Source: Podarcis bocagei (Eukaryota). Taken from it: a stretch of DNA of 64,000 nt. The notes under the pieces are model-generated. The model was not told the origin of the DNA. It saw only the letters and a list, made by a program, of their open reading frames with translations, and made no database searches. A program made the position numbers and the translations under genes. The stretch is taken from assembly GCA_964188305.1 (NCBI GenBank), contig OZ076886.1; one strand, given 5' to 3'. Positions 1 to 64,000 of this stretch are shown here, one piece after another (position 1 is the stretch's first letter; every line of letters begins with the position of its first letter).

Positions 1-2863
1 AGAAATTGTGTGGGTCCTAAAATATCTCTTGAGTGTCAAAGGCCAGGGGAAAGAGGCACATCTGTATTCACCAACTACAGTGAAGTTGCCAGACACACCA
101 TTGTGGGGGAGGGAATTCCACACTGCCACAGAAAATGCCCTCCTAGGTCACCACACCTGAGCTTCTGAGGGCAGCTATCTCATTGTGTTTTTCTTCCTGT
201 GTATTTGTTTCATTGGCACACACATTGATGTACAGCTAAGGGTAACTATTTTGCAAAAGCACACAGTGCTTCCAATTAGAGACAGACACTGTAGTGCTTC
301 TAATGGGTCCCAGACACTCACCAAGTGGTTCTTAATTAAGTCTGATGGAGGACCTACTTAAGATCTTTGCCAGCCGGAAAAGACTTGGGGTGGGGAGGAA
401 CCATGATGAATGCAGATGGTATTATTCAGAGAAGAAAAGCTGGTGTGGTGTCGTAGGCTTGGAAAGAGGAAGGAGGCTCACATTCCCTCAGCCTATGAAG
501 CCCATTTGCCCCCTAGTCCATGGGCAAGTCACAGATACCTCTCAAGGGCAGAAGGTAAGGTTTGTGGTTTCACCTAAATGGTTTCCTGCCTCTGCCCACA
601 GGTATTCTCTGAATTTGCGAATTGCTTTCGATGACTGGACATCTGTTCCTTGTATACACAATATGGCTGATGGCACAGGCTCTGTGTAAAGACAAATTCC
701 TGGAACATTATGTTTTCACATCTTATGCTGACATAAGGCATATAAATATTACAGTTTCTAGGAATTACAATTTTTAACTAATAAGGCACACATCTCTTAC
801 AGTTGCGCCTAGAAAACCGTGAAATTCTTTAGCCCTCCCCAACCCTTGCTGCAGGCTGTGCCTCCCAAGCAGAATCTAAGAGTACAGAACCTTCTTTCTG
901 TAACGTAACAGGCCCTTTCGGAGCATGTAGATCTGGGGGTTGTATTAAATGGGCCTTGTGTAGATTTGGGGGAGCTGCAAGTCTTTTGGGGGGCAGTGTC
1001 GCACAACTGGAATGAGAAGCATGATAGCATTTCTGGGCTAGATGCCTTCAGGGCATTGCCCTTTTAAAGCAGCATGTGTATCAAAGTTTTCCATTCAAAG
1101 CACTTTGTGTCAGAGAGATGGATTCTAGCTTAGCCTTTTCAGTAAAGCGATATCTTAGTTTTGCACACATGCAAAGGGTTTTACATGCATGGGATTGCTT
1201 TCAAAGGAGCAGCCCCCCTTCATATACCTTGTGGGGTCATATGGACTGAACCACATGTAGCATTAAAAGACTGGTGCGCTCCTTAGTCAACCAAGTGAAA
1301 TAAAAATGGGAGCAAAACCTGCATGCACAATCCTTTTTCTGTATGGCTAGCGCTGGAGCAATGCTTTGGGAAGCCGGTATGGTAATTAATGCTACTCTGC
1401 TTACCACTTTAAAAAAAAACAAAACCTCTTAAGAACCACCCTGCTGGATGAGACCAAAGACCCATCGAGTCCAGCATCCTGTTCTGAGAGTGGCCAACCA
1501 AATGCCTATGAGAAGGCCACCAACAGAGCAGGCACACAGCAGCATTCTAGGCAGCTGGCATTCGGAAAAGTGCTGCATCCGATACTAGAAGCAGTCCAGC
1601 CACCATAGCTAGTAGCCATTAATAACTTTATCCTTCACAAACCTCTTTCAAAACCATCCGAATTGAAGGTCATTACTATATGTTGTGGTTGCAACTATGT
1701 ACTGTGAAAAAAATGCTTCCTTTTGTCTCTCTAGAATCTTTTGACATTCAGCTTCATTAGATGGTGTTGGGTTTTGGTATTCTATGTGGCAGGCAGAGAC
1801 GTATCTCCAGCCACTCTGTGTGCATAATTTTATATAACTTTGTCATGCCACACCTAACTTGCCATATTTTCAAAACTAAAAAGCCCCCAAAATTGTAACC
1901 TTTCCCCCAAGGTAGTTGTTCAAGTCTCATCATCATTTTGGTTGTCTGTTTTTGAACTTTTTTTCTGTTCTACCAAATAACTTCTTTGGATGTGGTGTCT
2001 AAGTGCGGTCGCATCACAGATTTGTATAAGGGCATTATGAAGGTCCCTGCTCCTTAACATGGAATTTGCCTTTTTCACATTTGCTGCACACAAAGTCTGC
2101 ATTTTCATTGGCCAACTACCAGGGCAAGTCTCAATACTGATCCTTGTAGGACTCCACTTCTTACACCCTTCCTTTGTGAGAACTGTCCATTTTCCCCAAC
2201 TCTCTGGTTCCTGTTCTTTAACCAGATAACTGATCCATAAAATGACCTCTCTTCTTACCCCATGACTGCTAAGCTCAGGAGTCTTCAGTGAGGGACTTTT
2301 ATCAAATGCTTTTTGTCAGACTAAGTACATATGGTTGACTGGGTCACACCTATCCAAATGTTTATTGATACTCCCAAAGGACTTTAAAAGGTTAGTGAGA
2401 CAGGAAAACTGCAGCCTAAAGAACAGCAACAGTCCTAATTCTGCCAAGAAGACTCTTTTCCACCAAACCACATCCACTTGCTCTATATGTGATGTCAGGT
2501 GTGGGGCAGGTAAAGATGGGGAGCTTTAAAGTGCTCTCCTGATCGTTCCTTGGCAAGCAAAGCTTGGTGTCTGTGCTGATCAGTGCCGCTGGGATTTGCT
2601 GTGTTGCTGACCTGCCAAAATGACCTGTCAAAGGTGGAGAGCTCAACTAGCCAATAATTTCTCAGATCCATCCTGGACTCCTTTTTTTAAAAATGGTGTT
2701 AGAGTGGCCAATTTATCCTCTTCCATACAAGACTGATCTTGGGGACAAGCCATATATTTTTTGTTTGAAGGATTCTTCAAGAACTCTCGGGTGGTTACCA
2801 ATGGGACTTGGTGATTTGTTTGGTTTTAATTTGTCAGTGATGCCTAGAACTTTACCTCTTCTC

Positions 2864-3048
2864 GTGAGGATTTGCTGAACTAAATATTTGAAATGGGAAT
2901 GCAGAAAGGGGAGGTATGAGGAGGTCGATGAAGTAAGTTTTAAGAAAATAAGGTTCTGAAATTATACTTGTTCTTTTCTTGTGTTTGTGTGTATTGTTTT
3001 GTTTGATATAATTTGTAAAACTTCAATAAATATCTTTAAAAAAAAAAA
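2864..3048 (+). mobile_element. 5'-truncated L1-type 3' end with poly(A) and an 18-bp TSD
   Basis: agaactttacctcttctc at 2846-2863 and 3049-3066; AATAAA plus A-tail; homologous to 37749-38008. Confidence 0.85.
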
Positions 3049-3334
3049 AGAACTTTACCTCTTCTCACCAGTTTGCTTCAGTTCAGGCACAGGGATCTGC
3101 CCTGCATTTTCTGCAGTGAAGACAGATGCAAGGAATTTATTCAGCTCCTCCGCAATCTCACTTTCTTCTTTTATCACTCCTTTGATTTCCCCCATCATTT
3201 AAAGATCCAACTGCCTCCCAGTTTCCTGCTTTTTATGTATTCAATTTTTTTGTTGGTCTTAATGTTTTTAGTGATGTGCTTTGCAAACTTTTCTTTTTTT
3301 GCATCCCTTGTTGTCTGCTTGCATTTCTTTGCAT

Positions 3335-3376
3335 TTCCCTGTTTAGGGAAGTTTTTAATGTTTGATGTTTTATCAC

Positions 3377-3427
<51 letters not shown>

Positions 3428-3523
3428 GTTATATTGGGAGCCGCCCAGAGTGGCTGGGGAAACCCAGCCAGATGGGCGGAGTATAAATAATAAATTATTT
3501 TTATTTTATTTTATTTTATTTTA
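3335..3523 (+). mobile_element. L2-type LINE 3' tail containing a (TAT)n microsatellite (3379-3427)
   Basis: gccgcccagagtggctggggaaacccagccagatgggcgg..ataaataataaattatt, same family as 19370-19503. Confidence 0.8.
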
Positions 3524-4265
3524 TCAAAGTTCATGCTGCTTTTTGCTCTTCACATTTCGGCAGGACTTTCATTTTCTGCAGGACTTTCATTTTCTGAAGG
3601 AAGACTTCTTGACTCTAATGCCTTCCTATACATTCTAAATGGGCTTCTGTCATAGTTTTGAAGAACTTGCAAGCATCTTTGAGAGATTTGACCCTTTTGA
3701 CTGGTAAAAAGGAAGCTGAACGGCAGTTTTCTCATTTTTGAGAATTTTCCTTTTTTGAAGTCAAATGTAACTGTTGGACTTGCTGGCAATGTCCCACTTA
3801 CATCTACGTTGAATTTGATAACACTGGTCACAGTTCCCAGTTGGCTCATCAACACTTAAATCTTGCACCCGGTCCTGGGTGCCTTTTAAGATTAAGTTGA
3901 GGGTAGCCTCCCTTCCATTCAGTTCCATGGCCAGCTGTTTTCGGGCATTGTCATTTGGGGTATTTAGAAACTTTGTCTCTTTATCATGACCAGATCACAC
4001 ATGTACCCAGACACCCATTGTTACAACATTTCCTCATTTGGATACCTGCTTGATTTCATACATCATCTCAAGATCACCTTGCACACTTTAGCTGAGGGCT
4101 GGGGGTGATAATACTTTTCCCAGTACTAAGGGACTCCTGGGACATGGAATTGCCTCTCATAGTGATGCAGTGGAGGAGAGTGCACATCTTCAATTGGAAT
4201 CCCATAGAGAAATGACACGTGGGTGTGTTTCTCTTGAGATAATAGCTTCTCGTCTCGTTTTTCAG

Positions 4266-4406
4266 GGCCAAGTTACCCGCGCACAGGAGGCTGAAGAGAA
4301 CTACATCATCAAGCGAGAACTGGCAGTGGTTAAGCAACAGTGCAGTTCAGCAACCGAGAATTTGCAGAAGGCTCAAAGCACTATTCGGCAAATGCAGGAA
4401 CAGCAG
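4266..4406 (+). CDS. EVI5L: EVI5L exon GQVTRAQEAEENYIIKRELAVVKQQCSSATENLQKAQSTIRQMQEQQ
   Basis: ttttcag acceptor, gtgatg donor, 141 bp. Confidence 0.92.
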
Positions 4407-7400
4407 GTGATGGGCATCACAAATGAAACAGTCCGGGGCACGAGGAGGGGGTGAAATTAAAGAGGTACAAGTACCGTATTCTTTGCTCTATAAGACTCAC
4501 TTTTTCCCTCCTAAAAAGTAAGGGGAAATGTGTGTGTGTCTTATGGAGCAAACGCAGGCTGCTCAGCTATCCCAGAAGCCAGAACAGCAAGAGGGATTGC
4601 TGCTTTCACTGCACAGTGATCCATCTTGCTGTTCTGGCTTCTGAGATTCAGAATATTTTTTTTCTTGTTTTCCTCCTCCAAAAACTAGGTGCGTCTTGTG
4701 GTCTGGTGCATCTTATAGAGCGAAAAGTACGGTGAACTGGTTTGGTGTTGGTGGTTTTCCTGGCCCAAGAAGTACAGAGTAGCCCCTATTTCTTCTCTCT
4801 CTCTCTCTCTCTCTTTCTCTCTTCCTAATAGCACAGATAATTCAGTGCACTCAAATTCATGGGTTTTTAAAAATTAGTTTTGCCATATTTTGGTCACTAA
4901 GAACATTAATGAACACATGAATGTGCACTGAGTAAATATACCTTTGTCTTCCTAGTGCAGAGGGAGGGAATCTTTTTGGCTGCACAGGCCAGATCTCTTT
5001 TCAGGAGCTGCCTCATGGGCCAAATTTGAAATGAGGGGAGGGTCAGTGGCAGAATGTTAAACATCTCCCTGCCTACTTTTCTGCCCCCTACAAGTGCATT
5101 TTGGTAAACACGCTCAACCACTGCAGTAAAAACTGTAGAAAACATTGAAGATGGCATTTGTTACCTGAAGGCTTATGGATGGTTGCAACATCTAGGAACT
5201 AGTAGCAGTAGTAATAATAATACAGTGGTACCTCGCAAGACGAATGCCTCGCAAGACGAAAAACGCGCAAGACGAAAGAGTTTCCATTTTTTGAGTCGTT
5301 CCGCAAGACGAATTTCCCTATGGGCTTGCTTTGCAAGACGAAATGTCTTGCGAGTTCTTGCGAGTTTGTTTCCTTTTTCTTAAAGCCGCTAAGCCGTTAA
5401 TAGCCGCTAAGCCGCTAATAGCCGTGCTTCGCAAGACGAAAAAACCGCAAGACGAAGAGACTCGCGGAACTGATTAATTTTGTCTTGCGAGGCACCACTG
5501 TACTATATTACTTGTACCTCGCCCATCCAACTGGGTTGTCCCAGCCACTCTGGTTTTATCAACGTTTCTCATCCTGTTTGCAGGGAAATCCCCGCTACTC
5601 TGAGGAGTTTGTGAGTCACCTGGAAACAGAGCTGGAACAGTCACGTTTGCGGGAGTCTGAGACCCTGAGTGCACTTAAAGAGATGCAGGACAAAGTGCTG
5701 GACATGGAGAAGGTACATTGGCTAAAAGGTCTAGCATGAAACATGCATGTTTTAGAAAGCAACCTAGGCTAGTAGGGCCTGAGCTCCCAAAAGCTTGATA
5801 CAGACCTCTCTGCAATGCTCATGTTGATGAAGATTGTATTATGGGGGGTGAATTTACACTTATCAGTCTCAGCAAGGAAAAGTCAAGAGATTACCTTTTC
5901 TTGTTTGCTCTTCTATGATTAGTCTTCCTTTCTGAATATACACCTTGGGGTTGCATCAGTAGTTTCTGCAGAAAAACTGTTGAAAACCGCACTTTTCAAG
6001 GGCAGTTTAAATACGGATTTTATCATGATCAAGATGCATTCAGGAGAAATTGTCGTCACGGGAAAGATAGCAGGGAAAGAGCAATTTTGGGTGAGATTCA
6101 TCCTCGCAAAACTCATCAGAACTTATTGGGTATATTCATCCTGGGACTCTAGGTAGCATGCGTGATATTTAAAGAGGTCTGGTCTTCCTGATTGCACTCT
6201 TCAGAATTTGGACTTTTGGGCACCAGAGTGGGTTGAAATGCTTCAACAATATCACAAACCCTCTTCCCTCGGCAGAAGAATAGCTTGCTTCCAGATGAAA
6301 ACAATGTGGCCCGCCTTCAGGAAGAGCTGAAGGCTATGAAAGTGCGGGAGTCTGAGGCTATGAAATCCTTTCGGGAACTGCAGCAGCAGGTGAAGGAGCT
6401 CAACGACAATTGGCAGGTATGATCCACTGGAATGGTGGCTCGCTAAAGCAGTGCCCTACTTCCTTGTCCCTGTTGCTGAATTCCTATATGCTGCTGTTTG
6501 GGTGACATGTGGTAGCCCCCTTTTTTATGGAAGGCTGCAAGGGCTTGACCTGTAAATTACATAGCAGTATATCTGATACTCATACCGAGCAAGGGTTTTA
6601 AATAAAAGTTAGTTAGATATATAAGCAATCACAGCATATAAGGAAATAGCATGGTCTTAAAGTAGAGCACATGGGAGTGTTGAGACCAATGAGCATCATA
6701 TGCCTATACTAAGATGTGAAGGTTATCCTTCTGTCTCCCTCACTCTAGGCCCACCTGAGCCGGACAGGCGGGCGATGGAAGGAGTCTCCTCGCAAGAACA
6801 CGATGAATGACCTCCAAGACGAATTGATGAGCCTCCGTCTGCGTGAGACGCAGGCCCAAGCTGAAGTCCGTGAACTGCGTCAGAGGGTGGTGGAACTTGA
6901 AACCCAGGTGACAAACTTTTGTTGTTGTTGTTGTTGAGTTGCAGTTATGACTCCTTGAAAAAAATAAAATTTCTTCCCATCTATTCTTATGGCTAGAAAT
7001 TGACTTGAGATCTTTCCACTTGCAATGTGAACATATTTCCTTAACTGAAGACCTGGTTTGCGGGGTTTTTAACATGCAAACGATGAATGTATAGGGTTTT
7101 GTACTGTATTATAGGCACTTATTGAGTACACTCAGAGTGTGCCACGTAAGAATATGGTGCACACCAACCTATTTGTCATAAGCGTGTCTGGTCTTGGAAG
7201 TGTCCAAGTATCTTCTTGCCTTTATTCCAGGATCAGATCCACAGCAACCATTTAAACCGGATGGAGCAGGAGTGTGCTGGGCTGCACGAAAAGGTCCAGT
7301 ACCTTACGGCCCAGAACAAGGGGCTGCAGACCCAGCTGAGTGAGACCAAGCGCAAGCATGCTGAATCCGAGTGCAAGGTGAGATCTGGTCTAATGCCATG

Positions 7401-10078
7401 CAGTTGACATAGGCTGCTTTCCCTTAAGCCTTTCATGTATGACAAAGAAGGAATCTTGCTGCACTGCTGCTCTGAAGTCAAGGAACTCAGAGCAGAAATC
7501 ATGCAAATTTACAGAATACACCCCACCCTCCAAATCAGTTCCTTGGCACTGATGCCCTGCATTGGCTTACCAGTTGTGGTTTGTTTCATCCGTTCCCATT
7601 TCAATATAACATTAAACCAGAGATTGTGATTTGTGGCTTCATGCTAGGGAGGGAAGGAAGCGGGTGCCCATTTGTGTATTCATGAAAAACAATTGACTAT
7701 TTACCATGACATGCAAACACATCCATGGGGAGCCCAGATTTTGTCTGTTTATTCTGAAGAGGAGACTGGGCTCCTGCACGTCTCACATCCTTGATTTTAG
7801 CCGCTGTCCTGGATTTTAGTCAGTGTCCTGTGTGTATTCCTGGGAATTCCAGGTAGTTTAGTGACTCATTGTGGGTCTCGTGAGATCTTCAGCTGCCAAA
7901 AGAAACTGCAGGCGATCCTCCCCCCAACCCCCATTGGCTGACCTTGTTGCTTGCACTCCACTGGGCTGCTGCCACTGGCTTGCATTTTCTGTTTCAGAGC
8001 AAAGAAGAGGTGATGGCTGTGCGCCTGCGAGAAGCCGACAGCATGGCTGCAGTGGCAGAGATGCGGCAGCGGATTGCTGAGCTGGAGATCCAGGTTAGGG
8101 AGCAAGGAGCATAAGGAGCAATGAACCTGCCTTGTACCTAAAGCAGCATTTTCCCCCAGGAGTATTTGTTTCTTCTTGTATGAACTGTTGTTCCTTTTGT
8201 GTCTGCAGCTAGCTGAGAGGTCTGGGGGCTGAAAATATGTTTTATTTGTCATTGTTTAAACCAGGGGTAGTCAGTGTTGGTCCCCTTCTTTAGTTCTGCT
8301 TACACAGCTTACAAGTAGGGGTTTGTTTGTTTTTTGGTTTTTTTAAGAGACCTGAAGATCAAGCATTCAACTTTTGTTTACATAAGGAATTCTGCATAGG
8401 AAATACAGACTCTCTTGTTTCTCCAGTTTCCTTTTTCAAAACATAAACAATCAGCCACACGGACTGTGTCAAATTTGTATAATGTAGACAAAGTGCTTGC
8501 TCATTTGTGCAGTCTGTGAAATAATGCCTACAAAGGGGAGGAGGAGGAAGCAAATGTGCTTTCTCTCCACTTCCTTCTCTGCCAAGCACCTGGCTCTTCT
8601 AAATTCCCATCTCTTCTTTCTTCCACACAGAGGGAAGAAGGGATGATTCAGGGCCAGCTCAACAACTCCGACTCCTCCCAGTACATCCGTGAACTGAAGG
8701 ATCAGATTGATGAGCTCAAGGCAGAGGTGAGCCCAAACTAGTAGGAGAAAGGGAGGAGGGATCCACCAAGGGGTTGGGGTTGTGTGACTTCTGGTGTCTT
8801 CTCTGCTGGCCTCCGTTAGCACCCTGCATCAAGTCACGGCTGCCTGTTTTTCATTTTGAAGATTTAATATTTATTGTTTGCAATCGAAGAATACAAATAC
8901 GCCTCCGTCTGTGTCCCCATTCCTTCTCTCCAGCTGCCTATTTCGGTGCAGGGCCTCCAGCTGGAGAACAGACATAAGCGACTGGGGCTTACAAAACTGC
9001 TGATTTCCTCAGGAGCTGATAGAGATCAGAAGTCAGCTTTTAAGGTGCGAGTCAACCAGGTGGTTGGCTACCAGTTGGAACTCACTGCAAAGGAGCTCCA
9101 AAGACTCTCACCATGAGCCTTTGTCCGGGGCATAGGAAGGAGATTTCAGTGGGCGAGAACTAGGGTAATGATGGAAGGTGCAGAGTAAGTTACCCCCCAC
9201 ACCTATGTGACGCAAAAAATAAATAAATCCCCTTTTTCTTGCTGTAAAGCTAGCCATCTCTGCCTCTCACACACCTGCGGAAAAGTCTTCCCTCTCAAAA
9301 GTTATTCATTTTCACAGCCCTTGCCAACCCTGGGAGGGCATGTTCATGTAACACAGACAAATGTGCTCTTCTGTTCCAACCAGGGTGGAGACTGTATATG
9401 TTGTTTGATAAACCTCTGATCTGGGGCGCGGCTTCCATTTCAACTTACTCCCTGAGCACAGGCTCTCCACTGTTTTCAGGAGCTTTTTGTGCATGTTCTG
9501 CGTGAGGCGTCCTCTCCACCCTGGGTTCTTTCTCTGCATCAGAGTTAATGTAATCTAACGGTCCCATTAGGCAGAGTGCCAAGTCCATCATGGCTGTCCC
9601 AGTGCAGTTGTTAGGAACCTGCGTCCCTCTGGATACCATGGGGCTCCCCACTCTCGTCAGCCCCAACCAGCATGGCCAAAGGGTCAGAGACAGTGGGAGT
9701 TGTACTCTGAGGGTTCGCAGGACCCCCCCCCCTTCCTATCTTTGCCCTAACGCCTTCTCCCTGCAGATTCGGCTGATGAAGGGACAGAAGCCTTTTGAGG
9801 ACTCCATGGGCTTTGACGGCATCCACATTGTGAGTCACCTGGCGGTGGATGACGACTCACTGCACTCTTCCGACGAGGAGCTGCTGACCAGCCCCATGGT
9901 GGTAGGTGCCCTGCAGGATGTCTTGTATCCGCTGTCGCCCCACAACACACACTTTCTACGGGGGGCCGAGAGCTCCGGCAAGGAGAGCGACGGCACCACG
10001 GATAGCGATGCGGACGACCCTGCCTCTGCCACCGAGCCCAATGGCGAGATCATCTTCGAAGAAGCCCTGAGCAAATGA
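4266..10078 (+). CDS. EVI5L: EVI5-like Rab GTPase-activating protein, 3' part (coiled-coil region and C-terminus); 8 coding exons in window: 4266-4406, 5584-5712, 6276-6416, 6749-6907, 7231-7377, 7998-8093, 8631-8726, 9767-10078
   Basis: All exons are flanked by AG/GT, all are phase 0, and they join in one frame. Peptides GQVTRAQEAEENY, LPDENNVARLQEEL, GGRWKESPRK, SKEEVMAVRLREADSMAAVAEMRQRIAELEIQ and QGQLNNSDSSQYIRELKDQI match EVI5/EVI5L; proximity to MAP2K7/TGFBR3L favours EVI5L. The TBC-domain exons lie upstream of the window. Confidence 0.93.
4474..4732 (+). mobile_element. Tc1/mariner(pogo)-type MITE, copy 1
   Basis: TIR ccgtattctttgctctataagac ... tcttatagagcgaaaagtacgg; near-identical to 16755-16997. 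Confidence 0.8.
4792..4821 (+). repeat. (CT)n microsatellite
   Basis: tctctctc run. Confidence 0.9.
5223..5500. mobile_element. Tigger/pogo-like MITE with TA TSD
   Basis: ta|cagtggtacctcgcaagac ... gtcttgcgaggcaccactg|ta; internal gcaagacgaa repeats; CpG-rich. Confidence 0.88.
5584..5712 (+). CDS. EVI5L: EVI5L exon GNPRYSEEFVSHLETELEQSRLRESETLSALKEMQDKVLDMEK
   Basis: tttgcag acceptor, gtacat donor, 129 bp. Confidence 0.92.
6276..6416 (+). CDS. EVI5L: EVI5L exon KNSLLPDENNVARLQEELKAMKVRESEAMKSFRELQQQVKELNDNWQ
   Basis: Pyrimidine tract plus cag acceptor (CAG-AAG tandem), gtatga donor, 141 bp; missed by the ORF track. Confidence 0.9.
6749..6907 (+). CDS. EVI5L: EVI5L exon AHLSRTGGRWKESPRKNTMNDLQDELMSLRLRETQAQAEVRELRQRVVELETQ
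   Basis: ctctag acceptor, gtgaca donor, 159 bp. Confidence 0.92.
7231..7377 (+). CDS. EVI5L: EVI5L exon DQIHSNHLNRMEQECAGLHEKVQYLTAQNKGLQTQLSETKRKHAESECK
   Basis: ttccag acceptor, gtgaga donor, 147 bp. Confidence 0.92.
7998..8093 (+). CDS. EVI5L: EVI5L exon SKEEVMAVRLREADSMAAVAEMRQRIAELEIQ
   Basis: tttcag acceptor, gttagg donor, 96 bp. Confidence 0.93.
8631..8726 (+). CDS. EVI5L: EVI5L exon REEGMIQGQLNNSDSSQYIRELKDQIDELKAE
   Basis: Long pyrimidine tract plus cag acceptor, gtgagc donor, 96 bp. Confidence 0.92.
9767..10078 (+). CDS. EVI5L: EVI5L terminal coding exon IRLMKGQKPFEDSMGFDG...EEALSK*
   Basis: ctaac branch point, pyrimidine tract and ctgcag acceptor; acidic DDDSLHSSDEELL segment; TGA at 10076-10078. 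Confidence 0.9.
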   Translation: MRLMKGQKPFEDSMGFDGIHIVSHLAVDDDSLHSSDEELLTSPMVVGALQDVLYPLSPHNTHFLRGAESSGKESDGTTDSDADDPASATEPNGEIIFEEALSK

Positions 10079-13000
10079 GCAAGTGGTGCTGCCGTCCCAA
10101 GTCTGTCTGGAAGGCACCAGCTCCCTCTGGCCACGCTGTACTGAGGGTGTGGAGGTCATAGACAGATCACGCAAGACAGAGCGGAGGGCCCCCTTACCCA
10201 GTGAATACCGTGCCCCCGAGATGGCATGGGGGACGGACAGTCCTACAGCTGGCCTGCATTACATGGGCCACCTCCGTTGATCATTGTCTGCACTGCCTTT
10301 TTTCCCAGCTCTATTGTCACTGGTTCAAATCCATGTATTGACCTCATTCACATCCCCCACCCACCATTTCCACACCTTTTCTTTTCCTTTTTTTAAAAAA
10401 CTTCCTCCTTACACACAAAGGTTTGCACACTTGAGAACTTTGAAGGGACAGCAGAAGCAACCAGGCCGCTGGTTCTATAAAATGCAGTCCAGTAGTAATG
10501 AACCTCTGTCTCCTTGCTGTGCTTGGAGAGATGAGAGGGGTCTGTCTTCCTTTTATTTATATGCGATCCCCTACCCTGCTGTTCTGCAGAGAGGTAAGAA
10601 GGTTGGATGCCTCCACACTCGTTTGTGGTTTTCAGCCCAGGAAAGGATGGGTGGATAGAGAGAGTGCTTCTGAAGAGGTGGCTTGGATCGAGAGAGAGAG
10701 ATTTTATTTTTGTTTCTGTGTATATTATTTATTTATACTGTGCAATGCCAATCCGTCTCCCTTAGAGGAGGCTTGGCATAAAGCTTTAAGTTTAATTATC
10801 TTGAGGACTTTTAAGGAGCAGCCAGAACTGCTTTTGTAGCTAAAGGTATGACATCTTTTCTATTTAATTGTGGTAAGGGAAGGGTTCCCCTTGGTAACGT
10901 CTGTGTCTCACTTTGCCTGAAGTTCTGTTCTGCTGCAACCATTACAGGAGTTTAGGCGTTGCCTTAATCCATATGGTCAGTGACAGTTCCTCCGGAATTC
11001 CCTGCCTGGAATTGTGTGAGCTGATGCAGTATTCTTTCTCAAGTCCACCTTTATGGCTATCTTTTCAAACACTGGTTCTTGCAAAGTTCCTACCAATGCC
11101 TGGCTTGCTTCAGGGGGGTGGCAGTCCATCAAAGCGCCCAAACCCTAGGGGTTTTTTTAAGGAAAGAAGGGTCCATTATTGGACTTTTAGTCTGTTCATG
11201 ATTTACAAGGCCAGTGCAAGTGGCTGAATTTTTAGGCACCTGAGAGAATTGCCTGAAGAGTATTTTCTTCTTGACAAACAAAGAGATGAGAATTTTGGGC
11301 TGCTTGGACATCAGGTTCTGCCCTTTTTTTAAAAAAAATTCTTTTTTTATTTTAGTGAAAATGCGCAGACTCTTGTAGTGGAACTACATATGAAGCAAAC
11401 ATGAGGCTCCAAGCTCACCGTTTGCCTCCTAACACTATCGGGTTGGGGATGGGAGGGTTGCAGGGGAGATCAGGTGGGAGGTGTGTGCTTAACCCTATGT
11501 GCCCCTTCCACTCCTGCCTCTGCACGTATGTGAACCTTCAGACAGGCTTGTATAATGTGTAGCTCTGCTCCACAGAAGCAGACCTCTGTTTGGGGTAGTG
11601 GGGGAGAAACATTGATTTCTCAACAAGAACGCTTGCCGTGGCCAATGCTGACATAGCCACACCAGCTAGAGGTAACCCGTGGAGCAATGCTTTGGGAAGC
11701 GGCATGGTGCTGATTTGGTCCAGCCAAAAATCACTCTGTATTTGCAATTCATGGTCCTTCTCTTTGTTTTCAACACGGGGAGGAAGCCTGATAATTGGCT
11801 CCTTCCCCTCTTAACAATAGAGTCCAAGATTAAAATCAGCAAGGCCTCTCTCGTGTCACACTTTCTTTCCACTGGTGACGGAGAGATCTCAAGGACGTGC
11901 TGGTGTGCGAAATGTATTGTGTCTTGCAAGGTGTCTGAATAAAGGCATTGTTGCAAATGAAGGTGGAGACCAGCTGGTGTTAGGAGGGGTTCCACAGAAG
12001 GTCTGTGAAGGAGGCGGTGAAGGATGCCGAATTCTGAAGATGTAGGATTTCCACCCTGCCGAGCAGGTAGGCAGCTTCATTAGGCAACATCCCTGGTTAT
12101 AGAGAATGTTCCCTGGACAGTACCAGATAGTTCCTAAACTGTGGGATGCTTCTGCTTTTAGGGAAGGAGAAGCATTTGTTGTCATGGGCATACTTTTCAT
12201 CTGTTTCCTTATACCAAGCTTGTACAAATTTATGCTCCATTTGATTTTGCCTAATTTCTAAAACCTGCAACAATAAATCTAATGAAGGTTCTGTATGAGA
12301 TGCATGGGCCTCTCTTTCTGAAAGAGGTCTCCATGATTTTTCACTTGGCATGGATTTGCAGTATATTTGGTCCATAGTTGAAGGAGGAGTTCCTTTGGTT
12401 TTCTCCCCAAATTTTATGCTGCATGCCTCTTAGCTATAGGCAAGCCTTGTTGGTCATTTTACCTCCCCAACTCTGGATTCCTCCAGTGAGGTTAACCCAG
12501 CATTTACACTGCAGAAGCAAGAGGACAAGCCTGCACCCACTTGGCCCAGCCTGTCACATGGGTGGCCCTGAAGTATTGTGTATGTACTTATATGAATATG
12601 CCTGGGGGAAAGGCTCCAGTTTGGTATAACCTTGCATATTTTAATAGATGTATTCTATATATACATGCTGCACCGTATTGCCAAATCTCTGTGATTTTCT
12701 GTACCATTTTTCAGTCTCCCCTCAACCCCACCCCCTCAATCCAGCAGCATAGTATGTGGTCCAAACAAGAGTTCAGCCCAAACTGTTGCTTTGATCTCCT
12801 TGTGTCAGTCTGATTTCATTTATTTGCTAGCAGTGGGCACATGTTTGCAGTTTTGGATGGCTTGTGAAACTGTTTGCCGGTTTGTGCATCATAATTCCTA
12901 GCAATTGTTGTTGATACTTGTTTGTGTAGTGCTACCCGAATGCTCGCTGCCTCCAAGGCTACATGTTAGGAAGATCATTAATCGCTGCTGTTTCTAAATC

Positions 13001-16000
13001 TGGAGTAAAACCCCGTTGACTTTAGTGTTTCAGATTTACATTGGAGTAAATGGGAGAATATTTTTGTTAGAATCAAATCCAAGCGGCTTCTTTGGCCTGT
13101 TTTTGTCAGGGTTTGGGTTTTGTTTTGCATATGAAATTCACTTGGATGTGCAGGCCTTACTTTTAAGTTTGTTCTAGCATGACTGTCCCTGAAGTGACAT
13201 TGGTAATACTACATTAATTATTCACCTTTCTGTCACCCCTGTTGCAGTGGTTTCGAGACTATGGCTGTAGAGCAGGGCCATATGTTTTACCAAAAGTTGC
13301 TACATAGTTGATTGCTCCGACTGCTGTTTTACCTGCAAAACACACTAAGAGGAAATTTGCATTTTCCCTTCCATATTGTAAAAGAAATCACAGTGTGCTC
13401 AAGATAAGTGGTTTCTTCCAGAGTTGTCTGATCTCTCAGACTAGATCCATGCAACAACAGGAGAGTAAGGGACGAGCACTCCGGCAAGGAATATTTATTT
13501 ATATCCTTTTGATGCTCAGAGCGAGCAACATACAACCATATGATGAAATAATTATTTTGAATAACATGCAGTAAAGCTCTAAAAACAGTAGTTTATTCCT
13601 AATGAAAGCCTAATTTGACTCCTTGGAACCATGGAAGAATGACAAGCATTAAGGGCAAGGGCAGTTCTAACTTTGCTATGATTTGTGACTGAGCACAAGG
13701 GACTCGATCCACTGCTTCAAGCTGATGCAGCCTGTTTCTCCCCACTGAGTTTGGCTAATTGCTAGGTGAGGATAATCCCCAGTGAGCTGAATAACATTAG
13801 GTCATGTAGCTGATTTGTTTTTTTTTAAGAAAACCCTAACTTTGTTGCTTATATTGAAGTGATTTACTTCTCATGCACATCTACTTAAGGTCATTAAAAA
13901 CAATCCCTTTAAATCAAGGTAACAAAACAAAAAAAGGACTGTATTGATCTCAAAGGGATTTTCCTATTTCTTGTAATCATTGGCTTAAAAGGTAATGGTG
14001 TGTTTTGGGGGCTCATGGGATGGATACTTGCATAGTGGAAGTGCTGGTCTTCTGCATACTATCCACACATGGACTACAAAGCAAGCTTCTGCCTTGGCAT
14101 AGAAGATAGAAGAAGATTTGAAGCCCCCCAGTCTGGCAGCCCCAAAACCCTCCCAGGCAGCGTTGTGTTTGTGTCTTGGAGCAAGGCTTTTCTGCTCCAA
14201 GAGGCATAGAAAGGCCATGCTAAGCCACCTGCCCCCCCCTTTGCCACCCTCACAATCTTGCTTTGACTTTTGTATTACATTTTTATAACACTAAATATTA
14301 TGAATGGATTTTAAAGGATGGGGGGGGCTGCACACCTATTTCTACCCTAAAGTAAGCTTGCACAGACCTTTTCTCTTCTCTTGAGCTACACCTGTGACCC
14401 TCCTATATCTCTAACAGCAGCAGGTTATCAGGAATCTGGCCTTCTGTGTTCGATCGCCTACAGATTCCTATACTACGTACCAGCAAACGGTGGTGCCACC
14501 ATTGCGGAAAAACCAATATCCTAGAGCAGGTGGTTATGTCTTGCTCCAGTCTGTTCTCCTGGGACGGATAGGCTGGAGATGGTGCCTGTGTGTGATCTTT
14601 ACTAGCTATTGAAAAGGTTCAATTTGCACTTTAATAGTAGCTCTTTCCCTTCATCATCGAGGGAAAACAATGTGGTGCTGTGTTTAGACTGGGGTTGGGA
14701 GTGCTGCTTCTGTTCTCCCACCTCTGACACTTGACTTCTAGTTATTCTCTACCTTGAATGCATCCATCCCCTTCTTGTGCACCACAGCATCCCCTTCTAC
14801 AGAAGCGGGAGAGGCCGAGTGTACTCTTGTGAATAAATCATGTGGCCCTTTGTTAATTATACTAAACAGAACTTCCCAGACTAGGTCCCAGTGTACAAGC
14901 TGCAACGGCAGTATCCTGCTGGAGACAAAGCAGAACTAGAGGATTGAAGGAATGAGTGTGTGCTCCCCAGAGTCTAGTTTGTTATTCTAGAAAGAATAAC
15001 TGCGAGGAGCAGAGCTAAATTAAAAGTTTCAGCACTGCCATCCACCTAATTGTACATTTTCTGTCCTAGCGAAAGTGGCAACTGGCTCTGCCTGGTTATG
15101 TTTGGAACATGGATGGACCAAGTTAGTGCTTGTGGGTCCCACTTGGTTAGCACCTGTGAAATTGCCAACACACATTGTCCCCTGAAATGGTTTGCTGTGT
15201 TGCTTTTTAATGTTTGATTTTTTTTTCCACATGGTGGAAAAATTGTATGCATAAAACACACATGTGCCATTTTAAAAAAAGTAATAAGAGAGCCTGGCCC
15301 TAGGGCAAGAGTAAGACACATTTTTCTGCTGCAACATTAAAGCTGCTGCTATGTATGTGTAATCAAGCCGCAGAGCTGGAATCCACAGATCCATTGCCAG
15401 TGCCCTTAGAACAGGCATGGCCAAACTTGGCCCGCCAGCTGTTTTGGGACTACAGTTCCCAGCATCCCTGACCACTGGTCCTGTTAGCCAGGGATGATGG
15501 GAGTTGTAGTCCAAAAACAGCTGGAGGGCTAAGTTTGGCCATGTCTGCCTTAGAATGAATGTTACATCAATCTGCAACAACTACTTAACCCACACACACA
15601 TTCATGATCTCTGTGAGAGCTGGTAATACAACCTCACTTAGGACCTGGCCTATTGCACTGACTCGACACACATGCCCACACACCAGAATTAAGCTTGACC
15701 AGAGTGACTTTGCATCAGGCGTTGCTATGAGGAGGAGCAATGCATCCGGACAGGTTAGTAGTCCGTAAAAGAAAGGAACAGTGAACTAAGAAGGTAGCAC
15801 AGCTGAGGAGTTTTATTTGAGCACCGCACTCTTTTTCAGCATTGAAACGTATTAGCAGACGTCATAATTAACAACCACCACCGTGTTAAAGGTTGGTTAC
15901 TATCTTAGGGTTTTCTGTAGTGAGTCTGATGCTCCTTCTACCCCTATGTCGCCACTGTTTCAAAGAAACACTTCTTCTGGGTGCGTAAAAAAAATGTAAA

Positions 16001-16500
16001 ATATTGTTGCTGTTTGTGTGGTAGTTTCTGAAGTTCACCTTAAAATCCAGAATTGCTCCAATCCAGTGGGAGCAGTTGCCCAGCTGATATAAAGCAGCAT
16101 TGGAGGTAGTGGTACACATTTGCCACACCTTTAGCTAAAAATCCAGCTCCAATTTTATACCATCCTGTGGAACAGTATGAAATGACTATGTGGTTGAAAG
16201 CCCCTGTATTCTGCACGGCTCCAGTACTAGCCCACAGCTGCATCTATCCAAAGGGAATGTGCACATTGCAGTGTTAGGGCTTTCCAGGTTGGAAGGAAAC
16301 TTTCTCTCCTCATAGCCCCCAACTGTTCCTCAAGTCATGCGTTTAGTGTAACTATGTACCAGTGTCCCTTCTCTGCTCCTCAGAATATAAACTGCCATTC
16401 TTTTCAGCCCACACCCATTTTAAAACAAATACTGCTGTACAAAATAATATCTGTACTTTCAAAAAAACGACGAAATAAACTATTTACACTGTCTTAATAA
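10079..16500 (+). other. EVI5L: Putative long EVI5L 3'UTR; AATAAA candidates at 11938, ~14832 and 16474
   Basis: U-rich, nearly repeat-free sequence after the stop; distal AATAAA preceded by TGTA elements. The true end needs RNA data. Confidence 0.5.
15412..15547. mobile_element. Palindromic hAT MITE with perfect 8-bp TSD (ccttagaa)
   Basis: TIR caggcatggccaaactt ... aagtttggccatgtctg; TSD at 15404-15411 and 15548-15555. Confidence 0.92.
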
Positions 16501-16754
16501 TTCTGTCTCCGACTTCAGTGGTGATGGTGGGTGTTAGTCACTGAGAAAACCACACCTGCGTGCATTGGGTGGGTGCCCAGCGCATAGTTTCCTCTACAAA
16601 AGACTTGTACTACCTGCCCATGTGGGAGTTCTGGGTTACATTTGCTGCGTGGAGGCCTAGATCATGGTATCCACCTAATTCACAAAACTTACAAACATGA
16701 CAGCATATCAGGCTGAAAGCTCTGCAATACAAGCAGTGGCTCTTTCCTGAAGTA

Positions 16755-16997
16755 CCGTGTTTTTTGCTCTATAAGACTCACTTTTTCCCTCCTAAAAAGT
16801 AAGGGGAAATGTGTGTGCATCTGATGAAGCGAATGCAGGCTGCGCAGCTATCCCAGAAGCCAGAACAGCAAGAGGGATTGCTGCTTTCGCTTGTTGTTCT
16901 GGCTTCTGAGATTCAGAATATTTTTTTTCTTGTTTTCCTCCTCCAAAAACTAGGTGCGTCTTATGGTCTGGTGCGTCTTATAGAGCGAAAAATACGG
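16755..16997 (+). mobile_element. Tc1/mariner(pogo)-type MITE, copy 2
   Basis: Same sequence and TIRs as 4474-4732. Confidence 0.8.
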
Positions 16998-18584
16998 TGA
17001 CACAAGACTCCCAAGCCTCATGCAAAATCTCTGGCAACATCACGGAGGTTGGACTCCAACTCCTACCAACCCCAGTCCGTGTAACCGGTGCTGGAGGAGA
17101 TGGGAGTTGGAGTCCAGCAGGATCACATGTTCACCATCCCTGCCCAAAATACAGCATTTCCTTCCCCACAATAGCACAGTTTATGGGTGGAATTGATTGC
17201 ATGTTATTTCTGTATTTGCTGAAGAAAATATACCAAAAGCAACATTCACCTTTTCTCTCCACACTTATGATCACACACAAGATTTAGAGGCTGTTTACTC
17301 TGTCTCCAGCCAAATTCTCAAGTACATACTTTCCAGTTGTCTATCCTATTGAATCAGGCTTCTGTAGACAAAGCAGGGAACAAGTGGTGTTTAAAGGCAA
17401 TGGGGGCAGTTGACTGCCTATTGAAAGAGCCTCAGCAACTCTCCTGCACATCTGTTTAATAAAACTGGAGAAACTATCATTTGCAAGGTGGTTAACTAAA
17501 AAAAAAGACCCAAAAGGTTTCAGAATCTGAATCATTTTGTGGAGCAATCAGCTTTGTTTCCTTGTGAAGCTGGGCAATGGCATGAAAACGACCATTTATA
17601 TCCCAAAATAACATTCCTACAAAGAGAGTACAAGGTATTACTATAGTCAGATAGGAAGCCAAATGCAACGATGGTTCTCTTCTCCCAAAGTGCTGAAGCA
17701 GGCCTAAGAGCGATTGCAAGGCCACAATGGTAGCTAACAGCTTCCCCAAAGATGAGGGGCAGTAGTGCAAACATTCTGCGAAGATTTGAGCCTGAGTTTG
17801 CCTTTTAGTCCACACTTAGCAGTGCAGAAACGAAGAGCAAAACTCAATGAAGAAGCAGCACAGCTCTCTCCAGGCAGCTACCCAAAGCAATGAAAATCCC
17901 ATACAACTGCCAGAAAACACAATTGCTTATTTAAGCTAAAGCTTAAAGTCTGAGGTTTTCCAGTGTTGAAAGGTATTGATTCAGAATCGGTTGTGCTGCT
18001 GGACTGAAGCCATAAAGATGTTGTGGCCTGAAAGAGTTGCTGGTACAGGGGAATGCAAGCGGATTCACCGAAACAGGTGCTTGGTCACAGGAAAAACATC
18101 CTAGAACCTACAAGATAGATAAATCAGTGCGGATGACAGGCTAGACTTCCCCACCGGCCCTTCTTTGCCTGCCTCTCTTGCCAACCTATTACGGACCCAA
18201 GCTCCCCATTCCTCTCTCGTCTAGCAAACATTTTACATATTTGTTATTGTGCTACCACCACAGACTCATCAGCTAACAGTTGCAGTGTTTAAAGCTGCAG
18301 AGGCATGTTTTTATAACTGACCCTAAAAAATTTCCTTCCATTCGGTCTGGAGTATCTCATTTGTGAATGCTAATATGGGACGAACAACAAAAGGACCAGT
18401 TTCAAATACAAAATCCCTACTAGTTTTGACTTCCATCTCTCAGTTAGACATGGAATGCATCCCATGAACAATTCCATCTATTCAACTGGTGTATTGCTTC
18501 AAGTCCCAAAGTGAGTTGCAGAGACAACAAAGTACAATATGCAACAAAAGTCCATTAAAAGTTAAAATAAATGTGCTGAAAGCT

Positions 18585-19503
18585 CTATCTCTCTTTCAAA
18601 TCAGAGCCAGTGAAGGCAGTGAAGGTCCTGTGTGAATGTCTGGAGGCGGTTGGAGATTGGATGATGGCTAACAGATTGGGGTTGAATCCTGACAAGACAG
18701 AAGTACTGTTTTGGGGGGACAGGGGGCGGGCAGGTATGGAGGACTCCCTGGTGCTGAATGGGGTAACTGTGCCCCTGAAGGACCAGGTGTGCAGCCTGGG
18801 AGTCATTTTGGACTCACAGCTGTCCATGGAGGCGCAGTTCAATTCTGTGTCCAGGGTAGCTGTTTACCAGCTCCATCTGGTATGCAGGCTGAGACCCTTT
18901 CTACCTGCAGACTGTCTCACCAGAGTGGTGCATGCTCTAGTTATCTCCCGCTTGGACTAATGCAATGCGCTCTACATGGGGCTACCTTTGAAGGTGACCC
19001 AGAAACTACAACTAATCCAGAATGCGGTAGCTAGACTGGTGACTGGGGGCGGCCGCCAAGACCACATAACACCGGTCTTGAAAGACCTACATTGGCTCCC
19101 AGTAAGTTTCCGAGCACAATTCAAAGTGTTGGTGCTGACCTTTAAAGCCCTAAGCAGCCTTGGTCCAGTGGCTCCACCCCTGTCATTCTGCCCAGACACT
19201 GAGCTCCAGCGCCGAGGTCCTTCTGGCGGTTCCCTCACTGCAAGAAGCAAAGTTACAGGGAACCAGGTAAAGGGCCTTCTCGGTAATGGCTCCCACCCTG
19301 TGGAATACTGTCCCACCAGATGTCAAAGGAAAAAACAACTACCAGACTTTTAGGAGACATCTGAAGGCAGCCCTGTTTAGGGAAGCTTTTAATATCTGAA
19401 GGACTATTGTATTTTAATATTTTGATGGAAGCAGCCCAGAGTGGCTGGGGAAACCCAGCCGTTGGGCAGGGTATAAATAATAAATTATTGTATTATTATT
19501 ATC
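18585..19503 (+). mobile_element. 5'-truncated L2-clade LINE (C-terminal RT/ORF2 relic, 3' tail, (TAT)n end)
   Basis: WMMANRLGLNPDKTE, SLGVILDSQLS, HALVISRLD*, LQLIQNAVARLV..DHITPVLKDLHWLPV; in-frame stop and frameshift. Confidence 0.9.
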
Positions 19504-19663
19504 AACAAAAATCACTCAAAAACATCACCACGCTACTTGTATAAGCCTGCATATTTGCAGAGGCAAACTCTGGAAATGCAGGGGGCACAAAGGATCCAAG
19601 TCAATAAATAATCCCCTTCCAATTCTCCAAATTCATTCCTCCCATGAACTTTTTGAAATCTAG

Positions 19664-19779
19664 TTACCTTCTTCGGTAGAGGCTTCTTAGGGTAGAGCAC
19701 CACGTGCGACGTGCAGGGCCAGCTGCAGCTGGAGCTGACAAAGTGTCTTCACGCTTTGGAGCAGATGGTCCTACAGGGT
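19664..19779 (-). CDS. TGFBR3L: TGFBR3L putative last coding exon DPVGPSAPKREDTLSAPAAAGPARRTWCSTLRSLYRRR*
   Basis: Strong pyrimidine tract plus tag acceptor, in frame; TAA at 19664-19666 overlaps a possible AAG|GTAACT donor. Confidence 0.55.
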
Positions 19780-22700
19780 CTAGCAGGAGGAAGGAAGAAA
19801 ATGCAGCAGTGCTCCCCACCCGCCCCCAATTGCACTGCAACCATCCATCTCACCACCACACTAACCCCCTTCCAGAGGTAAACAAATGCACCCTCTTCCT
19901 ATTTGCATATGTTCGTTTCTCCAAGTCTTAGCATATTTATAATGTTCCACTTTTAAGTATTGAGATGAAGCAAAACTGCCCTAGCTTGGGTATATTTAAA
20001 ACTGGCTAATCCTGGAGGCAATGAACTGGCTCTCTTGCATACAGCAACCTGCTGTAGTAAGGACAGCTTTCTTGAATTCCTGGCTCTGCCCACTCCAAGT
20101 GCATTTGCATTATGGATGCTTCAAACGAGTCCAGGTATATGCAGAAGGTCCCAGGTTCAGTTCACCAGCATCTCCAGGTATAGCTGGAAGATAACTCTCC
20201 CTGCCTTATATTAGCTACAATAGGTGACTTTTTGGAAGCCTTATTCAGCAGAGGGAAGGGGACTTGCAGGCACCAGGAAGGTCTCAAGGTGCATATGTGC
20301 CTGGTTGCTGAACTGGACACCCATGCAATATGCATTCATTATTATTTAACAAATTTTGTATACTGCTTAGTTGTAGTCAAACATCTAAGGTGCTTATAAT
20401 GTTGAAATTATCAATTAAAGAACCAGTTTGAAATAATTAAACATTGAAAAATAATTAAAAGTTAATATAAGCGTGCACCACTGATTCCATTCACAGCCAG
20501 AGATGGAAATGAGTGCAGAATCAAAGCCTCTGCTCAAATGAAGGATTTCTCAAAAGCCAATGTGTCACCTTACCTGTCTCAGCTGCAGGCTGGCTCCTCC
20601 TCCCGGAAGCCGACTCACCTACGAGTTCAAGGCTGGCATTAAAATTTAGTAATTAAAGCTTTGTTCAGACCGCCTCATTTCAGAGAAAGGTGTGAAAATG
20701 CATGTGCACTGTCTAATAATAAAAAATAACCAGAAATAACAAGCAGACGGGGATCAATATCATGGCTGTGCACATAAATCCCTCTCCCTCCCCTCTGACC
20801 TTTACTTTCCTCCTTTGACTGTCTGGCCTTTTTATCATCCTATTTGTTCTGTTTCTATTTCTTTCTTTTTTCCATGGTGGATGGGTGGACAAGTACAACT
20901 GTGCAAAGGCAGACCAATATGAATAATGATGCAAATTTCCCAGACACATAATTCCCTCCAGACTTTTTTGTGACATTGATTCCAATATGTATTTCAGCTG
21001 TTGCATCTTCGATCGCCTAAGGGTCATGTTTCCCACTCTTATGATCCTTCCTAGAAGCCAACTGCAATGGGGATCATTTGGCTGCCAGCTTCCACCCCAA
21101 GATCCATGCCCATGAGATGGAGGCAGACAGTTGGCAGAAGCCAACCAGCCCCAACCTGGTGCCCTCCAGATGCTTGAGAGGACAACTCCAGGTCCAGGCC
21201 CAGCAAGCATGGCTGGCTAGTGATGAGAGCTAAAATCCAAAACAGCTGGAAGGCAATAGGTTGATGAAAGGTGTCATGATCTATAATTTGGAGTTTTCCC
21301 ATCTCGGACATGAGGCCCAGTCTACCTTTACAGAAATGCTAAGGTGTGCTCCCCCAGGCTTTGCCAAAAATCAATCATTCAAGTAAAATAGATGGTACCT
21401 ACAGCACTGAGGGGAGCCTCCTCATACCCACCTGTATAGGTGTAAATGAACCAGAGCCCAATAGTGAGGCAGATGCCGATGAGGAAGGCTGCAATAGCTA
21501 TCCCAATTACTGCGGGGACCGTCTGGCCTGGCGCAGCTGCAGCTATAGAGAAGCGGGAAATGGGGAGGATGCATGGAGAAAGAGCACGAAAATGCATTCT
21601 CATTCTCTGTCCAGGAAGGGGAGATGGGCCAGGGCCCGAAACGGGGTAATACGGAATGAAAAAGTCTGAGGATCAGAGTTCTTGCTCCAACCCACAGCAG
21701 CAGGAATCCTCAACTCCACTCCCCCCCCCCCCGAGCCAGGAGTAGAATCCCAGTCTAAAACCGATTTCAGTCCCCAAATCCCCGGGAAACAAGGCCAGCA
21801 AGAGATCATGGGGATGTTTGCTTACTTCGGACTACCTGAGTCTTCCGCTTGTGGGCTGCATCCTTTGGTGCTTTTCCTTGTTGTTTGTCTGGGACATTAG
21901 CTGCAGAAAAAGACACCAAAGTCAAGGAAGGAACAGATAATCTGAGGGAGTGTCTGAAGAAAATAGCCTCCGGGTGGCAAGGGGGAGAAAAGGAATGAGT
22001 GCATAACTCTGCCCATCATTGCTACTTTGCTTCACTCAGGATGAACATGTAAGATGTCATTGGCAAAGTCTGAGCTTGTAGCATGGTGAGATCCAAGGCA
22101 TCAATCTCCTGGGTAGGAGATGCTGGTGAACTACAAGCCCCATCATCCCTTGCCATTGGCCATGCTGGCTTGAGGTGATGGGAGCTGGAGTCCAAGAATA
22201 TCTAGAGGGCTACAGGTCCAGCACCTCTGCTCTGGAGAGATGCACTCCAAGACGCTTCCATCTCCCCAGCAAGCAGGACTCCCCCATCCGTTTCTTTCAG
22301 TTCCTCACTCACTCTGCAGGGCAGTTCTCTCCAGCATGGAGCCAGGGTGCTGAACTGCAAGGCCCTCAAGCCAACAACTCTCTTCTAGCTGCTATCTAGA
22401 ACCCACAGGAAAGTACCTGGTTTCGGGCCAGGAGAGGCAGCTCGGAGCGGAGTCTCCACAGTCACTAGCATAGGCTTTGTGATGGTGCGCTGGAAGCGGC
22501 TTGGGACCGCCTCCTCTTCTCCGCTGCAGGCCTCGTTCTCAGACCGACACTGAAACAAAAACCTGCCTCAGAAGAGTGCCTCATCCCAACAGTGGGAGGT
22601 AGGCCTTGGCCTAGTTACATCCCACCTGCGTCTCCATAAGCCCAGCCAGCTCATTTCTACAGCTAACAGGGAGGCTCTTTTGCACAGGCCCATTCCAGAG

Positions 22701-25700
22701 GGTTTCCACCCCTCCAAGGGGTTTCGCTTTCCTCTTGATTCCATCTTTTGGAATAAAGAGGCCTTCCACCCTCAGAGCAGAGATGGACCAAGGATTTCTG
22801 GAAGGGGCCAGTCATAGCTGAGGGGCAAAGCACACAGAGGGGCCCACATTCAACCCCCAGTCAAACATATCAAAGGAAAGACCTCTGCTTGAAACACTTG
22901 AGGGATACTGCCCTTCAGAGGAGGCAGTAATAATAAGCTAAGGGGTAACCAACATGGTGCCCCCCTAGATACCAATTGACTACAATTTTCATCACCCCTG
23001 GCCAATGGCCACACTAGCTGAGGTGCTGGGAATTATGAAGCCAGTGTCATCATCGAGCAGAGGGCACCATTTTGGCTACCTCTGGGCCAAGTGGAGAGCT
23101 TGCTGTGGCATATCAGTTTCCTCCCTAAGCATCCCCAATCAGGAGAGCCTATTCTGAAGCAGTAGTGCTATCAGGCCCTCAGACAGCTGCTAGAAGACAG
23201 GGTTCCCTAGCCCAGGGAGCCAGAGACCTTGGGGATTGCGCCCTTGGGTCTGGCGGAGTCCTGAGACCCCCTGCTGCAGAGGGTCAGACGGCAGTGCAAG
23301 AAGTGGATGGAGGCATTGGACCGGGGTTTCAACACAAAGCTCAGTCGCTGGCGTTCCTGGTACCCCAGAGGCAACGCCTGGGCCTGGCCTGGCAGCTTGG
23401 GTTTCCACAGCCTGACTTGGGCGGCAGCCACGGGACAGCCATGCTGGACCAGCAGATACACCGAGGTCTCTGAAGCATCTGAGGAGCTAGAGATGAAGCA
23501 CTTCTGGATGGTGAAGCTGAGAGACGAGTCATAGGTTGCCAAGGAAGCCTGGAGGAAAAAGGAAACACCATCTAGTCTGTAAACACAAGTGCAAGTTTTG
23601 CTGCCGACGTTTTCTGAATGCTGCATTGAAAAGCACATGAATCTGATCTTTGGAGAGTTTGTAAGTAAACCATTTTTAACTTGCCCCACACATGGTATTT
23701 TCTATGCTAAGAGAAGAGGGGAATTTTGGAAGGAACTTAGAAAGTTATATTCTAAGAATGACAACCTATATTTCCATGCTTTACTTTGTTATTTTAAATT
23801 TCTGCTGGGGTTCTCTCACCAAAGAATACTTGCCCCAGACTTGGTTCTTGGCATCCAGGAATTCTCTTTTTATACCTATTTTTTCATTGCAAACCAACCA
23901 TAAAGTTGGGCCTTGAATTGGGCCTCAGTATGAAATCTGCCTAGTCTATTCCTTGCTCTTTTGCTTACAGATGCATGTTTTGCTTCCCTGGGATGCATGT
24001 TGCCATTCTAAGCTGCTAAAACGTGGTGGCAAATCACCCCTGTTACTTCATCCCTTTGAGAGCTGCAGTGTAAGTTTATCACCCCCCATAAAGCAACAAG
24101 CAGGTCAACTGCCCTGTTTGAGGCTCTTAGAGAGACAGGGAGTGCTGCAAACCACCAGATCTCTGGACAGAGGAGGAATCACTTAGGGACAAGATTCTGG
24201 CGTGTAACTGCTGCATCCAAAGCCAGCTCTTGCATATTCCTCGTCCGCTTTACCTCCACAAAGACGAGGCTGTTGGCTGAGACAACAAAAGGTCCAAGTT
24301 GCTTGGCAAAAGCCTCTGTTTTGTAGAGCTCTAGGTTAAGGAGGGCATTGCCAAGGTGAAGGTAGGGATCCTGAAAGGCCGTTGCAGCTTCTGAGGGAGA
24401 TATCTGGGTTGGAGAAGGTGAAATACAGGAGACCTGCAGGAGAAAAACAGGTCTGTGGAGCGGTATTGATGTGCAATGACAAGAGAATACCCGCCCATCC
24501 ACATCCACATGAAATGGCACTGTAGGAAATAGATTCCCTCTGTCCATCCGGAGATGTCATCCTTGGCTACTCACTCCCTGAGTGTCCTGGTTTTCAAGAA
24601 TAGGCTTCTGGTCCCCAAGACACAAGATAGATTCTGTCCCCTCTGTTTTGGCTGTAGACGGTGGGTAGGTAACGGAACCATCCTCTCCCGCAAAGTCTTG
24701 CCTTGTCACCTCCCAGCCAGCTGTGTTGGCTTCTGCAAAGTGCTGTTGAGAGGCTGTGAAACTGGGAGGATGCAAAAATATGGGCCAAAAGAGTGTTGGC
24801 TCTTCTAGAGGAGGTGTGGCCCCTACAAAGGAAATACAGGTGTGTGGGTGTGATGCAATCATATGCCTTCTACGCTGCTGCTGTTAATCAGAATATGATC
24901 TATTCCAAGCATCACCAGTGTGGCCCCAAAGGAACACATGTGCCCAGCTCACAGAGGCCTTCTCTACAGTCTGCAGGGTACCCTCCCCTCCCAGCACTGA
25001 AATTAGGCTCAGAAGAAGCATTCTATTGGAGCCCATAGAATAGGTTGCAGGAGAGGAGGGCAGGGTACTCACAACAATTTCTCTGTTGCAGACTTGCCCA
25101 TGGGCCCAAGAATGTTGGCAACCCCATATCTGTTCCTTCTGTTACCCAAGTAAAAGGTCTGCACATTCTGACATAATATGGCATGCCTTCCTGTTCTCTT
25201 CCATGGGTTCAGCATTCAGAACAAAGGCAATGTGGCTTCATTTGCCCTTCTTGATTTTACCATTGTAGCCACAGCTGATTTCCTATTTGACACCATTTAT
25301 CATCCCTACGTGAATCCTGATTGGCTGGGATCACATAACGACTAGGAAATAAGCTCTCAAAAGGGTTTGGGAAAATGGCAGTGAAGCAGCAAAATATCTG
25401 TTAACAAATATATGCTGTTGGCCGGTGTGTATGTACCATTTCAGTCCCCTTGGAAGCATAATTTTCATGCTGAAAATGTTTTGATTTGGTGCATTCCTAA
25501 AATAAAACTGGAGGTTGTATAGCCTAGGGTAAAATGGTGCAGGAGGAACTGGAATATAAATGCCAGGAATCTGCAGCAGCGGTCACTAGTGGTTTGCCTC
25601 TAAGCTCTCTGGTGGGCACTTTTCCCATTCATGTCCATTGAAACTCTCCAAACCTACCATTCATCCCAACAAAAAGGAGAAACCTGTTCACCCGCTCAGC

Positions 25701-28700
25701 CTCAACGTAGGACGTAAAGGCAGGCAAATTCTGCTCCGTTGCAAACTGCAAAGGATCGAGGGTCGTCAGCCGAGGGGACGTCCGCTGGGTCACAGTCAGA
25801 GGCAGATCCATTTCTGTGCTGCTGACTGTGACTTTGTGCGAAGCCTAGAAAGGAATCCCAGCCTGAGTTACATATACAAGGCCCAGACATGGAGAGCAGC
25901 AGCAGGCACACCATAAACAAGAGACGGTCCAGGGGAATCAAATAGCAGCATGGAGACAGACTCCCAAGAGGGAGTAGCCTAGTGGGGTGGAGAGTTGGAG
26001 CCAGGAAGTAAGACACCTTGGCTCACTTCAGGAAAAATAATAAGGCTGGAGGAGGAGGAGGCAAGCCTAGAGTTATAGGGAGAATGCAGGGGAAGCTTAT
26101 GGAAGAGGGTTGGCAAAGCTCGCTAGTGGGCCTGTGAAGGCAGGACTTAGCAGAAGGAACCCTCCATAATATAACCCTTATAATAGTATTAAGTCCAGCA
26201 TCTAAAATTACCAAACTGCTTCCTCTAGGAAAGGTTGCAATTCTGCATAATGCATCTACAGTGGTACCTCAGGTTAAGAACTTAATTCGTTCTGGAGGTC
26301 TGTTCTTAACCTGAAACTGTTCTTAACCTGAGGTACCATTTTAGCTAATGGGGCCTCCCACTGCCGCCACGCCACCACCGCATGGTTTCTGTCCTCATCC
26401 TGAAGCAAAGTTCTTAACCTGAGGTACTATTTCTGGGTTAGCGGAGTCTGTAACCTGAAGCGTCTGTAACCTGAGGTACCACTGTATCTGGATTTGAGCA
26501 CATGTGTGCCCTGCTCCCTTCCAGATGTGTGCCACTGCCACCAACTTGGGGAGGGGGAGAGAGAGAAGCGCATTAGCTGAGAGCGTTACAGATCTATACC
26601 CTGCCCCTACCAGGACATGCAGCCGGCCAGTGAGGCGGTGGGTGTGAACCATCCACTCAGCAGCTCCCTCACTCTTCAGTATCAAGATCAGTCCCCAGTG
26701 GGGGGGCCTTCGGACAGCATGAAGTTCCACAGTCAAATGAGCCAGGGTGGGCCTAGAAGAGAGCAGGCTGTCCACCCACCACAACAGGATTAAGCACATG
26801 ATGGAAGACAGCGAAGCCCCACGCCACCCGTCCCCCAACTCAAGAGACCCCTGCCCAATATTCAAGGCCTAATACCAGCCACTGTCACTACTCGTTTTTG
26901 GCTCAAGGTCTCAGTGTCCGTCTGGCCTTGACTTTCGGGGGAAGTGCCATTGCTAAGTGGCAGGGCAACTGCACTGCATGCAGAAGGTCAGAGATTCGAT
27001 CCCCATCATCTCCAGACAGAGCTGAGAAAGACATGGGAGATCTGCTGCCAGTCCGTGTCAGCAGTACTAGGCTAGATGAACCAGCTTCCATGTTCCTGTT
27101 TATATCTTTAACACAAGGGTCACTTATCATACGCAGCTTCTTGCACAGGTTTCATTCTTCCTCACCATCCCCCTTCCCCATCTACACTAAGAACAAGTTC
27201 AACCTCCCTGTTCAAGACATGGCATCTCAATATGAACATTTCGCTACACCCCCCCCCCCCCCGGTTCAACAGCCGCATGCTGAAGCTCCGGCGACACCTG
27301 CCTGATACGCACCTTGGTGCAACTCCTTTGGAGAGGATGATGTGAACTTCAAGGACTTGCGGAGGGTCAGGATGCAGGCAAACTCTCAGAGGCTGGAGTT
27401 GGCACTTGGAGGCAAAGTGCACCGGGGTCAGGAAATTCCTACTTAATCTGCAAGCGGCTGGGGCAATCCTATCTGGAGAAGGAAAGGAATGAAGCATCTG
27501 GACTGAATGGTCACAGAAGAGCTGCTGCGATTTACTCTTTTTTGTTTGCAAGCAATGCAAACTCTTTGGCAACTGCTCTCCAGTTAATACTGGTGAGTCT
27601 TATTTATCTGTGCCGTGTATATATTCCATCTTCCCTCTATGATTGCAGTGCACAGATCTTTCCTTCCTGGATGGTCTCCCTGCCAAGCACTGAGCAGACC
27701 CAGACCTGCACAACTTCTGCAAAGTTACTGCATTAGCCCAGGACCCCAAAGACCAGCTGGCTGCCTTCCTCCTGCTTATCACACTGCAGTAGCGAATATG
27801 GGGAACATGTGTCTCTCCATACGTTGCTGGACTGCAACTCCAATCAGCCCCAGCCAGGGTGGCCAGTGGTCAGGGATGAGGGGAACTGCAGGACACACAG
27901 CCATAATGACACCCTTTCCCTCAGAGCCGATATCTACCCTCATCGCCCATGCCAGCCCCCAGGCGTGTGTAGATTCTGTTGACTCCACGGTATTCAGCCA
28001 GAGAGGTGACCCCTCCATGCTCCCTCCGTGCCCACTTCAGCAGGCGTTTTGGCGTCTTTGGTAAGATGGTCTCAGCAGAAGCCACTGGCCCTGCGGCTGA
28101 AACATTAGAGCCGGGGGAGACCTGTAGATAGGAGGAAGGCAAAGGTAAAATATACTAGCCTGGAGGACCTCCCCACTCTCTGACACCCCACCCTGGGGAG
28201 TGCACTAAGGTTGAACAGTGCTGCACTTTAGTCTGGGAGATCTGGGTTCAAGTTCCACCTCAGCCACAGCCTTAGGCAAGCCTCCCTCAGCCTCAATTAC
28301 CCCCATCTGTAAAATGGGAAGAATAGTAACTTACTACACAAGATGGTTCTGAAGACAAACAGAGGTAGAAAGTATTTTGTTAAAGTGCTATGAAGGTAGC
28401 AAATTAGCTTTTCCATCCACCCTTCCCATAGCTGCCGCTCATCTTCTATGCTTGCGTAGAGTAGGGGCTCCAATGACCCCCTCGGCAGGGCCTGGCTCAG
28501 TGATCCCCATGATGTTCTGCAGGCCCTTTGGCCCTCTATCCCATCTCACCTGGAAGGTCCAGTTTTTTCCAGGGGGAGACAGCAACACCCAACGCACAGG
28601 CTTCTGGGAATACAGCACAAAGATGGGGGCTCTGTCGAGGGGATCTGGGTCCAGAGTTATCAGAGTTACCTGAAAGAGGATCAAGGAGACATGCATGATC

Positions 28701-31700
28701 AAAGCAACTTACCCCTTGGATGTTCAGCAGGTGAGGTCTGTCCCCACCCCCAGCTCTAAGCAGGCCCTGCGCAGAGTGTTCCTCTTTGCTTCTCACAACT
28801 TGGCTAACCTAACCCTTCTGTGACTTAAGAGAGACTTCTTCCAGGCCCTGACAACTGTGAAGATGTGATTTAATAATAATAATAATAATAATAATTTATT
28901 ATTTATACCCCACCCATCTGGCTGAGTTTCCCCAGCCACTCTGGGCGGCTTCCAATCAAGTGTTAAAAACAATACAGCATTAAATATTAAAAACTTCCTA
29001 AACAGGGCTGCCTTCAGATGTCTTTGAAATAGAGTTTTGCCTTTTTGACTGACTGAGACACCTTGAACCGTAGTGCCAAGCTGAACTGCCATCTTGTTTG
29101 GGTATCCAATGGAGCTGTAGCGAGACCCAACATACAGCCTCATACATGGGAAGGTGGTTATGGGTGGGGATCTCCCATACCTGGCCATTTGCCGGCAATC
29201 CCTTCTTCAGGCTGATGACATGGACTTCTTGCCCCAGGGCAGAGCGGCCCCGGCTGGTGCATCCGTTGCCTTTTCGCAGTGATTCCCAGAAGCCAAGGAC
29301 GGGGTGTGGGGTAGAGGCAGACATGGGGAGGCAAGCGAGATGGTGCCAGGAGGCTGCAGGGGAAGGAGAAGAGCAATGCTGGAAGAAACGGGGCTTCAGA
29401 AAAGTAGTTTCCAAAACTGTGTACGTTTGGCATCCCCTTCTCCCCAAACACAAATTGCTCAGGTGCCTGAGCTCAAAATGATACACCAGCTTAATTTTTA
29501 TTTTTTTTTCATAATTCATTCTGTGTCTGAGAAACAAAAAATACGAATATCTGGCCAATGACTGAGGATGATGGAGGGAAAAATAAAACAACGAGGAAAC
29601 TCTGGGGGAACTGGTATGATGGGACAGAAATGGATCGGTGTGCATTTCATGGTTCCCACACTGAACGGGGAGGGTCACTGTGAATTGCTCTTAACGATGG
29701 CTTACTGGCTTATTTTTAGAGTGTACAAGGGAAAAAGGTGTTTCTTTTTCAGTCAGCTATCCATTCCCTCCACCAAGATACTATAAACTGTAAGGTGCTC
29801 AGTCTCCCCCTTCCTTTTTATATTCCTTTTCCAAAGGATACTCAGCATGTAGAGTCCTTGCTGGGTGGGAAAGTGGGATTTTTTTGGGGGGGGTATCCTC
29901 CCTTTTAGCTCCACCCCCCCCCCCCCCGTTTCTCCTGGGCATGTTTGATGGCACTTCTCTTGTTTTTTAGTGGTCATGTTTGGCACTCAACCCTCTGAGT
30001 TCACTATTAAAGGGAATTATTATTTAATGTCTGTTTTCATTATGAAGATGTAAGTATTGTCTTCTGCACTGACTGGCTGCAGCTCTCTAGGGACATTCTC
30101 AGTTCTACCTGAAGATGCTGGGACCTACTTCATGCAAAGCAGGTGCTCTAACCACTGACCATTCATTTTACGAATTAAATAATTACAGGGAAGCTGCTAG
30201 CCCTACACAGGGGCTACACATTACATACACAACAATATGCCAGCCATGTTGCCTCATGTTGTAATTAGGAGAGGCAGACTGGGTGAGAATGAGGTGGCAG
30301 ACCAGACTATATACTGTTCCGAGACTACAATCTAAAAAGTTCCTTGTAATAGGAAAGCTAACACAGTAGGGAGCAGGCTGGGCTGGTTTGTTGCCTTTCT
30401 ACGAAGGCAATTTTCAATTTAAAATACTGGAAGGAACAAAAGCTACCAAATATTCTCAGGGCTACCTCAGGAGCAGCCTGGCCTGGGCTCTCTCGTTTCT
30501 GCCTATGCTTCTGGGTAGAGTTATTAAGTTGCCCCAGGCAGCTAATTCTTTCTCCTCAATGTACTAGAATTTTACACACAGACAGCTTTAGGGGGAAGGG
30601 ATTTAAAAACACACACACCATCTGCAGCCTGAAATGGTACAATTCCATTTAGCACATGAGGATTCTACCAACTCAACCTGCCTTAACATTCCATGTGAAA
30701 GAATATGCACTGGCACCATGAGAAAGGAACAGAGAGCTGTAAAGGTAAAGGGACCCCTGACCATTAGGTCCAGTCATGACCGACTCTGGGGTTGTGGCGC
30801 TCATCTCGCTTTATTGGCCGAGGGAGCCAGCATACAGCTTCCGGGTCATGTGGCCAGCATGATTAAGCCGCTTCTGGCGAACCAGAGCAGCGCACGGAAA
30901 CGCTGTTTACCTTCCCGCCGGAGCGGTACCTATTTATCTACTTGCACTTTGACATGCTTTCGAACTGCTAGGTTGGCAAGAACTGGGACTGAGCAACGGG
31001 AGCTCACCCTGTTGTGGGGATTCAAACTGCCGACCTTCTGATCCGCAAGTCCTAGGCTCTGTGGTTTAACCCACAGCGCCACCCGCATCCCACAGAGAGC
31101 TGTACCAGGTACCAAAGTACAGCTGCAGGAGTGTTCAACATGGGTGTTTTCCCCCCAATTTGGGAATGTGAAGAAATAGCAGAAGTACCTTACAGCAAGT
31201 GCAGAGTGCCTTCCCCTCACCATTCAGAACAGAAACTATGACTCCTGGTCAACTTTGGAAGCCTGGACTCTTCTCTTCATAGGAAGCAACCATGGTCGGC
31301 TGGCTATGAGTTCAGCAGATAGCTTAAGAGCCTCCGTGCTATAAACAACCCACAGGCAGCATCTACCTTCCCTATGGTAATCAATGTCAAAAACAAATAC
31401 TGAGTGCCGAGCTGCAGATTAAAAGTGCCCTTAGCTGTGTGTACTTGCTTATCAAGGAACTGAAAATGCATCCTGTGAAAAATAAGCAGGTACAGAATGA
31501 AGGATACTCTGTAAATCCAAGCTGTTTACTGAAGGTACATCCAATAAAGAGAAGCAGGACAAAAGGCATCAGAAGCATCATGCAGAATTGGGAAACCCCA
31601 TGTAAGGTAAAGGTAAAGGACCCATGAACGGTAAAATCCAGTCGAATTTGACTTTGGGGTGCAGTGCTCATCTCTGCTTTCAGGCCGAGGGAGCTGGTGT

Positions 31701-32442
31701 TTGTCCACAGACAGCTTTTCCGTGTCATGTGACCAGCATGACTAAACCGCTTCTGGCACAATGGAACACTGTGAAAGAAACCAGAGTGCACGGAAACGCC
31801 GTTTACCTTCCCGCTGCACTGGTACCTATTTAACTACTTGTACTGGCATGCTTTCGAACTGCTAGGTTGACAGGAGCCGGAACAGAGCAATGGGAGCTCA
31901 CCCCATTGTGTGAATTTGAACTGCCAATCTTGCGATCGGCAAGCTCAAGAGGCTCAGTGGTTTAGACCACAGCACCACCCACGTCCCTCAAACCCCTAGT
32001 ATAAAACCCCATTGAATACATTTACGGTATACTCTGACAACTTCATCTACCTATTCTGCTGCATGGGAAGAAAATTTGACAAGCCCAAATGGCTCTGTGT
32101 GAGTGCACACATGTGCCATTTAGCAAAGTTGAAAGACCTGCTCTACATTCAAGCTTGCAAATAAAAATGTATTTGAAGACTGTTAATTTATTTTTTATAT
32201 GTATACTTCAGGATACATGCAGCAATGTATCCTGGACAGCTCCCTGACAATAGTGTTTTGTTTTTGGTTTTTTAGCAAAACGTTTTACACCTTTGGTGTG
32301 GATAATTATTGTGCAGCCCATTTAAATGTTTACAATAGCCACTCTGTTAGACTTTACCTGTCCCAGAGCACTCCCAAACGACAAGCAGCAGCAGGAGGTA
32401 TTGTCTCCATAGGTGATCGATATGCTGGCAGTTTCTATGCAT
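19664..32442 (-). CDS. TGFBR3L: TGF-beta receptor type 3-like (betaglycan paralog), about 754 aa: signal peptide, orphan domain, vestigial ZP-N, ZP-C, TM helix, cytoplasmic tail. Coding exons: 32358-32442, 29181-29353, 28550-28669, 27953(or 27938)-28121, 27313-27472, 26611-26752, 25658-25844, 24575-24822, 24254-24433, 23228-23548, 22417-22549, 21826-21900, 21432-21542, 20574-20618, 19664-19779
   Basis: Exon phases chain into one open frame (2265 bp including the stop). Betaglycan-like motifs: GCTSRG..QEVHVI, LLKWARREHGGVTS, LILILK, FTSYVEAERVNRF, GNALLNLELY, FTIQKCFIS, LSFVLKP..FLHCRLTLC, TITKP, VIGIAIAAFLIGICLTIGLWFIYTYTG. Directly downstream of and co-oriented with MAP2K7, as human TGFBR3L is. 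Confidence 0.88.
20574..20618 (-). CDS. TGFBR3L: TGFBR3L cytoplasmic exon GESASGRRSQPAAET
   Basis: tag acceptor, CAG|gtaagg donor, 45 bp phase 1-1; resembles betaglycan GETAGRQQVPTSPPASE. Confidence 0.7.
21432..21542 (-). CDS. TGFBR3L: TGFBR3L transmembrane exon ..TVPAVIGIAIAAFLIGICLTIGLWFIYTYT
   Basis: ctatag/gtgggt; matches the betaglycan/endoglin TM [26 protein letters not shown]. Confidence 0.92.
21826..21900 (-). CDS. TGFBR3L: TGFBR3L juxtamembrane exon ANVPDKQQGKAPKDAAHKRKTQVVR
   Basis: ttttctgcag acceptor, gtaagc donor, 75 bp, phase 1-1. Confidence 0.72.
22417..22549 (-). CDS. TGFBR3L: TGFBR3L exon CRSENEACSGEEEAVPSRFQRTITKPMLVTVETPLRAASPGPKP (end of ZP-C and external hydrophobic patch)
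   Basis: tttcag/gtactt; matches CVPPDEAC..KTFTKPLAVI. Confidence 0.88.
23228..23548 (-). CDS. TGFBR3L: TGFBR3L ZP-C exon ASLATYDSSLSFTIQKCFIS..LSFVLKPRSNASIHFLHCRLTLC..IPK
   Basis: ctccag acceptor, weak AAG|gtctct donor at the homologous position; ZP-C cysteine pattern. Confidence 0.88.
24254..24433 (-). CDS. TGFBR3L: TGFBR3L ZP exon VSCISPSPTQ..GNALLNLELYKTEAFAKQLGPFVVSANSLVFVE
   Basis: ctgcag/gtaaag, 180 bp; matches FNC..GNITFNMELY..FSVPENGHVYVE. Confidence 0.9.
24575..24822 (-). CDS. TGFBR3L: TGFBR3L linker exon ending in the first ZP-N strand (..TESILCLGDQKPILENQDTQG)
   Basis: tttgtag acceptor, gtgagt donor, phase 1 to 0, stop-free. Confidence 0.78.
25658..25844 (-). CDS. TGFBR3L: TGFBR3L orphan-domain exon ASHKVTVSSTEMDLPLTVTQRTSPRLTTLDPLQFATEQNLPAFTSYVEAERVNRFLLFVGMN
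   Basis: ttctag/gtaggt; matches ITSYTMAPVANRFHL. Confidence 0.88.
26259..26484. mobile_element. Tigger/pogo-like MITE with TA TSD
   Basis: ta|cagtggtacctcaggtta ... taacctgaggtaccactg|ta. Confidence 0.9.
26611..26752 (-). CDS. TGFBR3L: TGFBR3L orphan-domain exon PTLAHLTVELHAVRRPPHWGLILILKSEGAAEWMVHTHRLTGRLHVL
   Basis: ttctag/gtaggg; LILILK..W motif of betaglycan/endoglin. Confidence 0.88.
27313..27472 (-). CDS. TGFBR3L: TGFBR3L orphan-domain exon DRIAPAACRLSRNFLTPVHFASKCQLQPLRVCLHPDPPQVLEVHIILSKGVAPR
   Basis: ctccag/gtgcgt; matches PPKCNIGKNFLS..GC..EVHII. Confidence 0.88.
27953..28121 (-). CDS. TGFBR3L: TGFBR3L orphan-domain exon VSPGSNVSAAGPVASAETILPKTPKRLLKWARREHGGVTSLAEYRGVNRIYTRLGA
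   Basis: ctacag acceptor; matches LLNWARKEYGAVTSFTE..RNIYIKVGE. Donor is either GC after 27953 or GT after 27938. Confidence 0.85.
28550..28669 (-). CDS. TGFBR3L: TGFBR3L orphan-domain exon VTLITLDPDPLDRAPIFVLYSQKPVRWVLLSPPGKNWTFQ
   Basis: tttcag/gtgaga, 120 bp; matches betaglycan VTL..VFLLNSPHPLVW. Confidence 0.88.
28870..29022 (-). mobile_element. L2-type LINE 3' tail with (TAA)n on +
   Basis: Reverse complement of the 19355-19503 tail. Confidence 0.85.
29181..29353 (-). CDS. TGFBR3L: TGFBR3L orphan-domain exon ASWHHLACLPMSASTPHPVLGFWESLRKGNGCTSRGRSALGQEVHVISLKKGLPANGQ
   Basis: Matches betaglycan HPVQALMES..GCASRG..QEVHVLNL; cag/gtatgg splice sites. Confidence 0.9.
30742..31091 (+). mobile_element. 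Sauria SINE with a 13-bp TSD (acagagagctgta)
   Basis: aaggtaaagggacccctg.. head, ..ggtttaacccacagcgccacc tail; TSD at 30729-30741 and 31092-31104. Confidence 0.88.
31604..31987 (+). mobile_element. Sauria SINE, second and more diverged copy
   Basis: (aaggta)n head; homologous along its length to 30742-31091. Confidence 0.85.
32358..32442 (-). CDS. TGFBR3L: TGFBR3L signal-peptide exon MHRNCQHIDHLWRQYLLLLLVVWECSGT(A)
   Basis: accATG Kozak-like start, hydrophobic core, G|gtaaag phase-1 donor; acceptor ttccttcctag opens the exon at 32489 (5'UTR part). Confidence 0.8.
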
Positions 32443-33628
32443 GGTGTTCAGAACCCAAAGAAAAGCTGTGATTTTTCTCTTGTTCCACCCTAGGAAGGAA
32501 AGCAAAGCCAGGGCAAGAAAGCACGGGAGTTAAGGGAATGCCGTTGCACGACCTCTGAGCTACTTGGAAACACTTTCCAGCCCTCAAGACCTCATACCAG
32601 TCAATTTGTGGTTTGGATTTTGGGACAGAACTTCAACATTTCCTCTCTCCATTCCTGATCTATCTGCTACAGAAACAAGCATACAGACCACACTCAATGT
32701 CCCTTAATACGGATTATACATTCCTTCCACTATCCTGTCATATGCGCAGTCATAGCAGGATGGGGTGGTGGAAGGACTTCATTTTGGTGCAGTGGGAAGC
32801 AGAGGGGAAGGTGGTGACCACCCTTCTGATTAACACCACAAAGTGAAAGGGTATAGCATATAGCCAGGGTCTCCAACCTTTTCAATCTAAGCAAACAAGT
32901 GAGAAATCTAAGAATACCCATTTCACTGAAGAAAAATGGGTGATGCTCAGACACCCCTCCCTCCTCCCCAAAAACCAGACTAAACACCTACCCACTCAAA
33001 AGAAATAAAACTGATACAAAAAGCAGGCAATGTCTCCCCCGCAAAAAAATAAATAAATACCCACTCTCCTCATCACAAAAAGCCTCAATTTCTTTAAAAA
33101 ATGGGGACAGGGGATCTTGGCTGGCACCAAGAGGAGGGCACTATGATGATCATGAGTGACACATTGGGGACCCCAGAGCTTACCCTGCTTCCAAACTGTT
33201 TACTATCTAATAGCTTCTATTCCTTGAATAGGGGAAGATGTTTGAGCCTAATCCAGATCATCGGTCCACTTTGCTCAGTATTATCCACTGTGATGATCTG
33301 TCTCTAGCCAGAAGGATTTTGCCTAACACCTGCTTCTCAGTTCTATAGACTGAATCTGAAATCTTTCCCTGAAGGCAACTTACTCTCCCTCACCTTCTGG
33401 TCCCAACTTCTGTCAGTCAAAAAGGCATTCTTCCCTCCTGTCTCAAGTTTCCTACAAAAACTTCCCTCCCTCCTTTATGGCTCTGTTTTAAAAGGAGGAT
33501 GCATTGAGACAGCAAGATTCAGTGTTACACGATTAGACTGGCTGTAATTAAAAGTTTCCAGGACGTGTTCCACCTCCCAGCAAGCCAAATGCCAGAATGT
33601 GGAGAGGGAATGCCAGAGGAACACTTAC

Positions 33629-33662
33629 CTTGTCCAGCAGAGCTCTCCCACTGTCAGTGGAT
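33629..33662 (-). other. Candidate short non-coding 5'UTR exon of TGFBR3L
   Basis: Consensus donor AAG|GTAAGT after 33629; upstream pyrimidine tract with ctaac and tag acceptor. Confidence 0.4.
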
Positions 33663-34476
33663 CTAGATGCAGGTTAGGAGAAAAATAGAGGAGGAGGAGG
33701 TTGGACAAAGTGCTACCTGAACTGAAGGACAGGAAGCAAGTGGGAGGACTCGCAGCGCTTAATCCAGGGGATGCAGAAGCCGTGAGCCAATTCAAGGCCT
33801 CCTATCTCCAGACTGGCATCGTTTAATGAACAACAATAATAAAAAAGTTATGTGGGTCAATGGGAGGTTAAAAATAACTCTAGGCCCACAAGGAGGGTCA
33901 AGTTACAAATGAGAGGGGAGGAGGGCATGGTTTATGTGGCAAGCTGTTTATTTCTAAGGGAATTCAGCAGTGGAGGAAAGGTATTAAGGAAGAAGAGACT
34001 TACAAGGAGAAGCATCCGCTCCCTTTCCCTCTCTTTGTGTGTCTGTCTCTCCTCCCTTGTCAGATCCCAGGAACTCACTGTGCGAGTGGCAGGTTCATCA
34101 CACACACACCCCCGTAGCGGGGAGATGGCTCCCCCCCCAAGCAGGGAGCCATCAAGCAAGCGACCTTCACCCCGAAGGATGTCCCACAGAGTGAGAATCA
34201 CAAGGCAAGCCCCCGCTTAGGTTACCAAGGAGATTGGGGTGGATTTATGATTAACGCAGGCAGAGGAGGAGACTTCCTGAGAGGCACTGGCAGGTATGCT
34301 GTGCTGAAATCTGGGTCAGCGTGACCTGCCTACCACCCCAGTGAGGTAGGGCCAGGAAGGAGACGTTCCGGGTATCTGTCCTGGCTTTAACGGATCACTA
34401 ACCAGGGGACAGAGAAGCAACAACAGGGAAGCAGAGGAGTTCCAGTCGCGACAACGAGGCCTGAGGGAACTCGCCC

Positions 34477-34795
34477 TTTTATACCAGCAGGCAGGGAAGG
34501 CATCATTGCCTGTCAAGCGCCGCTACTCCTTTGCAAGAGATCCTGTCAGATGGACAGGACAGAACCCAAAAAGCAGGAGGAGCAGGCCTCTCTTTCTACC
34601 TGCCTGCCAAGCACCTGGGTAGAAATTAGGCAGAGAGGGCTGCACGCGGCTCCAAGGCCACAGGCTGCCTGTTTACAAGATGTTCATCTTTCCCAGAATG
34701 CTCTGGCAGACTTCAAGGCCTTCTGGAAAAAAACGAACAAGCCTGACGCAGGGAGGGATAAACGTAACCCAGGTGATTCATCCAAGGCCACAGAC
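34477..34795 (-). promoter_or_regulatory. Putative TGFBR3L promoter: TATA box plus NR5A1/SF-1, forkhead, STAT, CRE-like and SMAD motifs
   Basis: TATAAAAGGG on - (TATAAAA at 34477-34483); CCAAGGCCA 34652-34660 and 34782-34790; TCAAGGCCT 34713-34721; TGTTTAC 34670-34676; TTCCCAGAA 34690-34698; TGACGCA 34744-34750; CAGAC 34791-34795. Confidence 0.6.
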
Positions 34796-35079
34796 AAAGA
34801 ATGCACTGCCCCATCCTACACCTCCTGAACAGAGCAGCTGCGGAAGTCTGTCGTAGCAAAAGCAATCAATATAAGGGTCGCATAAGCATGCAGCGGACTA
34901 TACGTTGCATGCTGTCCATTGCATAAGGTGCATGGAAGACCACTGGGCAGTGCTTGGTTACAATTAAGACTGGGTTGGAGAAAGTCTGCATAAGGGATTG
35001 CACAAGTGGTTGTAACTAGATTCACTAGATTTCCAACAGACTCCTGGTATGCCCTATGGAAGACCCTACAGCCTGCAAA

Positions 35080-35532
35080 CAATAACATCTTGGAGGACCC
35101 GGGCCTCAAGGAGGTTAGGCTGGCCTCGAACCAGAGCCAGGGCCTTTTTGGCCCTGGCCCCAGCCTGGTGGAACACCCTGCCGCGAAAGACTTGACATCT
35201 TTCCACAGGGCCTGCAAGACAAAGCCGTTCCGCCAGGCCTTTTGTCAGGGCCCAGTCTGACCCCTCTCCTCCTACAAGACCCTATATATAAGAGGTCTCT
35301 CTAACTCCTCTCACTGGCTCATATAAATAGCTGAGCCTGGTGAGTACCTAAGGTTTCCAACCCCTATAGTCAGAATTTGCCGGTTGCCTTCTGATCTTAT
35401 TTGATTTTAATCCGATTTTAAGCTGTATTTCAGTCAATTGCTGAATTTTATGTTTTAATGTATTTATATTTTGATGTTAGCCGCCCTTAGCCTGGTTATG
35501 GCGGGATATAAATAATAATAATAATAATAATT
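35080..35532 (+). mobile_element. L2-type LINE 3' fragment with (AAT)n tail
   Basis: ccagggccttttt..gccccagcctggtggaac and gttagccgccc..gcgggatataaataataat. Confidence 0.65.
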
Positions 35533-35869
35533 ATCATCATCCTCATCATGCTACAACTGAATATAGAACATAAAACATTTTCCAGATGAGAACCTACAGT
35601 AAGTGTTGCAGACTCCTCAGGCACCCAAAGTTAAGTAGCCTCATGGCTTTTTAAGACTGGCCTGAGGGTGCTCCCACAGGGGCTCACCTGATCCCAGCCA
35701 CTCCAAAGGGGGTCAAAACTCCTATTAATGTTTTACTGGTCATGTCTCTGTTCATGGGGAAATCATGGTATGGATTACTCCTGTGAACCGCCCCGAGACC
35801 TGCGGGTTTAGGGCAGTATATAAATTTGATTAATAATAATAAATCCAACACCTTTAGAGAAAAGAATTT

Positions 35870-38008
35870 TCGACTTCCGGGTTAGCGCCTCCGGCAATGG
35901 CGGATTTCCTCTGATCGGGAGGAATCCGCTTCGTGGAAATCAGGGTCTGGACCGCCACGGCGAGGCAGAGACCCATTAAAAACCACAGGCGGGAGAAGCC
36001 TGTGGACGTGGGATTTGGCTGGCACCTTTTGCGCCTCCCCTACTCGCGGGGAAACCCGGTTTCGGGGATCCGGAGTGACGTGGGGTGAGCGGCGCGGTGC
36101 TTCGAATCGACTGCTCTTTTCACGGAGTGAAGCCGCATTGCTGTTGCCGGAGAGCGCTGACTTTTTCCTGTGGACAATTGGACTTTAAACAACTACCCGT
36201 GAGTAGAACGGAAAATTGGATTATTAAACATCTTAATTTGGCACCGAAGCGGGAAGGTTCCAAACAGGAAGTCCGCCTTCCACTTTTGTAAATAGATTGA
36301 AGCAAAGACATTGCAAGCTAAAGTCTGGAAAGTCTTTTGTAAAGGATTAAACCTCCATTGGCTAAAATTACTAAACCCCCCTTGGAAGCAGGAGAAGAGG
36401 GGGGAAATTTCAGGTTGTTTAAGCCTGCAGGAGAGAGTGAAGAAAGATAAATTACCACCGTTTTGAACCTGGGAACGGGCTGCCAGGAAGCGACGTTTTG
36501 GGAAAGTTCATTGACTGTGAATAAAACGTATGTTGACAGATAGTCAAATAAGAGAAACATATTGATTCCAATGTTTCCTTTTTCACTTAAAAGGAGCAAA
36601 ATATCTGAAAATCGAAAATAACTTTGTTGCTGGACCTGCTTGTAAAAGGACAGATACAAATAGAAATTGTTTCCCCTAGAGGGAGCTTTTGAAACTGTTG
36701 CAGGAGTGGAGCTGGTGAATTCTCCAGCTGCAGAGATTAAAGACCGTGAGAATTAGACATTGATCTTGGACAAGAATGTGGATGAAAGAAGCCTTAGTGA
36801 TTGCTTTTTGCAAGACAAGTGCCTTATTGGAACAGCTTTATGAGAAGATGGATGTGATGATTACTAAAAATGACAACTTTGGACAAAAAATGACTGATTT
36901 GGGACAAAAAGTGAATACTTATACAGAAACCACTCAGGAACTGACCCAGGAATCTGTTTTGACATGGCAAGCTGTGGAGAAGATAAAGGAGGAGGTTGTT
37001 GTTGAACCTCAAGTAATACAAGTGGAGAGAGCCTCGGCCTTGTATGAACATAAGCTGTTGTTTTTGATGACCGAATCTGGAGAAAGCCAGATTTGGAGAG
37101 ATGGAGTCCCACTTGGATTGGAGAAGGAAAGTTGGATAGACCCACTTATGCAGGGACGTTCTGGCTTTTGGGATCTGGTTTTGGGCCGGGGGGAGATTGG
37201 AGTGGTGGGTGCCCTCAACTGTGGAGGAATTTTGAAACATGCTCTGAAATATCCTTTGGATTTTAGTTCTGACTATGGAGAATGGGCTGACCTGTCGAGA
37301 AGGGATAAAGACATTGTTAGGTTGGAGTCTCCCCGAGATCTACTCCTCAGTGCTAAAGGAAGGAAATTAAGAACAAGATCAGCAGAAGACAAAGTAAAGT
37401 GCAGGTATAAATATGAAGATCTGCAGAAGGGACATGGAAGAGAGTTAAGAGCCTCGGACAGAAGGTCACCAGGTTGATGGACTATATGGAATGGATAGAA
37501 AGGACTGACAGAACCCGAGACCAGGGGGAAGAGACGGTGGATGAAGATTGGAAGAAAGTTTTAAAATTTATTTAGAGAAATACTGTAAAATTAATGAGTG
37601 TTAGAAAAATGTTGGAATGAAACTATACGGCTTTAGTAGAAATGTTATAAGGAGTTATGTACAAATAAGTTTTAGGGGTTTTTTATGGTAAGATAAGGTT
37701 AAAATAAATTAAGACAATTAAATGATAGAAAATAGAGAAAGATGGAAAGGATTTGCTGAAATAATTAATAACTAGAATACAAAAAAGGGAGGTGTGAGGA
37801 GGTCGATGAAACAAGTTAATGAAAGATAAAGATATGGAAATATTGGATGGTTTTTTAATTGTTTTTGTTTTTATTTTTGCTTTGATATATTGTGTGCTTT
37901 GTTCTTTTTTTATGTACTGATTTGTATTGTTTAATTTCTTTTTTCTCTCTTTTTCTTACTTTTTTCTGTAATCTTAAATTTTCAATAAATATTATTTAAA
38001 AAAAAGAA
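35870..38008 (+). mobile_element. 2.1 kb non-autonomous L1-like (half-L1) retroelement: CpG-rich 5' end, 233-aa coiled-coil ORF (36776-37477), 3'UTR, poly(A), TSD
   Basis: TSD aaaagaattt at 35860-35869 and 38009-38018; 5' GACTTCCGG..AATGGCGG; AATAAA plus A tail; 3' end shared with 2864-3048. Confidence 0.75.
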
Positions 38009-40009
38009 AAAAGAATTTCACAGGAACTTCATTGCCTTTGAAAACTCAGTAACCCAAAACTGGTTAGTTTGCATACAACCGTTTTATATTAGACTAGAAA
38101 TCCCACGTTATTATTTGTTTCACTCCCTCCCCCTCTATCTTATCCATGGAATTTCTCTCTCTTTTATAAACTTTGTTTATAAGTACATAAGAATGTGGCA
38201 TAGTCATTTCTGGAAAGTATGTCTGAGTGAGCAGAGTTCTCTACTGCAGAAGTGTTTAATTATGGAAGATTAAACGTCAAGCCAGCCCTGCTTTTTATTA
38301 TTGAGGTTCATAGCATCTCTTCCCTTCCCCTACCCCCAAATTGGCCATGAAGTCTCTCTATTCCTTCCTTTCTTGCAAGAACAGTTGTCAGTCCCTCCTT
38401 GCCAATGCCTGATACACTTCTGGGTCCACAGATGGGTGGGGCTACATTGGCCTTTGCCTTTTCATTTGCAGACATGGGAGGAAGGGAGGGAAGGAGAAAA
38501 TATTATAACCACAGAAAGCAGAAAGTTGACCTAAATTGCTGGACAATACAGTGGTAGTGGAATGGAGGAAGTTTTATGGGGTCTCATACAAGGTGGCATA
38601 CACAGCATACATTTAAAGCGCATAACTCTTCCCCCAAATAATCTTAGGAACTGCAGTTTAAGGGAACTGGGTATTGTGATGCCGAGGAATAAACTAGAGT
38701 TCCCAAGATATATATGTCATATAACTAACATGCTAGGAACACAAGGCTCTGGGTTTTAAAAGTATTGTGAAGGTGTAACAAATTACTACTATATTATCTT
38801 TGATTGTAAATGGTGGAGTGCAACATGTTAACTGGACCTTTGTACCTTTGCAAAGTTATGGGCTCAACGGAGCTGGGCTCCAAGGTCATTTTTCAAAAGC
38901 AAACTTGAGAATGGGACCGTTTGAACTGTTGACATGGAAGTGCATGGAAGCAGGTGTGTTCAAAGCCCAGGTACTTATTTAAAGCTCTTATTCTTAACAT
39001 CCGTGTCCTGAATAACGAATTCAAGATGGTGGGAACCAAAGCAGAGTGACCAAGAAACAAGAGGGAGGTTGAGCATGCTCGGCTGAAATCTGCAGATGTA
39101 CAAAAATATCCTTTAAATATAAAATCTAAAGGGGATCCCCTCTTCCCCATCAATACTTAGCTCAGTGAGGACAAAGCATGCTCCCTTGTTGTTGTCAGAT
39201 GGAAATGAAAAATGTGAAATATATGCGGGGAGCAAAGGAATGGCATATCCTGGAGGGAGGGCAAAGCTGACTGGCTAGCTGGAAGTGTGAACAAGAGAGC
39301 TCATGTTAGGGAGGAGAGCGAGCGCCACGTGGCATACAATCCAGAGTAAGGAGTTCTGCTTGCACAATGGAACAGTCCTGCCTCTTCCTCTTCCTGCCTG
39401 CTGTTCTGGAGGTTCTAGAGGAGTGGGGCAAAGCCCTGATGTGCTAGTGACGAGTCCTTGCTCTGGCTTCTGCTAGCATAATGGGTTAATTGAATCTGTA
39501 TCATGTGATCAAGGTCTTCCTGTCCTGAGTCCATTCAGCCTAGCATCCTTCCTACAAGAATCAGATCCTAATAATCAGATGATCTGGCTCAGTAGGGCAG
39601 CTCGTGTTGTCTTTAATAATATGTGGTTCATACTGTTACTAAATCAGATACATTAGCCTAGCCACAAATTGTAAACGTTTTAACATACAGTACTGCATTT
39701 ATGTTAAAACAGTCTTCAAAGAGCCCAGAGAGGAATTTTAGTCTAAATGTACAGTACATGGGAAAACAAACAAGGGCTTTAGCAAACCACAAGCTAAACT
39801 GGAGTCAGAGTTCAATGCAGTGGCTAAAAAGCGTTTCCAAATGGGTTGAGATTCTCTTTTTTGAAGAAAAAAAAACCAAGCAAATGGATCTGTACATTGG
39901 AGGTTTATTTGAATTTTTTTTAATCCTGGGGGGATGTTGTTTTAAAATCTATTTTGTTTTTATTGTATGACTGCAAACTGCCTTGAGGCTTATGTGAAAG
40001 TAGTAATGC

Positions 40010-40420
40010 AACCCTGAGCTGCATCAACAGAAGTTTTGGTGTCCCGTTCAGGAGTAATGGCACCGCTCTAGAATGCTTTGGTTACTTCACCTGAGGAACA
40101 GGGCGCTACAATTTAAGAAAGAGGGCAACAAAGATGATGAGTGAGCCTGAGACCAAGGCTGATGAGGGAAGGTTGAAGGATCTGGTTTGACTGTGTGGGG
40201 CAGAGCGGACATTACATATTTGACAGGTTGCCACATAGATGGAGCAGATTTGTTGCTCCAGAGCATGTAACCCAAATACAACATTAGGAAGAACGTCCTG
40301 AACTGTTTGGACAGTGGACTGCCTCAGAAGGTGGACTCTCATCTATTACAGGTTTTTAAGCAGTTTTTAAGCTATCAGCACTAAATGCACTTTGATGTTC
40401 TTCAAGCTCTTTGATTCTAG
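40010..40420 (+). mobile_element. Old degraded CR1-like LINE 3' relic
   Basis: ctgagctgcatcaacagaag..; aacattaggaagaacgtcctga..ctgcctcagaaggtgg. Confidence 0.5.
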
Positions 40421-41559
40421 CAGCCGGTACAGTAGGTAAAGCTGAGAAACCAGTCCTTCTTGAAAGTGTTCTAAGTGAGCTTCACAGCTGAGCAGGGATT
40501 TGATTCCAAGTCAAGAACAGAAAAGAAAAAGGATAAGAGAGGAAGGCTGTGATAGGAAGACGTAGCAAATGTAAAAGGCCCAGATAGGAGAAATGAAATA
40601 ACTGGCTGGTTTGAAAAGAAAGCTGAAGGAGGATGGGGGAAGAAATTATAGGAGATGGGTAAAAATCCTTTGAGAAGAATGTGGAGGTGGGGAGGGGAAG
40701 ATATAAAAGAATAAGCTTTCTGCATTTTGATTCTGATTCAGCAAATTCTGCCTAAACAGGCTGAGTCACAAAACCTCCAGAGCAAATGTACTGAACTTGA
40801 GGAAAGATGAGCTCCTAGTCACACACAAAATGCTTCAGCAAAGAATTTAGTCAATTTTCTAACATGGATTAGGTATCAGTAAAAACCATCACCAGTAATT
40901 ATCAAATTCTGCTTCCATTTTGTGAGTGGTTCTGCTGCTGCATCACTGTTCGCCACAGCAATTTTCAGCTGTCTCAAGTTAAGGCAAATTGACTATCCAG
41001 GATTCTGGCTTTACGCGCCACCCCCAGAACATAAACCCCATGTAAGTTGAGTCTCACCTTTATGACAATTTTAGCATTTTTACTCTACATGTTAAACAAA
41101 TGCAGGGAACAGGCCAACAGGTCACTGTTTCCCAAGTTTACGACGGATGGCATGTGGCAAATGTATTCAGCACATTACGTTCCAATAGTCAATTTGCATG
41201 ATTTAACGTTGCACCCAGAAACTGCTACGTTAAGTTTTAATTGCAAACTGCTTGGAGGCCTCTGTGCAGCCCAAAGACTAAATATGATTTTCCCTCCATC
41301 TTCAAATTATCAGTTTCCCTTCTTCTTTGAAAGACAAAACAGATACTGCTCAAATTAATGCATTCACCACTTGCTACTCTCTTCTGCTTGTTACAATGTT
41401 ACACATTTTGTGTTTTCATATTGTAAACCACCCTGTAATCTTTGGGTGAAGGACAGTATAGAAATTTTAATAATTAATAATAATACTTACTTATTCCAAG
41501 CTTCAAGTTTGTCAAGATAACTCAGCACTTCCTACCTCTGAAATATCAATCTTTTAGAT

Positions 41560-41912
41560 CAGGAGTGGGAAGCCTTTATTAGCCTGTGGGTCACATCATT
41601 CCCTCCTGGGCGACCTTTGGGGACGGGCAGCAGAGACAATGGGCAGAGGCAAAATGTGGGTGGAACAACAAATGTGAACTTTACCTTTGGACAGTAGGCT
41701 AGCTTCCACATATATATGCAGCCCCTCTCTGTCCTTCATCCATGCAAGAGGGGCTATAAGAATTCAAGGACACATTTCAAAGAGTCAAAAACTAGTAGAG
41801 GAGGATGAGAAGCTGGGCCGGAGTGTGTGTGGACTGGGGAGAGTCCCGAAGGCCAAAGAGAGAGACCTGGAGAGCTGCACTGAGTCCCCTTAGCCTCAGG
41901 TTCTCCACCCAT
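41560..41912. mobile_element. Degenerate hAT-type non-autonomous element
   Basis: caggagtgggaagcct ... aggttctccacccc imperfect TIRs. Confidence 0.5.
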
Positions 41913-42054
41913 TTTAAACCATGATGGAGTCATCTCCCTTAAGGTTGCCGGGATGTCTTTCTTGTTGATTCCAAGCACAAAATGATTCATGACTTAGAAG
42001 TTCATTCTGGGGAAGGAAGTTGCTTTAAAATTGTGCATGAAATGGAAAGAAACA

Positions 42055-45000
42055 GACATTTAGGGAAAGAGTGTTTTATTTTTAAGCTTCTATGAGGGTT
42101 TTTACAAACAGAGTAAAAAAAAAGCTTTTCAAAAGTAAGCAAGAATGTCATTTACCTTATACTATTGTAGGTATGTTTCTAAATCCAAAAGTTCCACTAA
42201 AATTGACCAGACTGGCCTCGCTGCTTGGAGGCAGGCAACTACTTCTGACAAGCTGTTTGGACTGCTGACGGGGAGGTGGGGTGCTGACTAGGAAAAGGAA
42301 AGTCTCTGTTCTAAAATTTGGTGCATGCCAAGTAGTGGGCAGTGAAATTTAGGACAGTGAAATCACACTCAGATGTGACTAGCAATCCATAACTGGAAAT
42401 AAGTGACACTGAACTGTCCTATGTTGCTGGACTGAACCTACAAGGATGGGTCCCATAGGGCACAGAAAGGAGTGTTTCACAAAGACTCTTGAAGACACCC
42501 CAGGGAGATACTATTCTCTTATTATCTTTTAAAATCCAAGGTACAACTGATATTTTAAAAAGGGCAACTGCTTGATTTCTGATTTCTCAGCATGTAGGAA
42601 AATCAATGAGCTCAGCAAATTATCCACTCACCCCCAAAACTGGCCAGAGGGCCTAGGGCACTCTAAGCCTGAAATCATTTAAATTCAAATCATAAATCAG
42701 AACATTCCTCTTCTGAGACAAACTCCAGTACTTACTTTATTGGAACTTACTCAACATGTTATCCCTGGGATAAGCCATTTCTATGCTTTCTGAATGTCAT
42801 TATAACATCTAGCATACTAAGCCACATTAAACCTTTTCTTGCCCGTGACAAATGGCTCTGGGAACAACTGGTGCTGGTGGGAAAAAACCCTCCAACAAGA
42901 TAAAGAGGGTCCATTAACTGGACATTAAACTGGAGGCTAAGTAAGGAGAGCTACTAAGAAAATGGCCTGCTGTGGGGATAGGAAGGAGATGGTTATGCTA
43001 TTAAAAACTCCACAAACTTCCAAACAAATAGCTGAAATACTTTGGTATATAGAGCAGTACTTTCTTTTTGAAATGGTTTGGTTTACAGCACCAATGTGAA
43101 ACTAGAGCCAAATTATTATTTTTTTTAAAAAAAATTAAGAACCACTCTACAGGTAACTATATATATATGGTGACAATTTTGTTGTTTTTAAGAAGCTCCC
43201 CTTAAGCAGGATAAACAAAACAGGACTTCTCTCCAGACCTGATCCCAAAGTTCTCAGAGATAACCATTTCTCCAAACTTCACTGTGTGAGTGTACAAACC
43301 ATCTCTAAAACTAGGATGTGACAGAAACAAGTAATGTGAACTGTCTCTCCTAAGTCCCCTTCCTCTACCTACAGGCACACCCCATCAGTTCATGTTGCAT
43401 ACCAATTCCTATGCTACCATTCTGAAACATTGTGTTCTTGTATTTGGGCAAAATCTACTACAGCTACAGAGGAACAGTATTTCCTCTCTACTTAGGAATA
43501 AAACTCAATATTGACAGAGTGTCTACAGGTTCTCCAGCTCACCTCCTGGTCAATCTTCCTCTTTTACAGGGATATAAATTTTCGACTGTAACTCTTGTGA
43601 ATCAGGTGTTTGGAAAATAACCTAGAACAGCTTGATCTACATTAGAAAAAAAAAATTCTTAAAAGGTAACTGACTAGCATTTGTTCTACATTAAAATTCC
43701 AAAGCCAGCAGGCAAGCATAAATATTCAACTTATCAGCTTAATTATCATTTTAAAGCAAATTTCATGAATTCTTCAACACAGAGTTTGGTCAGTCTGCAT
43801 AATCATGATTCTCTTGATTTCCAGCCTCAGTCCTTCTTCCAATATTACCTATGAGCAACTTCACCGACTCTTAGCCTTATGATATTGAATCCTGGGAATT
43901 TTAAAGTTACATGATTCCAAGACTTCGCGTGCCCAACCACAGCCCGAGTATTTCAAGTCTCTTAGAGAAGAATCAAGCACTGGAATTAATTTGGACTGTG
44001 GTCTGCAACCTGAAATTAAATCTGTTTGTGATGCTCCATTCCTCTACTTTGAGAAAACAGTCTACTCACCAAATACTATAAATGAAAAATACACCCTCCA
44101 TAAGAAGTCAAAGAAAGGGAAGTTTTAAAAAATAAATTAAACACACACACACACAGTTCCCTGTGGGCAATAAATAAATGTGCACAAAAGTGTAGCTTTG
44201 ATTACTTGGAACTAACATGAGGGAGGTTGGTTGAACAAGCAAAGCTAAACTGCTGGCCGTCTGAAACATTCCGACTGCTCACATGAGTACAGCATTGTCC
44301 TGGTGGATGTCCATGATACAAAGCTTCCAGATGTTTCCGTGACGCCGATTTCAGTATAACAGGTCAGCAAAGGAAGATACAGCATTGGAGAAGATGCAAA
44401 TTGGCTACTAGTTCTATGGTGGCTGCAACTCAAGTCAATTTGGCTGCCACCACTCAGAAGCTCTGCTCTCAAACCCCTCTATGAAACTTTGGATCATGCC
44501 CTTTTTAATGAAAAGGCAGAAAAGCAAAAGTTTGGTGGCTACAAAAATAAAACAAAATACAAAAACAAAATCAAGCAGCCCCTAAAGCTTAAGGTGTTCA
44601 GGCAGTCCTGAATCAAGACAAGTGACCAAATTTACAAGTAATCCAAAGTTAAAGTCCCTTTCTGTATAAGATAGAAGTTACTTCTATTTACTTTAACATG
44701 CAAATTTATAATATATGGTATATAGAGAATATAGTGAAATGCTAATGTCTAGAATATAACCATCTACCCAGCTAGTCTCTGCCTTACCTTTGGCATGATT
44801 TTTTTTTTACAGTTTTGTTTGTTTTAAAATCCCCCATTTGAATTGCATGCACCACACGCTGCACACCTGTGCCCCACCCACCCCAATATCCCCACACACT
44901 TTAAGAGCAGATGTCAGGCAGGCGATTGTAAACATTTAGCCATCCAGATTAAAAATAACATTAACAAAGATTTGTTCTAAATTAATACATTAAAAAAATA

Positions 45001-48000
45001 ATTTAAAAAATGCAATAAAACTGCATTTTTTCCTCAATTTTTCTTGAAAAGACATCCCATGTTTTTGAACGTTTGAAAAAGCCTTTAACGTTTCCCAAAC
45101 CTATCCCACCCCTGTATGCTCCCCCCACCATGGCAATCTAAATTATAACCTTCTTTTGAGAATGGAAAACACCCTTTCACATTTGAGAGTTAGGCAATCT
45201 CCTGATAAGAGGTTATTCTTGCTTTCTCTTGAAGTAAAGGGAAGATGAACCAGGCTCTTCAAGAGGTCAATTGTTTTTGGGTGGTCTGCCGTGTTTGAGA
45301 GCTTCAAGTCCAAAGGGAAATAGAATACTGTATCCAAACTCATTTCTTGAAAGGGACAAATGTGCAATTTTTTTAAGTGAACCCAGAAGCTTCCCGCTTC
45401 AAATGCTGAACAACAATCTAATAATTCTGAACCTCTGAAAATATTATGTTTTATAATCTACCCATCCCATTTTTTTTTTTTGAACACTTCGGCCATGTTC
45501 TCCATCAGGATAAATTTTCAATTCACGAGAAATATTTTCAATTTTGAATTTTAACCTTAATTGACATTTGCATAACTTCTTCTTTTTTAAAAAAAAAAGT
45601 GATTTAGTTCTGGGACTTTACCAAGTCATTGTACTGCGTTTCATCTAATAGTCATTTTATAAATACTCAAGTACAAACTTCACTATGTACTGAAGTACCT
45701 GCATGCAAACAGTCTAATTCCCTTGAAGACCCTTGCTGGTATCTTTTGCCTTGCTAAGACAAGAACACAAACTCAGACACCTGGAGAAATCTCTTGGTAT
45801 CTCTTCTAGCTACTGCTCTGCTGTACATATGATGAAATGTGCAGGAAAAATCTCATACGTCACATTTCCAAACATGTAGGCAAATTTATTTCACAACTTT
45901 GTGGGAGGAGCACTTCTAAACCTTGACGTCTTGAGGCACTAGAGAAAGGAGAGCCAAAAGATTTATATATTTATTTAATGGCTGGAACAAGCTTCCAGAT
46001 GGAAAGTTAAAACAGCGCAAGGCTGAAGTTACTTATTTTAAGCAACTTTTTTAAAAAAGGGCTCTTTTCTTAAATTCCAAGTTCACAAGATACGACACAA
46101 ATGTTCAATAAATATCCACTAAAAAAATCAACAGACAAAATAGCTTTTCAGGAGTTACATTACAGGAGGCACTTATTCATAGGACCTGACAGTTCCATCA
46201 CTTGGAATCTTAAACGGAATAAAGCTTTTAGGAGCAGCAAAGCAGATACCTACAAATTCTTAAACACCAAGAGGAAACAAAACCCAAAAGCCATCTTTAA
46301 AGAGAAAAATCTCATCGTTGCAAAGCCAATCCCATCATTAGGGGCACCTGCTTTCCATTAGCACTAGAAAACCCAGTGCTCTAATAACATTCTTGTACTC
46401 TCAACTATCTGCCAACCAATGCTTCTTGATTTAAGATTTCCAGGGCCTAGCACTAGGGCTGTGGTGCACATCTAACCAATTCATGCTGGCAACTGCTAAT
46501 AAAAAAGTTTTGAGAGGCTCTGTGCTCTAAAGCTAAACCATGGTTTTTAGGTCAAGCCAGAAGGTAGATCCACTGCTAGTTCCACTTTTAGATATCAGCC
46601 ACTTTGGAAAGGTACCAGTGCCAGTTGTCATACCATGTATCACCAGTTCTCTGCCAACTAGTATACTTCATTTGCTAAAGTACATTTCATAGAAGTCCAA
46701 TGGAAGAACAGGTTGTAGAGCCAAAAGGAGGGCACACCCAGCTTTTAGGACAAGGCAATAAAATGGCTCCCATTAGACTGCTTCTACTAACCCTTTCTAT
46801 TTATCTCTTTCCCACACCTTCTGTACTTCCCAGTACACTCCGCACATTAACTTGACACCACTTTCTTCTACACGCAGCCCAGTGCCATTCTCAACTTGCA
46901 CGTGCTGTTCTTCCACCTGGATCTCGAGTCCAACTTTTCACACTTCCAATATCTCCTGTGTTCCCTCACCTGCGCCAGCATTCTCTACCCAAGGTGCTTC
47001 ACTTCCCCGACAAACACGCCCAGACCTTTGATGACTACCAGCCTACTTTCCAAGATGAATTCTCAAAAGCAGTGATTAACTCCGCAATTGCTGGACTGTG
47101 CAAAAGCAAGCAGAAGGGTGAGGGCCTATCACTGAGAAAGACAGGCCACCCTGATCATCTGCGGAGAAGACTACTGCAACTGGTCCTACTGGTCACCAGG
47201 GCTTTAGTTCTCCTATGAGTTTCTCATTACATCTTTCAGCCACTCTACCTTGTCCTCTGCTATAAGGGGTTTTAGCCTCTCCCCACTCCTTCTCTAGGCA
47301 GTTCAATATTTTGACAGTGTACTGCTCTTCTTGTCATCTTGTGGAAGATGCCCTAGAAAGCATGCTTTACTCTTCTCCAAACCATTTTTTGTGTGCAAGT
47401 GACATCTCAAATCTGCATCTTTATGGGATCATTCTTGTATCAATTTGAAGTTGGAAGGCCTGAACAATTCCTAACCAAAACACATTTCTGTGGCAAAATG
47501 ATCTCCTATGCCCTTCACCCCGACAGATATCTCCAAGTAGTCTTAATATGAGCTTTCTTGATATTTTGCTCAAGGGAAACACAAAACTGCATTTCTACTA
47601 TGTTTGTCCTCTACCCAAAGAGCTTCCAATACGGCAAAAAGATCTTGCTATTGAAAATAACAAAGTCTTTTGCCTATGCGGAACTACCCATTTATTTATT
47701 TTTTTGAAAAGCACGACTCAATATCTTGAAATCAAAACCATGTCTGGATGTACATTACTGACTCTCTAAATCAACGTTTAGGAAGTCAGCGAACATCAGG
47801 CATGCATTCTCCCCCTTTACCCCCACCCTGTGTTGGTGCAGAGATCCTGGTTAGTTTCAGCTGCAATTCCCCATTATGTCTGAATTGGCAAACTGTTATT
47901 TTACTAACCAGGATCAAACCATGGTTTATTATTACTGCTAGAGAACTGTAACAGCTCAGTTTACTATTTCAGATCCAATGGGAAACTGTAGTTTATTCTA

Positions 48001-50888
48001 ACAAGATCAGATCACTAATGGGAAAGGTAAGTGTGTGAGTTTGTTGTTTGTTCCTGGTTCTCAAACTATGGTTTAGCACACTATTTTCAAGCTACTTTCA
48101 AACTGTGGCATAATGTCTTTGGAAAACACTCAGATTTTCTTAAAATTCTGGAGAGTTTAGGAAGACATCATAGCCAAAGTTCACAGAAGAGGCTAAATAA
48201 ACATCTTGCTGAAGCCTCCACAATACTAAAGGAATTCATCTTGGAGGCTAGGCATCTCTTAAACATGCACCGCAGTACCACCTTCTGTTTTTCATTAGAC
48301 ACCCATAGGTAAACTTCATTGCTTTTCCTACTCCACTTCCATAAAAAACATTAATATTCACTCACTGTTTGGACGCATCTTAAATCTGAAACTTGCTTTC
48401 TCTGCTCACTGCCCTTTAGTTTTCACCAGCTTTTCACTTCCAACTTTCTCTCATACAGCAAATGTCTTTTCATATAATACACTCCACCCATTTTCTTTTA
48501 GGCACAAAACCACCTACTCATAAAGCCTGTGTGCAAATGAAATTGCCTTCCTTCATATTCCGAAAATGCTGCCACATTAACAGTCACTACTGAGGTCAGC
48601 AGAATAACTGAACTTCCACACTGTGTTGTAACGATGTCCCAGTCACAAGGAATGAAGACCTCCACCCTCTCAGGAAATGAACTCTCCATGTCCTCCAAGC
48701 TCTTTGGTAACTTGCCTCATTTTGTTAGCAACTATCCACTCTAAAAATCTAATCAGTCACAGAAAACACCCTACTTCTTCACAAGTCAAGCAAGTGCACT
48801 GCCCCAATCTCAAAGGACCCTCTTGGTCTGGTCTGACTTTCTGGCAGGTTGCCCAGCACCCCCAAGCACTTTGTAGGACATGCCCAAACATGGATTATGC
48901 TATAACTGCTCCTCCCTCCACTAATTCTGCCACTGAATGTACCTAATTTTGGCTCCCCTTGGAAACATAATGCAATATAGGAGCTCCCCCTTGGAAACAG
49001 CCAGAATATAGATGGAATCGTGTCTCAAGGAGTTGTACTAAGCAGACAGCCCAGCCTCATCAATGACCACAGGAGCATCTCCTTTTCAGGACATCCCAAG
49101 TACTGTTATGACTTTACTCTAAAACTTCTGTGTGCGTGTGTTGGGTTTATGAAGTTGATCTATACATCTAGTATAGTATGGCATCTGACAATGCAGTGCA
49201 CCATCATGCCTGCGCCACAAGTAACCACACTAACCCAAATATCCATAGGATTGAGACAAGAGCTAAGATTATGGTACTCCAACCTTTGCTAGCAAGAGAA
49301 AGCAGGAATAAGCCTCACCTTCAGGTTAACAGTCAGAGCTTCAGTACTGTGCTTTAACCTCTGGACTACCTGAAATGCAATTGTTATTGGCAGAATTGAC
49401 CCAAGAAGAAAACCAGGATTCATTCCCAAAGTCTCTGACTACCTCTCTTTCCCAAGGCTAATGGTGGGAATTGTTGCCCCTAAAGGTTTATATGACAACT
49501 TCAATGACCCAGAGACCTTGGTGCCTACAGCATGGCCCCAACACTTTGGGAATGCCTGTCAATTAGAGGTGACTGGAATTCTGTCCCTTCTGGCTTCTTA
49601 TCCTGTTAAAAACACTAGCAGAAAAAAAGCTTTATTCTGAAAGAGTAGGATTGAGGAGGGCGCTCAGCCTTCATCCTCCAAGCCTTTTGGATAATTTAGA
49701 ATCCCGCCTCTGAGATTTCATGAAGTCTGAGCATCTAGACAGACAGTGCAGATTCTAGCCCATAATCTCCAAAGAGCAAACTCTGACCAATTCTCAACTG
49801 GAGATACACACTTGTGACCAGTTAAGAATCGAGTCAATTAAGTCCACAATAGGGCATAAATGTGTTACTATTTAAATATATTAAAGAATCCCTAAGACAC
49901 AGCAGTAAGAATCATTTGGGCTGAATCTTTTTTTAAAAAATGGCTTTCTTGATGCCAGGATTATCTTTTAAGTTCTGCTTTTCCTTTTCTTAAATACTGG
50001 AAGAAAATGAACAAGCATTTATCCTAGCACCAAACACACACTTTGGTAAATAAAACACCACTGACAAAACTTTGTTCACGCTCAAAACAAAAGATAGGAA
50101 CCCCTGAGTTCAAAAAGAATTGAAGAGGGAAAAAATCACTTTAACTGAGCTACTCTTGGATGAGAATAATTCTCAAACCTACACTTTCCTGTCTCCCCAA
50201 GCCCTAAAAAAAAAATGAAACCAAGACAACAGCAACAGCTAAGCTCAGAATCTAAAGCAGCAGACGACCCATCGACGTCCAGCCCCATTCCCCCTCAGCA
50301 AATACAATCCCAAAAACACAAACGAAAAAACGAAAAACAAAAACAGACATTAATAACGCAGGGATGGGTGAACGGGTGCAGCAGGCGGCCCGCAGCACCA
50401 CAAGTCCAAACTTAATAAATAAGTGGTAAAAAAAATATCTTCTTTTTCCTTTTGTGTGTTTTGTGTCTGTTCACAGTGCGTGAGCAAGGGTCACTGTTGA
50501 GCCTCCAGACAAGGTGGAGAGAGACAAGCAGGGAGCAGCTGTCACTTCGTGGCAACTCCGGGTGGCAGGCGCTCAATCACAGAAAGATAACAAGCACAGG
50601 CTGGAAAAGGCCTTGTATTCTTGGGCTGCCTGGTGCCAGAAATGCCAAAGCCTCTAGAACACACCCACATTCCAGAAAGACCAGACAGCCACCCCATCTC
50701 TTCATGGCAATACTGAAGGAAAAGACAACATGGGCAAGGGTGATTTGAGCAGGTGAAGCAAACAATTCATGCCACTGAAGAGTTGCTGTTGTGAGGGCAG
50801 GTGTCTGTTGTGGTGCTCTCTCTTGCCCCACCTTGCAAGCTCTGTCTGCCAAGGGGTCCTTCCTTGGCACAATAGCCACTCTACATGG
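42055..50888 (-). other. MAP2K7: Putative ~8.8 kb MAP2K7 3'UTR
   Basis: U-rich on -, no recognisable TEs, AATAAA on - at 42075-42080 followed by a U/GU-rich element; TEs resume just beyond it. Confidence 0.5.
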
Positions 50889-51026
50889 CTACCTGGTGAA
50901 GAATGGCAGGTGGTGCTGGCTAAGGATGCTACTCGTGCGGGGTGACTCTGTCTTAGCCATGACATCTTTGAACCAGGACGCCACATCCACTTCCAGTGTC
51001 TCATAACGCTTGATGAAGTTATGTTC
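50889..51026 (-). CDS. MAP2K7: MAP2K7 terminal coding exon [45 protein letters not shown]
   Basis: tttgcag acceptor, TAG at 50889-50891. Confidence 0.95.
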   Translation of the reverse strand, partial: EHNFIKRYETLEVDVASWFKDVMAKTESPRTSSILSQHHLPFFTR

Positions 51027-54000
51027 CTGCAAAGGAACAGGCAAAAAGAGATGGAAAATAAGCAAGGAAGTCACACCACCTGTGTTATTTCTACAGAGCT
51101 GCGAGCAACGGTTGTCAGCTATAGCTAAGCAACAAGGAGGATACACAACAGCAGCAAACACAAGCAGGGAAAAATCTGACCAAGTCAAATAAAAAAGTAA
51201 AAGAACTTTCCCTCTCTTTTAAAGAAACTATGTGGAGAAAAGAAAGGATGTCACTTTATTAATCTCAGCTTCCATGCCAGTTGGCACAAACTATTTCCAA
51301 GAAATGTTACTGGTTATTTCTAAACTTTAAGGGTTGGCAGAAGCACCCACTGTGGCCTTTTTCCAAGTCCTGGGGGATTTTTTAAAAATATTCACAATGA
51401 AAGAGGTGTGACCAATACTCACAAGTAGCTTGTTGTACTTTGGTCTCTTCCTGTGATCTTTAGTAAGGCTAGAAATAACAGAAACACACATTCAAAACAC
51501 AGGATCAAATTTGTTTTATGGAGCAACCAACACGGCATGTTTCCACTACATGATACATAATGAATCCTTGCAAACAGAGCTCATATTGACATAGGTCTAC
51601 TCTAAGTTTCAAACTCTCTCAGCTAAAAAGGATGAAGTCCATTATCCTTCCATACCAATAATCTTTCAGGGTCAACTTCCTATGCCCAGTATCCCACGGC
51701 AGTTTGCAACAATCTTACGTGAGGTTGTTTGATGGAATCCAGGAGTGGCAAGTTGGACACATAAGCTCAAAGTTAACTGGAACAAAACAATCACTATCAG
51801 AAGTAGATTTTCTGTTTGACCATTTGTGGAATTGTCAATGCCAGTTGCAAGGAGTGCAATTCATTTACAGCTGCAGATACAGCTGCCTAATTGTTGGAGT
51901 GAATGGAAACAAGGAAAGATGGGGAAATGTAACTAACTTACGACATGTTACTTTTTATTTCCATGGCAATGAAGGACTTCCTACACCTTTAGAATCGGTA
52001 CATCAGACACAGAAAAGAGATAAGAGCCTGGAATGTGTAGACAAGAAGAGGTCATACACAAAGATGTGCTAGCCCAGAATTTAAGCACAGCTGTCATGGA
52101 GGCAGATATGGGATTTCCTTTCTAGGTGGAAATCACCAGCACAGGTTGAGTTCAGTCTTTAGAAGAGCATGGTACCAGTTGGAACAAGCAGAACAGTTCC
52201 AATTCTTTTGCATACACTATTAATGGTCTTGAAGATAGGGTGCCCTAGAATGAACATTAGCCAATATCTGAGAAAGCAACTGGTGTGCAAGAGTTCAGCA
52301 GGAAACCAGCTGGAACTGCAGGGCTTCCTGTCTATGTAAGAAATGCTGAAGCAGCCGCTCTACATAACATGAATTTAAGGCACATCACTCACCAGTCTTT
52401 CACAAAGGACTGGAAATCCACAGAAAATCCCATGTTGTTTGGGAGAAGGGGAGGATCTTCCTGCAACACCTTGGTGAGGACTTCAAAATCTGTTTTACAG
52501 TTCTTGTAGGGGAACTGACCTGTAGCCAGCTCAACCTGCATTAGGGGTGGTAGAGAAATGAAGAATAAGTGCTTAAAAATGGGAATAATCTAAAAAGCAG
52601 TATTATCATCAGCATCTCTTCAATGATGCTTCAGTGATGTATATTTGCATATAAGCCGCAGGGCAGTTTACAACAAAAGCAAATAGATAAAAATCCATAC
52701 AAACAACACAATTCTAAATGACTGTACAGAAAGAGACGAGAGCAAGAAAGGGAAGAAATGTGGAACAGAATGATCACTTGGCTTATCCAGCCTCAACAGC
52801 AGCAACAAAAATGGGGTTCAGGATAGCCAGAATTCAGGCCTCCTTTGAATCAGTTAACTCCATTAAAAAAAATTGAAGAAAAGAGAAGAAAAACTCACCC
52901 CAAAGCTTATTGCTGTTTATGTCATGTATTAAGGACTGCATACATTAAAGGATTGAGATATGATCCAGAACCTGAAGAGCCCAACAAGGGTACACAAATT
53001 CCCTTAAAAATGGGGAGCAGGTTTTACTTACCAGAGAGATGCCGAGGCTCCAAACATCTGCACGTATATCATAATCTGGTTTTGAGGGATCAGGGGGATC
53101 TATTCTCTCAGGCTGGAAACAAAAAGATTATTACAAATTCAGTCAAAAATAAAACCTCTTTGCTACTGGTCTCTTACCTGTACCTAGCAAGATCCCTCTA
53201 ATTAAAGAAGCCAAACCATGGGTGAAATTGAATGTAGAACGAAGTGGTGTGTGGGTGTGGGTGTGTACACAGAATGAACGCCACTCTCACAACAAGCCTT
53301 CCCCCATCCTCCTAAACCTGTTCTGGGGGTTCCTTCAACCTTCCAAAGCAGATTTAGGGGGAAGCACATGGGTACATGGGGAGAGGAGGGAGAGTCTCAC
53401 TGCATGAGTGGGCCTTGTTCCGTGCACACAAAAACTTAGCTGAATCCCACTGGATGTTGCTAAGACAAAATGCAGGCTGTTTTGATACCGTAACAGCATC
53501 TGCGTAATAGCTGCCATACAGTTTCCCAAAAGCTCAGGCCAAATCTAGTGACAACTTTCTGTAGTAAAATGCAAGTGATGGAATTCTTAGTCCTGGAGAG
53601 AAGTTATCGAGACACATGGTGCATTTCAACGGCTGCAACGAAGCAGGTCTGGCCTACAGCACTGCTAGGATGAGAGACTGCTAGGGATCATACCCAACCC
53701 ATGCAAAGCAGCTTGGAGGAAGTATGACATAGAAGTTTAACAAATAAAGAGTATTTAATTAAATCATACACAAGCTATTCTGAGCAATTTGTAGGAAGAG
53801 CAACATACAATGTCACTTTTCTTTTTTTTTTACTCGGTTCCATCCCAGCACAGCAAGATTCCTGCTGCTGTTCTCTCGCCATCTGCCCATCTCTTACCGC
53901 CATATATGCTGCGCAACCAGCACTCCGGGTTTTGGCTTTCGAGTCCACCAGCCTCCCACTGATCCCGAAGTCACACAATTTGATTTGCCCCCTCTCATCC

Positions 54001-57000
54001 AACAAGATATTTGAAGGCTTCACATCTCTATGGATGACACCATGCTTCTCTTTCAGATAGTAGAGTGCTTTGACAATCTGAAAGCAACACAATGCAGAAG
54101 AATAAACCGTTGCTCCCTATAAGGAAAACAACTCAGAACTAGTCTAGAACTCATGATACCCTTTTATCAACGTGCCTGGAAAAACATGTGCTGCTTAGAG
54201 AACAAAGGTTATGCACTCAGCAATCAGTCTGAGGCTTTCGTGATACTTGGAAGAGATAGTTTCAGCTATCTGGGGCAAAACGTCTTGTATACACAACAAC
54301 TTGTGGGGAGACAGCGTTACAGCACAGCCCTTCAGTCATGCAGATTACCAAGCAGTTTTCAGGGATACCACTGGGGAAAAAGAAAGGTGGCATGTTCATG
54401 AACTGTTGTTACTATTGAAATGCTGTTACTATTCTTGGGATCCGAAGGTGAGATCTTGGGCTTCATAGTTTTCAGTGGGGTGTTATAATACTTGACTCTT
54501 CAACCGAGCCCTAGATTTTACCACATCTCATTATGCAGCATCAAGGGGGGGGGGGGGGCAGATGGCCAAAAGGAAATGAAAACAACCACACAGAACAGAG
54601 CGCCCAGTCCTGGGTTCCAAATTTTGCCAAAATCCACCCAACAGTGTAGTCATTATTTAAAAAATCTTACTCCCTCTGCTGTCCATAACAGCATTTTGCT
54701 CCAAGCAGGGAAGCTTAGCTCATTTCTGTGAGCCAAAAGAGAAACAGACGTGTGAGGCTCAAGTAAATGGAGGAGAATGGTATGTAAAATAACAAATAAC
54801 AAGTGGAGAATGGTTGTTGTCCCTTCAAAAACAGCAGAAAACGCAGCTGAAAAAGAAAAATACCTGGATGCCATATGCAGGAAGGAGTTTGAAGCACAAC
54901 GCATCTCCTTAAAAGCCATGATCATGGAAACTTGGAAGCAATTAATGGCTCCTCTGTGTCACAGACAAAACAAGCCAGATTCTAGCTTGCCATGTTGTGT
55001 GGACCTGGACTCATGGCTTGTTTCCTCCAAACAAACCTCAAGTGGTAACCCAAGAATAAACCTTTGTTACCACTCATCAGTTTGGAGGAAACAAGCCATG
55101 AGCCCAAGTCCAGGCAACATGACAGGCCAGATATATGGCTTGTTTTATCTGTGAAGCTGCCACAGCTGAAGCAAGGAAGGAGTACTATTAAGTAGTCTAT
55201 ACCAGCATGCTATTCGTTCTATGCTTAGCATGACATGTGAACTGGGCCAATGTCTAGATGGGGGAAATGTGGGATCTAAATGAAAAAAGCAAAAGCAAAA
55301 ACAACCCTCACCGCCACAGTCATCTTTCCCAAGATCCTCTCAGGGATTGGCCCTTGGATTCGTTTTTTCAGCTTCTCTGCACATGTGCCCATTAGCTCCA
55401 TGGCTATAAAAACATCAGTCTAAAGGATGGGGGGGGGGGGAATAAAATAAAAAAGTAAAAGTTAAGGTTATTATGATGTGGCTGTTCTAAATACATTGAA
55501 AAATACAGATGGACTTGAGAAAACAGTAGCATCGCCTTCATTTACATTTGTGATGAAAGTTCCAAAGCACTGAACAATGTAAGGACAGTCATGACTCTTC
55601 AGCACCACATCCAGGTCCATCAGAATCCTCTTGTTCTCCTCTTTGTTACCAGAACGACGCATTTGCTGAACAGAGAAGAGAATGGGGATTAGGAGCAGAA
55701 GTGGAAAGAGCCAAAAGAGTCGCGGGTGATCATGCTTTGACCCACAAAGGGCCTCATGGCCCTTAACTGCTTTATGATTAATTCACAGAGCGTCACTACT
55801 TTCCATCAAAGTAAGTTAAGGCCCACTTAATCCTGCCCAACTGGATTCTCTCTCAACAGCTGACACAGGAACCAAATAATCTGTGGCACCTAAGAGTTTC
55901 ACCAGCAATGAACCCTCTAGAAGTCCAACTCTGCCATTTCCTTTCATCTTAAGGTATCTTCCACTCAACACCCAGTAGATCTACCTCACCTTCACAGCTA
56001 TGATGTGTCCAGTCTTCTTGAAACGCATTTTCCACACCTGTCCACACGTCCCACTTCCAATCTCACCCAGATTTTCTAGGTCATTGATTTCTGCTTGGTA
56101 TCTCTGTGAGAAGATGAGCACATAGAGAAGCTACTCATCAATCCATTTTATATTGAAAAGAGTGGGGAGTTGCTTTCGGTTAATTCTTAATATACATCAG
56201 GCTTCAATATATTTTGAACTGCTGCACCTCTCAAGCCAGCTCACCTGCCCTCCGATGGTCAAGTAACCCGTTTGCTTCATGATTTCCTGCAGTTTCTGAT
56301 CAATCTCTATACTAGAAAGGGAAAGAGAAAAAAGGAAAAATATTGTGTTTGCTTCCATTTAGCCATGGCATACGAAAATCTCAGAACCCTTCTCTCTGCA
56401 GAAACAGGCTCCATCTCTGTGGAGAACCACACATTCCTCTTCTCAACACGGGCATCTAGACAACCCTATGAACTAGTAGATCTCCATCATGAAAGAATTT
56501 CTAATATGAATTCAAAGCCAGCAACTCACAAGTCACTTACATAACAAGACACCTCAATCCGCAGATCAGAGAAGTGCAGGTTAAATCATGAGTTTTTATT
56601 ACCTGTTGAAACCCAAAAAAGCAGCAGGTCCTCTACTAACTCCCAGGGCCATTACTGTATATTTTTGTGTGAATGCTATAAATCACTCATTTAGCAGACA
56701 AGCTTAGCCCGTTAATTCACAAACAGGACAGTTTAAACTTTGCATGGGCTGCTACTGATATTACATGATATTACAAAAAAATAATGCAACTCAAGGCAAC
56801 TAGGGGTTATGAAAGTTCCGTATCTACCTAAAAAAGATGGTTTGAGACAGGAGCCCTTTTCAAAAGCTCTGCCTCTTACATCAAAAGAACAGTGTGAAGC
56901 AGCTGTTAAGACTGTGGCAATAGCAATAAGCAACAAGATTAAAGTGCCTAGAGAACATTCAGTTCCCCAACACGCTATTATCCACGGCTGTACAGGCACA

Positions 57001-57334
57001 AGGACAGCAAACGCTTCATGTATTGTGCGCAGACCTGTCTGATCAAATGGCAAGCACAACATAAAACCTTTGCTCCAAACTGCTTCCCTTTCTCAAAACA
57101 AGCTGGTCCCTCCTGTCTCAATACAGCAGAGAAGATGAGCACAGCACCCCAGAACCTGCCTCATTTGCTCTAGTTCTGCTTACCTCTCCATGCTCTTGTT
57201 CATGTGGAAGGGGGGCTGAGGAGGCAGGCCCAGAAAGTTTCGGGGGCGTGACGGATGAGGGTGATGATGCTGGGGCGAGCTGTCCAAAGAGGTGGAGCGG
57301 CTACTTCCATCGTTGGCTAAGGGAAGCTGCAATG
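50889..57334 (-). CDS. MAP2K7: Dual-specificity MAP kinase kinase 7 (MKK7); 10 coding exons in window: 57184-57334, 56245-56311, 55990-56103, 55546-55665, 55312-55419, 53898-54077, 53032-53112, 52393-52535, 51423-51468, 50889-51026; N-terminal exon(s) beyond the window
   Basis: GSGTCGQV P-loop, [32 protein letters not shown] activation loop and C-terminal HHLPFF; all exons are GT-AG and frame-consistent. Confidence 0.97.
51423..51468 (-). CDS. MAP2K7: MAP2K7 exon [15 protein letters not shown]
   Basis: ttctag/gtgagt, 46 bp. Confidence 0.95.
52393..52535 (-). CDS. MAP2K7: MAP2K7 exon [47 protein letters not shown](C)
   Basis: tgcag/gtgagt. Confidence 0.96.
53032..53112 (-). CDS. MAP2K7: MAP2K7 exon [27 protein letters not shown]
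   Basis: ttccag/gtaagt. Confidence 0.96.
53898..54077 (-). CDS. MAP2K7: MAP2K7 exon [41 protein letters not shown]
   Basis: tttcag/gtaaga, 180 bp. Confidence 0.97.
55312..55419 (-). CDS. MAP2K7: MAP2K7 exon [36 protein letters not shown]
   Basis: tttag/gtgagg. Confidence 0.96.
55546..55665 (-). CDS. MAP2K7: MAP2K7 exon [40 protein letters not shown]
   Basis: ttcag/gtaaat. Confidence 0.96.
55990..56103 (-). CDS. MAP2K7: MAP2K7 exon [38 protein letters not shown]
   Basis: cacag/gtgagg. Confidence 0.96.
56245..56311 (-). CDS. MAP2K7: MAP2K7 exon [22 protein letters not shown]
   Basis: ttctag/gtgagc. Confidence 0.95.
57184..57334 (-). CDS. MAP2K7: MAP2K7 exon [50 protein letters not shown] (docking-site region)
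   Basis: ctcag/gtaagc; LQLPL and RPR..LGLP JNK-docking motifs. Confidence 0.92.
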
Positions 57335-59206
57335 CTGAGAGGAGAGGAGAGGAGAAGTCAGGCAGGGAGGCTTCAATGCATGGGCTCCTGGTTCAAGCTA
57401 GGTTCCTTTGCAGCCCAAGCCCACAATGTTTCTAGTCTTGAAGGCAGAGGTGCTAGAAAACCAGCCTGTGGTTCCAATAAAAAGTCAGCTGTTACCTTGA
57501 CTTCAGAGGTGTCAGCTTAGCCTTACTGTACTCCCAAGGTGTTCTAAAATCCCATCTTCTCAAATCTGTGTGGAAGCCACAGCTTTTAACTGTACCATCC
57601 TGGGGATAGCTCTGTCTGGGCACAATAAATAGGTCTTCCCCTGTTTTCCTGAGAGGGTGGCCAGGCTTCACTCATATGAGGATCCATGCAGCAAGTTAAA
57701 CTGGATTGTTGATGCCTATGCATATATTAAAACAGTAGGCATCTGTCGACTGGGAATAAGCCATAAACTGGCATATTCATGTTACATTGGTAGGCACCAG
57801 TGACCTGCCTGGTAGGCAGATCAATGACTGTGTGGATATTATACTGGCAAGTTTTTTGCAGTCTTAATCTGGGCCTAGGACCAGGAGGGAGAGTATGTGT
57901 GGTTTAAAATTAAATCCATTTTTAGAAAGAACCTGCTTCTGGAACTACAGATAAAGCTGCCCATCTTGCCTAGTTTCTTTGCCCAGGGGCTTGTGCAGTG
58001 AGTGTGATGTGAGATAGCACCAAGAACTTTCTTCCTGCTAGGTCTTAGCACAAGCATATTTAGACAGAGGTCTCTGCTAAGCCTGAAGAGAGCATTCTAA
58101 GGGCAACTATCCATTTTTGAACCAATCTAAAAGAGGGGACCCTTCAGGGCACCTAGATCAAGAAACTGCAGTATCCTGGGAATAGCACAGGCAAGCAGAA
58201 GTCATGCTGCACAGGTTTTAGCAACATCTGTTAGTAGCTGAATGGTTAGATCTAATCTTTCCAGTACAATTATTTGATACTGCAATTCTTCCCATAACCT
58301 TTCATATTTTACCTGGTTTCCTGTGTCTACACAGGTTTTAATCCAAAAACAGGAAGACACAGCGAGGCACACAGCCAGAGTACAACAATTCTACACAGAC
58401 ATCCCAACTCAACTCCACTTAGCTCAGAGGCTAAGCAGTGCATCATGAGATCAAGCAAAGCTGCAACTCATATTCTTGGTGCCATGGCTTATTTCTAAAT
58501 ATGGGAACAGGAGTGTCCCTTAAATCAACCAGTGAATAAGTCGTAGTGCTGGGGTGGGGAAGCTGTGACCCTCCAGAAGCCGGAATCCAACTTGTATCAT
58601 CCTTGATCAATGGCCATGCTGGCGGGAGGTGGGAATTCAACGTCTGGCAGGACACAAGTTCCCCACCCCGGCCCCAGTGGATTTGCTTGCTCATTTGAAA
58701 AATAAAAAGCTCAGCCACACACAATTTCCTTCATCAACCTCAACAATAGCCCTTGGCTAAAGTAGAAATACTGGCTTCCATATCGCAATCTCACCATTAA
58801 CAATTACAAGGTTGCTCAATGGAACTCAGTAACAACGTTATTTTTTAATTTTAATTTCTGAAACACTTCTATCCCGCCCCCCCAAGGTTGCAAATATTAA
58901 GGTGGGAGAGGCAGAGAGAGAAGTGCTGCTACTGTCAGTTAGTTATGATAGGTTGCCGCTACTAAAGTGGATTCTCAAGTACCAGTTTCCTGATACTTGG
59001 GCAGAAGTGATGATTTCAAGCAGGAATTATGGTTCAGAAGAATTGTGCCAGGTTCTATACAAAATACTTAACAAGTGAGCCCACTCTCAATGCTTGGGCA
59101 GCCCTCAACTTTCACTTCGAGAGCAGCTGTGTCAGCCATGAATAACAGATCAAAGTGCAATTCAACATGCTAGCTAGAATTCTGTCCTGGGATCTAAAGA
59201 GGTATA

Positions 59207-59458
59207 CAGTGCTACCTCTGGATGCGAACGGGATCTGTTCCGGAGCCCCGTTTGCATCCTGAAGTGAAATCAACCCGCGTCTGCGCGTGCATGGGTCACG
59301 ATTCCCCGCTTCCGTGCATGCGCATGACATCATTTTGGGCATCTGCGCATGCGCAAGCGGTGACACCTGGAAGTAACGCGTTCCGTTACTTCCAGGTTGC
59401 CGCAGAGCGTAACCTGAAAATGCTCAACCTGAAGCATATTTAACCCGAGGTATGACTG
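59207..59458. mobile_element. Tigger/pogo-like MITE with TA TSD
   Basis: ta|cagtgctacctc ... cgaggtatgactg|ta; internal tgcgcatgcgca motifs. Confidence 0.8.
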
Positions 59459-60264
59459 TACTTTTTAAAATATAAACAATGAAGCTCTATTACGGTAGCA
59501 AAATGTACACCTTCTGCTAAAAGAGCTCCCTTTATATTGCATCCATAATCCTGACAACTGTTGTGTAAGGTAGATCAGTATAACAGGTGGAGAAAGGGAT
59601 ACTGAGGCTAGTCAAAAGAGGTCATGAAGTGAGATTGTAACAAGGGATGTCTTAACACCCAGATCAGCTTATTCTTGATATGTTTCATTTTAATGTGCAG
59701 TGCGGTCCACGCTACAAAGATTTATAGGATGACAACATCATGGAGGACGTGAGACAGACCCCCAACAGAAGAGTAAGGGATTTTAAAATCGCAGTTCATC
59801 TCAATTAGTACCAGTTCATGAAAACTACTAAAGGTGATGCTTGCTTCTCTTGCAAGTGACCACAAAATGCTTGTACATAATCCTTTGGGGCAGAGGATAG
59901 GAGTAAACCAATGGAGTACAGGTCCTTTGAATTCAACTCCAAAAAGGAAGCTTCCTCAGCTAGAAAATGAATTAAGGAGAGCTGACTATTTCTGAAATGT
60001 GTATAAATATATTTAAAGGCATAATCATTTTTATTGCTAAGGACAAGAGAATTCTAAAATGGCCAGTGCAGGATTTTTAAATTCCCTGAAAAGGAGCTTC
60101 TAGTATAACCTGAAAGCAAAGAAAGAAAATAGAGGAAATGGATGAAAATTTCTGCAGTCCAGGTTGACAAAAAGCACAGCTAAATGGTCTCACTAGCAAG
60201 TCCATGCAAATGCTTCCACCACACAACAGTTTTCCCCCCAATGCCCACCCAGTGGCTGGGTGAC

Positions 60265-60329
60265 ACAAGGGGAGTGTAGAGGTTGTTCCATCAAACAAGG
60301 GGAGTGTAGAGGTTGTTCCATCAAACAAG
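60265..60329 (+). repeat. Exact 30-bp tandem duplication (acaaggggagtgtagaggttgttccatcaa x2)
   Basis: Two identical units plus a 5-bp partial unit. Confidence 0.95.
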
Positions 60330-62299
60330 CAGAACTGCTTGCACCGATAGAGCAATCTCCTCAGCGCTACCTTGAATTTCTCTAAACTTACTCAATTACC
60401 AGAAAGGCAAAGATTAAAGCATTAATTACGATGTATGCTATAAATACAACATAGAGGAAATAGTATGGGTTTTATTAAGGTTTTCTGTTGCAACAGTGTA
60501 AACAAATTTCTACTGAGAAGTTTGGAGGATGTGTTGGTAGGATTGGTTCTGTGGGCTAAGGAGCAGAAGAATCTAAAGGTGCTTCAATTTCCATCAAAGG
60601 ACTGGGGTATATGGGTGGGTCCTGACTAGCTAAGTCACTAATCTTATAAGCAGCTAACTAGCTGAGGCCTAGTTTTCACAAATAGCAGATCAAGTCTGGC
60701 AGATCAATGGTAGAAATATAAGTGTCATCATACAAACATCTGCTCTCCAGGTTGTCTCCACCTGGCAGGTATGAAAAGCATTAACCTATTTGCTTATTTT
60801 AGGGGATGAAAACTATTTAAAAGAGGTGGAAATGTTATTGCTGCAAAAATGGGAGATTCAACTCTGATGAAGTCTCAAACACTATTGAATTACATTAAGA
60901 AACCATGATTTAATGTGATATTCCTTCCTGGTCTCCCATAGTTTTCAGAAACACTGCAGTCTTGCTCATGGAACAGCTATGTTGTATAGCTTAGGTTTGG
61001 CAAAAAAATTTCATAAAGTTTTCAATGGCATAGGTTTTAGATTTAAAGGAGCCACACAGAGAAATTCAAAAAATCTTTTTGATCACCATAATGTATCTTT
61101 GTGATGTCTTGGGAGAACTATGGAAGTTTGCTCAGAAACAATGTAAAGAATAAAAACTCATTATGAGCCATACATTTGTTCCTTTAACTGGCTTTTTCAT
61201 TCTTTTTATAATTTGGCTTTTCTTCCCACACCAGAGTACATAGGTTAAAGAAAGGGTATATGACTTTGCAAGTGACTTCAAAAGCAAAGCACTACAGCAA
61301 TTAGTGAAGTTAACAGAATTCTGGATTGAGGGGACAGCCCATCCATTTTGAAAATCAACACTACAAAAATGAACAGAGATTGGTCTTAAGCTCATCAAAA
61401 ACCCATCTGGTAGGATCCATGTCATTTCAAATTTTTCTTGGAACATATGCTGATATTCAACATTAGTCATGCTCAGAACAGACCTTCTCAAATAAATGGA
61501 CTCTGGGTTGGACATAGGTCCATATCACTATAGTATTTTAAGCCTCCGCAGTTCAAATCCGTCAAACACTTTTGACTGCCATCTTAATATGTACACCATT
61601 TCTGTAGATAGTTTCGGGCAATATTCTGTTTATAAGTTAAAGAATCAGGGACAATTTTTTGATTTAGAGTTACATTTTGTATCTGTTTCTTTTACTACAA
61701 CATTTTTTTATGAGTACCTTAGGGTTCTGAAAGAGCAAGGGATCCAGGGGCCAAAATACCAAGAGGGTGAGTCAGGATTATGTCTACAACAAAAATGACT
61801 GCAGTTATAAGCAAATGATAATTTTCATAGATTTTTCTGGACAGAAAATCATCATTTCACCAAGTCCCACACTGAGCAGACATTTACAAGTGAACTGAGC
61901 TACAATCTCAAAAGTTTTCTTCTGGCTTCACTTGTTTTTTTTTTAAAAAATCTCTCTTATAAAACATTCAGTCTTACCTCTCCAATGGCTCTCTATTGCA
62001 TGCTCTTATAGAAGTGGTTTGGGGCTTCCTACTATTGGGGACACTTTGATTTGTCAAGCACAGATAGGATTGTGCCTATAGCAAACTGCAAGCAGTAGAT
62101 TAAAGTTGCTTAAGAATCTCTATTAACAAAAGCAAACCAGTGACCAATGAAGCAGTATAATTTAACCCTGGAGGAAGTGAAACTTATAAAGTGAAAATAA
62201 TACCTTAATAAGAGTATTGTGATGGACAAACACTGCAAAGTTTATTGGCAAAGAAGTAGCAGTTTTGCCATTTAAAAATGTGTTCCAGAAGCCTCTGCA

Positions 62300-62438
62300 G
62301 CAGCGGAAGCAAACACAGTGCTCTCCAAATGCTGTTGGACTCAAACTCCCATCAGCCCAGCTGGCTTGGCTAATGGTCAGGTAAGATGGGAATTCAAGTC
62401 CAGCAACATATGGAGGGCAACATGTTGGGTACCCCTGC
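62300..62438. mobile_element. Degenerate copy of the palindromic hAT MITE family (other relics near 17040, 21145, 22110, 22940, 58550)
   Basis: ctccaaatgctgttggactcaaactcccatc..gatgggaattcaagtccagcaacatatggagggc. Confidence 0.7.
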
Positions 62439-64000
62439 TCTACAGAACTCATTGCTGTTTTCTCCTGCCTCCTTAGGAACATAATGTTTCTTATACAGTC
62501 AGTCTCATGGGACTAAACCAGTTTGGCAGTGAGTAATTCTATTTGGGAATATGGTTTGCCAAAAAACTGCATTTCAGCTGCCTTGATACACAAACAATTA
62601 TCTAGGTAGATATGAGTTTTTGTACCAGGCTGGCTTATATCCAAATCATATGTGCCATATCTAGCACAATGCAACTGTGCTTGCTTGGCCCCTGGTAGTG
62701 GGTCTGAACTATGTGATATGCCTCTCCTGATTGATGCAAGAGGAGTGGCTTATATTAATCTCGGGGCTTATTCATATGTTGTAAGACAGACAGAAGTGGC
62801 AGCTTTCACTTTCCCCCCAATTCAACTGTAACTTGGGATTTGTTTATCTCTGAGATCTGCAGGTTCCACATTAATGAAGTCTTGAACTTCTTCTTATACC
62901 CTTCTTTATAACATAAGAAAGAGTTTTCAGAACCAGTAGCAGAATCACATTTGTTGAAGTAAGGAGAAAGAGAGGCAGATATCATGAAAGGACACCGGCT
63001 TCTCTCTGGTTTCGCCATCTTTAATGGAGCTACGGTACCCTCCAACACAAGGACAGTCAGGATGCTTCTGCAAACAGAAAAGGGCTTGATCTTCTTGGGT
63101 TAAGCACGTGCTTTCTTTGATGTGCAGTTTGAAAGGTGAGCATATGAACCAAAGTTTCAACTGAACTGTCCAGACTAGCATGGTCCCATTGGATGGGGAC
63201 CCTCTGGAGAGCAGCAGAGAATTCTGCCTGGAAGCTGATGGGCATGAAGAAAGTAGAGGATTATCAATCATGCTGCACCGAACAGGATAAAGGGTATACT
63301 CTCTTAATCCTAGATATCAATATACCAATTCAGAAACCCAGAAACTTTAATGCTTGTGAAAATACTGTATGGCAAATCTAGCTGCTATTCTCCCCATCAC
63401 ACCCTACTGCACTGCACACCTCCCCCTTGCATCCAAATATAGTAATAGCCTGTAAAGGAGAAATCCATTCTTATAACACGCTCCCCGCTCAAGCTCTCAA
63501 TCGAAGAAGCCTGCATGCTACACTACAGCTTGATCATGCAAACCTGTCAGCCTGTCTGCCAAAAGGAGAACCACAGCAAAGGAGAAAATCATGCTGCAGA
63601 AATGGTCAATCAATCCAGTACAATACTGGAAAAGGTTACATTAAAGGGGAAGAAGACGGTTGTAGTGGGAAGAACAGGACATGGAAGAAAGCCAAAACAG
63701 AAGCAGAGCAAAGCAGGAAGGTTCAGTTGATGGGCATAAGCAGGTACTGCACACAGAATGGAAGCAGAGGAAAGGAGAAACACTAGTTAGGCTGCTGACA
63801 TTGGATTATTCACCAGATACTTCAGATGATGTGGTTTGCCAGCTATGGGGCATAACCCTACATGGCCATTTCAGGCCAGCACTGACGGAATTCAACATGA
63901 ACTCTACTTTGAACGACAATGGCTAGGAACAGGGAGGCAGAAGTGCAGGCAGAGCAGACTTACACATTTTGCAAGCTTCATAAATCAGCTTGAATTACTG

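Follow-up and report, generated by a model that had tools for sequence, protein, structure and literature searches.

In the TGFBR3L gene of a lizard, the ZP-N domain is reduced to its two ends. The explanation that accounts best for this state, and that very probably holds, is that two internal exons (B and C) were lost on the lepidosaur stem, likely via fixation of an exon-skipped variant, and that a flexible tether was left in place of the domain. The gene was found in a 64,000-nucleotide stretch of the Podarcis bocagei genome (contig OZ076886.1; hereafter the window) and is, on sequence and gene-tree evidence, the TGFBR3L ortholog of a lacertid lizard, nearest to Podarcis muralis. TGFBR3L was reportedly first characterized in 2021, solely in mammals. 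The mammalian protein is an inhibin B co-receptor consisting of a bare ZP-C domain, and its inhibin B binding and gonadotrope expression have been described for mouse and human only (PMC8673766). The lepidosaur protein is a real, undescribed variant of this known receptor.

The features identified in the window are listed in Table 1. Exon A encodes the linker between the orphan domain and the ZP region together with a relic of ZP-N strand A (ESILCLGDQKPILENQDTQG, 24634-24575); it is preceded by an AG at 24824-24823, its first two nucleotides finish a codon, and its phase-0 end falls after ESILCLGDQKPILENQDTQG, next to a donor GT at 24574-24573. The intron that follows contains a pyrimidine tract and an acceptor AG at 24435-24434. 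Exon G begins in phase 0 with VSCISPSP, a relic of ZP-N strand G, and continues through an interdomain stretch into the first ZP-C strands (GNALLNLELY...SLVFVE), after which a GT is found. A predicted transmembrane exon (AVIGIAIAAFLIGICLTIGLWFIY) was located at ~21430-21540 by tblastn of P0073, giving a single-pass protein with a predicted short cytoplasmic tail. Two candidate matches were set aside: the string RVFSC inside the 141-bp intron was judged to be coincidental as an exon relic, and the sole match of the last orphan-domain exon in a PDB search, Csy4, was attributed to chance.

Table 1. Positions of TGFBR3L exons, the intron between exons A and G, and the two remnant cysteine codons in the window.
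Feature	Position	Strand	Basis
Exon A of TGFBR3L	24575..24822	-	248 nt; splice sites read, RNA joints, alignment to turtle exon A ending ...NKDMLQ
TGT codon, C1-equivalent Cys (C of ILC)	24620..24622	-	sequence and alignment
141-bp GT-AG phase-0 intron	24434..24574	-	sequence; 141 bp skipped in RNA of four runs
Exon G	24254..24433	-	180 nt = 60 codons; RNA joints, homology
TGT codon, C4-equivalent Cys (C of VSC)	24425..24427	-	sequence and alignment
Main ZP-C exon (ASLATYD...AIPK)	23228..23548	-	Pfam PF00100, PDB betaglycan ZP-C, RNA joint
Last orphan-domain exon (ASHKVTVSS...NRFLLFVGMN)	25658..25844	-	RNA joints, P0073 mapping
Orphan-domain exon	26611..26767	-	RNA joints, open joined frame, P0073 mapping
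Orphan-domain exon	27313..27472	-	RNA joints, open joined frame, P0073 mapping
Juxtamembrane stalk exon (CRSENEAC...)	22417..22551	-	RNA contig coverage 22417-22551, tblastn mapping

The direct splice from exon A to exon G, which the first-pass annotation had read from the letters as a short intron with two phase-0 boundaries, was confirmed by both the sequence and RNA. The 24575/24433 joint is present in RNA contigs of four runs from three studies, as are the neighboring joints (24254/23548, 25658/24822, 26611/25844, 27313/26767 and 27938/27472), and the joined exons form a single open frame. The RNA matches the window at ~97% identity, and where the two differ it reproduces P. muralis residues; it therefore derives from a congener and not from the assembled animal. 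Contigs of this kind drop rare isoforms and would leave room for a minor isoform with extra exons. A highly expressed intronic repeat gave no match in Rfam.

Comparison with orthologs supports the assignment of the downstream end of exon A to the strand-A/C1 piece of ZP-N and of the start of exon G to the strand-G/C4 piece. Against turtle TGFBR3L, exon G was matched at E = 8e-19 with SC.SP aligned and exon A at E = 4e-04 with S-x-x-C-L...N-x-D aligned, and a multi-species alignment agrees with both pairings. A sequence search of exon A alone against PDB betaglycan gave no match, and the C1 equivalence therefore rests on ortholog alignment and not on betaglycan similarity. No Pfam match was obtained for the exon A and exon G open reading frames at E up to 10, and PF23344, the Pfam ZP-N family, is absent from all squamate orthologs and from both tuatara models, whereas many turtle models carry it.

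The missing part of the domain can be read from the box turtle (Terrapene carolina, P0009, 822 aa), an ortholog with the same exon order and phases. Turtle and lizard share the orphan domain, the ZP-C domain with six cysteines, the stalk and the transmembrane segment, and their exons A and G align residue by residue. However, the turtle has two further exons between these equivalents, one of 162 bp (exon B, 6624-6785 of locus L001) and one of 90 bp (exon C, 7779-7868), and A, B, C and G are all phase 0. C2, C3 and the greater part of the ZP-N sandwich are encoded by exons B and C, which complete a four-cysteine domain and comprise 84 codons without a counterpart in the lizard, where the 141-bp intron occupies the place of 1943 bp in the turtle, made up of exons B and C and the three introns around them. 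The earlier proposal that two frame-preserving internal exons are missing is thus shown against the turtle gene, exactly two exons being absent along with C2, C3 and the remainder of the fold, and it holds in other squamate genomes. Searches for leftovers of exons B and C in the lacertid intron of the window and in the Gekko and Anolis introns, run by tblastn with sequences from five species and by blastn of the interval from the turtle, gave no hits above chance level. Only ~27 former ZP-N residues are left in the lizard, with equivalents of C1 and C4 as the only ZP-N cysteines of the canonical four, compared with ~100 residues in the Ig-like A-G β-sandwich, a fold that is not retained.

A TGFBR3/TGFBR3L gene tree, built from the ZP-C region only and rooted at its midpoint, places the window sequence within the TGFBR3L clade as sister to Podarcis. 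Squamates group with Sphenodon and next with turtles, all apart from betaglycan; support is 96/95 for the tetrapod TGFBR3L clade, which includes Petaurus, Loxodonta and Bos together with the window sequence, and 96/97 for the betaglycan clade. The ZP-C domain itself is recognized by Pfam PF00100 (E 4.5e-09) and by PDB betaglycan ZP-C (E 5e-14), its six cysteine columns are invariant in the alignment, and its Foldseek TM is 0.77-0.80. Foldseek of the lizard model returned matches to the betaglycan orphan domain (E ~1e-24 to the zebrafish and rat structures) and to ZP-C (E ~1e-10 to 4e-11 to 3QW9, 4AJV and 7LBG) only.

The segment is missing in all 23 squamate proteins and in two tuatara models, the latter being Ensembl protein models only, and the A|G junction is common to all. 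In Gekko, Anolis and Pseudonaja the junction spans gap-free introns of 548 bp, 1108 bp and ~1.6 kb, respectively. Because the window sequence falls within the TGFBR3L clade, and squamates and tuatara share the junction, this comparison of exon structures, which had been suggested earlier as a means of dating the loss, indicates that exons B and C were lost on the lepidosaur stem (apparently, as far as the tuatara is concerned) and independently of the mammalian truncation. Judged from the tree, the losses in lepidosaurs, mammals and amphibians are separate from one another. No bird or crocodilian TGFBR3L ortholog was found in protein searches. A junction identical to that of the lizard also occurs in two turtle isoforms (Trachemys X7 and Mauremys X8) and in Hyla betaglycan X2, all of which are automatic predictions.

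These data are consistent with the following history. The ancestral gene would have contained four consecutive phase-0 exons: exon A with the linker and ZP-N strand A including C1, exon B of 162 bp with C2 and C3, exon C of 90 bp with a loop, and exon G with strand G, C4 and the start of ZP-C. On the lepidosaur stem, exons B and C would have been deleted or would have decayed; the exon A donor is now joined to the exon G acceptor over a hybrid intron (141 bp here) and the frame is kept. The ~27 remaining residues are too few for a β-sandwich and, together with the upstream linker, are predicted to form a flexible tether of ~110 residues between the orphan domain, which is betaglycan-like, and the ZP-C domain, which binds ligand. 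Loss of the ZP-N core may have been tolerated because the ZP-N domain of betaglycan neither binds ligand nor sits rigidly on ZP-C (doi 10.1101/2024.07.19.604101; PMC11865472). The presence of the A|G junction in predicted turtle TGFBR3L and frog betaglycan isoforms suggests that fixation of a pre-existing, viable exon-skipped variant was the likeliest route. Isoform models from Hyla (X2) and Ranitomeya show that betaglycan shares the exon boundaries that flank the ZP-N core.

A different and rather unlikely reading, close to that of the first-pass annotation, is that a functional mini-ZP-N survives in the remnant, its strands A and G being stapled by the ancestral C1-C4 disulfide into a small, structured hinge maintained by selection. 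The canonical ZP-N fold has a C1-C4 bond, and both cysteines lie in confident strands in the turtle control. The window has both cysteines, as do all sampled Gekkota, Scincoidea and Lacertoidea, Pogona and the tuatara, over >200 My of separate evolution; moreover, the variable cysteines at 531 and 551 (P0073 numbering) are absent in lacertids, so that C1 and C4 are the sole extra pair near ZP-C. However, an extra cysteine at P0073 position 255 gives the lacertid ectodomain an odd count, and parity does not single out C1-C4. C1 is kept in 21 of the 23 squamates and also in the tuatara, but C4 is kept in only 12 of the 23; snakes, Varanus, Elgaria, Sceloporus (with Arg instead) and Anolis (with Phe instead) have lost it by mutation or splicing. 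In these lineages except Anolis C1 stays, and it is thus independent of C4. Remnants A and G have mean pairwise identities of 0.51 and 0.32, respectively, no better than that of the disordered linker (0.47), compared with 0.70-0.79 for ZP-C, and the former strand A is degenerate, with a proline in squamates (QKPIL) and a five-residue deletion in the tuatara. Furthermore, the structure prediction that had been proposed for the ILC-VSC bond spoke against a staple: in the AlphaFold2 model of P0073, the stretch from residue 400 to 508 that holds C1 and C4 had pLDDT 22-35 and no secondary structure, whereas the turtle ZP-N control folded with strands A to G at pLDDT 75-87. The lizard run used a 32-row alignment, and a small disulfide-closed loop is still compatible with it. 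Of the stapled domain, therefore, the cysteine pair in the window stands, whereas C4 is gone in about half of squamates and a structure was not predicted. The ZP-N remnant looks more like a floppy tether than a small folded domain in these models, and C1 and C4 are best seen as relics; lacertids may close a small loop with them through a disulfide, but such a loop is not a conserved requirement. Against this view, the retention of C1 exceeds the expectation for a purely neutral relic, so that the segment would have some constrained role for which the favored history gives no account.

It is highly improbable that the ZP-N core is instead alternatively spliced, with exons B and C still in the genome, diverged or elsewhere in the locus, and included in particular tissues. 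Turtles appear to produce both forms, and contigs cannot prove the absence of rare isoforms; however, the 141-bp intron has no open frame (its retention reads G-VSSQG-stop), nothing resembling the coding sequence of B or C was found in the larger Gekko and Anolis introns, the protein models of all 23 squamate species lack both the segment and a ZP-N Pfam match, and the decay of strand A fits an absent domain. An assembly or annotation artefact, in which a collapsed or mis-joined region conceals the exons, can be virtually dismissed: the window is free of N runs, the same junction is seen in independent assemblies of four squamate lineages, and the spliced RNA contigs of three studies are concordant, the one caveat being the related-species origin of the RNA; no support for such an artefact was found. 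An extension of the favored history, itself doubtful, is that the A|G form began as an old, regulated splice product of TGFBR3 and TGFBR3L alike, still seen in turtles and frogs, which was hard-wired in lepidosaurs by exon deletion. Where both cysteines are kept, C1 and C4 would close a loop of ~17 residues, a short hinge controlling the reach from the ligand site of the orphan domain to that of ZP-C. If this were true, lepidosaur TGFBR3L would be a naturally occurring minimal co-receptor with two ligand sites and a changed ligand geometry.

Loss of exons B and C on the lepidosaur stem fits a wider pattern, since the TGFBR3L family appears, from the sequences compared, to have shed domains in a modular manner, lineage by lineage. 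The full architecture is found in lungfish and turtles, and also in a predicted sturgeon model; the model for the coelacanth, a fragment, retains ZP-N and ZP-C. The mammalian ortholog resembles the lizard protein in having ZP-C, a transmembrane segment, a short tail and no functional ZP-N, but eutherians additionally lack the orphan domain and both ZP-N end-pieces, and their signal peptide nearly abuts ZP-C, while a C4-like FxC/ELC motif remains in marsupials and the platypus. Amphibians (Pleurodeles, Geotrypetes and Rhinatrema) show the opposite loss, in that their models lack the orphan domain and keep a complete ZP-N and ZP-C. The suggestion that the lizard receptor is intermediate between betaglycan and mammalian TGFBR3L is apt as a description of architecture, but the tree shows independent losses. 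The lepidosaur form can be regarded as a natural deletion experiment, in keeping with structural work indicating that the ZP-N of betaglycan is unneeded for ligand capture, and its orphan-plus-ZP-C arrangement is a ready-made construct for studying the effects of tether length and ZP-N on inhibin and TGF-β binding. It also offers a clean example of how symmetric phase-0 exons permit exon skipping first and permanent domain loss later.

Betaglycan (TGFBR3) is a paralog in a separate clade with an orphan, ZP-N, ZP-C and transmembrane architecture; it has a full ZP-N and two GAG-bearing Ser-Gly sites (PMC11865472), both of which are lacking in the lizard protein, where the segment of ZP-N that holds betaglycan-type Ser-Gly sites is absent. 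The first-pass annotation had attributed the loss of the GAG segment to the same deletion. This part did not hold, because the turtle, lungfish and amphibian equivalents are already without acidic Ser-Gly sites of the betaglycan type; among the equivalents compared, coelacanth TGFBR3L alone retains an HSGNNGF-like motif. The GAG sites were thus probably lost before the exon deletion. In the stalk, a CSGEEE motif occurs in lacertids only.

Two phase-0 exons of the minus-strand TGFBR3L gene, described in the first-pass annotation as separated by a 141-bp intron, are confirmed by sequence reading and by an RNA joint. Exon A carries the linker and a relic of ZP-N strand A, and exon G a relic of strand G and the start of ZP-C. 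The 141-base skip (24574-24434) was present in all four RNA runs, from three studies (contigs aligned to 22000-27999). Neighbouring exons were joined at 23548/24254, 24822/25658, 25844/26611, 26767/27313 and 27472/27938 in a single uninterrupted reading frame. Retention of the 141-bp intron, which would introduce a stop codon after six codons, was absent from all RNA contigs of the four runs, and there are no N runs within the window. The contigs are ∼97% identical to the window and their differences, applied to it, give the residues of the Podarcis muralis protein (P0073); the RNA thus comes from a congener, and the window from a closely related lacertid. Contigs of low depth (X2 record 7, X1 record 3) that continue past exon A into the intron upstream of it (24823-25291) are probably unspliced pre-mRNA.

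Features of the TGFBR3L locus in the window and the corresponding exons of the box-turtle (Terrapene carolina) locus L001
Feature	Sequence	Position	Strand	Description
Exon A	Window	24822-24575	minus	AG before; first two bases complete a codon; phase 0 end on ...ESILCLGDQKPILENQDTQG; GTGAGT after
C1-equivalent Cys codon	Window	24622-24620	minus	TGT, read in window sequence
Intron A-G	Window	24574-24434	minus	exactly 141 nt; good pyrimidine tract; CAG at end
Exon G	Window	24433-24254	minus	phase 0 start VSCISPSP; end ...SLVFVE; GT after
C4-equivalent Cys codon	Window	24427-24425	minus	TGT, read in window sequence
ZP-C exon	Window	23548-23228	minus	Pfam PF00100 E 4.5e-09; PDB betaglycan ZP-C E 5e-14
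Stalk exon	Window	22417-22551		CRSENEACSGEEE
Intronic element	Window	26257-26486		230 bp; terminal inverted repeats ACAGTGGTACCTCAGGTTA ... TAACCTGAGGTACCACTGT
Overlapping ORFs	Window	18610-19353	plus	in 3' part of the locus
Turtle exon A	L001	ends 6305		encodes ...ALSVACLSERVAVHVNKDMLQ (C1)
Turtle exon B	L001	6624-6785		162 bp; encodes AVRL...DPSC...AGC...YQNA (C2, C3)
Turtle exon C	L001	7779-7868		90 bp; encodes VVLWG...AEDSSESIE
Turtle exon G	L001	starts 8249		encodes FSCSSPAL... (C4)

The gene in the window encodes a bona fide orthologue of TGFBR3L. In exon G, the second half aligns with the start of ZP-C as crystallised from rat betaglycan, GNATFNMELYNTDLF..., and the P. muralis ectodomain, modelled with AlphaFold2, matched betaglycan structures over the orphan domain (E ∼1e-24) and ZP-C (E ∼1e-10 to 4e-11). 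A phmmer search across the library, and word-indexed searches after it, recovered betaglycans as well as TGFBR3L from 23 squamates, many turtles, tuatara, lungfish, coelacanth, amphibians and mammals. In a maximum-likelihood phylogeny of the ZP-C region only, the window was sister to Podarcis (100/100) within squamates (98/96), which paired with Sphenodon (91/90) and then with turtles (95/87); the tetrapod TGFBR3L clade, including marsupial and eutherian sequences (96/95), was separate from betaglycans (96/97).

The box-turtle gene, whose exons were defined by mapping its own protein back to the locus, has four consecutive exons, A, B, C and G, with all boundaries in phase 0. The lizard exon ends match turtle A and G residue by residue (S-x-x-C-L...N-x-D-x-Q; x-S-C-x-S-P; BLASTP E 4e-04 for exon A and 8e-19 for exon G), so that exactly two symmetric exons (84 codons) are absent, and the 141-bp intron stands against 1943 bp at the turtle equivalent. 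Exon A is likewise spliced straight to exon G in Gekko japonicus (intron 548 bp), Anolis sagrei (1108 bp) and Pseudonaja textilis (∼1.6 kb), with canonical splice sites in gap-free assembly, and in 23/23 squamate proteins; the Pfam ZP-N domain PF23344 occurs in none of these 23, whereas many turtle proteins carry it. Searches of the Gekko, Anolis and window introns for relics of exons B and C, with B and C queries from five species and with turtle DNA, gave chance-level matches only. The proposed loss of two internal, frame-preserving exons is therefore correct.

An orthologue comparison had been suggested to date this loss. Both Ensembl tuatara protein models join PIACAGGFSQGALR directly to TPCLPQ, with strand A degenerated further, the outcome expected if ZP-N is truly gone. 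Since a complete four-cysteine ZP-N is found in lungfish, coelacanth, sturgeon, caecilian and salamander proteins, the intact state is ancestral, and the protein comparison places the loss of the ZP-N core on the lepidosaur stem, or the squamate stem at the latest. Protein searches found no bird or crocodilian TGFBR3L orthologue. The architecture of this lizard TGFBR3L is not described in the literature searched, and the few papers in it that pair TGFBR3L with 'ZP-N' or 'orphan domain' do not treat non-mammalian forms. The A|G junction already appears in public automatic annotations; the reading is new, not the data.

With all four exons in phase 0, any one can be skipped without a frame change. 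Automatic models with skipped exons exist for turtles (P0084, P0090, P0093, P0225) and frog betaglycan (P0047, P0050). The predicted isoforms Trachemys scripta X7 and Mauremys reevesii X8 have the identical A|G junction (KDMLQ|FSCSSP), the Mauremys X3 model being the full form, and two Gopherus X4 isoforms skip C plus G; a Hyla sarda betaglycan isoform skips B and C (...VEKNCLK|FNCTIP), and a Ranitomeya betaglycan (TGFBR3) model only the GAG exon (C). If these isoforms are real, the form without the core is viable in relatives and the lepidosaur state would most simply be fixation of that variant, through either an intron-to-intron deletion or decay of the skipped exons B and C.

The remnant had been proposed to form a mini-ZP-N stapled by a C1-C4 disulfide. 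C1 is indeed retained in 21 of the 23 squamate species, Anolis being the only loss, and both cysteines are present in the window. However, C4 is retained only in geckos, skink, cordylid, lacertids, Rhineura, Pogona and tuatara; it is replaced by Arg in Sceloporus and Phe in Anolis, and is missing from the proteins of Varanus, Elgaria and all six snakes. In Pseudonaja (L004 ∼16019-16050), the ancestral exon G start VSCVSPSSTQ persists as intronic VSLVFSTSTQ; the annotated acceptor has moved downstream by 30 nt and now uses the CAG of what were the TQ codons, which takes the C4 segment out of the protein. The persistence of C1 without C4 in several lineages argues against C1 serving solely as the C4 partner. 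Cysteine parity is uninformative here, owing to another extra cysteine in the lacertid orphan domain and to a co-varying pair (P0073 positions 531 and 551) that most other squamates have and lacertids lack.

Structure prediction, which the first-pass annotation had called for, also fails to support a stapled fold. In the AlphaFold2 model from a 32-sequence alignment, P0073 residues 400-508, which span all of exon A and the opening third of exon G, lack secondary structure and score pLDDT 22-35, and the orphan domain and ZP-C mostly score 70-95; in the turtle control (21 sequences) ZP-N folds into strands (pLDDT 75-87) that include both C1 and C4, the exon-C loop being the only disordered part. 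Mean pairwise identity among squamates is 0.51 for remnant A and 0.32 for remnant G, with 0.47 for the upstream linker, 0.52 for the interdomain stretch, 0.68 for the orphan domain and 0.70-0.79 for ZP-C. We read the remnant as a probable vestige that now forms part of a flexible, ∼110-residue tether. In lacertids, C1 and C4 may close a small loop, but this is not a conserved requirement, and the strong retention of C1 is only partly explained. The 531/551 cysteines lie around the ZP-C start (GPC.., ..DLC..) and co-vary in most squamates; lacertids, including the window, have Phe and Ser there (24287-24289 and 23522-23524), and of the two cysteines only the first occurs in turtles, tuatara and marsupials. 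This pattern may reflect the gain and loss, within TGFBR3L, of a disulfide specific to certain lineages.

In betaglycan, ZP-N bears two GAG chains (PMC11865472), and the deletion had been thought to remove this GAG segment. No acidic Ser-Gly motif occurs in turtle exon C (VVLWGSKPGAVPRGPPLPVGQAEDSSESIE) or in its TGFBR3L equivalents from lungfish and amphibians; coelacanth TGFBR3L alone has a stretch, HSGNNGF, similar to ESGDNGF of betaglycan. What the deletion took was thus the homologue of the GAG exon; functional GAG sites were probably not lost with it. The lacertid stalk exon has a Ser-Gly in an acidic context that recalls motifs for GAG attachment; it is not conserved, with KG at this position in geckos.

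Betaglycan ZP-N showed no fixed density in structural work (PMC11865472); by analogy, the lizard receptor, with orphan domain and ZP-C on a disordered tether, should keep two-site ligand capture. Mammalian TGFBR3L has lost the orphan domain and ZP-N, whereas the lepidosaur form has lost the ZP-N core; a C4-like motif is still visible in marsupials and platypus but not in eutherians. Amphibian models (P0035, P0027, P0208, P0227) run from signal peptide to ZP-N and ZP-C without an orphan domain, whereas lungfish (P0015), turtle and sturgeon (flagged UNVERIFIED_CONTAM) models keep all three domains. The losses in mammals, amphibians and lepidosaurs are mutually independent, so that the lizard form, proposed as intermediate to the mammalian one, is so in architecture but not in descent.

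The 230-bp element within a TGFBR3L intron looks like a very abundant MITE-type repeat, with summed contig depths of 50,000-180,000 in 4/4 RNA runs, many different flanks and no Rfam match. The overlapping ORFs on the plus strand look similar to a LINE reverse transcriptase in its C-terminal part.

Follow-up and report, generated by a model that had tools for sequence, protein, structure and literature searches.

The probable TGFBR3L orthologue of the lizard Podarcis bocagei encodes a predicted betaglycan-type orphan domain

Results

The locus and its gene model

The window analysed here is a 64,000-nt stretch of Podarcis bocagei contig OZ076886.1 (assembly GCA_964188305.1). Its minus strand carries, from 32.4 to 19.7 kb, a gene that is very probably the lacertid orthologue of TGFBR3L with the ancestral betaglycan-like build, and upstream of it, at 53.9-54.1 kb on the same strand, a MAP2K7 exon that gives synteny on that side. 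The gene model, obtained by tblastn with Podarcis and Zootoca proteins, has 15 coding exons, AG/GT at every splice site and a product of 764 aa. The features are as follows.

53895-54080, minus: MAP2K7 kinase-domain exon, upstream neighbour and synteny marker (PDB phmmer to human MAP2K7)
32358-32442, minus: coding exon 1, ATG at 32442 and signal peptide (MHRNCQHIDHLWRQYLLLLLVVWECSG), GT donor, phase 1 (model, tblastn of Podarcis and Zootoca proteins)
29181-29353, minus: exon 2, orphan domain start, with C36, C60 and the HPVLGFWE...GC.SRG...EVHV motif (model; E2-E3 junction in contigs of three runs and two raw reads, X23)
28550-28669, minus: exon 3, orphan domain (tblastn, model; junctions 28669/29181 and 28121/28550 in contigs)
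27938-28121, minus: exon 4, orphan domain, LLKWARREHGGVTSLAEY helix region (tblastn, model, contigs)
27313-27472, minus: exon 5, orphan domain, with C195, C219, C211 and the second EVHII motif (PDB match, model, contigs)
26611-26767, minus: exon 6, orphan domain (model; 26767 acceptor in contigs)
25658-25844, minus: exon 7, orphan domain end (tblastn, model; junctions to E6 and E8 in contigs)
24575-24822, minus: exon 8, linker in which ZP-N is undetectable (model, contigs)
24254-24433, minus: exon 9, remnant of the ZP-N end and start of the ZP-C module (model, contigs)
23228-23548, minus: exon 10, ZP-C core (Pfam PF00100, E 2.9e-9; betaglycan ZP-C 4ajv, E 4.9e-14; tree)
22417-22549, minus: exon 11, ZP-C end and membrane-adjacent stalk, containing CSGEEE (tblastn, model)
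21826-21900, minus: exon 12, stalk (tblastn, model)
21432-21542, minus: exon 13, transmembrane helix (VPAVIGIAIAAFLIGICLTIGLWFIY) (tblastn, model)
20574-20618, minus: exon 14, cytoplasmic tail (tblastn, model)
19664-19779, minus: exon 15, coding part, cytoplasmic tail and TAA stop (tblastn, model)

The interval 25658-29353 runs from the last base of exon 7 to the first base of coding exon 2; exons 2-7 have AG acceptors, GT donors, consistent phases and no stops, and encode aa 29-356. The initial annotation had placed a betaglycan-type orphan domain in six frame-consistent exons between the signal peptide and the ZP region: the six exons stand as described, open, AG/GT-bounded and with the cysteines kept, and so does the long orphan-domain protein, at 764 aa rather than the estimated 754 or so. 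The model shares 96.7% identity and identical exon usage with RefSeq proteins of Podarcis muralis and P. raffonei, and our exon 1 shares its start methionine with two RefSeq isoforms, P0259 and P0260. Read from the model sequence, the product has a predicted single-pass type I topology: its N-terminal signal is hydrophobic, exon 13 encodes a hydrophobic helix of 26 residues, and the tail has 53 aa.

The orphan domain

Single orphan exons match betaglycan orphan chains in the PDB at E 1e-4 to 2e-3, and the spliced 328-aa region aligns by phmmer over nearly its full length to betaglycan residues ~25-357 of 14 vertebrates and amphioxus (E 1e-26 to 1e-38). Reading frames are open in all 15-17 aligned long-form TGFBR3L sequences, and C36, C60, C195 and C219 are invariant across these as well as 14 betaglycan, three endoglin and two amphioxus sequences; C211 in exon 5 is specific to lacertids and amphisbaenians. 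An AF2 model, built on a near-identical Podarcis sequence (99% identical to the P. bocagei domain), reached pLDDT 86.3 and pTM 0.80. In Foldseek it matched the rat and zebrafish betaglycan orphan domains over their full length (9fdy, 9fk5, 6mzn, 6mzp; E 1e-25 to 1e-20), the human endoglin orphan domain (5hzw, 5i04; E 1e-14) and a shorter human betaglycan chain (7lbg; E 8.5e-11); betaglycan and endoglin chains were the only significant matches. Exons 2-7 are thus modelled as a complete two-lobed orphan domain of the betaglycan/endoglin fold. The sole low-confidence segment of the model is a loop at aa 239-248, which is length-variable among reptile TGFBR3L proteins.

Residues that contact TGF-β in betaglycan

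In betaglycan, TGF-β is contacted by F49, L210, L213, F250 and D253; in the zebrafish protein mutation of any of the five abolishes binding, as does scrambling of the PNSSSAFQ binding loop (PMC11865472). All five are invariant in our 14 betaglycans. Reptile TGFBR3L has L or I at the position of residue 49 (Q in one squamate), P or S at 210 (L in two), F at 213, H at 253 (Q and R in one each) and a gap or unaligned residues at 250, so that four of the five contacts are substituted and the fifth falls in a remodelled loop. The binding loop itself is replaced by a length-variable segment. The first codons of exon 6 (SLLSS) lie within the equivalent loop; this exon has a second in-frame AG 15 nt downstream of its acceptor, and the contigs use 26767.

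One could suppose that the orphan domain works as that of betaglycan does, presenting TGF-β1-3 to TGFBR2, and that TGFBR3L is a redundant second betaglycan. The shared fold and cysteine framework would fit, as would the retention of L208 and of hydrophobic character at positions 49 and 213; nevertheless, residues that are critical for binding and invariant in betaglycans are replaced in reptiles (P/S at 210, H at 253, no alignable F250, a different loop), and amphioxus also lacks them, which makes the supposition unlikely. Since amphioxus lacks them too, the contact residues look like innovations of betaglycan. Judging from the substituted contacts and the remodelled loop, betaglycan-style TGF-β binding by the lizard domain is unlikely; and because the binding-critical residues are not kept, analogy with betaglycan does not supply the additional ligand that, according to the initial annotation, the domain may bind.

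Splicing, expression and selection

Every one of the eight junctions from E2-E3 to E9-E10 is found, at exactly the predicted bases, in contigs of public runs (three runs, three studies); one 1627-nt contig covers E5 to E10 and another E2-E7. Contig coverage extends from E2 to E10, with the E1-E2 junction outside it. The contigs are transcript-like and their run type (RNA) is a guess; each exon shows a few mismatches between contigs and window, so another individual or a close relative may be their source. In the one confirmed raw-read RNA run almost no reads fell on the TGFBR3L exons, and this near-absence suggests that expression is low or tissue-restricted; TGFBR3L expression has been reported in the embryonic gonad of Pogona (PMC8049264). 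Given eight junctions at exact bases in three studies, the orphan exons are not a product of chance: they are real, canonical and part of one transcript with the ZP-C exons.

The dN/dS ratios of the orphan exons against Zootoca, Rhineura, Elgaria and Tiliqua were 0.42, 0.28, 0.29 and 0.22, respectively, vs. 0.95, 0.42, 0.36 and 0.29 for ZP-C. The orphan value was below or equal to that of ZP-C in all four comparisons, and its bootstrap 95% interval excluded 1 each time. By this measure purifying selection on the orphan domain is no weaker than on ZP-C. Its ratios of 0.2-0.4 are moderate, and in the tree it evolves ~3.5 times faster than the betaglycan orphan domain; relaxation of parts of the ectodomain is evident from the loss of ZP-N and from the loop at aa 239-248, which is variable and modelled with low confidence.

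These data leave it very improbable that the functional protein is as short as in mammals, the orphan exons being either relics in decay or parts of another transcript, separate or read-through, that gene predictors merged with a short ZP-C gene. Predictors do join neighbours at this locus (the turtle MAP2K7 fusions), RefSeq holds Podarcis isoforms of 663-664 aa that lack the first orphan exons, and ZP-N has decayed in squamates; against this, one molecule joins E5-E6-E7 to E8-E9-E10 and another spans E2-E7, frames are open and four cysteines invariant in the 15-17 long sequences, orphan dN/dS is never above that of ZP-C, and the fold prediction is confident.

Orthology

A maximum-likelihood tree was computed for 44 ZP-C sequences, with amphioxus as the root and endoglin ZP-C left out as too divergent; in it the window gene falls within a TGFBR3L clade that includes mammals, amphibians, lungfish and coelacanth, apart from betaglycan (support 95/90). 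The orphan-domain tree, with the same root, likewise has a TGFBR3L clade (85/98) separate from both betaglycan and endoglin. Identity to betaglycan orphan domains is 27-32%, and Podarcis has a separate 844-aa betaglycan gene, TGFBR3 (P0158). The orphan domain was inherited vertically within the TGFBR3L lineage and was not borrowed from betaglycan. The upstream exon matches human MAP2K7 at phmmer E 8.8e-35, vs. 7e-23 for MAP2K4, and human TGFBR3L likewise lies directly downstream of MAP2K7. Turtle RefSeq models fuse MAP2K7 with TGFBR3L.

That the gene is betaglycan itself or a recent reptile duplicate, which would make the orphan domain unremarkable, deserves next to no credence: the Varanus, Anolis carolinensis and Pogona entries are named "transforming growth factor beta receptor type 3", the architecture is betaglycan-like and the best PDB sequence matches are to betaglycan, but both trees set the gene apart from 14 betaglycans and with TGFBR3L, its identity to their orphan domains is low, the separate 844-aa TGFBR3 exists and the gene lies directly downstream of MAP2K7.

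Discussion

TGFBR3L has so far been known from mammals alone: there it is a minimal inhibin B co-receptor, built only of ZP-C, with control over FSH and litter size. For dozens of squamates and turtles, RefSeq and UniProt already contain predictions of 690-870 aa, named "transforming growth factor beta receptor type 3-like", with PF26060 (TGFBR3/endoglin N-terminal) and PF00100 assigned automatically; these squamate and turtle entries represent the same gene, and the long form is predicted for lungfish as well. The entries were generated automatically, and many have a spurious N-terminal extension or are fused to MAP2K7; we found no paper discussing the long architecture in the literature searched. 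The sequence itself being in both databases, the advance made here is one of verification and interpretation.

The lizard protein shares with betaglycan the order of signal peptide, two-lobed orphan domain, ZP region, transmembrane helix and short tail, the same four orphan cysteines and a homologous ZP-C (4ajv, E 5e-14). It is nonetheless a distinct paralogue, with its own clade in both trees, and it lacks the fifth cysteine of betaglycan (Ser273 here), the TGF-β contact residues and the binding loop; the cytoplasmic tail also differs. The bipartite ZP-N plus ZP-C module of the betaglycan/endoglin type is absent from Podarcis TGFBR3L, where ZP-C alone is present: ZP-N gave no match in this protein, while PF23344 is present in the turtle, lungfish, coelacanth and amphibian orthologues. 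With endoglin (ENG/CD105), whose orphan domain can serve as the sole ligand-binding site (for BMP9/10), it has the orphan fold and four cysteines in common; endoglin is far more divergent, with an orphan-tree branch of ~3 substitutions per site, and its ZP-C was undetectable with the lizard TGFBR3L query.

Mammalian TGFBR3L, an inhibin B co-receptor (Brûlé et al. 2021, PMC8673766), has an orthologous ZP-C, transmembrane helix and tail and the same position beside MAP2K7. It is only 269-343 aa long and ZP-C-only, its mature chain starting at about the start of lizard exon 9; the lizard protein has in addition a 328-aa orphan domain and a ~110-aa linker. It thus departs from the single-ZP-C ectodomain of the mammalian description, a departure that bears on the description and not on orthology. 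The initial annotation had described the mammalian protein as short and essentially ZP-C only, as the fox and marsupial proteins of 269-318 aa indeed are, and the lizard one as a third orphan-domain co-receptor; as an architecture, the latter is borne out by the trees, the fold and the short mammalian form. Its expectations that ZP-C would group with TGFBR3L (and not with betaglycan, endoglin having been left out), and that the orphan exons would be spliced to those of ZP-C and would evolve non-neutrally all agree with our results.

We propose the following model for the lizard protein. Behind a signal peptide comes the orphan domain encoded by exons 2-7 (aa 29-356), then a linker from which the ZP-N core has been lost, and after this ZP-C, one transmembrane helix and a short tail. 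Such a protein would act as a membrane co-receptor for TGF-β-family ligands, in which ZP-C, by orthology, would serve inhibin, and the orphan domain would be a second binding or avidity module. On the strength of the four replaced contacts and the remodelled loop that holds the fifth, the specificity of this module would be unlike that of the betaglycan TGF-β site. The short mammalian TGFBR3L would be a derived truncation, and predicted amphibian proteins suggest a second, independent loss of the orphan domain.

A broader history is possible, and we advance it only tentatively. TGFBR3L may originally have been a complete paralogue, the third beside betaglycan and endoglin, that then shed its modules independently: the orphan domain and ZP-N in mammals, the orphan domain only in amphibians (according to predicted proteins), and the ZP-N core only in lepidosaurs. 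The sauropsid orphan domain might then be an independent ligand site, unlike the TGF-β or BMP9/10 specificity of its relatives, and a co-receptor function absent from mammals might operate in reptiles, either in inhibin/activin-FSH feedback or in gonadal TGF-β-family signalling.

If ancestral TGFBR3L was a complete betaglycan-like receptor, and selection still preserves this form in reptiles, the mammalian protein would be a truncated remnant rather than a purpose-built small receptor. Vertebrates would then have three orphan-domain lineages instead of two, and the different lineages, having lost ZP-N, the orphan domain or both, would provide a natural domain-deletion series for the roles of these modules in inhibin and TGF-β co-receptors.

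Gene structure

Stop-free minus-strand stretches resembling the N-terminal half of betaglycan (TGFBR3) lie at 25.6-29.4 kb of the window, and an exon model guided by the nearest database proteins, those of Podarcis muralis (P0100) and Zootoca (P0107), places them in a TGFBR3L gene of 15 coding exons (E1-E15) on that strand. All acceptors are AG, all donors are GT and the phases are consistent; the spliced product is an open reading frame of 764 aa that shares 96.7% identity with the proteins of P. muralis and P. raffonei, 96.3% with that of P. lilfordi and 90.8% with that of Zootoca, values that place the source among lacertids near Podarcis. The initial annotation had placed six orphan exons at 25658-29353, and the model recovers them to the base: 29353 is the first base of E2 and 25658 the last base of E7. 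RefSeq alternative 5' exons were placed at ~32.6 and 33.7 kb, the first coding exon at 32.4 kb.

Features of the TGFBR3L exon model (window coordinates)
32442-32358, minus strand: E1, ATG and classical signal peptide
29353-25658, minus strand: E2-E7, orphan domain, aa 29-356
24254-24822, minus strand: E8-E9, linker
E10, minus strand: ZP-C core (Pfam PF00100, E 2.9e-9; betaglycan ZP-C 4ajv, E 4.9e-14)
22417-22549, minus strand: E11, membrane-proximal stalk with CSGEEE
E13, minus strand: transmembrane helix, 26 residues
TAA stop at 19664, minus strand: end of a 53-aa cytoplasmic tail

The CSGEEE of the E11 stalk (22417-22549), in which an acidic run comes directly after Ser-Gly, looks like a site for glycosaminoglycan attachment; the glycosaminoglycan chains of betaglycan sit elsewhere, in ZP-N. 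Just past the last coding exon, reverse-transcriptase-like open frames at 18580-19350 (plus strand) mark a retrotransposon fragment. Neither the open reading frames downstream of TGFBR3L (4092-4451, 9554-10075 and 16910-17284) nor the one between TGFBR3L and MAP2K7 (36764-37474) gave a Pfam match.

The orphan exons are spliced to the ZP-C exons

Four runs were compared with window positions 23400-29399, and three of them, from three studies, gave joined contigs; these runs are RNA by guess, with organism and tissue given in code, and their contigs show a few mismatches to the window in each exon. Contigs of the three runs contain eight intron-skipping joints spanning E2-E10, each coinciding exactly with predicted exon ends after stated cut offsets, and each CT..AC on the plus strand, i.e. 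GT..AG on the gene strand.

Contig joints of the minus-strand gene
E10-E7: 23548/24254, 24433/24575, 24822/25658
E7-E5: 25844/26611, 26767/27313
E5-E2: 27472/27938, 28121/28550, 28669/29181

A single contig of 1627 nt covers E10-E9-E8-E7-E6-E5, and a second runs from E7 to E2 plus 131 nt past E2, so that the proposed splicing of orphan exons to ZP-C exons is borne out from E5 to E10 in one molecule and from E2 to E10 joint by joint. X23, the sole confirmed raw-read RNA run, has near-zero exon coverage and two reads on one junction. An origin other than cDNA would nevertheless be hard to reconcile with contigs that lack introns in three separate studies.

E6 begins with a choice of two AG acceptors (26753-26767), in frame with each other and separated by 15 nt. 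Splicing in the contigs uses the upstream AG and thereby includes SLLSS in the loop that corresponds to the betaglycan binding loop; these residues are absent from several other squamates and from all turtles. Segments of intron 6 (26257-26487) and intron 2 (~28860-29030) reach RNA-contig depths of 1e4-1e5 in all four runs and carry many loose contig ends; they match nothing in Rfam, have no internal repeat, and presumably are dispersed repeats found in many transcripts.

A complete orphan domain of the betaglycan type

Single exons match the betaglycan orphan chains 7lbg, 6mzn and 9fdy in the PDB (E 1e-4 to 2e-3), and the spliced 328 residues align end to end, from positions ~4-14 to 320-325, with betaglycan ~25-357, in 14 vertebrate betaglycans and amphioxus (E 1e-26 to 1e-38). 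In a MAFFT alignment, cysteine columns C36, C60, C195 and C219 are invariant across all orphan-bearing TGFBR3L proteins (TGFBR3L-long), betaglycan, endoglin and amphioxus, in keeping with the claim of a complete domain with conserved cysteines. Betaglycan has an additional cysteine, whose counterpart in the window protein is Ser273. A fifth orphan cysteine, Cys211 (27412-27414, E5), occurs in 4 of 17 TGFBR3L sequences only (lacertids and Rhineura); if unpaired, it could permit intermolecular disulfides.

Fold modelling pointed the same way. AlphaFold2, given a 49-sequence alignment (A1) and P. muralis P0100:73-400, which is 99% identical to the window orphan domain, returned a model with mean pLDDT 86.3 and pTM 0.80, falling below pLDDT 50 only at residues 211-220. 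Foldseek searches of the PDB retrieved betaglycan and endoglin chains only: the orphan domains of betaglycan from rat and zebrafish (E 8e-25 to 1e-20, ~335-347 aligned columns), the human endoglin orphan domain (E 1e-14) and 7lbg, a shorter chain of human betaglycan (E 8.5e-11), with the next match at E 0.05. Scanned against the local Pfam copy, neither single exons nor full-length proteins gave an orphan-domain family, and this holds for true betaglycan too; that copy evidently does not include PF26060, which is present only in precomputed annotations of proteins, and this blank is therefore not evidence on the orphan domain.

Orthology and synteny

Homologues were collected by name and by searching the whole library with phmmer, using the ZP-C exon as query. 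Proteins called 'TGFBR3-like' fall into three size classes: 690-870 aa in squamates, turtles, lungfish and coelacanth (partial); 474-501 aa in one caecilian and one newt; and 269-343 aa in marsupials and placentals. A maximum-likelihood ZP-C tree (44 sequences, amphioxus root) addresses betaglycan versus TGFBR3L, the ZP-C of endoglin being too divergent to be detected with the lizard query; endoglin accordingly appears in the orphan tree only. The ZP-C tree unites the window protein with all three size classes in one clade (95/90), separate from 14 betaglycans, which upholds the TGFBR3L identity first assigned to it; Podarcis has its own separate TGFBR3 (P0158, 844 aa). The orphan tree resolves three separate groups, TGFBR3L-long (85/98), betaglycan and endoglin, as expected of a third orphan-domain co-receptor, and this grouping indicates that the orphan domain was passed down inside the TGFBR3L lineage.

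Within the ZP-C tree, amphibian and mammalian TGFBR3L unite (93/79) with sauropsids outside, in conflict with the species tree; this may reflect long-branch attraction, or convergence after loss of the orphan domain.

On the strand that carries TGFBR3L, a kinase exon of MAP2K7 (E 8.8e-35) is located at ~53.9-54.1 kb, giving the gene order MAP2K7-TGFBR3L, which is also the human one. RefSeq fuses the two genes in the turtles Mauremys and Chelonia, and labels the turtle TGFBR3L-long proteins P0276, P0278, P0280, P0281 and P0117 'MAP2K7 isoform X...', the labels of models in which the adjacent genes were merged or read through.

Constraint on the orphan exons

Each window exon was codon-aligned with four squamate loci, retrieved with the longest protein isoforms (P0268, P0273, P0090 and P0003).

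dN/dS (NG86) of window exons, with codon-bootstrap 95% intervals for the orphan exons
Zootoca (L003): orphan exons 0.42 (0.22-0.79); ZP-C 0.95
Rhineura (L004): orphan exons 0.28 (0.20-0.40); ZP-C 0.42
Elgaria (L001): orphan exons 0.29 (0.20-0.40); ZP-C 0.36
Tiliqua (L002): orphan exons 0.22 (0.16-0.27); ZP-C 0.29

No bootstrap replicate reached 1 in any of the four comparisons, and neutral evolution of the orphan exons was not seen. Amino-acid identity with Rhineura is 79-86% over the orphan exons and 68% over E10; together, the rates and identities show that the orphan domain is the most conserved portion of squamate TGFBR3L. Measured by tree path lengths (Podarcis-Terrapene), it evolves ~3.5x as fast as the betaglycan orphan domain.

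Domain content among lineages, with probable losses

A Pfam scan of the region between the orphan domain and ZP-C (24254-24822) found no ZP-N match in the Podarcis protein; PF23344 (ZP-N) matches occur in turtle, lungfish, coelacanth, caecilian and newt TGFBR3L. The amphibian proteins (P0028, P0043 and P0133; caecilian and newt) have ZP-N and ZP-C and lack the orphan domain, as judged from predicted proteins. Mammalian TGFBR3L is indeed the short form that had been assumed, with ZP-C only in a marsupial (P0029) and the fox (P0060). Should the amphibian models prove complete, two independent losses of the orphan domain would follow. No bird or crocodilian long form was found among matches to the turtle protein, in a search limited by length and word filters.

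An 867-aa protein of the sturgeon Acipenser sinensis (P0067), which bears the flag UNVERIFIED_CONTAM, carries orphan domain, ZP-N and ZP-C and is basal in the TGFBR3L clade of each tree; by its position and domains, the long form may be older than the split between ray-finned and lobe-finned fishes.

Ligand contacts and implications

Zebrafish betaglycan holds TGF-β through the orphan-domain loop PNSSSAFQ (244-251), L208/L210/L213 and F49, and binding is lost in F49A, L210A, L213A, F250A and D253A, although D253A may perturb folding too (Wieteska et al., PMC11865472). With a numbering offset of 27 set from PDB alignments, F49, L210, L213, F250 and D253 are invariant across 14 betaglycans.

Reptile TGFBR3L residues at betaglycan contact positions
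49: L or I; Q in one squamate
210: P or S; L in two species
213: F
250: F250 without aligned partner
253: H; Q and R, one each

In place of the betaglycan loop, reptile TGFBR3L has a segment of variable length that includes the optional SLLSS, and this is the sole low-confidence part of the orphan model. The contact residues are absent from amphioxus too. Given these substitutions and the replaced loop, the reptile TGFBR3L orphan domain is unlikely to bind TGF-β in the betaglycan manner; it may yet have some other ligand beyond the reach of the mammalian protein, as first proposed.

Long TGFBR3L proteins stand in RefSeq/UniProt for dozens of species, with PF26060 and PF00100 precomputed, so their sequence and architecture are not new to databases; a full-text literature search found no paper mentioning a long or orphan-bearing (non-mammalian) TGFBR3L. 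Brûlé et al. (2021; PMC8673766) give TGFBR3L one ZP domain in its extracellular part and offer no comparison between species. TGFBR3L is differentially expressed in Pogona embryonic gonads (PMC8049264), a hint of use outside the pituitary. In conclusion, lizard TGFBR3L is a verified member of the betaglycan/endoglin kind.
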